Virus record (IMG/VR): IMGVR_UViG_3300010964_000009
Span: 1 to 29,062 of that record
Strand: one strand, 5' to 3'
Source: a virus
Lineage: Duplodnaviria; Caudoviricetes
DNA: 29,062 nt
Shown here: positions 1 to 29,062 of the stretch, piece by piece
Position numbering within the stretch: position 1 is the first letter of the stretch
Layout of the letters: each line of letters starts with the position of its first letter
The notes under the pieces: model-generated
What the model was told of the DNA's origin: nothing
What the model saw: only the letters and a program-made list of their open reading frames with translations
Databases searched by the model: none
Translations under genes and position numbers: made by a program

Positions 1-519
1 ATGACCAGGTACAGTACAGACGAAAAAATCCAAGCCGTTATGCGTTATAAAAAGGGATCCGAGAGCTTGAAAACCATTGCAAAATCAATCGGGATTCACC
101 ATTCTGTCTTTTCAAACTGGATTAGTCAATATGAGCATCATGGTGAAGAAGCTTTTAAAAAGGGCTATACATCATATCCTGCACAGATTAAACTAGACGT
201 ACTTAATTATATGAACGAATTCGGGACGTCTGTTAGAGAAACGGCTGCGATATTTAATATTGCGAGTCATAGTACCATTTTAAGCTGGCATAGAAGCTTA
301 GAGTTACATGGAATGGACGCCCTACAACCAAAGAAGAAGGGGCGTCCATCCATGAAAAAAGAACCTAATAAACGAAAGATTCAAACGTTAAAAGAAGGGT
401 CTGTTGAGGCATTACAAGCAGAGGTAGAGCGTTTGAGAATGGAAAATGCATATTTAAAAAAGTTGAATGCCTTAGTTCAAAACAAGGAAAAATCACCAAA
501 CAAGACAAAGCACGAGTAG
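1..519 (+). CDS. IS3-family transposase OrfA (tandem HTH plus coiled coil)
   Basis: RYSTDEKIQAV and YPAQIKLDVL HTH repeats; C-terminal LQAEVERLRMENAYLKKL typical of the IS150 group. Confidence 0.93.
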   Translation: MTRYSTDEKIQAVMRYKKGSESLKTIAKSIGIHHSVFSNWISQYEHHGEEAFKKGYTSYPAQIKLDVLNYMNEFGTSVRETAAIFNIASHSTILSWHRSLELHGMDALQPKKKGRPSMKKEPNKRKIQTLKEGSVEALQAEVERLRMENAYLKKLNALVQNKEKSPNKTKHE

Positions 520-1358
520 TCAATGAACTAAGGAACGAATTTTCGGTGAAAGCACTGCTACAGCTAGCAGATATCCCTCGTAGTACGTATTATTTCGTGG
601 TAAAAACGTTTGGTATGCCCGATAGAGATAAGAAGCTAAAAGACGTTATTCAAGCGATTTACGAGGAGCATGAGGGCCGTTATGGTTATCGTCGTATTCG
701 TGACGAGTTAGTGAATCGAGGACACCATGTGAATCATAAAAAGGTACAACGCTTGATGCAGGTATTGGGTTTAAAGTGTGTGGTACGTATGAAGAAATAT
801 CGTTCCTATAAAGGGACGATTGGCAAACTCGCACCGAACATATTAGAACGTAACTTCCACGCTGAGAATCCAAATGAGAAGTGGGTTACGGATATTACAG
901 AGTTTAAATTATTTGGAGAAAAGCTGTACTTATCTCCAATCCTAGATCTATATAATGGTGAGATTATTACGTATACAATCGGTTCAAGACCGGTCTACTC
1001 GCTTGTTTCAACGATGTTAGATCAAGCATTCCGTCGATTAACCGATGAAGATAACCTCCTTATTCATTCTGACCAAGGCTGGCACTATCAGATGAAGCAG
1101 TATCGTCATGCCCTTGAAGAACGCGATATCAAGCAAAGTATGTCCCGTAAAGGTAATTGCTACGACAACGCCGTCATTGAGAACTTCTTTGGTATCATGA
1201 AATCTGAATTTCTATATTTAAAGGAATTCGAAAGTATCACACATTTCAAACAAGAACTATCAAAATACATCGATTATTACAACAACAAGCGAATTAAGGC
1301 AAAACTAAAAGGCCTGAGTCCGGTACAGTACCGAACTCAGGCCCAACAAGTCGCTTAA
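456..1358 (+). CDS. IS3-family transposase OrfB (DDE integrase core), made as OrfAB by -1 frameshift
   Basis: Motifs YGYRRI, WVTDITE, HSDQGWHY, SRKGNCYDNAVIENFFG; frame is open from the slippery site at 456 (ORF track start 546). Confidence 0.93.
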   Translation, partial: KKVECLSSKQGKITKQDKARVVNELRNEFSVKALLQLADIPRSTYYFVVKTFGMPDRDKKLKDVIQAIYEEHEGRYGYRRIRDELVNRGHHVNHKKVQRLMQVLGLKCVVRMKKYRSYKGTIGKLAPNILERNFHAENPNEKWVTDITEFKLFGEKLYLSPILDLYNGEIITYTIGSRPVYSLVSTMLDQAFRRLTDEDNLLIHSDQGWHYQMKQYRHALEERDIKQSMSRKGNCYDNAVIENFFGIMKSEFLYLKEFESITHFKQELSKYIDYYNNKRIKAKLKGLSPVQYRTQAQQVA

Positions 1359-1367
1359 TTATATACC

Positions 1368-1392
1368 TGTCTAACTTTAAGGGGTCACTTCA
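1368..1392. repeat. Right terminal inverted repeat of the IS
   Basis: Reverse complement TGAAGTGACCCCTTAAAGTTAGACA has the 5'-TG IS3/IS150-type end; lies just after the OrfB stop. Confidence 0.85.
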
Positions 1393-1422
1393 TCATTGGG
1401 CGGTTTTTCTTTTGCTCAAATT

Positions 1423-1448
1423 AAAAGGAGGACGCGCTAACGTCCTCC
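1423..1448 (-). terminator. Intrinsic terminator, minus strand
   Basis: Perfect 8-bp stem GGAGGACG/CGTCCTCC (1427-1434/1441-1448) followed by TTTT on the minus strand. Confidence 0.6.
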
Positions 1449-1460
1449 CGATCACCCAGG

Positions 1461-1552
1461 GTATCCCCCGGCTGAGACAGCGGCGCGCCACGCGTGGCAT
1501 TCACAGTCATCCGCTGTCTCGCATTCCATCATAACGGAAAGTCGAGGGGTAC
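1461..1552 (+). ncRNA. Putative structured leader RNA (three-way junction) covering the RBS of ORF 1557
   Basis: P1 1461-1473/1540-1552 (12 of 13 pairs including G-U), P2 1474-1483/1511-1520 (10 of 10), inner GCCA-cgcg-TGGC hairpin, P3 TTCC/GGAA; folded by eye. Confidence 0.45.
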
Positions 1553-1556
1553 GTAA

Positions 1557-1766
1557 ATGGGAACACAAGATGAAATTTTATTGCAGCATGAGCTTGAAGT
1601 TATGGCTGGTATCCTGGAGAGTAAGGCGCAATACCGTAAGATCGTTAAGGCTGGTATTGCTAAGTGGGTCAAGGACTTCCAGGACGGCCGAATTGAGATT
1701 AAGACGGTGGACGACCTAAAGAAGCTGATTGAAATAGATATTGAGCTGCAGAAGGATGAATTTTAG
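1557..1766 (+). CDS. Small hypothetical phage protein upstream of terminase
   Basis: 69-aa ORF with RBS GAGGGG at 1544-1549, phage-like base composition. Confidence 0.75.
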   Translation: MGTQDEILLQHELEVMAGILESKAQYRKIVKAGIAKWVKDFQDGRIEIKTVDDLKKLIEIDIELQKDEF

Positions 1767-2356
1767 TCTGATTTTAATTTGTCAGTTTTTTTATTATCGT
1801 TAGCCTCATTAGTAGAATCGACGGTTGGTACTTCTTTATGAATTTCCTCCGCAATTAACAAGTGCTTATTTATAAGTATATTTGATCTTGCTGTAGCGAA
1901 ATTATTTATGAAAGAATACAAATTGACGAAAATTATCAACATTAAGAGTAATGAGACTAAATTAAAAGCTAGGTCTCCAAAACTAAATAAAGTTTCTAAA
2001 TCTTCTTTGAATAAGGCAATGCTTATTGTCACTATTACTGCTGTTAAGGGAATAATTGATGAGATCATTTTAAAAAGATCCTCAAATCCTTGATCCTTAC
2101 CTTTTGATTCTTTCAAAAACTTTAACTCTAGAATAATTCGCTTCATATTAATATCTGGGTCGCTGTTTATGTGAGTATATGCTTTAATAAGTTTTGTTAC
2201 CTCATCATAACAGTTTAGACTTTGAGTGCAGATTGCCCTTTCTATTAGATTCTCAACTTGTTTTCTTAGCTTGACATATTTACTTCTTTCCACCCAAATC
2301 AATAAAATAGTTAAAAATAATAAAAATGCAGTAGCGATCAGGTTTAATATAGACAT
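1763..2356 (-). CDS. AT-rich moron membrane protein (about 3 TM segments), function unknown
   Basis: GGAGG RBS 9 nt before ATG 2356 (MSILNLIATAFLL); hydrophobic segments; opposite strand to the phage operon. Confidence 0.8.
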   Translation of the reverse strand: MSILNLIATAFLLFLTILLIWVERSKYVKLRKQVENLIERAICTQSLNCYDEVTKLIKAYTHINSDPDINMKRIILELKFLKESKGKDQGFEDLFKMISSIIPLTAVIVTISIALFKEDLETLFSFGDLAFNLVSLLLMLIIFVNLYSFINNFATARSNILINKHLLIAEEIHKEVPTVDSTNEANDNKKTDKLKSD

Positions 2357-2378
2357 CAGTATCATCCTCCTTTTTCTT

Positions 2379-2406
2379 ATATCGGAAAATATTGAGAGAG
2401 GTTTTA
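2379..2406 (-). promoter_or_regulatory. SigD (sigma28)-like promoter for the minus-strand moron
   Basis: Minus strand reads TAAA-N16-TCCGATAT; consensus is TAAA-N15/16-GCCGATAT. Confidence 0.35.
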
Positions 2407-2430
2407 ACTTAGGAGGTGGTGAAATGTAGC

Positions 2431-3330
2431 ATGACCAGAGAACGCAGTCCCGAGCGGGACAAGGCAAAGCAGATGTGGCTGGAGAGCGGCGGGACGATGA
2501 AGCTTAAGGACATCGCAGCTGCTCTTTTTGTTGGCGAAAATAAGGTGCGAAAATGGAAGTCAATTGATCATTGGGAAAAGGAAGTCAAAGGGAACGTTCC
2601 ACTTGTATCCAAAGGGAGCGTTCCAATTGAAATGAAAGGGAGCGTTCCACTTCGCGGCGCTCCCAAAGGGAACAAAAACGCAGTCGGCAATCGAGGTGGT
2701 GCTCCTCCGGGCAATCAAAATGCGAAGGGAAACAGCGGTGGTGCCGGTGGGCCGCCTGGCAACAAGAAGGCAGTCACCACAGGCGAGTATGAAACCATTT
2801 GGTTGGATGCGTTAACCGAAACAGAGCAGCAGCTCATCGATCAGGTGGACACTGACCCGATCATCCAGGCGAATGAATCCCTTTATCTTCTAACGATCCG
2901 TGAGCGCCGCATGATGCACCGGATCAAATCCCTGATGGATGGGTTATCCGAGACCGAGCGCAGTGTGCTCTACGAGATGAAGGCCATCAAGGAAGTCGCG
3001 GAGATCCATGATGAGAAGACCGGAATTACGAAGAAGATCCCACACAGTAGAAATGAAATGATGGAGTCGAAGATCGAAGAGAAGGGTTTCCGAAAGCTGG
3101 ACGATATTGTGAAGCTGGAGGAAGCATTAACCCGCATCCAGGATAAGAAGATCCGCGCCATTGAGCTCAAGAATCGATTGACTGACGACGAAAAGCGTAT
3201 CCGTATCGAGACCATGGAGTATGAGTTACAGATGCTTCGTGGCGGGGGTAAGGAAGACTTCGAAGACGATGGTTTCTTGGATGCGCTGAAGGGTAGGGCG
3301 GCGGAGGTGTGGAACGATGGTGAAGCTTAA
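2431..3330 (+). CDS. terS: Phage terminase small subunit
   Basis: N-terminal RERSPERDKAKQMW...LKDIA...VRKWKSIDHW HTH and GAPKGNKNA repeats; directly upstream of terL. Confidence 0.88.
   Translation: MTRERSPERDKAKQMWLESGGTMKLKDIAAALFVGENKVRKWKSIDHWEKEVKGNVPLVSKGSVPIEMKGSVPLRGAPKGNKNAVGNRGGAPPGNQNAKGNSGGAGGPPGNKKAVTTGEYETIWLDALTETEQQLIDQVDTDPIIQANESLYLLTIRERRMMHRIKSLMDGLSETERSVLYEMKAIKEVAEIHDEKTGITKKIPHSRNEMMESKIEEKGFRKLDDIVKLEEALTRIQDKKIRAIELKNRLTDDEKRIRIETMEYELQMLRGGGKEDFEDDGFLDALKGRAAEVWNDGEA
2587..2652 (+). repeat. Three 18-bp direct repeats at a 24-bp period within terS
   Basis: AAAGGGAACGTTCCACTT (2587), AAAGGGAGCGTTCCAATT (2611), AAAGGGAGCGTTCCACTT (2635). Confidence 0.85.
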
Positions 3331-4633
3331 ACTCAAGCCGCCGGCATTCAAATGGGCTCCATTCTCCAACAAGCAGCTTAAAGTTCTTACTTGGTGGATG
3401 CCAGAGAGCCCGCACCACGATAAAGATGCAATCATCTGTGATGGTTCCGTCCGGGCCGGCAAGACGGTCTGTATGTCATTCTCCTATATAGCCTGGGCAA
3501 TGGACACCTTCCGAGGAGAACAGTTCGGCATGTCAGGGAAGACCATTGGTGCGCTACGACGTAACGTGGTCGGTCCGCTGAAACGTATGCTATCCAGCCG
3601 TGGGTATCATGTTCATGACAATCGATCTGAAAATGTTTTGACTGTGACCCGGGGCTTAATAAGCAATCGGTTCTTTTTATTTGGTGGACGAGATGAAAGC
3701 TCACAGGATCTAATCGCCGGGATCACGTTGGCAGGGATGTTCTTCGATGAAGTGGCGCTCATGCCGAAGTCCTTCGTTGACCAAGCGACTGCTCGTTGTT
3801 CTGTGGATGGTGCCAAGCTCTGGTTTAACTGCAACCCTGCGGGACCATATCATTGGTTTAAAAAGGAATGGCTGGACCAGCTGCAGAAGAAACACGCACT
3901 GCACCTACACTTCACAATGGAGGACAACCTTTCTCTTTCAGAGCGTGTACGGGAGCGGTACCGTCGCATGTACAGCGGGATATTTTATCAGCGGTACATC
4001 CTGGGGCTTTGGGTTATGGCGGAGGGAGTGATTTTCTCTAAGTTTAATGATGCGGTCCATAAGAAACCCCGAGACTGGTTCCCGGCCAAGTTTGATCGCA
4101 AGTTCATTTGTATTGACTACGGGGCCAACAACCCGACGGCATTCTTGAAATACGGGGTCCGAGGGAACGTCTATTATGAAATCGATGAGTATTATCACAA
4201 TATCCGCCATAAGGGTGAGAAAACGAATGGTGAATATGCGGATGACCTTGAGGCCTTCCTTGATGGTGATGAGTATTCAATCTTCATCGACCCATCAGCA
4301 AAGGCTTTTATTATTGAGTTGAAGAAGCGTGGGATCAACAATATCCGAGCTGCGGTGAATACCGTACTGGACGGTATTCAGACAGTGTCCAACCGGTTCC
4401 AGAACAATGAACTTTATATCTGTGCAGATAACACCAATTCGCTTCAGGAGTTGGTGTCTTACGTATGGGATGAAAAAGCCGCTGAACGGGGCGAAGACAA
4501 GCCCATTAAGCAAAACGACCATACCTGTGACGCACGCCGATACGGTATCCATACGGATTATCTGTTGCAGCGTGTAAAGCAGCGTAAAAAAGAGAGAGAG
4601 GAGCGATCTGATCATGATGTGGGGTGGGTGTAA
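3317..4633 (+). CDS. terL: Terminase large subunit, PBSX family
   Basis: Walker A DGSVRAGKT, Walker B FFDEVA, NCNP motif, nuclease IDYG and DHTCDARRY. Confidence 0.95.
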   Translation: MVKLKLKPPAFKWAPFSNKQLKVLTWWMPESPHHDKDAIICDGSVRAGKTVCMSFSYIAWAMDTFRGEQFGMSGKTIGALRRNVVGPLKRMLSSRGYHVHDNRSENVLTVTRGLISNRFFLFGGRDESSQDLIAGITLAGMFFDEVALMPKSFVDQATARCSVDGAKLWFNCNPAGPYHWFKKEWLDQLQKKHALHLHFTMEDNLSLSERVRERYRRMYSGIFYQRYILGLWVMAEGVIFSKFNDAVHKKPRDWFPAKFDRKFICIDYGANNPTAFLKYGVRGNVYYEIDEYYHNIRHKGEKTNGEYADDLEAFLDGDEYSIFIDPSAKAFIIELKKRGINNIRAAVNTVLDGIQTVSNRFQNNELYICADNTNSLQELVSYVWDEKAAERGEDKPIKQNDHTCDARRYGIHTDYLLQRVKQRKKEREERSDHDVGWV

Positions 4634-4636
4634 TGA

Positions 4637-6115
4637 ATGAGTGGTGAAGCACAGTGGTTTCAGATTTCAAAAGCAGAGGACAGGCATATTCCTTCCAGTG
4701 CGCAGCTGCCGGATAGCTTCGAAAACCTATACGATCAGCACGGTCTGCTACCGTTTCCGCCAGGAAATGACCCTGCTTCCTGCAAGCTACTGGTCAAGAA
4801 CAGCAACATTATTCCACAGTGCATCGAGGCATACAAACGGAACATTGCTGGATATGGTATTGCTTTGGAGTACCTCCCCGGTGAGAGTGATCAGACAGCG
4901 CAGGAGGAGTGGAACAAGGCTGATAAGTTCTTGGAGACCTGTAACCTGGAGGATACGCCGGATGAGATTATCGGCTCCTTGATTGAGGACATCGAGAGTA
5001 GTGGGAATGCAAATGTGGAGGTCGCCTGGCCTGCCGGCAGTGAGTTTCCGACACTCTACCGAATCAATCCGAAATTCGTTCGCTGTACCCGGGAGACGGA
5101 TAAGGTGACGATCAAGCGTAAGCGGCTGATCCGGTCATCGAAGAAGGTAGAGGAATTCTCCCAAGATATCTATGCCCGGAAATATGCTATGAAGCGAGGG
5201 CAGTCTGTAGTGTGGTTCCGACCATTTGGAACCGAGGGTCAAGGCAATCAGATTATTCCCTTAAAACTTGGTAACGATGGTCCTTACGGCGAACCACGTT
5301 GGTTCGGGAATGCACCAGGAGTGGTTGGAAGTCGTGAAGCCGAGGAACTCAATGTTTCTTATTTCAGTAACGGCCGAATGCTCTCCATGCTGCTGACAGT
5401 GACCAATGGTCGGTTAACGAAACAATCTATGGAGCTTCTGAAGAATGTTAAGGGTTCGCAATCCCAGGGCGGCATACTCTACTTGGAAGCCATCGGGGAA
5501 GAGACTGGTGGTCCGTTAGATGAGAAAGTTGAGAAGGTCTCTATTAAGCTAGACAAACTGAACGATCTATTGCAGCAGGATGCCTTGTTTCTAGAGTACG
5601 GAAAGGACAAGAAAGCCGATATCCTCTCCGCGTTTCGGCTGCCACCGATACTTGTCGGCCAAAGCTCCGATTACAACCGAGCGACGGCGCAAGCGGCTTT
5701 GCGGTTTGCAGAGGAACAGGTCTTTGAACCGTACCGCAAGTGGATCATGGACGAGATCTTTAATAAACGCTTATTCCCTGCCATGGGCATCTTCCGCGTA
5801 CGGGCGACTTTACGTGGACCGCGTATTATTGATCCGGAAGACCGCAAGGCGCTGCTGGACTTTATCGCAGACCGCGGTATTATGTTGATCAGAGATTTAA
5901 TCCCGATCGCTGAAGAGGTACTTGATACAACGGTCGATGAGTCAAAATACACTGATGAATATTTAGATACACCGATTGCTCAACTGATTAATAGTCAGCC
6001 TGTATTAACCGTGCCTGAACACGACTCTGATGTGAACGATCTGCAGGAGCAGGTATCCATCATTGCCAAGCGTCTACTGCGGCAGAGCCACGATGAGGTA
6101 GTCAGTCATGTGTAA
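4637..6115 (+). CDS. Phage portal protein (XkdE-like)
   Basis: 492 aa after terL; YGEPRW, YFSNG, ILSAFRLPPILVG...YNRATA portal motifs. Confidence 0.9.
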   Translation: MSGEAQWFQISKAEDRHIPSSAQLPDSFENLYDQHGLLPFPPGNDPASCKLLVKNSNIIPQCIEAYKRNIAGYGIALEYLPGESDQTAQEEWNKADKFLETCNLEDTPDEIIGSLIEDIESSGNANVEVAWPAGSEFPTLYRINPKFVRCTRETDKVTIKRKRLIRSSKKVEEFSQDIYARKYAMKRGQSVVWFRPFGTEGQGNQIIPLKLGNDGPYGEPRWFGNAPGVVGSREAEELNVSYFSNGRMLSMLLTVTNGRLTKQSMELLKNVKGSQSQGGILYLEAIGEETGGPLDEKVEKVSIKLDKLNDLLQQDALFLEYGKDKKADILSAFRLPPILVGQSSDYNRATAQAALRFAEEQVFEPYRKWIMDEIFNKRLFPAMGIFRVRATLRGPRIIDPEDRKALLDFIADRGIMLIRDLIPIAEEVLDTTVDESKYTDEYLDTPIAQLINSQPVLTVPEHDSDVNDLQEQVSIIAKRLLRQSHDEVVSHV

Positions 6116-6938
6116 AGAATGCTGGGAGCTCATCGCCAAAGCGGACGATACTGAGTTTTTGGATAGTTTGGAGCTGACTCATGCGGAGTGGACAGTGCTG
6201 GAAGATTTGTACAAGCAGGGTGAAACCCGAATAGTTGAAATCCTTGAGCTGCAGGGGAAGGCGCTGCATGATGCAATCCTGGAACTCAGTGAGGAACTAC
6301 TGATTGATATCGGTGAACTTGGGAAGGTGCTACTGTCGGTTCAGAGCGGGGATCTCTTTACGGTACAGTTCGAGCAAGCAGTGTATGATGCTTTCACTCC
6401 GCTGTACCATCTAGCTGGCGAATCGGAACTAACGTCGCTGAACACCGACAAGATCTGGTCTAACAAGAATAAGGCGGCATCCCGGTTCGCAAAGAATCTG
6501 CAGAAGCTTGTTCCTGTTATGAACGGGACCAGCAAGGATGTTATGACCCGGGCATTTCAAAAAGCCATAAAAGAGGGGAAGACACCTTCTGAACGTGCGC
6601 TATTGGTTAGGAGTGTCAGCGAAGTGGCTGCCAAAGGAGAAGCTGGTCCTTTTATGATGGAGAGGGCCATTACCGTTTCTCGTACAATGAGCACTGCAGC
6701 GGCCAACGGCGGTAAGATGGAGGGTTGGAAGCAATCTGAGGTGGTCACTGGTAAGAAGTGGAGGTCTTCCAAGGGCGATCGGACCCGTAAGACACACCGT
6801 AAAGCCAATGGCCAGGTGCAGCCGCTAAACAAGCCTTTTGAAGTCGGTAAGAGTAAGTTGATGTTTCCGGGAGATCCTTCTGGACGTGCTGAGGAGATTA
6901 TCCGCTGCCGGTGTACGATGCAATCTGTAATGGAATGA
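6108..6938 (+). CDS. Minor head morphogenesis protein (SPP1 gp7/Mu F-like)
   Basis: KKWRS..DRTRKTH..ANGQ..PFEVG..LMFPGDP..EIIRCRC signature; follows portal. Confidence 0.9.
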   Translation: MCKECWELIAKADDTEFLDSLELTHAEWTVLEDLYKQGETRIVEILELQGKALHDAILELSEELLIDIGELGKVLLSVQSGDLFTVQFEQAVYDAFTPLYHLAGESELTSLNTDKIWSNKNKAASRFAKNLQKLVPVMNGTSKDVMTRAFQKAIKEGKTPSERALLVRSVSEVAAKGEAGPFMMERAITVSRTMSTAAANGGKMEGWKQSEVVTGKKWRSSKGDRTRKTHRKANGQVQPLNKPFEVGKSKLMFPGDPSGRAEEIIRCRCTMQSVME

Positions 6939-7060
6939 AAAAGGTAATTTCCCAACTAATCTTCTTCTTTTAGTTAATATGAATTAAAAAAAATGGAGGG
7001 GATTATTTTGAATGAGGAATAGAAGACTGAGTAAATAGAGTAATAAGCTGATGATGATCA

Positions 7061-7082
7061 TTAAGCGAACGGGCAGGATAAC
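7061..7082 (+). repeat. Cassette-boundary dyad, B type (opens array 1)
   Basis: TTAAGCGAAC-GGGCAG-GATAAC; 20 of 21 nt identical to 13104-13124. Confidence 0.8.
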
Positions 7083-7128
7083 GCAATACTTATATGGAAT
7101 ACATTTGAAACATCAAATACTATGAGGA

Positions 7129-7629
7129 GTGAAAAATTTGCGGTATAGAGCTTGTTCTCTTTGCATTATTAAAAGAAGAGAATCAATATTACTTGAACAA
7201 TTCCCGGAAGAAGATGGTATCATTACATTTCGCCCAGTTGGTGGCACGATTGAGTATGGGGAAGATAGCAAATCAGCTGTAATACGAGAAGTAAAAGAGG
7301 AAATTAATATTGATATTATTGAACCAAGATTGATAGGAATTATCGAGCACATCTTCCCTTGGTACGGAGAAATTGGGCATGAATATGATTTTATTTATGA
7401 AGCGAGCTTTAGTCGAATGGATGACTACAACAAGAATGAATTTGAAGGGATTGAGGGGGACAAAAAGTTTATAGCTGTTTGGAAGAGCTTAGATGATTTT
7501 GAAGAAAACCTTCAGTATAAACTTGTTCCTGACGGTCTTTATGAGATGCTTACAAGTGGGCAAATTTCTGATATTAAACATATTAACACAAAAGATTTAT
7601 TGGCTTTTAAAGGGTCTTCATTAACCTAA
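7129..7629 (+). CDS. NUDIX hydrolase (cassette gene)
   Basis: Nudix box GGTIEYGEDSKSAVIREVKEEINI; RBS spacing favours TTG 7138 as the start; stop TAA lies inside the boundary motif. Confidence 0.9.
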   Translation: MKNLRYRACSLCIIKRRESILLEQFPEEDGIITFRPVGGTIEYGEDSKSAVIREVKEEINIDIIEPRLIGIIEHIFPWYGEIGHEYDFIYEASFSRMDDYNKNEFEGIEGDKKFIAVWKSLDDFEENLQYKLVPDGLYEMLTSGQISDIKHINTKDLLAFKGSSLT

Positions 7630-7700
7630 CGGGAAACTATAGTCAATAATGAGATGGCTACCGAGAGGTAGCCCTTTGGTCAAATAACGGGCAGTTTAGC
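7621..7700 (+). repeat. Complete composite junction (A dyad + hairpin + B dyad), attC-like
   Basis: TTAACCTAAC-GGGAAAC-TATAGTC; hairpin GGCTACC-gaga-GGTAGCC 7656-7673; GTCAAATAAC-GGGCAG-TTTAGC. Confidence 0.75.
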
Positions 7701-7795
7701 AGGATACTCCATTAATCTCAAGGTAGCTTATAAAATTGTATTTTGTTACGATAGGTGTAACCAAATTTTGGATGATTTAATGAGGGGGCTATTCT

Positions 7796-8353
7796 ATGTA
7801 CATAGCTATAATTGATGATCAGACATACCTATCTATTCTCCAGCAGACACATTCTCAAGAGTTATTTGATTTAATTGATGGTAGTCGTGATTCTTTAAAA
7901 AGTTGGCTTGAGTTTCCTGATAAAACAATTACAGTTGATGATACAGAGGCCTTTATTCATCGATCTTTAAGTAGATTTGCAAATAATAATGGATACTGGG
8001 CGGGTATCTGGCATAAAGGAGAAATCGTAGGATCAATAGGATATTTATGGATTGATTCGGATTCTAAAAGAACTGAAATAGGTTATTGGTTAGGGTCCAA
8101 ATTTGAAGGTAAAGGTATTATGACTAAGGCCTGTAATACCTTCATAACGCATGCTTTTAATGATTTACATTTAACTAAGGTTGAGATTGGAGCAGCAACT
8201 AATAACATCAAAAGTAGGGCGATACCAGAACGTCTAGGATTTACTCAGGAAGGGGTAATTCGAAACTACGAGTTGCTGCACAATCAATACCTTGACCGAG
8301 TTATATACGGTCTTATTAAAGAGGAATGGCTAGCGCGAAATTCGCTAACCTAA
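7796..8353 (+). CDS. GNAT acetyltransferase, RimJ/RimL family (cassette gene)
   Basis: EIGYWL...GKGIMT...NIKSRAIPERLGFTQEG motifs; stop TAA inside the boundary motif. Confidence 0.92.
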   Translation: MYIAIIDDQTYLSILQQTHSQELFDLIDGSRDSLKSWLEFPDKTITVDDTEAFIHRSLSRFANNNGYWAGIWHKGEIVGSIGYLWIDSDSKRTEIGYWLGSKFEGKGIMTKACNTFITHAFNDLHLTKVEIGAATNNIKSRAIPERLGFTQEGVIRNYELLHNQYLDRVIYGLIKEEWLARNSLT

Positions 8354-8396
8354 CGGGACACGATAGCTTAATAGAGATCAGGAGAAGGCTGTCGAT
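8345..8396 (+). repeat. A dyad with half a hairpin (truncated junction)
   Basis: CTAACCTAAC-GGGACAC-GATAGCTTAA, then AGGCTGTCGAT identical to 13833-13843; no 3' arm or B dyad. Confidence 0.75.
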
Positions 8397-8431
8397 GGAA
8401 TACTGTGTTTTTAAAAGGAGATGAGGTGGTT

Positions 8432-8749
8432 ATGCAAGGCTTAAAAAAAGATGTTGTTATATTACTTGAATCAATTGTTTTTTTGGCTATTGGCTTGTTA
8501 CTTACTGTAAATGTAGCAAGTAAAATTTATGAGAGTTTTGGAATTGAATTTATAGGTAATGTTTGGGTTAATTGGTTCGGAGTTTCTTACTTTCTTTTTG
8601 TATTATACACGGTTATTACTGGACTATTTATTATGAAGAATACTATCTACTTTAAGCAACGTCTGAAATCAAAATTTTTTTGGTTTCTTTTTATTGGTTC
8701 AATTTACATAATCTCTATTCCATTTGTAAAAGGAGAAAACCCATTCTAA
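8432..8749 (+). CDS. Small membrane protein, about 3 TM (cassette gene)
   Basis: GAGGTG RBS before ATG 8432; three hydrophobic segments; AT-rich. Confidence 0.8.
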   Translation: MQGLKKDVVILLESIVFLAIGLLLTVNVASKIYESFGIEFIGNVWVNWFGVSYFLFVLYTVITGLFIMKNTIYFKQRLKSKFFWFLFIGSIYIISIPFVKGENPF

Positions 8750-8819
8750 TTGAACTAACGGACACGATAGTTAAAAACCGGCGGTAGTCTAGGGCAATTT
8801 TTGTCCATGATTGCCGCCG
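8750..8819 (+). repeat. A dyad plus long hairpin closing array 1
   Basis: TTGAACTAAC-GGACAC-GATAGTTAAA right after the stop; stem CGGCGGTAGTC/GATTGCCGCCG (8779-8789/8809-8819). Confidence 0.75.
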
Positions 8820-8887
8820 TTTCTATTATTAGGCTCAGTCTATTATTTATTTAACGAATTTTGGCGCCATTACAATTCAGAATCTGC

Positions 8888-8917
8888 AAGGAGTCATCTA
8901 ATAATAGCTTCTTTTTT
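8888..8917 (+). terminator. Possible weak intrinsic terminator after array 1
   Basis: AAGGAGT...GCTTCTT imperfect stem followed by a T run. Confidence 0.3.
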
Positions 8918-8941
8918 ATTGAAAGGAGGTGAGAACAGAAT

Positions 8942-10168
8942 ATGAGCTATAAACTGAAAGATGCTAAAATCACGCATATCTCTCTGGTAGACAAGGGAGC
9001 CAACGGCGTGCCGTTTGCTATCATCAAGGCTGCCGGGAAGAACGCCATCCAGAAGCAGGTGCAAATCGCCAAGATTGACGATGATAAGCGGATTGTAAAG
9101 GGCGTGGTGTATCAGCCCGATGTGGCAGACGCACATGACGATCAAATGGATGAAGTCGAGATCGAGAAGGCAGCCCACCTCTTCATGGAGAAGCAGCACA
9201 CCTATAACATCGACAAGCAGCATGATCTCGAAGTCGATAAGGGTTTTGTCATTGAGTCGTACATTGCTCCTTGCGACATGACGCTTGGTGAGCAGCAGAT
9301 CTCGAAGGGCTCCTGGGTGGCAGCTGTGAAAGTCACTGACGACGACACTTGGGAAGACATCAAGAAAGGTGAGATAACCGGATTTTCAATGTGGGGTGTT
9401 GGGAAGCGGGAAGAGATCGAGGAGGAAGAGGAGGTATCCAAGGGAATCTTGAGCCGAATAGCCAAGGCGCTGGGCCTGATTGAGAAAGGCGCGGTCGCAG
9501 ATAAATATCATAAGAACCGGAAGAACCGAGAATTTTGGGCGGCACAGGATGCCCTCAACTCGGTTCTTTTTAATTGGGACACTTGGCAAAGTGGTCTGGA
9601 AACCGATCCGGAGACCATCCGGGAGGCCCTGCAGGACTTTGTTGATATTGCTGAGGATGTGCTGACCAAGGAAGATATCGTCAAAGCCATCGGTACACCC
9701 CCAGAGAAAATTGCCAAAGCTGGGAAGAAGATTTCCGCAGGTAACCTGAAACACGTCGACGATGCTATTGCAGCATTGACCGAGCTTAAAAATAAAACGG
9801 CTCCTGTAGAACAAGAGCTCGAGGAGGATAACGATTTGAAAGCTGAAGATATTGCCAAGGCTGTAACGGCCGCACTGGCCCCGATCGCAAAGCAGGTGGA
9901 AGGCCTGACGTCTGAGATTGCGGAGCTTAAGAAAGAAGAAGGTGTTGAAAGTGGCCAACCTGCAGGTAGTGCTGCTCCAGCTACTACCGTAGAAGAGAAT
10001 GCAGTTACAGAAGCCATAGCAAAAGCTCTGGCACCACTAAGTGAGCAGATGCAGACGCTGGCAGCCGATGTGCAATTGGTAAAGAATAGCCGTGGTGCTT
10101 CCGCGCAAGGTGATGAAGAAGAAATCAGCAAATCAGAAGGCGCCGTTAGTTTCGGACGCTTCCTGTAA
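8942..10168 (+). CDS. XkdF-like putative prohead protease with C-terminal scaffold region
   Basis: ITHISLVDKGAN, KRIVKGVVYQP, IDKQHD, IKKGEITGFSMWG motifs; precedes capsid. Confidence 0.88.
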   Translation: MSYKLKDAKITHISLVDKGANGVPFAIIKAAGKNAIQKQVQIAKIDDDKRIVKGVVYQPDVADAHDDQMDEVEIEKAAHLFMEKQHTYNIDKQHDLEVDKGFVIESYIAPCDMTLGEQQISKGSWVAAVKVTDDDTWEDIKKGEITGFSMWGVGKREEIEEEEEVSKGILSRIAKALGLIEKGAVADKYHKNRKNREFWAAQDALNSVLFNWDTWQSGLETDPETIREALQDFVDIAEDVLTKEDIVKAIGTPPEKIAKAGKKISAGNLKHVDDAIAALTELKNKTAPVEQELEEDNDLKAEDIAKAVTAALAPIAKQVEGLTSEIAELKKEEGVESGQPAGSAAPATTVEENAVTEAIAKALAPLSEQMQTLAADVQLVKNSRGASAQGDEEEISKSEGAVSFGRFL

Positions 10169-10189
10169 TTCGAAGGAGGAATGCAAATC

Positions 10190-11137
10190 ATGAGAACAAA
10201 CGGTAACATCGCTAGTACGAGCATTCGTAAATCAACTATCGTCACATCAATGGATCAAAACGCTCTGAATTATGAGGAAGTCGAGGCCTTTACGGATATG
10301 GCGTACGAAGCAAATGGCTTCCTAAAAGGGATTCGTCATGAGAACCGGAAGAGTTCAAAAGGGACAATTGATAAAGTAGGTGTACGGGGCCGGAACATGC
10401 GCAGTAAAAAAGAGAATATTATGGCTTCCAACACGCCTGGTTTGACCTTTCCACAGATCCCTTATTCAGTGGAGCCGGTAATTGTTCCATTTGATATTAC
10501 CGAGGAATTTATTCGCCAAACTCAGCGGGTGCGTGGACAAAACGCAGAGGATATTATCATGCGGGCTATGGCTAACAACTATGGTGAGAATATGCAAGAC
10601 ATCGGTTTTAATGGTGATACGGCAACTTCGAACACGGATCCGGATTATGAGTTTTTGAGCATAAATGACGGTTGGTTGAAGAAGGCACGTACCACCGGTC
10701 ATTACTTAGATTGGAAGACACTTTCGGCTAAAGAGAAAACAGGGATTTTGTTTGAGGTCGAACGTGCGATACCAACCCGTTATCGTGCTGGTGGGGTATT
10801 TAAATACTTTATGCATCCAAATACTTTCAGCGAGCGACTACAAATGTTGGCTGAGAAGGACACCAGCGCATCTATTCAATTGCAGATCTTGGGGGGCACG
10901 AAGAAAGTCAATGCTTATGATGTAGAAGAGGTCTGGAGTATGCCAGAGGGAGCGATCCTCTTTACGTATCAGCCGAACTTTGCAATGGTCCACACCTACG
11001 ATATGCAGATTCGGAAGACGACTGAGGGCAAGGAGGCAATCTGGACTGATAAGCGTTTCTATGCGATTCATTCCGATTTTGACGCCATTTTTGAAGAACC
11101 TCAGGCACTGGCTTATGTGGAAGGGGTGGAATTCTAA
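10190..11137 (+). CDS. Major capsid protein (XkdG-like)
   Basis: About 315 aa after the protease; GFNGD...FLSINDGWLK motif; AAGGAGG spacing favours ATG 10190 over 10181. Confidence 0.88.
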   Translation: MRTNGNIASTSIRKSTIVTSMDQNALNYEEVEAFTDMAYEANGFLKGIRHENRKSSKGTIDKVGVRGRNMRSKKENIMASNTPGLTFPQIPYSVEPVIVPFDITEEFIRQTQRVRGQNAEDIIMRAMANNYGENMQDIGFNGDTATSNTDPDYEFLSINDGWLKKARTTGHYLDWKTLSAKEKTGILFEVERAIPTRYRAGGVFKYFMHPNTFSERLQMLAEKDTSASIQLQILGGTKKVNAYDVEEVWSMPEGAILFTYQPNFAMVHTYDMQIRKTTEGKEAIWTDKRFYAIHSDFDAIFEEPQALAYVEGVEF

Positions 11138-11442
11138 TGCCATACGTAACCTATCGAGGCAAGAACGCCTCACTTCGGCTGTATAGTATTCGTTTTGAGC
11201 CAGCTAATCCGGTACTGGTGGAAGATTCGGTTGTGCTGGAAAAACTGCATGAGCATCCTGATTTTGAAGTGAATGCAGAGAAGGTCATTCCGCTGGAAGA
11301 TCTGACAGTTGTCCAACTAAAGGACAAAGCGAAGAAAGCAGGCATTGAAGGCTTTGCGGATATGAATAAGCCGAAGTTGATCACTGCACTGAAGGTGCTG
11401 GAGGGCGGCGGTGTGCCGGATGCTAACAACGACACTCCTTAA
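11137..11442 (+). CDS. Small head-associated protein with Rho N-terminal-like helical motif
   Basis: LEDLTVVQLKDKAKKAGIEGFADMNKPKLITAL; follows capsid. Confidence 0.7.
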   Translation: MPYVTYRGKNASLRLYSIRFEPANPVLVEDSVVLEKLHEHPDFEVNAEKVIPLEDLTVVQLKDKAKKAGIEGFADMNKPKLITALKVLEGGGVPDANNDTP

Positions 11443-11806
11443 GAACCGCAGCCGTGTCAGTGCTGTACAAGAGGCGACAGAGGATTTGCTTAATCAGTAC
11501 ATTGATGACGCACAGACCCGGATTGAGTTGTATTTGCCTGTTTCTTTTCCGGAGGAGGCAGATAAGCAGCTCATGCTGGCCTGGGTGAAGCTGGCGGAGT
11601 CACTGGCTCTGCAGGATAGTGAGGAATACCTGGCTTCCGTCGCCCGCGGCTACTCAGCGGAAAGTGACGGCGCTTGGACATATACCCGACAGGCAGTTGA
11701 AGGGAAGACTACAGGCAATGCTGATGTGGACTCTATCCTCTTCCTGTGGGTCAAGAAGCAGCAGTCCGGGCCGAATGATGGGAACATCACGGCCTATTTG
11801 CTATGA
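11420..11806 (+). CDS. Putative head-tail connector (adaptor)
   Basis: Position and size; AESDGAWTYT motif like gp6/gp15-type adaptors. Confidence 0.65.
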   Translation: MLTTTLLKNRSRVSAVQEATEDLLNQYIDDAQTRIELYLPVSFPEEADKQLMLAWVKLAESLALQDSEEYLASVARGYSAESDGAWTYTRQAVEGKTTGNADVDSILFLWVKKQQSGPNDGNITAYLL

Positions 11807-12129
11807 ATCACCGCATGAATACCCCGTTGGCAGTCTACCGGGTCGGCCGCCAGCAGGATGCGGACAATCTATTCAGCGATCGGAAGGCAGGAAAGATCGC
11901 AGATTTGAAATGTTTCGTTGTTAAGACGCAGACTGATGCTAAGGCAGAATCCACTCCTGTCATATACATTGTAAAAAAGACAATTGGGGTTCCGAAGACA
12001 GCAGACGTCCGAATTAGTGACGAGGTGTTGCTGTTCGGACGTAAATATCTGGTGATTGACTCTAACCCTCGCCGTTACTGGCGTGAGTTATTGGTGACTT
12101 GCGAGGTGAAGGGCAGTGAACATGCATGA
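11803..12129 (+). CDS. Putative head closure / head-tail joining protein
   Basis: 108 aa, overlapping start and stop, neck-module position. Confidence 0.6.
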   Translation: MNHRMNTPLAVYRVGRQQDADNLFSDRKAGKIADLKCFVVKTQTDAKAESTPVIYIVKKTIGVPKTADVRISDEVLLFGRKYLVIDSNPRRYWRELLVTCEVKGSEHA

Positions 12130-12610
12130 TTTTGATGGTTTGGCCAAGAAATTCAAGAAGCTGAGCGACGAAGGGGTTAGTCAGATCCTTAAGAACATTG
12201 CTGAAGCTGTGGGCGAAACACTTTTGAACCTGGTCATCGATGAAATTGATAAACAGGATCTGATTGACACTGGATTGATGTGGAACTCCTTTACTCGTGG
12301 GGAGGACAATAACATTTGGGAATGGGATGTAGACCGTAACTCTATTTCTATCGAAGTGGGTTCAAACCTTACTTACGCACGCTATCTCAATGATGGCTAC
12401 ACCATCCATAAGGCGCACTTTGTCCCCGGCTATTGGGCAACAAATGGAACATTTGTCTATGATCCCAGGGCAAAGGGTGGATTTATGGCTAAGCCACGAT
12501 CGTTCATTGGTCGACATTACTTTGATATTGCTGTTCAACAGCTGGAAGGTGGCATGAATGCATTAATTATGAAGCGTCTGGAGAAGGAGCTGGGGAGGAT
12601 GCTATCATGA
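12116..12610 (+). CDS. HK97 gp10-like neck protein
   Basis: IDTGLMWNS, EVGSNLTYARYLNDG, FIGRHYF motifs. Confidence 0.8.
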   Translation: MNMHDFDGLAKKFKKLSDEGVSQILKNIAEAVGETLLNLVIDEIDKQDLIDTGLMWNSFTRGEDNNIWEWDVDRNSISIEVGSNLTYARYLNDGYTIHKAHFVPGYWATNGTFVYDPRAKGGFMAKPRSFIGRHYFDIAVQQLEGGMNALIMKRLEKELGRMLS

Positions 12611-13095
12611 TGGATGTGGGATTGAAAGCCTGGGCAGAACTCGTGCAGCGGATATACCCGGATCTACCGATTCTTCGAGATCGTTCCCTTTGGCTGGCAG
12701 GGCAGTTTGATCGTCCGAGCGTGTTCATTGAGACGGATCTTGTCTCTGACAAGGCTCATACGCCGCGGGCAGACCGGATCATCGAGGATGTGGGTTTGGT
12801 TTTTCATTACGACATCGACCGTAGTGTGGTAGAGGAGGCCGGGGAACCGTTCCCTTTGGACTTATCTCCGTTCTTCCTGTACCTTCGCCAGCGGCGGTTC
12901 TGCGTGGTTTCGCAGCGCTTTGGAATCATGATGGTTATTGAAGCCCCGCGTACTCGGCCAATGAATGACCGGATGGAAGTTACGTTTCGGTATTCATACC
13001 TGTTGCATGTTCCGAAACTTGTGATCAAAGATAACGGGCAGCACGTTCAGAAGATTAATGAATTTTTTATTGAGCCAGGTTGTTTTAAAGTTTGA
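12607..13095 (+). CDS. Putative tail terminator/completion protein
   Basis: Last neck gene; FDRPSVFIE motif; C-terminus abuts array 2. Confidence 0.55.
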   Translation: MMDVGLKAWAELVQRIYPDLPILRDRSLWLAGQFDRPSVFIETDLVSDKAHTPRADRIIEDVGLVFHYDIDRSVVEEAGEPFPLDLSPFFLYLRQRRFCVVSQRFGIMMVIEAPRTRPMNDRMEVTFRYSYLLHVPKLVIKDNGQHVQKINEFFIEPGCFKV

Positions 13096-13103
13096 TTCTG
13101 TTG

Positions 13104-13125
13104 TTAAGCTAACGGGCAGGATAAT
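13104..13125 (+). repeat. Cassette-boundary dyad, B type (opens array 2)
   Basis: TTAAGCTAAC-GGGCAG-GATAAT. Confidence 0.8.
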
Positions 13126-13178
13126 TCTAGTAGATATCGAATTTACCTTTGTTAACAATGTTTAATAGGGGGCAGGCT

Positions 13179-13771
13179 ATGCAAGGAAGAGAATTGTATG
13201 TTTATCACATTGTAACTAGGAAGAAGATGGCCTAGGTCAAACAATTAGCTTTGACAAAAACCAAAAAAATACCTTGTATCACTTCTTTTTTGAGAAGGAA
13301 CAGCTGAATTCCAAAAGTGAAGACTTTGTTCAAATCTTACACGGTCATTATACAAATGAAGGCTTGAAGTTTGATAAAGAGAATGCAGATGTAGCTTTTA
13401 AATATGTGGAGCAAACTATCAGAGCTATTAGAGAAGTAATAGTTGAAATGGTTAGACTGCAAGAATATCCTGAATATCCTTCACGATTGTCTTGCTTATA
13501 CGCTGCGAAAAGCTATCAAGACGCTCTGAAATGGAAAGAACTTTTTGATTCTTACCATCGAAGGGTTTTGCAGATAGTGAAACTTCGGGTTATTGGGGCT
13601 ATCTTTGAAGGTGACGGCAGTCTTTTACCAAAGGAAGATGGAATTCCTTTCTCCCGAAAAATTGAACAAGCAAGAGAATATTGGAAAGGTAATATAAATA
13701 ACGAACTTCCTGAGCTGCTGATTAACGGAAAAATCGAAGTTGTAGAAATTATTGATGAATTTTCCGCATAA
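13179..13771 (+). pseudogene. DUF2441-like cassette gene with a 1-nt frameshift near codon 18
   Basis: RBS + ATG 13179 reads [18 protein letters not shown]-stop; the -1 frame continues [19 protein letters not shown] into ORF 13274-13771 ([20 protein letters not shown]...AREYW...PELLING); family recalled from motifs. Confidence 0.7.
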
Positions 13772-13797
13772 TTTCAACAAATGCGCCTGAAAAACCA

Positions 13798-13880
13798 TTG
13801 CGCTAAAGGGAAACGATAGCATCATGACGAACAGGCTGTCGATATTATTGGCTACCTGTTCAACTAACGAGCAGCTTAAC
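13798..13880 (+). repeat. Complete composite junction (A dyad + hairpin + B dyad), attC-like
   Basis: TTGCGCTAAA-GGGAAAC-GATAGC; hairpin GAACAGG...CCTGTTC 13829-13861; TTCAACTAAC-GAGCAG-CTTAAC. Confidence 0.75.
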
Positions 13881-13932
13881 AGAAATTTATATAAACTCAA
13901 GATGTATTGATAAGAAAGGAGTTGAAACGGAG

Positions 13933-14205
13933 ATGAATATGAGAAAGAGTATTAATACCTATTCCATTTTTTTCTCGATGTTATGTTGGGTTGGTTTCTA
14001 TCTGTCAGGATTCACCTCTGTATTGCCTGTTAATAGTCATTTAATAATACTTTGGCTAGCTATATTTTCCTTATTAATGAGTGTCTTTGGACTTGGTGGT
14101 ATTAATAATTGGAAAACAGTTTCAAGCTCGCTAGTCTCAATTCTCTTAAGTGGATTATTGGTAATTGTTGAATTACTACTTTTTGTATTTTCTGAGTATT
14201 TATGA
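13933..14205 (+). CDS. Small 3-TM membrane protein (cassette gene)
   Basis: 90 aa, almost all hydrophobic, AAAGGAG RBS, AT-rich. Confidence 0.8.
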   Translation: MNMRKSINTYSIFFSMLCWVGFYLSGFTSVLPVNSHLIILWLAIFSLLMSVFGLGGINNWKTVSSSLVSILLSGLLVIVELLLFVFSEYL

Positions 14206-14228
14206 TTAAGCTAACGAAGAACAATAAT
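14206..14228 (+). repeat. Degenerate A dyad closing array 2
   Basis: TTAAGCTAAC-GAAGAAC-AATAAT directly after the TGA stop. Confidence 0.6.
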
Positions 14229-14236
14229 ACGGCATT

Positions 14237-14263
14237 AACCACCTAAGGAAAGGCGGTTTTTTT
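14237..14263 (+). terminator. Intrinsic terminator after array 2
   Basis: AACCACCT-aaggaa-AGGCGGTT stem (one mismatch) plus T run. Confidence 0.6.
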
Positions 14264-14293
14264 GGTCCGGAAAAAGGGAGGAATATTTAAAGC

Positions 14294-14539
14294 ATGAACC
14301 TAAAAAAACAGATTCGCCAGGGCGTTGATGTTGTTCTAGATGACCTGAACAAGCGAACAAAGCAGGAATGGATTGAGAGCGCAGTGGTTTTGAAGCGGGA
14401 ACGCTTTGAAATTGCTGGCGCTCTTTTTGATTGTAGAGATGATGCCCTGCTGTCACAGCTGGAAGTCATTCAGAAAGTAGACGCCTACTTGGGTCTGAAA
14501 ACAAAGGAGGAAACAGTGAATGTCAATACAACGGAATAG
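14294..14539 (+). CDS. Small pre-sheath protein (YkzM/YqzN-like)
   Basis: 81 aa overlapping the sheath start; FEIAGALF motif; PBSX-like synteny. Confidence 0.6.
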   Translation: MNLKKQIRQGVDVVLDDLNKRTKQEWIESAVVLKRERFEIAGALFDCRDDALLSQLEVIQKVDAYLGLKTKEETVNVNTTE

Positions 14540-15872
14540 ACCAGGGGCGTATGTGGAGCTGCAGGCGGTTGCGAAATCTCGTGTCTTATCGGTATCCGGC
14601 CGTGTGCTGGTGCCGTATCAAGCGGAGTGGGGATTGCCAAATAAAGCAGTGGATATGGCGGATCAGTCCGAGCGTTTCAAGGAATCTGGCCTACTTGTAG
14701 ATGAGTTGGAACTGGCTGCAGAGAATGGCGCTACGGTAGTTGGTTATAGAGTTACGAATGGAAATGAGGTAGCTGCCTCGGTTGCTGTAGCTAGTAGCTA
14801 CACTATAGAAGCTCGTTATCCAGGTACTCGTGGAAATGATTTTGAGTACCTAATTCGGGCAAGTCTGGTGGATGCAACAAAGAAAGAGATTGTCATTCGG
14901 GATACGAAAGGTATCTATGATACTGAGACGTTCTTGGTCGCTGATAAAACTGAAGCTATCAATGCTCTGAAAAAGTCCAACATGGTGCGTTTTAAGGACA
15001 CAGGTGCAACGACGCTGGCTGATGTTGCCTATACAAAGTTGGCCGGCGGAGTTACCGGTACTGCAGCGATTACGGCAGCCAATTGGAGCGGTATATTTAA
15101 TCGAATTGATGGCCTGGTATTTGATGTCGTGTACTTGCCTTCCTCTGAAGCTTCGGTTCAAGCAGCCGCGAAACAATGGTTGCTGGATCGCCGCACCAAG
15201 GCTCGCAAACTTGCACAGCTGGTCATTGCAGGGGCATTGGAAACTGATGATGACATTGAAGATCATAATACGCGCAGTCGCGCAGCCAATGCTCGGTTTA
15301 TCATCAATTGCTCTTTGGCTGGTGAACACACCAATGGTAAGACCTATGGTTCTCTTCACTGGGCAGCATGGGTGGCTGGACTTGCAGCTGGAACACCGGC
15401 GAATAAATCATTTACGGGTGTTAAGGTACCAATGACTGAAGCGCTAGTAGATTGGAGCCATAGTGAGGTTTTGAAGGGGTTGGCTGAGGGTACCCTGATG
15501 GCTACACGGGATGGTTACGACTATATTATTGAGTCCGCAGTGAACACATTGACCACGCTTGGTGCAGGGGAACGGGAGGACTTCGGCAAGATTCGAGTTT
15601 CCATGACGATTGACCAAATCCTGAATGACATCTACACTGCTGGCAAAGCAAACAAGGCTAAGCTGGATAATGACAAGGATGGTCGGGGTATGTTTATCGC
15701 AGCAGTCGTTAGTTATCTGAAGACTCGTGCTGGACAGAAGGCGATTGACTCAGAGTTTATATTTACTGAGCATCCAACGAAGAAAAGTGATATGGATTAT
15801 GCTTACTTCTCCCTATCTGCAAAACCGCTGGACGCGATTGAGATCTTTAATATTGATTGGGAGGTGGCGTAA
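14520..15872 (+). CDS. Contractile tail sheath protein (XkdK-like)
   Basis: RPGAYVE, EARYPGTRGN, AAWVAGLAAG, FGKIRV, PLDAIEIF motifs. Confidence 0.93.
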   Translation: MSIQRNRPGAYVELQAVAKSRVLSVSGRVLVPYQAEWGLPNKAVDMADQSERFKESGLLVDELELAAENGATVVGYRVTNGNEVAASVAVASSYTIEARYPGTRGNDFEYLIRASLVDATKKEIVIRDTKGIYDTETFLVADKTEAINALKKSNMVRFKDTGATTLADVAYTKLAGGVTGTAAITAANWSGIFNRIDGLVFDVVYLPSSEASVQAAAKQWLLDRRTKARKLAQLVIAGALETDDDIEDHNTRSRAANARFIINCSLAGEHTNGKTYGSLHWAAWVAGLAAGTPANKSFTGVKVPMTEALVDWSHSEVLKGLAEGTLMATRDGYDYIIESAVNTLTTLGAGEREDFGKIRVSMTIDQILNDIYTAGKANKAKLDNDKDGRGMFIAAVVSYLKTRAGQKAIDSEFIFTEHPTKKSDMDYAYFSLSAKPLDAIEIFNIDWEVA

Positions 15873-15875
15873 TCG

Positions 15876-16319
15876 ATGGAACGCGAACTTATTGGCCGTA
15901 ATTTATCCGTACAGGATGACAATGGCGACTCTATTCAGACAATTAAAGAAGTGGAGGTTATCCTGAAGCCGGAGACACTGGATATTATCCGTGCGCGGAA
16001 GATGTCTAAGACGAAACAGATCGTCGGGTATGAGATCACCGTAAAGTTGGTTATGTCAAAACTGGAGTCCTCTCTTCGTTACAGGCTCCTAGCTGATTTT
16101 AAGGCGGGTAAGACGATGTTTCTAGACCGGATTACCGGCTCTCTTGAGGACATGCAGACAGGTAATGTAGAACGGGTGATGATCAGCGGTGTGCATATTC
16201 ATGATGAAATGGATCTGCTGGTTGCCAAGATTGATGACAACAATGGCATTGATATCACACTGTCTGGTACCGCGAATGATTTTGATTTTATTGAACAGTT
16301 TCCGGATTATATGGCATGA
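15876..16319 (+). CDS. Tail tube protein (XkdM-like)
   Basis: 147 aa directly after sheath. Confidence 0.85.
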   Translation: MERELIGRNLSVQDDNGDSIQTIKEVEVILKPETLDIIRARKMSKTKQIVGYEITVKLVMSKLESSLRYRLLADFKAGKTMFLDRITGSLEDMQTGNVERVMISGVHIHDEMDLLVAKIDDNNGIDITLSGTANDFDFIEQFPDYMA

Positions 16320-16363
16320 ATTCTTAGAAGCACCCTGTAGTCATATTAGTGCTTCGAATAGGA

Positions 16364-16389
16364 AGGAATTGTAATAAGATTTAGAGAAT
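16364..16389 (+). promoter_or_regulatory. SigH-like promoter for moron 16427
   Basis: AGGA-N18-GAAT with AT-rich bases after AGGA. Confidence 0.4.
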
Positions 16390-16426
16390 ACAATGTATAC
16401 AAATTCGAAGAGAATAGAGGCAGGTT

Positions 16427-16669
16427 ATGCTTAAAAGGTACCTCATGAAATATCCTTTATGGTTCAAAATTATCTGGAGTTGTGTGGTAGTAGCATTTAT
16501 TATTGTATACTTAACCGGCTTTAATCCAGTAGTGTTATTTGGTGGAATGATAGTTTTGTATATAGCTAACGCTTTACGAGCTTGGAAAGGTGAAAGAAAT
16601 TTAGCGATTTCCTCCCTTATATTTGCCGTCGTATTCTCTTATGTTTTTTATAAATTCTTAATACTTTAA
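16427..16669 (+). CDS. Small 3-TM moron membrane protein
   Basis: 80 aa hydrophobic, AT-rich, own promoter-like motif and terminator, between tube and chaperone. Confidence 0.8.
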   Translation: MLKRYLMKYPLWFKIIWSCVVVAFIIVYLTGFNPVVLFGGMIVLYIANALRAWKGERNLAISSLIFAVVFSYVFYKFLIL

Positions 16670-16687
16670 GTATCGAAATACTCAATC

Positions 16688-16717
16688 AGACCGTCGTAAC
16701 TTTGACGGTCTTTTTCT
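16688..16717 (+). terminator. Intrinsic terminator of the moron
   Basis: AGACCGTC/GACGGTCT 8-bp stem plus T run. Confidence 0.8.
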
Positions 16718-16748
16718 ATTAAAAAATATCTTATTGGAGGTAGTATAC

Positions 16749-17159
16749 ATGAGCGATAAATTAGAAAAATATCTATCTAAGGGGAAATCAGGTCGGAACG
16801 ATGAAACCGTCACGGTGCCAGCAGACGGAGAAAATTGGTCAGTACGCCGCCTTACCACTATTGAGGTGCGCCGAGCTTATGAGCTGGCCTATGAAGACAA
16901 CGGGGATCCGAAAGAATCCTATAACGAGATTGATGTCATGATCGTTAAAGCAACTGAGCATGATTTCGATTGGAACAACAAAGATTTGCTGCTGGCTTTC
17001 AACTGCATCAGTAAGTATGAACTACCACCGCGTATCCTAGACAATCCTGCTGACTACGCTGAGCTAAGTAAGGCTGTGAACAAATTTCAAGAGACGAAAG
17101 ATGCGCTACTGAAAGAAGCAAAAAACTCATCAAGCAAGACGGAGAAGCAAGCTGGGTAG
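16749..17159 (+). CDS. Tail assembly chaperone (XkdN/gpG-like)
   Basis: Between tube and tape measure; GGAGG RBS before ATG 16749; slippery site near the 3' end. Confidence 0.85.
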   Translation: MSDKLEKYLSKGKSGRNDETVTVPADGENWSVRRLTTIEVRRAYELAYEDNGDPKESYNEIDVMIVKATEHDFDWNNKDLLLAFNCISKYELPPRILDNPADYAELSKAVNKFQETKDALLKEAKNSSSKTEKQAG

Positions 17160-17299
17160 CATCCTTTTGGATTAACCAGAAGCGGCTGCCAGCTGAAATC
17201 CTACCTTATGAGGTGGATAAACAACGGCAGTATTATTTCTGTCTTGCCGCGGGGATGATTGCTGAGGAAGAAGCCAAACGCCTGGCTAACAAGAAATAG
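17120..17299 (+). CDS. -1 frameshift extension of the tail chaperone (gpGT-like); missing from the ORF track
   Basis: A_AAA_AAC at 17120-17126; -1 frame open as KLIKQDGEASWVASFWINQKRLPAEILP...AKRLANKK to TAG 17297-17299. Confidence 0.85.
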   Translation, partial: KKLIKQDGEASWVASFWINQKRLPAEILPYEVDKQRQYYFCLAAGMIAEEEAKRLANKK

Positions 17300-17320
17300 G
17301 CGAGTTGGGGGTGAACAACT

Positions 17321-20300
17321 ATAGCAGCTACAACAAAGGTGACAGTCCCGTTTGAAGCTCAGGATCTTATTTCCGGTGTTGTCCGGAATATGCGAAATGC
17401 AATTCGAGGAGCGACAGATGACTTAATCGACTTTCGGCGTACTTCAGGACAGATGGGGGACAACCTTGTATCTGATCTTCGGCGATCCCGAAGCGCAGCG
17501 GATGATTTAGGTAGTCGGATCAATGATGCTGCAGACGAAACTCGGAGACTGGGACGAGCGAACATTGATGATATTTTCAGACGAGCTCGCTCCGGTGCAG
17601 ACGATTTGCGCAGAGCAGCATCTCGTGCAGATTCGGAGATTCGCGGAATGAGTGATTCCCGGGTGCACTTAAGAGCACAAGATGAGGTTAGCCCAGTCCT
17701 TGATGGTATATCTTCCAAGATTACAATGATTGCGGCAACTGCAGGAGCTCTAGTGCTAGGTAGTGGAATCAAGGACGCATTATTCGGGAATGTCATGGAT
17801 TACTATTCTGAAGCTTCCCGAAGCGCGGCCTTATTGCCTACAGCTGCACGTGATCAAGGTCTTCAGACCGTGAAAGATCTAAATGTTCAGGGCATTATTC
17901 CTTCACAGACGGAAGGGGCAAGACAATTAGCAGATCTAGCTCCGCTGGTTCGGGATAAATCACAAGCCAGTGACTTTTTGAGTGCTTCGTCAAAGATACA
18001 ATATATCCGACCAGATGCCGGTGCTGAAGAAATTAACCGTGCGCTGGCACAATCTTCGGACACCTTTCGTGAAACGTATGCTTCCGTTGCTGACAGCATG
18101 ATGTATGCCTATAAAGAGGTAGGAGATAGACAGCAAGATCTCTTCGACACCTTCTGGGAGTACAGCGGATATTTCAAAAATACCGGTGCAAACTCCGGCC
18201 AGATGGCCAACTTCTTGACTCAAAGCGTCAAAGAGGGGGCCTTTAATTTCGATAAGCCTGCCGATTTTATCAAAGAAACATTCGGCGTGAAAGCCCTCGA
18301 CGCGGGGGACATGGAGAAGTATTTTACTCTACGCGGAGCTGGTAAGAACGACGCAGTAAAGCAAGCTGCCTCATTTACTGGGGACATTAACTCCGGTGAG
18401 GAGCAACGTGCAAAGGGTGCACTAATGGCCCTAGTTGCTGATTTAGCCAGTCAGTCACAGAGTGAGTTGAAAGCTTCTCTAGTATCCCTTGGATCAGCTA
18501 CATCGGAAGACAACGGAAGTGCTGTACTTAAGACCTTTCAAGTACCTTTTCAACCTGCACCTTCTGGTATTGCGGGAACAACGGAAAGAATGGTTCAAGC
18601 TCAACAGGACGCAAATCCAATGCAGGATATCATTCAAACGCGCGCGCAGATCGATCAGCAAATGCAGGAGCTGGGAGCAAATCTTTCAACAGCAGTTCTT
18701 CCAGCACTCAAAGAATTTAATACTCTGATCACGGAAAACAAAGATGAAATACAAGAGCTAGGAACGAAAGTTGTTGGTTTTGTCAGCAAACTTACCAGCC
18801 TATATAGTGATCATTTCGATTCAATAAATGGTGCTTTAGGAGTTGTTGCTGGAGGGTTAGTAGCAGTGAAAGGAGGGAAACTACTCCAAAAGGGTTATAA
18901 AAGTGTTAAAACGGCAACAGACTGGATTGGTCAGAGAAGAGAACAAACAACAACCCCAATCGATGAAGTAGGCACTCCTTTCCGCCGTAGGTTCACTCTC
19001 AGACGTGGTACCACTGGTGGATCAAGTGGAGGTTTGGGTGGCAGCCTGAGCTCTTTATCATCCATGACTGTAAACGCCAGCGTTGTTTATCTGAATGAAG
19101 CTGGTGGTTTGGGTAGCTCCATTGGTGGGCGTGGTAGTCGCTCAGGAGGTAGGCTATCCCGGCGCGGGCGCACCGGTGCTGCTGGCTCTAACACCCGAAC
19201 AACGACCGGAGGCAAAGGTACAGGTGGCTCGATCAGAGCGCGTCGGGGCACTCGAACTACTAATATTCCTGATATCGATGCAATTCCAGACGTTGCTGCA
19301 AGAAGAGGACGAGTTACCTATCGTAATACCGCACGGCTTCGTGGGACATCAGCAATCCCGGATATCATATCAGATGTTTCAGATGTACCAGCTAGGCGGG
19401 GAGTTTTAAAAGGCTTGGCCAAAGGTGGAACAAAGGCTGTAAAGGCATTGGGGGTTGTAGGTACCGTTGCGGGTATTGGCATGTCCGGGTATAGCTTGTA
19501 TCAGGCGTCCAAGGACGAGGGATTAAAGGCTGGAGCTTCCAATACCGGAGGATCAATAGTCGGAGGCTTGGCAGGAGGCACAATCGGTGGAATAGTCGGA
19601 TCATTAGCTGGTCCATTCGGTACCGCTGCAGGAGCAGCAGCTGGTGGCTGGGTTGGAGAAAAGCTTGGTTCCATGGCTGATAATGCTGGATGGACGAAAA
19701 AGGCAGTAGATGGTATCTATTCGATCGGTGATTGGATTACAGGTAAAGGAAAGAAGAAGGAAGAGCCTGTCGCCACCGCTAAAGTAGTGCCTGAAGCCAA
19801 GGTCACCTTTGGTAACTTGACACCAGAACGAGAAAAACAGTTACAGGAGACTTTCAACGTTTTTCGGGCTAATGTGGCCAAGGATGGGTTAAAGACCGCA
19901 TTGACCAGTGCTGTTAACGAGAGTGGTGTTAAGGAAACAGTTGATAAAATTAAGAATACATTTGTCGGCGCGTGGAAAAGCACAGAATCAGGCAAGGCTC
20001 AGCAAAATGTGCAGGCTGTTGGAGCAGCTGCACAGAAAACAGCTGGACAGACTCAACAGTTGGGTGTAACAACGAAGACCAGCACAGCTGGAATTGTTCA
20101 GGGTGCTAGTGCAGCGGGAGCGAGTATGCTCGGAATCGGGACCGCAGTAAAGACGGCGACGGATGAGACGAAGCAGCAGCTGCTATCGATACAAACAGTT
20201 ACGAGTCAGAGTGAAAGCTGGGGCAGTACCATTATTACGAGGATTTCCAAGGGGATGCAGAGTAAATTCCCTGAACTTAAGTCGACAGCAATCGGTGCTA

Positions 20301-21505
20301 TGGGTATTCTGAACACCCTGACTGGAGCAGGTGCGGCGAAATCTTTTGTTACCTCGAGTCTTACCAATTCCAGTGGTGGTGCCGCTTATGCGAACGGCGA
20401 TATTATTACTCGACCTCATATCGGGTTGGTTGGTGAAGCTGGACCGGAGGCCATTATTCCTCTCTCTGCAGGGCGCCGGCAACGCGGGGTGGAACTGTGG
20501 GAACGTGCGGGAGCAATGTTGGGCGTTCGGGCTTACGCAAACGGAGGGATTGTTGGTGCGCAGCCTTTCCGAACTCAAGCTTACAAGGCTAAAGCCTACA
20601 TTGATGATAACAACGATAATATAGGTTACGGAGCTGGATATGCCGAAGGGATTCACGGATCTCTTGAAATGGTGAAAAGGCAAGGTCTGAAGCGTTACAC
20701 CAAGGCGATGAGTAAAGCCAGCAGCCTCACTGATGCTTATAAGATACGGGCAACCGGTCATGAGTTGCGCAGACAAGCCGCTAAGATGAAAAACTTCGCC
20801 AGGGGAACAAAGCTCATGGGTAAAGTGGTTCGACCGGTTGGATACGCTATGGATGCTTGGGATATCCTCTTTGCTGGAAAAGGCAAACGTGGAAGGCAAA
20901 CTGCTAAAGTAGCCGGTGGAATTGGTGGAGGGATATTAGGTGGTGCTGCAACGGGTGCAATGCTAGGAACCTTCCTCATGCCTGGTGTCGGTACAGCCGT
21001 TGGCGGTGCAATTGGGGGGCTATTAGGAACAATCGGCGGTGAGAAGCTGGCCACAAAAATGTATGATGGCATTTCTGGATTCTTTGGCCGTCGGAAAAAG
21101 CGCAAGAAGAAGTATGCCGATGGTGGCTTGATCAGTTCTCCACACATGGGCCTGGTTGGTGAAGCCGGTCCAGAGATGATCATTCCACTTTCGCGGCAGC
21201 GGAGTAAACGAGGAAGAGCATTGTGGGAACAGGCGGGGAGCTTACTTGGAGTTCGTCCTTACGCAGATGGTGGTGCGGTAGGTATGAGATCGTCCAGTAT
21301 CCCGGTAGCGAAGACATTGGCGCAGGCACCTGCAGCGATCCGCGATATCGTAATTGAGAACATCAACGTCAATTTTGGTGAACTGGCCAAGGGAATTACC
21401 AACTTTACTGAATTCGCCAAGATGCTGACTAGTCCACAGGGACGAGCGTTGTTCCGCAAGGTTTTCGGCGAAGAGTTGTACAATGCACTGGAGAGTGGGG
21501 GATAA
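17321..21505 (+). CDS. Tail tape measure protein
   Basis: About 1390 aa, Ala/Gly-rich, GAFNFDKPADFIKE and two GEAGPE motifs; start is ATA 17321 (RBS-supported) or GTG 17339. Confidence 0.92.
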   Translation: MAATTKVTVPFEAQDLISGVVRNMRNAIRGATDDLIDFRRTSGQMGDNLVSDLRRSRSAADDLGSRINDAADETRRLGRANIDDIFRRARSGADDLRRAASRADSEIRGMSDSRVHLRAQDEVSPVLDGISSKITMIAATAGALVLGSGIKDALFGNVMDYYSEASRSAALLPTAARDQGLQTVKDLNVQGIIPSQTEGARQLADLAPLVRDKSQASDFLSASSKIQYIRPDAGAEEINRALAQSSDTFRETYASVADSMMYAYKEVGDRQQDLFDTFWEYSGYFKNTGANSGQMANFLTQSVKEGAFNFDKPADFIKETFGVKALDAGDMEKYFTLRGAGKNDAVKQAASFTGDINSGEEQRAKGALMALVADLASQSQSELKASLVSLGSATSEDNGSAVLKTFQVPFQPAPSGIAGTTERMVQAQQDANPMQDIIQTRAQIDQQMQELGANLSTAVLPALKEFNTLITENKDEIQELGTKVVGFVSKLTSLYSDHFDSINGALGVVAGGLVAVKGGKLLQKGYKSVKTATDWIGQRREQTTTPIDEVGTPFRRRFTLRRGTTGGSSGGLGGSLSSLSSMTVNASVVYLNEAGGLGSSIGGRGSRSGGRLSRRGRTGAAGSNTRTTTGGKGTGGSIRARRGTRTTNIPDIDAIPDVAARRGRVTYRNTARLRGTSAIPDIISDVSDVPARRGVLKGLAKGGTKAVKALGVVGTVAGIGMSGYSLYQASKDEGLKAGASNTGGSIVGGLAGGTIGGIVGSLAGPFGTAAGAAAGGWVGEKLGSMADNAGWTKKAVDGIYSIGDWITGKGKKKEEPVATAKVVPEAKVTFGNLTPEREKQLQETFNVFRANVAKDGLKTALTSAVNESGVKETVDKIKNTFVGAWKSTESGKAQQNVQAVGAAAQKTAGQTQQLGVTTKTSTAGIVQGASAAGASMLGIGTAVKTATDETKQQLLSIQTVTSQSESWGSTIITRISKGMQSKFPELKSTAIGAMGILNTLTGAGAAKSFVTSSLTNSSGGAAYANGDIITRPHIGLVGEAGPEAIIPLSAGRRQRGVELWERAGAMLGVRAYANGGIVGAQPFRTQAYKAKAYIDDNNDNIGYGAGYAEGIHGSLEMVKRQGLKRYTKAMSKASSLTDAYKIRATGHELRRQAAKMKNFARGTKLMGKVVRPVGYAMDAWDILFAGKGKRGRQTAKVAGGIGGGILGGAATGAMLGTFLMPGVGTAVGGAIGGLLGTIGGEKLATKMYDGISGFFGRRKKRKKKYADGGLISSPHMGLVGEAGPEMIIPLSRQRSKRGRALWEQAGSLLGVRPYADGGAVGMRSSSIPVAKTLAQAPAAIRDIVIENINVNFGELAKGITNFTEFAKMLTSPQGRALFRKVFGEELYNALESGG

Positions 21506-21508
21506 ATC

Positions 21509-22141
21509 ATGCTGACCATGATACGTGATAAGAATCGCTTCACATTTCCAATTACACCCGCAGAGATTCATATCACTAGCAGCAATGAGATAGATTCCTT
21601 TGTAGTGATCACAGGTGAAGAGAAGACAAGTAAGAGACTCACTTCGAAGCTGAAGAGGGTCTCTTTTTCTGTGATCTTCCCGCGAGCCTGGGAAGAACTT
21701 TGGGAAACCGGAAAAGAGACGGTCGCTTACCAGTCTCCTGAACAGGCTTGGAAGCTGATGGAGGAATGGAAGCTCAAGCCGGTTGTTATTAACTTTGAAT
21801 CGCTCTTTTCGCAAACCATGTGGTTTGAGAGTTCCGAGGCGACTTATAAAGATGGCCAGGCGAATCTGCATATCACTTTTAGTTTTGTCGAGTTTAACCC
21901 AGTTAAAATCGTGTCGTACTCCAATACCAAGCAGCTCTTAAAGCCTGGCGTAATTATAACCAAGTCATCCAAAAGTCGACCTAATACAACCGGTAAAACT
22001 GATAGTAAAAATAAAACTAAGAAGAGTGATAAACAGAAGAAAGCCGAAGCAAAAACAGCTGCCGACAATAAAAAGGGAAACTTTGATTATTTGGCTCAAA
22101 AGGAACGAATTCTGGACAAGAACTCTAGTGTTAAAAAATAA
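21509..22141 (+). CDS. Tail tube initiator (XkdP-like), no obvious LysM domain
   Basis: Follows tape measure; FPITPAEI and FSFVEF motifs; Lys-rich C-terminus. Confidence 0.7.
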   Translation: MLTMIRDKNRFTFPITPAEIHITSSNEIDSFVVITGEEKTSKRLTSKLKRVSFSVIFPRAWEELWETGKETVAYQSPEQAWKLMEEWKLKPVVINFESLFSQTMWFESSEATYKDGQANLHITFSFVEFNPVKIVSYSNTKQLLKPGVIITKSSKSRPNTTGKTDSKNKTKKSDKQKKAEAKTAADNKKGNFDYLAQKERILDKNSSVKK

Positions 22142-22155
22142 AAGGTGGGATTAAA

Positions 22156-23136
22156 ATGGACAATTTTGCGATCCTTTACGGAAAGGAGAGTAACCGGCAG
22201 CTGTTAACGGATGCGGCAGTTGAATTGTCCTGGTCTTCAGCACGAGATGAAATCGCACGTAGCGCAACTGTTCGACTCCGCAACGCTGCTGATTTGAAGG
22301 TAGCCGGCATGCTGATGTGCTTTTCGTCGCGGCTAAAAGGCATGGGAGTGCTTCATCACAAAAACCAGTTTTTTCACGGGCCCATCATCAAGTATGAACA
22401 AAATGAGTTCACGGATGAATGGGAGGTTGAAGCTCGGGAGATGAGCTGGTATTTAGCGAAGAACAAAGGCACACGACCATACCTGAAGGGCGAGGCCGGT
22501 GCAGAGCTTCAGCGTTATATCAAGACTACTGGAATTGATTTTCGTTGTCCTTCGTTAGGATTTAACCTAGATGAACGCTATGGCACGATGTTCCATTCAG
22601 AAGTTATCTTGGATGTGTTACAAAAGGCATATGAGCGGAGCGGCTACCGTTATCATGTAGATGTAGTCCGGACGGATTCGAGTTTCTACCTACATGTGGT
22701 TCGGGAAGGGACGAACACACTTGTTCCGGTCTTCATTCCAGAACAGATGGAAGCCAGTACCGCCGGCTATAGCATTGAGGAGACTTATACGGTTGTCACC
22801 GCACAGAAGTATAAGGACGATAAGCTTGCTTCATCAGTTACTAAGACGGCAGCCGGTGCAGTTCAAGCCATGGGTCGAATGGAAGAAATCATCGAAGTGG
22901 AAGAAGATGAGGATCCGGCCACGATTGCTACGCAGCGCCTGAAGGCTTTGTCGCAGGCGAAGCAGATTAAGAAGATTACTGTAAAGCATGAAGACCACAC
23001 ACTGACAGGGCTTCGTGCTGGCTGGATGGTGCTGATAAAAACGGACCATACATCCAAATGGATTGTAGAGTCCGCTGAGAGCAGTTTTAAGAATGGGTTA
23101 TACACTGTGAAGCTTGAGCTGGAAAGAAGGGAGTAA
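22156..23136 (+). CDS. Baseplate hub (XkdQ-like)
   Basis: 326 aa; WYLAKNK, YSIEETYT, LRAGWMV; synteny. Confidence 0.8.
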   Translation: MDNFAILYGKESNRQLLTDAAVELSWSSARDEIARSATVRLRNAADLKVAGMLMCFSSRLKGMGVLHHKNQFFHGPIIKYEQNEFTDEWEVEAREMSWYLAKNKGTRPYLKGEAGAELQRYIKTTGIDFRCPSLGFNLDERYGTMFHSEVILDVLQKAYERSGYRYHVDVVRTDSSFYLHVVREGTNTLVPVFIPEQMEASTAGYSIEETYTVVTAQKYKDDKLASSVTKTAAGAVQAMGRMEEIIEVEEDEDPATIATQRLKALSQAKQIKKITVKHEDHTLTGLRAGWMVLIKTDHTSKWIVESAESSFKNGLYTVKLELERRE

Positions 23137-23138
23137 CG

Positions 23139-23480
23139 TTGCTAAATGATGCTTTGAATTTGTTGAAGGAAAAGACGAAAGGTCATATTGACGCTCGAGA
23201 TACCGAACGTGCGACATTATTGAGTTGGCCAAGTAAACCGGAAATACAGGTAGAAGGTGACCCGGAACCTTATCCTGCAGATAAACTGGTCTTTGCAGCA
23301 TATCTGCAGGAACGCCGTATCGATGCAGTCTTTGAGGTTGAGCAATTTGAGGTTTCAAAGTTAACCGGTGTCCTAACGATTCCCAGCCCCCTGAAGGTTG
23401 GAGATCAGCTTATTGTTTCTCGCATGACAAGCCAGCGGTATTATGTGCTCGGAAAGGATGTGAGCAGCAGTGGCGGATAG
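23139..23480 (+). CDS. XkdR/DUF2577-like baseplate protein
   Basis: LKVGDQLIV...QRYYVLGK motif; synteny. Confidence 0.75.
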   Translation: MLNDALNLLKEKTKGHIDARDTERATLLSWPSKPEIQVEGDPEPYPADKLVFAAYLQERRIDAVFEVEQFEVSKLTGVLTIPSPLKVGDQLIVSRMTSQRYYVLGKDVSSSGG

Positions 23481-23907
23481 TTTATTTCCTGAATTGGACA
23501 TATCGGACATCGGAGAAGTCGAGCTGACAGAATCGGTTGTCTCGGCCAACAAATGGACCTATGTTATCGATTATCGTAACCGGCGCGCCGTTCTTACTGA
23601 AGATGGCCACCCAAAGAAGACTGGTTCTTATGCTGAGTACTTGGTTCAGACAGCGCTCAAAATCCTTAATACAGAACGCTTTCGTTATGTCTTGTATGGG
23701 GAAGAAGTTGGCGTGGAGAGATCGGAGTGGTCTACTTGGGAAGATGTAGAGATCAAACGAGATATGGAGGAAGCTTTGACTGCTCATACCGAGATTGTGC
23801 GTGCTGAGGTGCGATCGATGGTGCGAGAAGGACAGGATATGCATCTTAGAATATTGATAACTGGCTTAGCGGGTCAAGTGGAACTGGAGGAGGCGATTAG
23901 TGTATGA
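23470..23907 (+). CDS. XkdS/DUF2634-like sheath initiator (gp25-like)
   Basis: KILNTERFRYVLY...GVE...EIKRDMEEAL motif. Confidence 0.8.
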   Translation: MADSLFPELDISDIGEVELTESVVSANKWTYVIDYRNRRAVLTEDGHPKKTGSYAEYLVQTALKILNTERFRYVLYGEEVGVERSEWSTWEDVEIKRDMEEALTAHTEIVRAEVRSMVREGQDMHLRILITGLAGQVELEEAISV

Positions 23908-24734
23908 CCATTAAACTGAGTGATTTACCGTCACTCCCCTACATGCCTATCCTAGAAGAAGAGCCAGAGGAAATCTATCAACGTTGGGTGAACCGTGCCA
24001 TTGCCCTGGCGCTTGAACGAGGGTTACCACCGCCGCCAACAGGAGAAGGGGAGTACTTTTATGATTTGTGGTACCCTCTTGCGTTAGAGCTTGCCGAACA
24101 GCAAATGCTATGGACTTATGGATTCCTTCAGGGCTTTCCCATCTGGGCGGACTCTGAGTATCTCGATGGTCACGGATGGGCTGCAGGTCTTACGCGCAAG
24201 GAAGGTGAGAGTGATGATACATTTCGCTTGCGTATGCTTGAACGTGCTGCTACCGAAATTGGGAGCGGACGTCGCAAAGATTATGAAACCTGGGCCACTG
24301 AGATGGCAGGTGTGGGTGGAGCCATTGCCCGTGAAAAAGAACGGCATGACAATTCCGTTGATCTTTACTTGACCGACCTGGACGGACAGCCAATTACTGA
24401 GGAATTTGCTGAGACGGTCAAAGCATGGATGTGGGAGGAGCGGCGGATCGCTGGGCATGACTTATTGGTACATCCGGCTCCGGTCTTTAATGTACGTTTA
24501 GAGACACGTTTGCTAACGTCTAGCGGTACAGATCTTACTGTGCTGGCAGCAACCATTCAGCAACGTGTATTGGATTACGCAAGCGGACGGTCCAAACTAA
24601 TATACAATTATGTGGCTGCCTTACTACTGCTACCTGGCGTAGAGGATTACGAGAATCTAACCCTTAATGGTGATGTAGAGGATATTGTTCTTCCGTTGTC
24701 ATCTGTTTTGAGAGTGGAAGTGGTTTTGTTATGA
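23904..24734 (+). CDS. Baseplate J-like wedge protein (XkdT-like)
   Basis: EGEYFYD, EYLD, GESDDTFRLR, SGRRKDYETWA, GVEDYENLTLNG motifs. Confidence 0.88.
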   Translation: MTIKLSDLPSLPYMPILEEEPEEIYQRWVNRAIALALERGLPPPPTGEGEYFYDLWYPLALELAEQQMLWTYGFLQGFPIWADSEYLDGHGWAAGLTRKEGESDDTFRLRMLERAATEIGSGRRKDYETWATEMAGVGGAIAREKERHDNSVDLYLTDLDGQPITEEFAETVKAWMWEERRIAGHDLLVHPAPVFNVRLETRLLTSSGTDLTVLAATIQQRVLDYASGRSKLIYNYVAALLLLPGVEDYENLTLNGDVEDIVLPLSSVLRVEVVLL

Positions 24735-25228
24735 TCCCGCTTAGATATCGGGAAATGCTGCCGCCGTATTGGTATGAGATCGATATGGCAGACCGGCATT
24801 TTTCAGTTTTTGAGAAAGAAATGGATGATCGCCTGCAGACGATAGACGATCTGAGTAATCAGTTTATCCTCAGGAGATCAACCTGGGCGTTGTGGATCTG
24901 GGAATGGATGTACTTCCGGAAGACTCAAGAGGGAAGTGATGATGAGCGTAGAGAGGCGATACGCCGAAAGCGCTGGGGCGATCGTCCTTTTAAGCTTCCT
25001 CTGCTGCGAGAACTGGGGAATCAGCATGGTAAGTTGATAAGTGTTTCAGAGGATTTTTTAGCAAAAGAGATCCATTTTGAATTTTCCTTAGTTCAACCGT
25101 TTAACATGGCAGGTCTACAGGCTGATTTTGAATACGTGCGTCCGGTTCATATTCGTCGAGCAGTATTGAGTTCAGCAGTTCCGACGCAGGTCATTAATAT
25201 AAAAGTACTGGGTACTCGCATGGAGTAG
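24731..25228 (+). CDS. Baseplate wedge protein (XkdU/YmfQ-like); C-terminus possibly frameshifted (alternative end 25272)
   Basis: LPPYWYE, QFILRRSTWALWIWE, RPVHI motifs. Confidence 0.8.
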   Translation: MIPLRYREMLPPYWYEIDMADRHFSVFEKEMDDRLQTIDDLSNQFILRRSTWALWIWEWMYFRKTQEGSDDERREAIRRKRWGDRPFKLPLLRELGNQHGKLISVSEDFLAKEIHFEFSLVQPFNMAGLQADFEYVRPVHIRRAVLSSAVPTQVINIKVLGTRME

Positions 25229-25273
25229 ACTTCCCAATTTGTGGGTTTGAAGTGCCGTTTGGGGGAGGGTAGA

Positions 25274-25597
25274 ATGGCAGACGTTATTAAGCAGTTGCTT
25301 CTGGAGAAGTTGATTTCGAATTTGAATGGCCACATCGTCAGCGCGCGGGTGAATATAGGAGGCGTTCAGACGACGTATCCTATTTACAACACAATTGTGT
25401 CTGGTATGTCTGTTCGAAAGTACATTTATATAATGGAGACGCAAGCCATCGGCAAACAACTTTTAGGCGCAGCCTTGCTGGATGCTGAAGGCAACATACT
25501 GGCAGAACAACCCCTTCTCGTAACTAAAAACGATAAGGGGTTTTTGATTACCTTTGAATTTGTTTTGAGATTGGAGGCGAATGCTGGTGGTGTATAA
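25274..25597 (+). CDS. Hypothetical tail/baseplate protein
   Basis: GGAGGG RBS before ATG 25274; LLDAEGNILAE; between wedge and fibre. Confidence 0.7.
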   Translation: MADVIKQLLLEKLISNLNGHIVSARVNIGGVQTTYPIYNTIVSGMSVRKYIYIMETQAIGKQLLGAALLDAEGNILAEQPLLVTKNDKGFLITFEFVLRLEANAGGV

Positions 25598-28250
25598 CAA
25601 ACAGCAGTGGAAGGACGAGATTCCCGACTTGACCAAGCCGATAAAGGATTCCTCGGGAAAGCAAAAGACTGACCCGCAAACCGGGCGGCCTTTGTACGAA
25701 ATGGTCCAAGAAGGTACACGTCTTACATCTCAGCGTTTGAATCACATAGAAGATGGTATTGAGACCGTCCATGAACTGGCAGATCAAAACGCTGCGGATA
25801 TTGATACACATAAAAAAGATACGGTTAAGCACATAACGGCTGCTGAAAGAGCGGAATGGAAAGCCAAGGAGACACCTGCAGGTGCTCAGACTAAAGCAGA
25901 TGCTGCTCTATCAGCTGCCAAAACCTATGCAGATACCGCGCTACTTGCAAAGGCAGATAAGTCATCTACTTACAGCAAAACGGAGACTGACCAGCGTATT
26001 CAAGCTGTGGTCGGGGCCGCGCCGGATGCTCTGGATACACTAAAGGAAATCGGAGATGCACTGAATAATGATCCAAACTTTGCGGCCACAGTCACCAATC
26101 AGCTCTCGGGAAAAGTGGACAAGGTATCAGGCAAACAACTTTCAACAGAGGATTATTCTTCTGCAGAGAAGGCGAAGTTGGCCGGGCTCATTCCTGGAGC
26201 TGGTGCTGCGGGATCGGCTACAGATACAACGATAGGTAATCGTACTGCGGATCCTAATACTACAACAGCATATGGTTTAGTAGGTTCGATCACTCAGTGG
26301 TTCTCTTGGATTACCAAGTACTTCAAAGCCATCACAGGTAAAGCTAATCCATTCGACGCACCTGACATTACGTTAGCAGCAACCAAGGTTCACGTAGATA
26401 ACACCGTAGTACATCTCACCGCAGCAGAGCGTACTGCGTGGAATGCTGCTGAAACAAACGCAAAGAATGCGTCTATTCCTAAATCAGACAAAGGAGCTGC
26501 CAACGGTGTTGCTGGACTAGATGCAAATGTTAAAGTTCCTGATACTCAGATTCCTTCTAACATCGCACGTAAGGCTGTAGAGATTCCTGCTAGTGCAGAC
26601 CTGAACACGTACACTTCCGAAGGGGAGTATTACCAAGGAACATCATCTATAGCGGCTACTATTGCGAATAAACCCGCATCGGCTGCATTCTACCTACGGG
26701 TGTCGCGGCACAACGGCGTAAACCAGTGGTTCATTACTTTTGGAATTCCCGGCACAGGGGAGATGTTTATCTATACACGGAACGTGTATCAGGGTGCTTG
26801 GGGAGCATGGGAAGAAATTGAGACTACCAGTAAGAAGAACAAAGCTAGCGGTTACGGGGGCCTGGACACTAATGCCAAGCTACCGAGAGTTAACACGTAC
26901 AGTTCTCTAGGTGCAACAGGCGGAATTTCTAATTTAGATTCAGCCTTTACAGCGGGCACTTATAGCGTATCAACAGGGATTCCAGGAAGCCCATCACCTA
27001 CCGAATATGGACAGGTGCTAATCCACTTGAGTTCTGGTGAAACGCACGACTCAAGTACTAACTGGATATGGCAGATGTTCTATGGAACCTTGGGTAACAC
27101 GTATGTGCGTCGTAAAGTGAACAATGGTGCTTGGTCGGCTTGGGTTCCAATGTGGACAGGGTATAATGATGCTCCGTTGTTCATGACTAGAACACCGATA
27201 GCAAACAACACCGACTTCAATACGCTTACAAACAATGGCATTTATGCCATGAGCGCTGCGACAGGTTTATTGAATGCACCGCCTACTATATTGCATGGAA
27301 TAGTCAGTGTATCAAGAACTGATGGGAGCAGTCCTTTTATAAAGCAAGAAGCAGTTGATGTCACAACAGGGGCAGCACAGACCAGAATCAGAACAGGGTC
27401 TAATACTTGGACACCCTGGGCAACTAGTATCAGTAGTACTGGGGGAACTATGGTTGCTGCTCATGTTAGGAACTATGATGGTTCTTTCTATAGCTACCGT
27501 AACTTAGTGGGGTATAATGCTACTGGTACTGCTACAGGGACTATTAAAATCACACTACCTAAAACATGGAGCAATACCATGATGAGTATCAAAATAAAAG
27601 GGTATGATTATACCCTAGGCAAAGGTGCTTGGGAATTGATTCTAGGTGGCTACAACTACTCTACTACTCCTGCTTGGGCTAACGTCAGTGCTATGTTAAA
27701 TGGTAGAGTTCCATTTGATCGAGTTCGTTTAGCTCATGATGGTACGAACAACTGCATTCTGTTAGGAAGCCTCACTACTATATGGGGTATTACACACATA
27801 GAGGTATCTGAATTCACAGCCGCTTTTGGTGCTATAACAGGCTGGGAGAAAGGCTGGCAGATGGGTTTGATTACCTCTGAAACAGGTATCTTCAATGCGG
27901 TAACACCAGCATTGACTCCGCAATATGGAAAAGCTAGTTCGACAAATTACTTCGTTACGACTACTTCTGAGTTTGCCTTTCTGGCACGTACGCTTGCGGA
28001 GAGTGGTAACTTCGAGGCGAGAGTGTACTTACGTCTGACTGCTGCCTCTAGTGTAAAGGTAACAGCTACTTACAAAGATCATGCCTCTGCAGTACAGAGC
28101 ACGGTAATCGTAGACGATGTATTTCCTATAGGAAGCTACTCTCTACCCGTTGCTTTCTTCGCTGCTACTTCAGATAGCCCAATAAGCCTTTTGATTAAGT
28201 GTAGTGCAGCAAACGCAGTCTATGCGTCAGGCTCGATTATTGACTGCTAA
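25581..28250 (+). CDS. Tail fibre protein with repeated knob-like modules
   Basis: APDALDTLKEIGDALNNDPNFA fibre motif; three DLN..T..G.Y...W..W modules; start may be GTG 25587 or 25590. Confidence 0.88.
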   Translation: MLVVYNKQQWKDEIPDLTKPIKDSSGKQKTDPQTGRPLYEMVQEGTRLTSQRLNHIEDGIETVHELADQNAADIDTHKKDTVKHITAAERAEWKAKETPAGAQTKADAALSAAKTYADTALLAKADKSSTYSKTETDQRIQAVVGAAPDALDTLKEIGDALNNDPNFAATVTNQLSGKVDKVSGKQLSTEDYSSAEKAKLAGLIPGAGAAGSATDTTIGNRTADPNTTTAYGLVGSITQWFSWITKYFKAITGKANPFDAPDITLAATKVHVDNTVVHLTAAERTAWNAAETNAKNASIPKSDKGAANGVAGLDANVKVPDTQIPSNIARKAVEIPASADLNTYTSEGEYYQGTSSIAATIANKPASAAFYLRVSRHNGVNQWFITFGIPGTGEMFIYTRNVYQGAWGAWEEIETTSKKNKASGYGGLDTNAKLPRVNTYSSLGATGGISNLDSAFTAGTYSVSTGIPGSPSPTEYGQVLIHLSSGETHDSSTNWIWQMFYGTLGNTYVRRKVNNGAWSAWVPMWTGYNDAPLFMTRTPIANNTDFNTLTNNGIYAMSAATGLLNAPPTILHGIVSVSRTDGSSPFIKQEAVDVTTGAAQTRIRTGSNTWTPWATSISSTGGTMVAAHVRNYDGSFYSYRNLVGYNATGTATGTIKITLPKTWSNTMMSIKIKGYDYTLGKGAWELILGGYNYSTTPAWANVSAMLNGRVPFDRVRLAHDGTNNCILLGSLTTIWGITHIEVSEFTAAFGAITGWEKGWQMGLITSETGIFNAVTPALTPQYGKASSTNYFVTTTSEFAFLARTLAESGNFEARVYLRLTAASSVKVTATYKDHASAVQSTVIVDDVFPIGSYSLPVAFFAATSDSPISLLIKCSAANAVYASGSIIDC

Positions 28251-28270
28251 TAACAGATGGAGGTGTTACA

Positions 28271-29062
28271 ATGGCTATTATATATACGCCCGGGAATGCC
28301 AAGGCATCACAAGTACTTGAAGGAGTCGGTTTCAGCGCTGGAGCGATTTACAATGGCGTAGGAACGATGGTGAGTAAGGCTGGCCAGTATCTACCTGCAA
28401 CGTTAGATGAATCATCATTTGGAGAAATTGCGGTAGTAGTTAATTCATCTGATGCAGGCTACCACAACGGAAGCACAAGATATGTCGTAGAAGAACCTAA
28501 CCTCCAGCCATATAACATACCGCAAGGAATGATTATGTTTGGAATTCAGGGATCTATGGTTGTAAGCTCTCCGTCTACATTTAAAGAGCTGTCAGCGTTT
28601 AAGCTGTCAATAAGTCCCGTAGCAGTTCCAGCAGATTTAGCCTACGATATCGTAGACTTCTCTACTGACATTCGACAGCTCATAATACACCTACATCCCA
28701 ATACAGCGGCGCAAAATAGAATTATACGATTAGACCCTTCGTCTACCTTGACTTATACCGCAAGCATTGGTTTGTACAATGTCCGAACAGGGTTTTACGC
28801 GTCCCTTGGCTCAGCATGGCAAAATGATTCAGCCAACGCGACACAAGCGTTACCCAATGTGTACTCAGTCACAAGGGACACTGGAAGAGGCTCTCTTGTG
28901 AGTCGTCAATCCTCCATAACTAGTAATATATCCACCGCTAATTTTCTAGTAAATGATCCCATAAAATTGCAATACCGTGTGGTTCCACGCGCTGGATATA
29001 CTCCGACATCAGATATGACGAATGATCTGCTTTTGAATGGTCTCATTACTCTTGTGAGGTAG
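28271..29062 (+). CDS. Tail-fibre-associated hypothetical protein
   Basis: GGAGGTG RBS; GNAKASQVLEG..FS and NLQPYNIPQG..MFGIQG motifs seen in Bacillota phage tail proteins. Confidence 0.65.
   Translation: MAIIYTPGNAKASQVLEGVGFSAGAIYNGVGTMVSKAGQYLPATLDESSFGEIAVVVNSSDAGYHNGSTRYVVEEPNLQPYNIPQGMIMFGIQGSMVVSSPSTFKELSAFKLSISPVAVPADLAYDIVDFSTDIRQLIIHLHPNTAAQNRIIRLDPSSTLTYTASIGLYNVRTGFYASLGSAWQNDSANATQALPNVYSVTRDTGRGSLVSRQSSITSNISTANFLVNDPIKLQYRVVPRAGYTPTSDMTNDLLLNGLITLVR

Follow-up and report, generated by a model that had tools for sequence, protein, structure and literature searches.

The question raised by this locus is whether the repeated box-and-hairpin junctions between small genes in a phage structural operon are recombination sites and, if so, whether they act as folded single strands or as duplex DNA. 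The window, by which we mean the whole stretch analyzed, is a virus record of 29,062 bases that begins with an IS3-type element and continues into a myovirus head and tail operon. Two AT-rich inserts break up this operon, one at 6939-8941, between a Mu F-like gene and the XkdF protease gene, and one at 13096-14293. A preliminary description had noted a four-box layout at 7621-7700, and each box was found at its reported position: boxes 1 and 2 are CTAAC (7626-7630) and TATAG (7638-7642), separated by GGGAAAC (7631-7637); boxes 3 and 4 are ATAAC (7684-7688) and TTTAG (7695-7699), separated by GGGCAG (7689-7694); and between the two pairs lies a hairpin, GGCTACC-GAGA-GGTAGCC (7656-7673). The same description had seen the layout again at 13798-13880, where we find it at 13797-13885. 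It read the junction mainly as a divergent attC site that folds as a single strand, with two tandem double-stranded simple sites as its fallback.

A genome collection was scanned with the junction pattern, yielding 135 loci from 30 of its 64 parts. The named genomes among them belong to Paenibacillus, Cohnella and close relatives, and the host of the phage is therefore presumed to be a Paenibacillus. From these 135 genome loci and from viral loci, 278 A-hairpin-B junctions were extracted; after 59 genome stretches were added, 444 junctions with an A-to-B distance of 50-80 were available. Logos of the junctions show that each box pair is extended by a conserved TTNAR / YTNAA and that the four arms are equivalent. 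Each pair is thus a site that is palindromic on its own, in which an 11-bp arm and an inverted arm flank a spacer: site A has 29 bp (11-7-11, with a 7-nt spacer) and site B has 28 bp (11-6-11, with the spacer GGGCAG). Eight identical bases are common to every site. The B spacer reads GGGCAG in 358 of 444 junctions, a figure inflated by the inclusion of the spacer in the selecting matrix. In 391 of 444 junctions the A spacer is one 6-mer with one base inserted at a variable place; A may have arisen from a 6-nt site and been kept because it no longer pairs with B.

Weight matrices for both sites were trained on the 278 junctions, including the two in the window, and gave a background of 2.4 matches per Mb in shuffled loci. 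In the window they found nine sites, all on the plus strand and all inside the two AT-rich inserts. The features of the two arrays are as follows.

7004-7059, plus strand: left flank of array 1, probably a decayed Tn7-like end with TnsB-site repeats, adjoining the first B
7060-7087, plus strand: site B1, 6-nt spacer, 34 bits; first site of array 1, with no A before it
7129-7629, plus strand: NUDIX hydrolase gene (PF00293), B-to-A module; stop codon inside box 1
7620-7648, plus strand: site A1, 7-nt spacer, boxes 1 and 2, 24 bits; exchange point
7656-7673, plus strand: central hairpin of the short A-to-B linker, the sole stable helix at the junction
7678-7705, plus strand: site B2, 6-nt spacer, boxes 3 and 4, 23 bits; exchange point
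7796-8353, plus strand: GNAT acetyltransferase gene (PF13302), B-to-A module
8344-8372, plus strand: site A2, 37 bits
8405-8749, plus strand: 114-aa hydrophobic ORF in a linker slot (A-to-B module), no Pfam match
8749-8776, plus strand: hybrid site, left half B and right half terminal A, 6-nt spacer
8777-8910, plus strand: right flank of array 1, apparently a decayed Tn7-like end with spaced TnsB-site repeats
13103-13130, plus strand: site B, first of array 2, 35 bits
13274-13771, plus strand: DUF2441 gene (PF10386), B-to-A module
13797-13885, plus strand: second A-hairpin-B junction (A 13797-13825, hairpin 13829-13861, B 13858-13885)
13933-14205, plus strand: 90-aa hydrophobic ORF, B-to-A module, no Pfam match
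14205-14233, plus strand: decayed terminal A of array 2, 15 bits; precedes the phage's own terminator-like hairpin

Better copies of the terminal A of array 2 occur in two related phages (L159, L168), and the place of the hybrid site is held by a B in L268 and by an A in L160. The start of the DUF2441 gene seems to lie near 13180, with an early frame change (13180-13274) relative to L222 and L066; its domain is whole. The module of the 114-aa ORF opens with half a typical linker hairpin (8373-8404), as it also does in L268, as though a linker had taken up a gene. Elsewhere in the window, two more AT-rich morons, at 1763-2467 (minus strand) and 16427-16669 (plus strand), have no A/B sites and no Pfam match, and the small terminase gene contains three 24-base tandem repeats (2581-2652). 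An Rfam search of the window and two arrays matched no family.

Array grammar and exchange at the two sites

Across the collected loci the two sites alternate in the order B-gene-A-hairpin-B-gene-A. Neighbors on this pattern comprise 455 short A-to-B and 491 gene-sized B-to-A intervals; off the pattern are 154 B-B, 111 A-A and 88 A-B intervals of gene size, and 25 B-B, 9 A-A and 6 B-A short ones. Some of the off-pattern intervals conceal decayed sites. Neighboring sites lie on the same strand in 1682 cases and on opposite strands in 12 (1694 in total), and the inverted order of dif-type sites was not found. The longest ORF is on the site strand in 435 of the 491 gene modules, which are thus co-oriented cassettes. 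There are also A-to-B modules of 0.4 and about 1 kb with precise ends, and lone B and lone A sites delimit the phage arrays. In long contigs (G002, G052), junction orientation switches from forward to reverse at a point in mid-chromosome, as is also seen for genes on the leading strand.

Exchange occurs at both sites, where different genes are found in related phages and in chromosomes of soil Paenibacillus. When gene ends at least 90% identical over 50 nt were compared at A, 69 of 80 pairs were followed by different partners and 9 by the same partner, with 2 unclear, across 29 gene families; this count leaves out 44 insertion-sequence-end sites and sites preceded by a linker. With insertion-sequence ends still included, genes and linkers were reassorted in 79 of 90. 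One gene end has six different partners. Within site A, positions -6 to -2 of the arm go with the gene, unlike the spacer. At B, with insertion-sequence ends retained, the sequence from box 4 onward tracks the right-hand gene in 23/31 to 56/56 informative pairs. The spacer class tracks the right-hand module, such that one gene end has A where a linker follows and B where another gene follows. The A spacer is identical in 50 of 109 same-linker pairs (20% by chance) and varies with neither flank cleanly. The preliminary description had proposed that crossovers be sought in the boxes; they do fall there, but in both A and B, and the cut position cannot be placed more finely inside the conserved core. 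A cut at one edge of the B spacer, hinted at by single cases, was not upheld by the counts.

The modules of the window illustrate this exchange. The NUDIX module (7065-7641) is 98.3% identical to a chromosomal copy (L190) that is bounded by B and A and then runs into a gene for a 280-aa recombinase in place of the hairpin. In the phage L160, identity of 98.8% extends to 7700, so that NUDIX gene and linker are kept, and a different gene follows. Contigs of sequencing runs X3 and X6 match 7068-7622 and continue into a different linker, a third partner at A1. From these comparisons, the NUDIX gene and the hairpin are separate modules. The GNAT module (7682-8366) is 87% identical to one in L083 with different flanks, and in runs X6 and X9 the match extends to 8368 and is followed by a hairpin linker. 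The module of the 114-aa ORF (8346-8764) is 97.4% identical to one in L268, where it ends in a normal B. In L222 and L162, other genes flank a linker nearly identical to 13797-13885. Against the mechanism favored below, a rare variant of box 3 has moved together with the NUDIX gene downstream of it. No excised circle was seen in the run data, which are contigs.

Cargo has also been swapped among related prophages. The left flank of array 1 is kept in 10 of 18 related phages and the right flank in 9 of these (L161 ends early); the window and these 10 relatives have 9 different first cassettes after B1. The remaining 8 of the 18 have no array at this position. Array 2 is present in 2 of 15 relatives covering the place, L159 and L168, which hold other genes after the same flank. 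The preliminary description was correct in taking the junction for a recombination site in an integron-like cassette array. A further phage, L173, has an A/B array at a third position, upstream of the terminase region (2053-3570), and none at the two structural positions. By family, cargo of phage arrays includes beta-lactamase-family (L159:15238-16599), aminoglycoside/hydroxyurea kinase-family (L160:10671-11672) and CdiI immunity (L167:11127-11525) proteins. A defence-island reading was rejected, as PADLOC gave just two weak matches among 24 proteins.

The sites are also targets of insertion. An IS110-family element (PF01548, PF02371) splits box 3 by inserting between CT and AAC, and a repeat of 60-70 bases or longer with a related habit does likewise; loci of these insertions are L224:8960-10165, L034:5658-6860, L091, L026, L220 and L234.

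A motif search of all loci identified the 280-aa tyrosine recombinase inside arrays. Its best model scores are to XerD, XerC and archaeal XerA, all below the cut-offs; it is collinear with XerD and has the R, K, HxxR, H and Y catalytic residues. The integron-integrase model gave 81.6 bits against a cut-off of 265, with the middle of the profile (positions ~183-239) unmatched, and none of five array-rich genomes had a match above that cut-off. Among 34 recombinase loci, five of them N-terminal fragments, site A lies 83-122 nt before the start in 19 and site B lies 23-67 nt past the stop in 17. The gene occupies the A-to-B slot: 22 recombinase modules comprise 16 of the 88 long A-B intervals, 5 B-B and 1 A-A, and none of the 491 B-A intervals. 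From this position we infer that the enzyme acts on A and B. One array (L043) has a XerS gene nearby, which was left out of account as a chromosomal neighbor. At three loci (L177:1428-1505, L178:590-665, L179:1420-1505) a conserved hairpin (z -4.1 to -6.1) sequesters the ribosome-binding site of the recombinase gene, likely as a translational brake.

It is likely that these sites belong to a gene-swapping system of integron-like kind, in which a small Xer-type enzyme carries out the exchange. As to mechanism, sequence comparison leads us to consider it reasonably probable that the dedicated 280-aa enzyme exchanges A with A and B with B as double-stranded DNA. A and B are direct repeats that divide the DNA into B-to-A gene modules and A-to-B hairpin or recombinase modules. 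Recombination would be mostly like with like, because the A and B spacers are of unequal length and end in different bases. The units of travel would be gene-plus-linker pairs, in through one site and out through the other, and in this way alternation would be kept while genes were recombined with other linkers. Occasional A x B events would account for gene-B-gene junctions and for hybrid sites like that at 8749-8776. Two observations bear against this pairing rule. Among 278 pairs sharing a linker, the preceding gene is common in only 3 and the following gene in only 3, figures that would equally fit linkers moving solo; and the variation of the A spacer with neither flank is awkward for strict spacer homology.

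Those few shared flanks suit another reading, in which the A-to-B unit is itself mobile: A-recombinase-B would be a 1-kb integrative element and the hairpin linkers its miniature non-autonomous forms. Modules would loop out between neighbors via the shared CTAACGGG, and linkers would insert singly into gene-B-gene junctions. Near-identical linkers between different genes on both sides, the 6 of 278 same-linker pairs that share one flank but not the other, the tracking of spacer type with the right-hand module and the presence of up to five recombinase matches in one genome would all be expected. Cre and Flp loop sizes, however, exceed a duplex circle of 59-70 bp, and single-gene insertions would spoil the alternation that dominates the arrays. 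We regard this reading as unlikely; it shares the enzyme and duplex sites with the exchange of A with A and B with B, and differs from it solely in the pairing rule.

The folded-site reading and the linker hairpin

A folded site would also be compatible with the 7-versus-6 asymmetry of the spacers and with modules that end at the outer two arms. According to this reading, A-hairpin-B would fold as a single strand, attC-like and with no strand choice, the top strand being cut in box 1 and the bottom strand in box 4. It would accommodate the four boxes with their 7- and 6-nt spacers, gene modules that end at arm 1 and begin at arm 4, and the A spacers made of a 6-mer and an extra base, which recall an extrahelical base. 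There is precedent in XerCD, which recombines folded single strands without an I2 domain, as described in the accessible part of PMC4792948. The boxes that define attC are seldom present. The ACCTAAC sequences reported at 7624 and 8348 do lie there and fit RYYYAAC, but the match is incidental: RYYYAAC occurs in 17 of 444 junctions and GTTRRRY in one.

Arms 2 and 3 always travel together and should thus covary if they are paired. In 444 junctions, however, z was at most 1.2 at the 11 positions, one of which was anti-correlated (z -6.7), and the inner boxes have an A-A mismatch in 242 of 278 junctions. In an alignment of 46 junctions (that of the window and all 45 with an A-to-B distance of 59), the attC-like structure had 67.0% of cells paired versus 68.7% after shuffling, with 497 of 500 shuffles as high. 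In the 22 rows of the window's linker family, picked by eye out of these 46, the values were 66.8% and 66.8%. Predicted DNA folds contained both proposed helices in 27 of 444 junctions on the top strand and 15 of 444 on the bottom strand. The attC-like fold of 7620-7705 came to +3.3 versus -8.3 kcal/mol when forced, a penalty of about 10 kcal/mol, in a comparison in which isolated pairs were forced and which had no true-attC control. Outer and inner boxes had been thought able to pair, yet only 12 of the 22 such pairs are possible at this junction. Neither DNA folding, RNA folding nor pair counts thus supported the folded attC-like structure, and a test of pairing between the two ends of a gene module was equally without covariation (z at most 1.8 in 490 modules). 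Interior hairpins have no marked strand preference in folding (top better in 224, bottom better in 176).

The behavior of the sites is also unlike that of attC. An attC site moves with its gene, with one crossover in R'; here, 69 of 80 pairs differ after A. The unpaired central spacer of attC is not conserved in sequence, according to the part of PMC5027507 available to us, whereas the spacers are conserved at these junctions. Use of both strands should invert cassettes, as the same portion of PMC5027507 indicates, and inverted neighbors number 12 of 1694. Lone sites, kilobase A-to-B modules and the helical-turn spacing described below are likewise at odds with folding. Folding of the junction is, in our judgment, quite improbable. 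Covariation of outer and inner boxes across homologous junctions was the test that the preliminary description had set for its main reading, and that reading falls by it; its fallback of two tandem double-stranded sites is the one that the data favor.

The distribution of A-to-B distances has two peaks, at 59 and 70 bp, separated by a minimum at 64-66, and both peaks are kept in 136 junctions that do not fit the search pattern. By linker family, the peak is at 59 in 23 of 76 and at 70 in 43 of 76, and the largest family spans both. The two peaks lie one helical turn apart, presumably a property of duplex DNA. Such spacing may fix the helical phase of A and B, either for a protein contact or to block the looping out of short linkers.

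The central hairpin itself is well supported and serves as a positive control for the covariation test. In 22 family members, 95% of cells pair and 5 of 10 pairs change on both sides, with 0 of 500 shuffles as high, although the structure was read from the same 22 sequences, which favors the hairpin somewhat in this test. Its one-sided changes are mostly to G-U on the top strand, which points to RNA. The linker hairpin is thus likely an RNA hairpin, either a weak terminator or a stabilizer. In array 1, a terminator scan was at chance level, the linker hairpin failing the terminator pattern, and a promoter scan of 6900-8960 gave 8 matches versus 8.6 expected by chance.

Distribution of the recombinase and the Tn7-like ends

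In a sample of 201 genomes of the family, the enzyme was found in 19 (E 1e-90), exact junctions in 37 and both in 13. Junctions are present in 13 of the 19 genomes with the enzyme versus 24 of the 182 without it (Fisher p 5e-7, or p 7e-6 without the two seed genomes, both values ignoring relatedness). The 24 junction genomes that lack an intact gene include 8 with fragments of at least 70% identity, in a search confined to site-bearing genomes. In a phylum sample of 401 genomes, five matched at 1e-70; one of these, G557, has a 50% identical relative with B-like sites beside one of its two copies. Homologues of 48-51% identity occur on 15 plasmids, 11 of them of Bacillus, and sites at the Bacillus mycoides plasmid homologue (50%) score weakly (9.8-9.9 bits). 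The best matches in cultured phages are 33-36%. The window has no recombinase, nor do any of five related prophage records (completeness 71-81%); since the prophage record is without the enzyme, a host copy would be used. In run X1 and three others, no contig covered the L190 recombinase gene at 80% likeness, a gap that proves nothing.

The absence of an intact gene from most junction genomes, and the variable cargo of phages whose related prophage records lack it, would be understandable if the 280-aa gene were a passenger and the sites were dif-like, recombined by the host's housekeeping Xer enzymes as for pdif; B indeed has the 28-bp, 11-6-11 geometry. We consider this very doubtful. The gene is in a fixed slot with sites at fixed distances, and its relative in G557 also adjoins B-like sites. 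Housekeeping Xer enzymes, moreover, should be present in all genomes of the family, 164 of 201 of which are without junctions. That the boxes are mere shared boundary sequences for homologous or microhomology recombination, like the mosaic joints of temperate phages, is scarcely credible: eight identical bases per site and the existence of hybrid sites would suit it, but this view does not explain the palindromic arms, the two classes of spacer, the strict alternation, the phasing or the site-bounded recombinase.

A third motif, with 174 occurrences, is found inverted just before B in 43 cases and as direct copies just after A in 40. In L285 this motif is repeated at the ends of a complete tnsABCDE element, which lies 26 nt from glmS. 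At this locus (3835-4230 and 9286-17615), another end and a cassette array come directly after the complete Tn7 at glmS. L286 (4496-16340) has, about 230 nt from glmS, an 11.8-kb mini-element with TGT and ACA ends and a 5-bp target duplication, in which B and A abut the ends; a partial scan of its ORFs showed none of the tns sizes seen in L285. Of the motif-bearing ends, 10 of 24 left ends have TGT and 10 of 15 right ends have ACA. Tn7-like ends also lie 14-27 nt from an A or B outside the element (L287:5984-6011, L289:13830-13844), as if a Tn7-like transposon inserted beside A/B sites.

The right flank of array 1, which shares its motif with the tnsABCDE ends, scored 93.5 against a chromosomal end (L233), with a shuffle maximum of 52. 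The left flank aligns with chromosomal mini-Tn7 ends, with a window score of 37 that is not significant (shuffle maximum 41), and nine phage relatives passed the left-flank motif filter. The repeats in the window are decayed, and no terminal TGT/ACA or target duplication remains. To judge from these remnants, array 1 probably arrived as a non-autonomous mini-Tn7, exchange of cargo continuing after its ends decayed. Array 2 has no Tn7-like ends.

Comparison with known systems

The literature that we searched, which extended to few subscription papers, contained no description of this system, and the accessible part of a survey of REP sequences (PMC3733652) does not mention Paenibacillus. All Firmicutes genomes surveyed in 2016 were without complete integrons, and the authors supposed an unknown barrier, as stated in the portion of PMC4889954 available. 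The present arrays show that one Firmicutes family has an integron counterpart, which probably works on duplex DNA. The ancestors of integron integrases are considered to be Xer-like recombinases of duplex DNA (PMC4792948, in its accessible part), and an Xer-like enzyme running cassette arrays therefore makes that scenario testable. For the phage, the arrays provide a cargo slot within the head and tail operon that can be refilled; acetyltransferase, phosphotransferase and beta-lactamase-family genes are among those carried. As a small enzyme from a single gene with two classes of site, the recombinase could be developed into a tool for cassette exchange in Gram-positive bacteria.

Heterospecific lox or FRT sites are used in the laboratory for recombinase-mediated cassette exchange. 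The arrays are similar in that two site classes with different spacers flank each gene; they differ in being natural, arrayed and tolerant of variation in the A spacer, and the like-with-like rule is here a proposed one. Tn7 carries tnsABCDE and has its attTn7 at glmS. In L285 and L286 the resemblance to Tn7 lies in TGT...ACA ends, contiguous and spaced TnsB-type repeats and a 5-bp duplication, to which L285 adds a complete element 26 nt from glmS. Unlike Tn7, the mini-elements carry only a cassette array, with the first B and last A abutting the ends, and the prophage ends are decayed.

Class 2 integrons are carried in Tn7, and carriage of the arrays between Tn7-like ends is a likeness to them. 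The arrays further resemble integrons in their mostly single, co-oriented accessory genes (GNAT, NUDIX, HIT, phosphotransferase), an XerCD-related tyrosine recombinase, an AAC triplet in the boxes and the existence of integrase-less arrays. In contrast to integrons, there is no covarying fold, spacers are conserved and genes do not keep their junction; the enzyme does not match the IntI-specific region and is encoded within the array, oriented like the cassettes. No attI was found, nor, in the promoter scan of array 1, a promoter for the array.

The closest mechanism is that of the dif modules of Acinetobacter plasmids. As described in the part of PMC13141974 accessible to us, pdif sites, on which XerC/XerD act, are 28-bp, two-arm sites with a 6-bp spacer, two module classes must alternate, and modules are added in pairs and shuffled at sites with like spacers; the arrays share the site and the alternation, and would share the pairwise addition and the shuffling at like spacers. 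Insertion sequences target pdif sites (accessible part of PMC10132070), and A/B sites are likewise targeted, those that hunt A/B sites resembling the IS1202-family elements that hunt pdif. Unlike pdif, with its inverted C/D and D/C sites, A and B are direct repeats told apart by spacer lengths of 7 and 6. Unlike dif modules, one class is mostly a gene-less hairpin of helically phased length, and the dedicated recombinase is itself a module, in Bacillota chromosomes and prophages. We tentatively suggest, as something that could well prove correct, a third independent cassette system, with heterospecific duplex sites, helical phasing, a swappable recombinase and mini-Tn7 spread, that brings cargo from a host pool to phages across Paenibacillaceae and some other Bacilli. 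The system is integron-like in its output and dif-module-like in its grammar, and is set apart from both by their defining tests.
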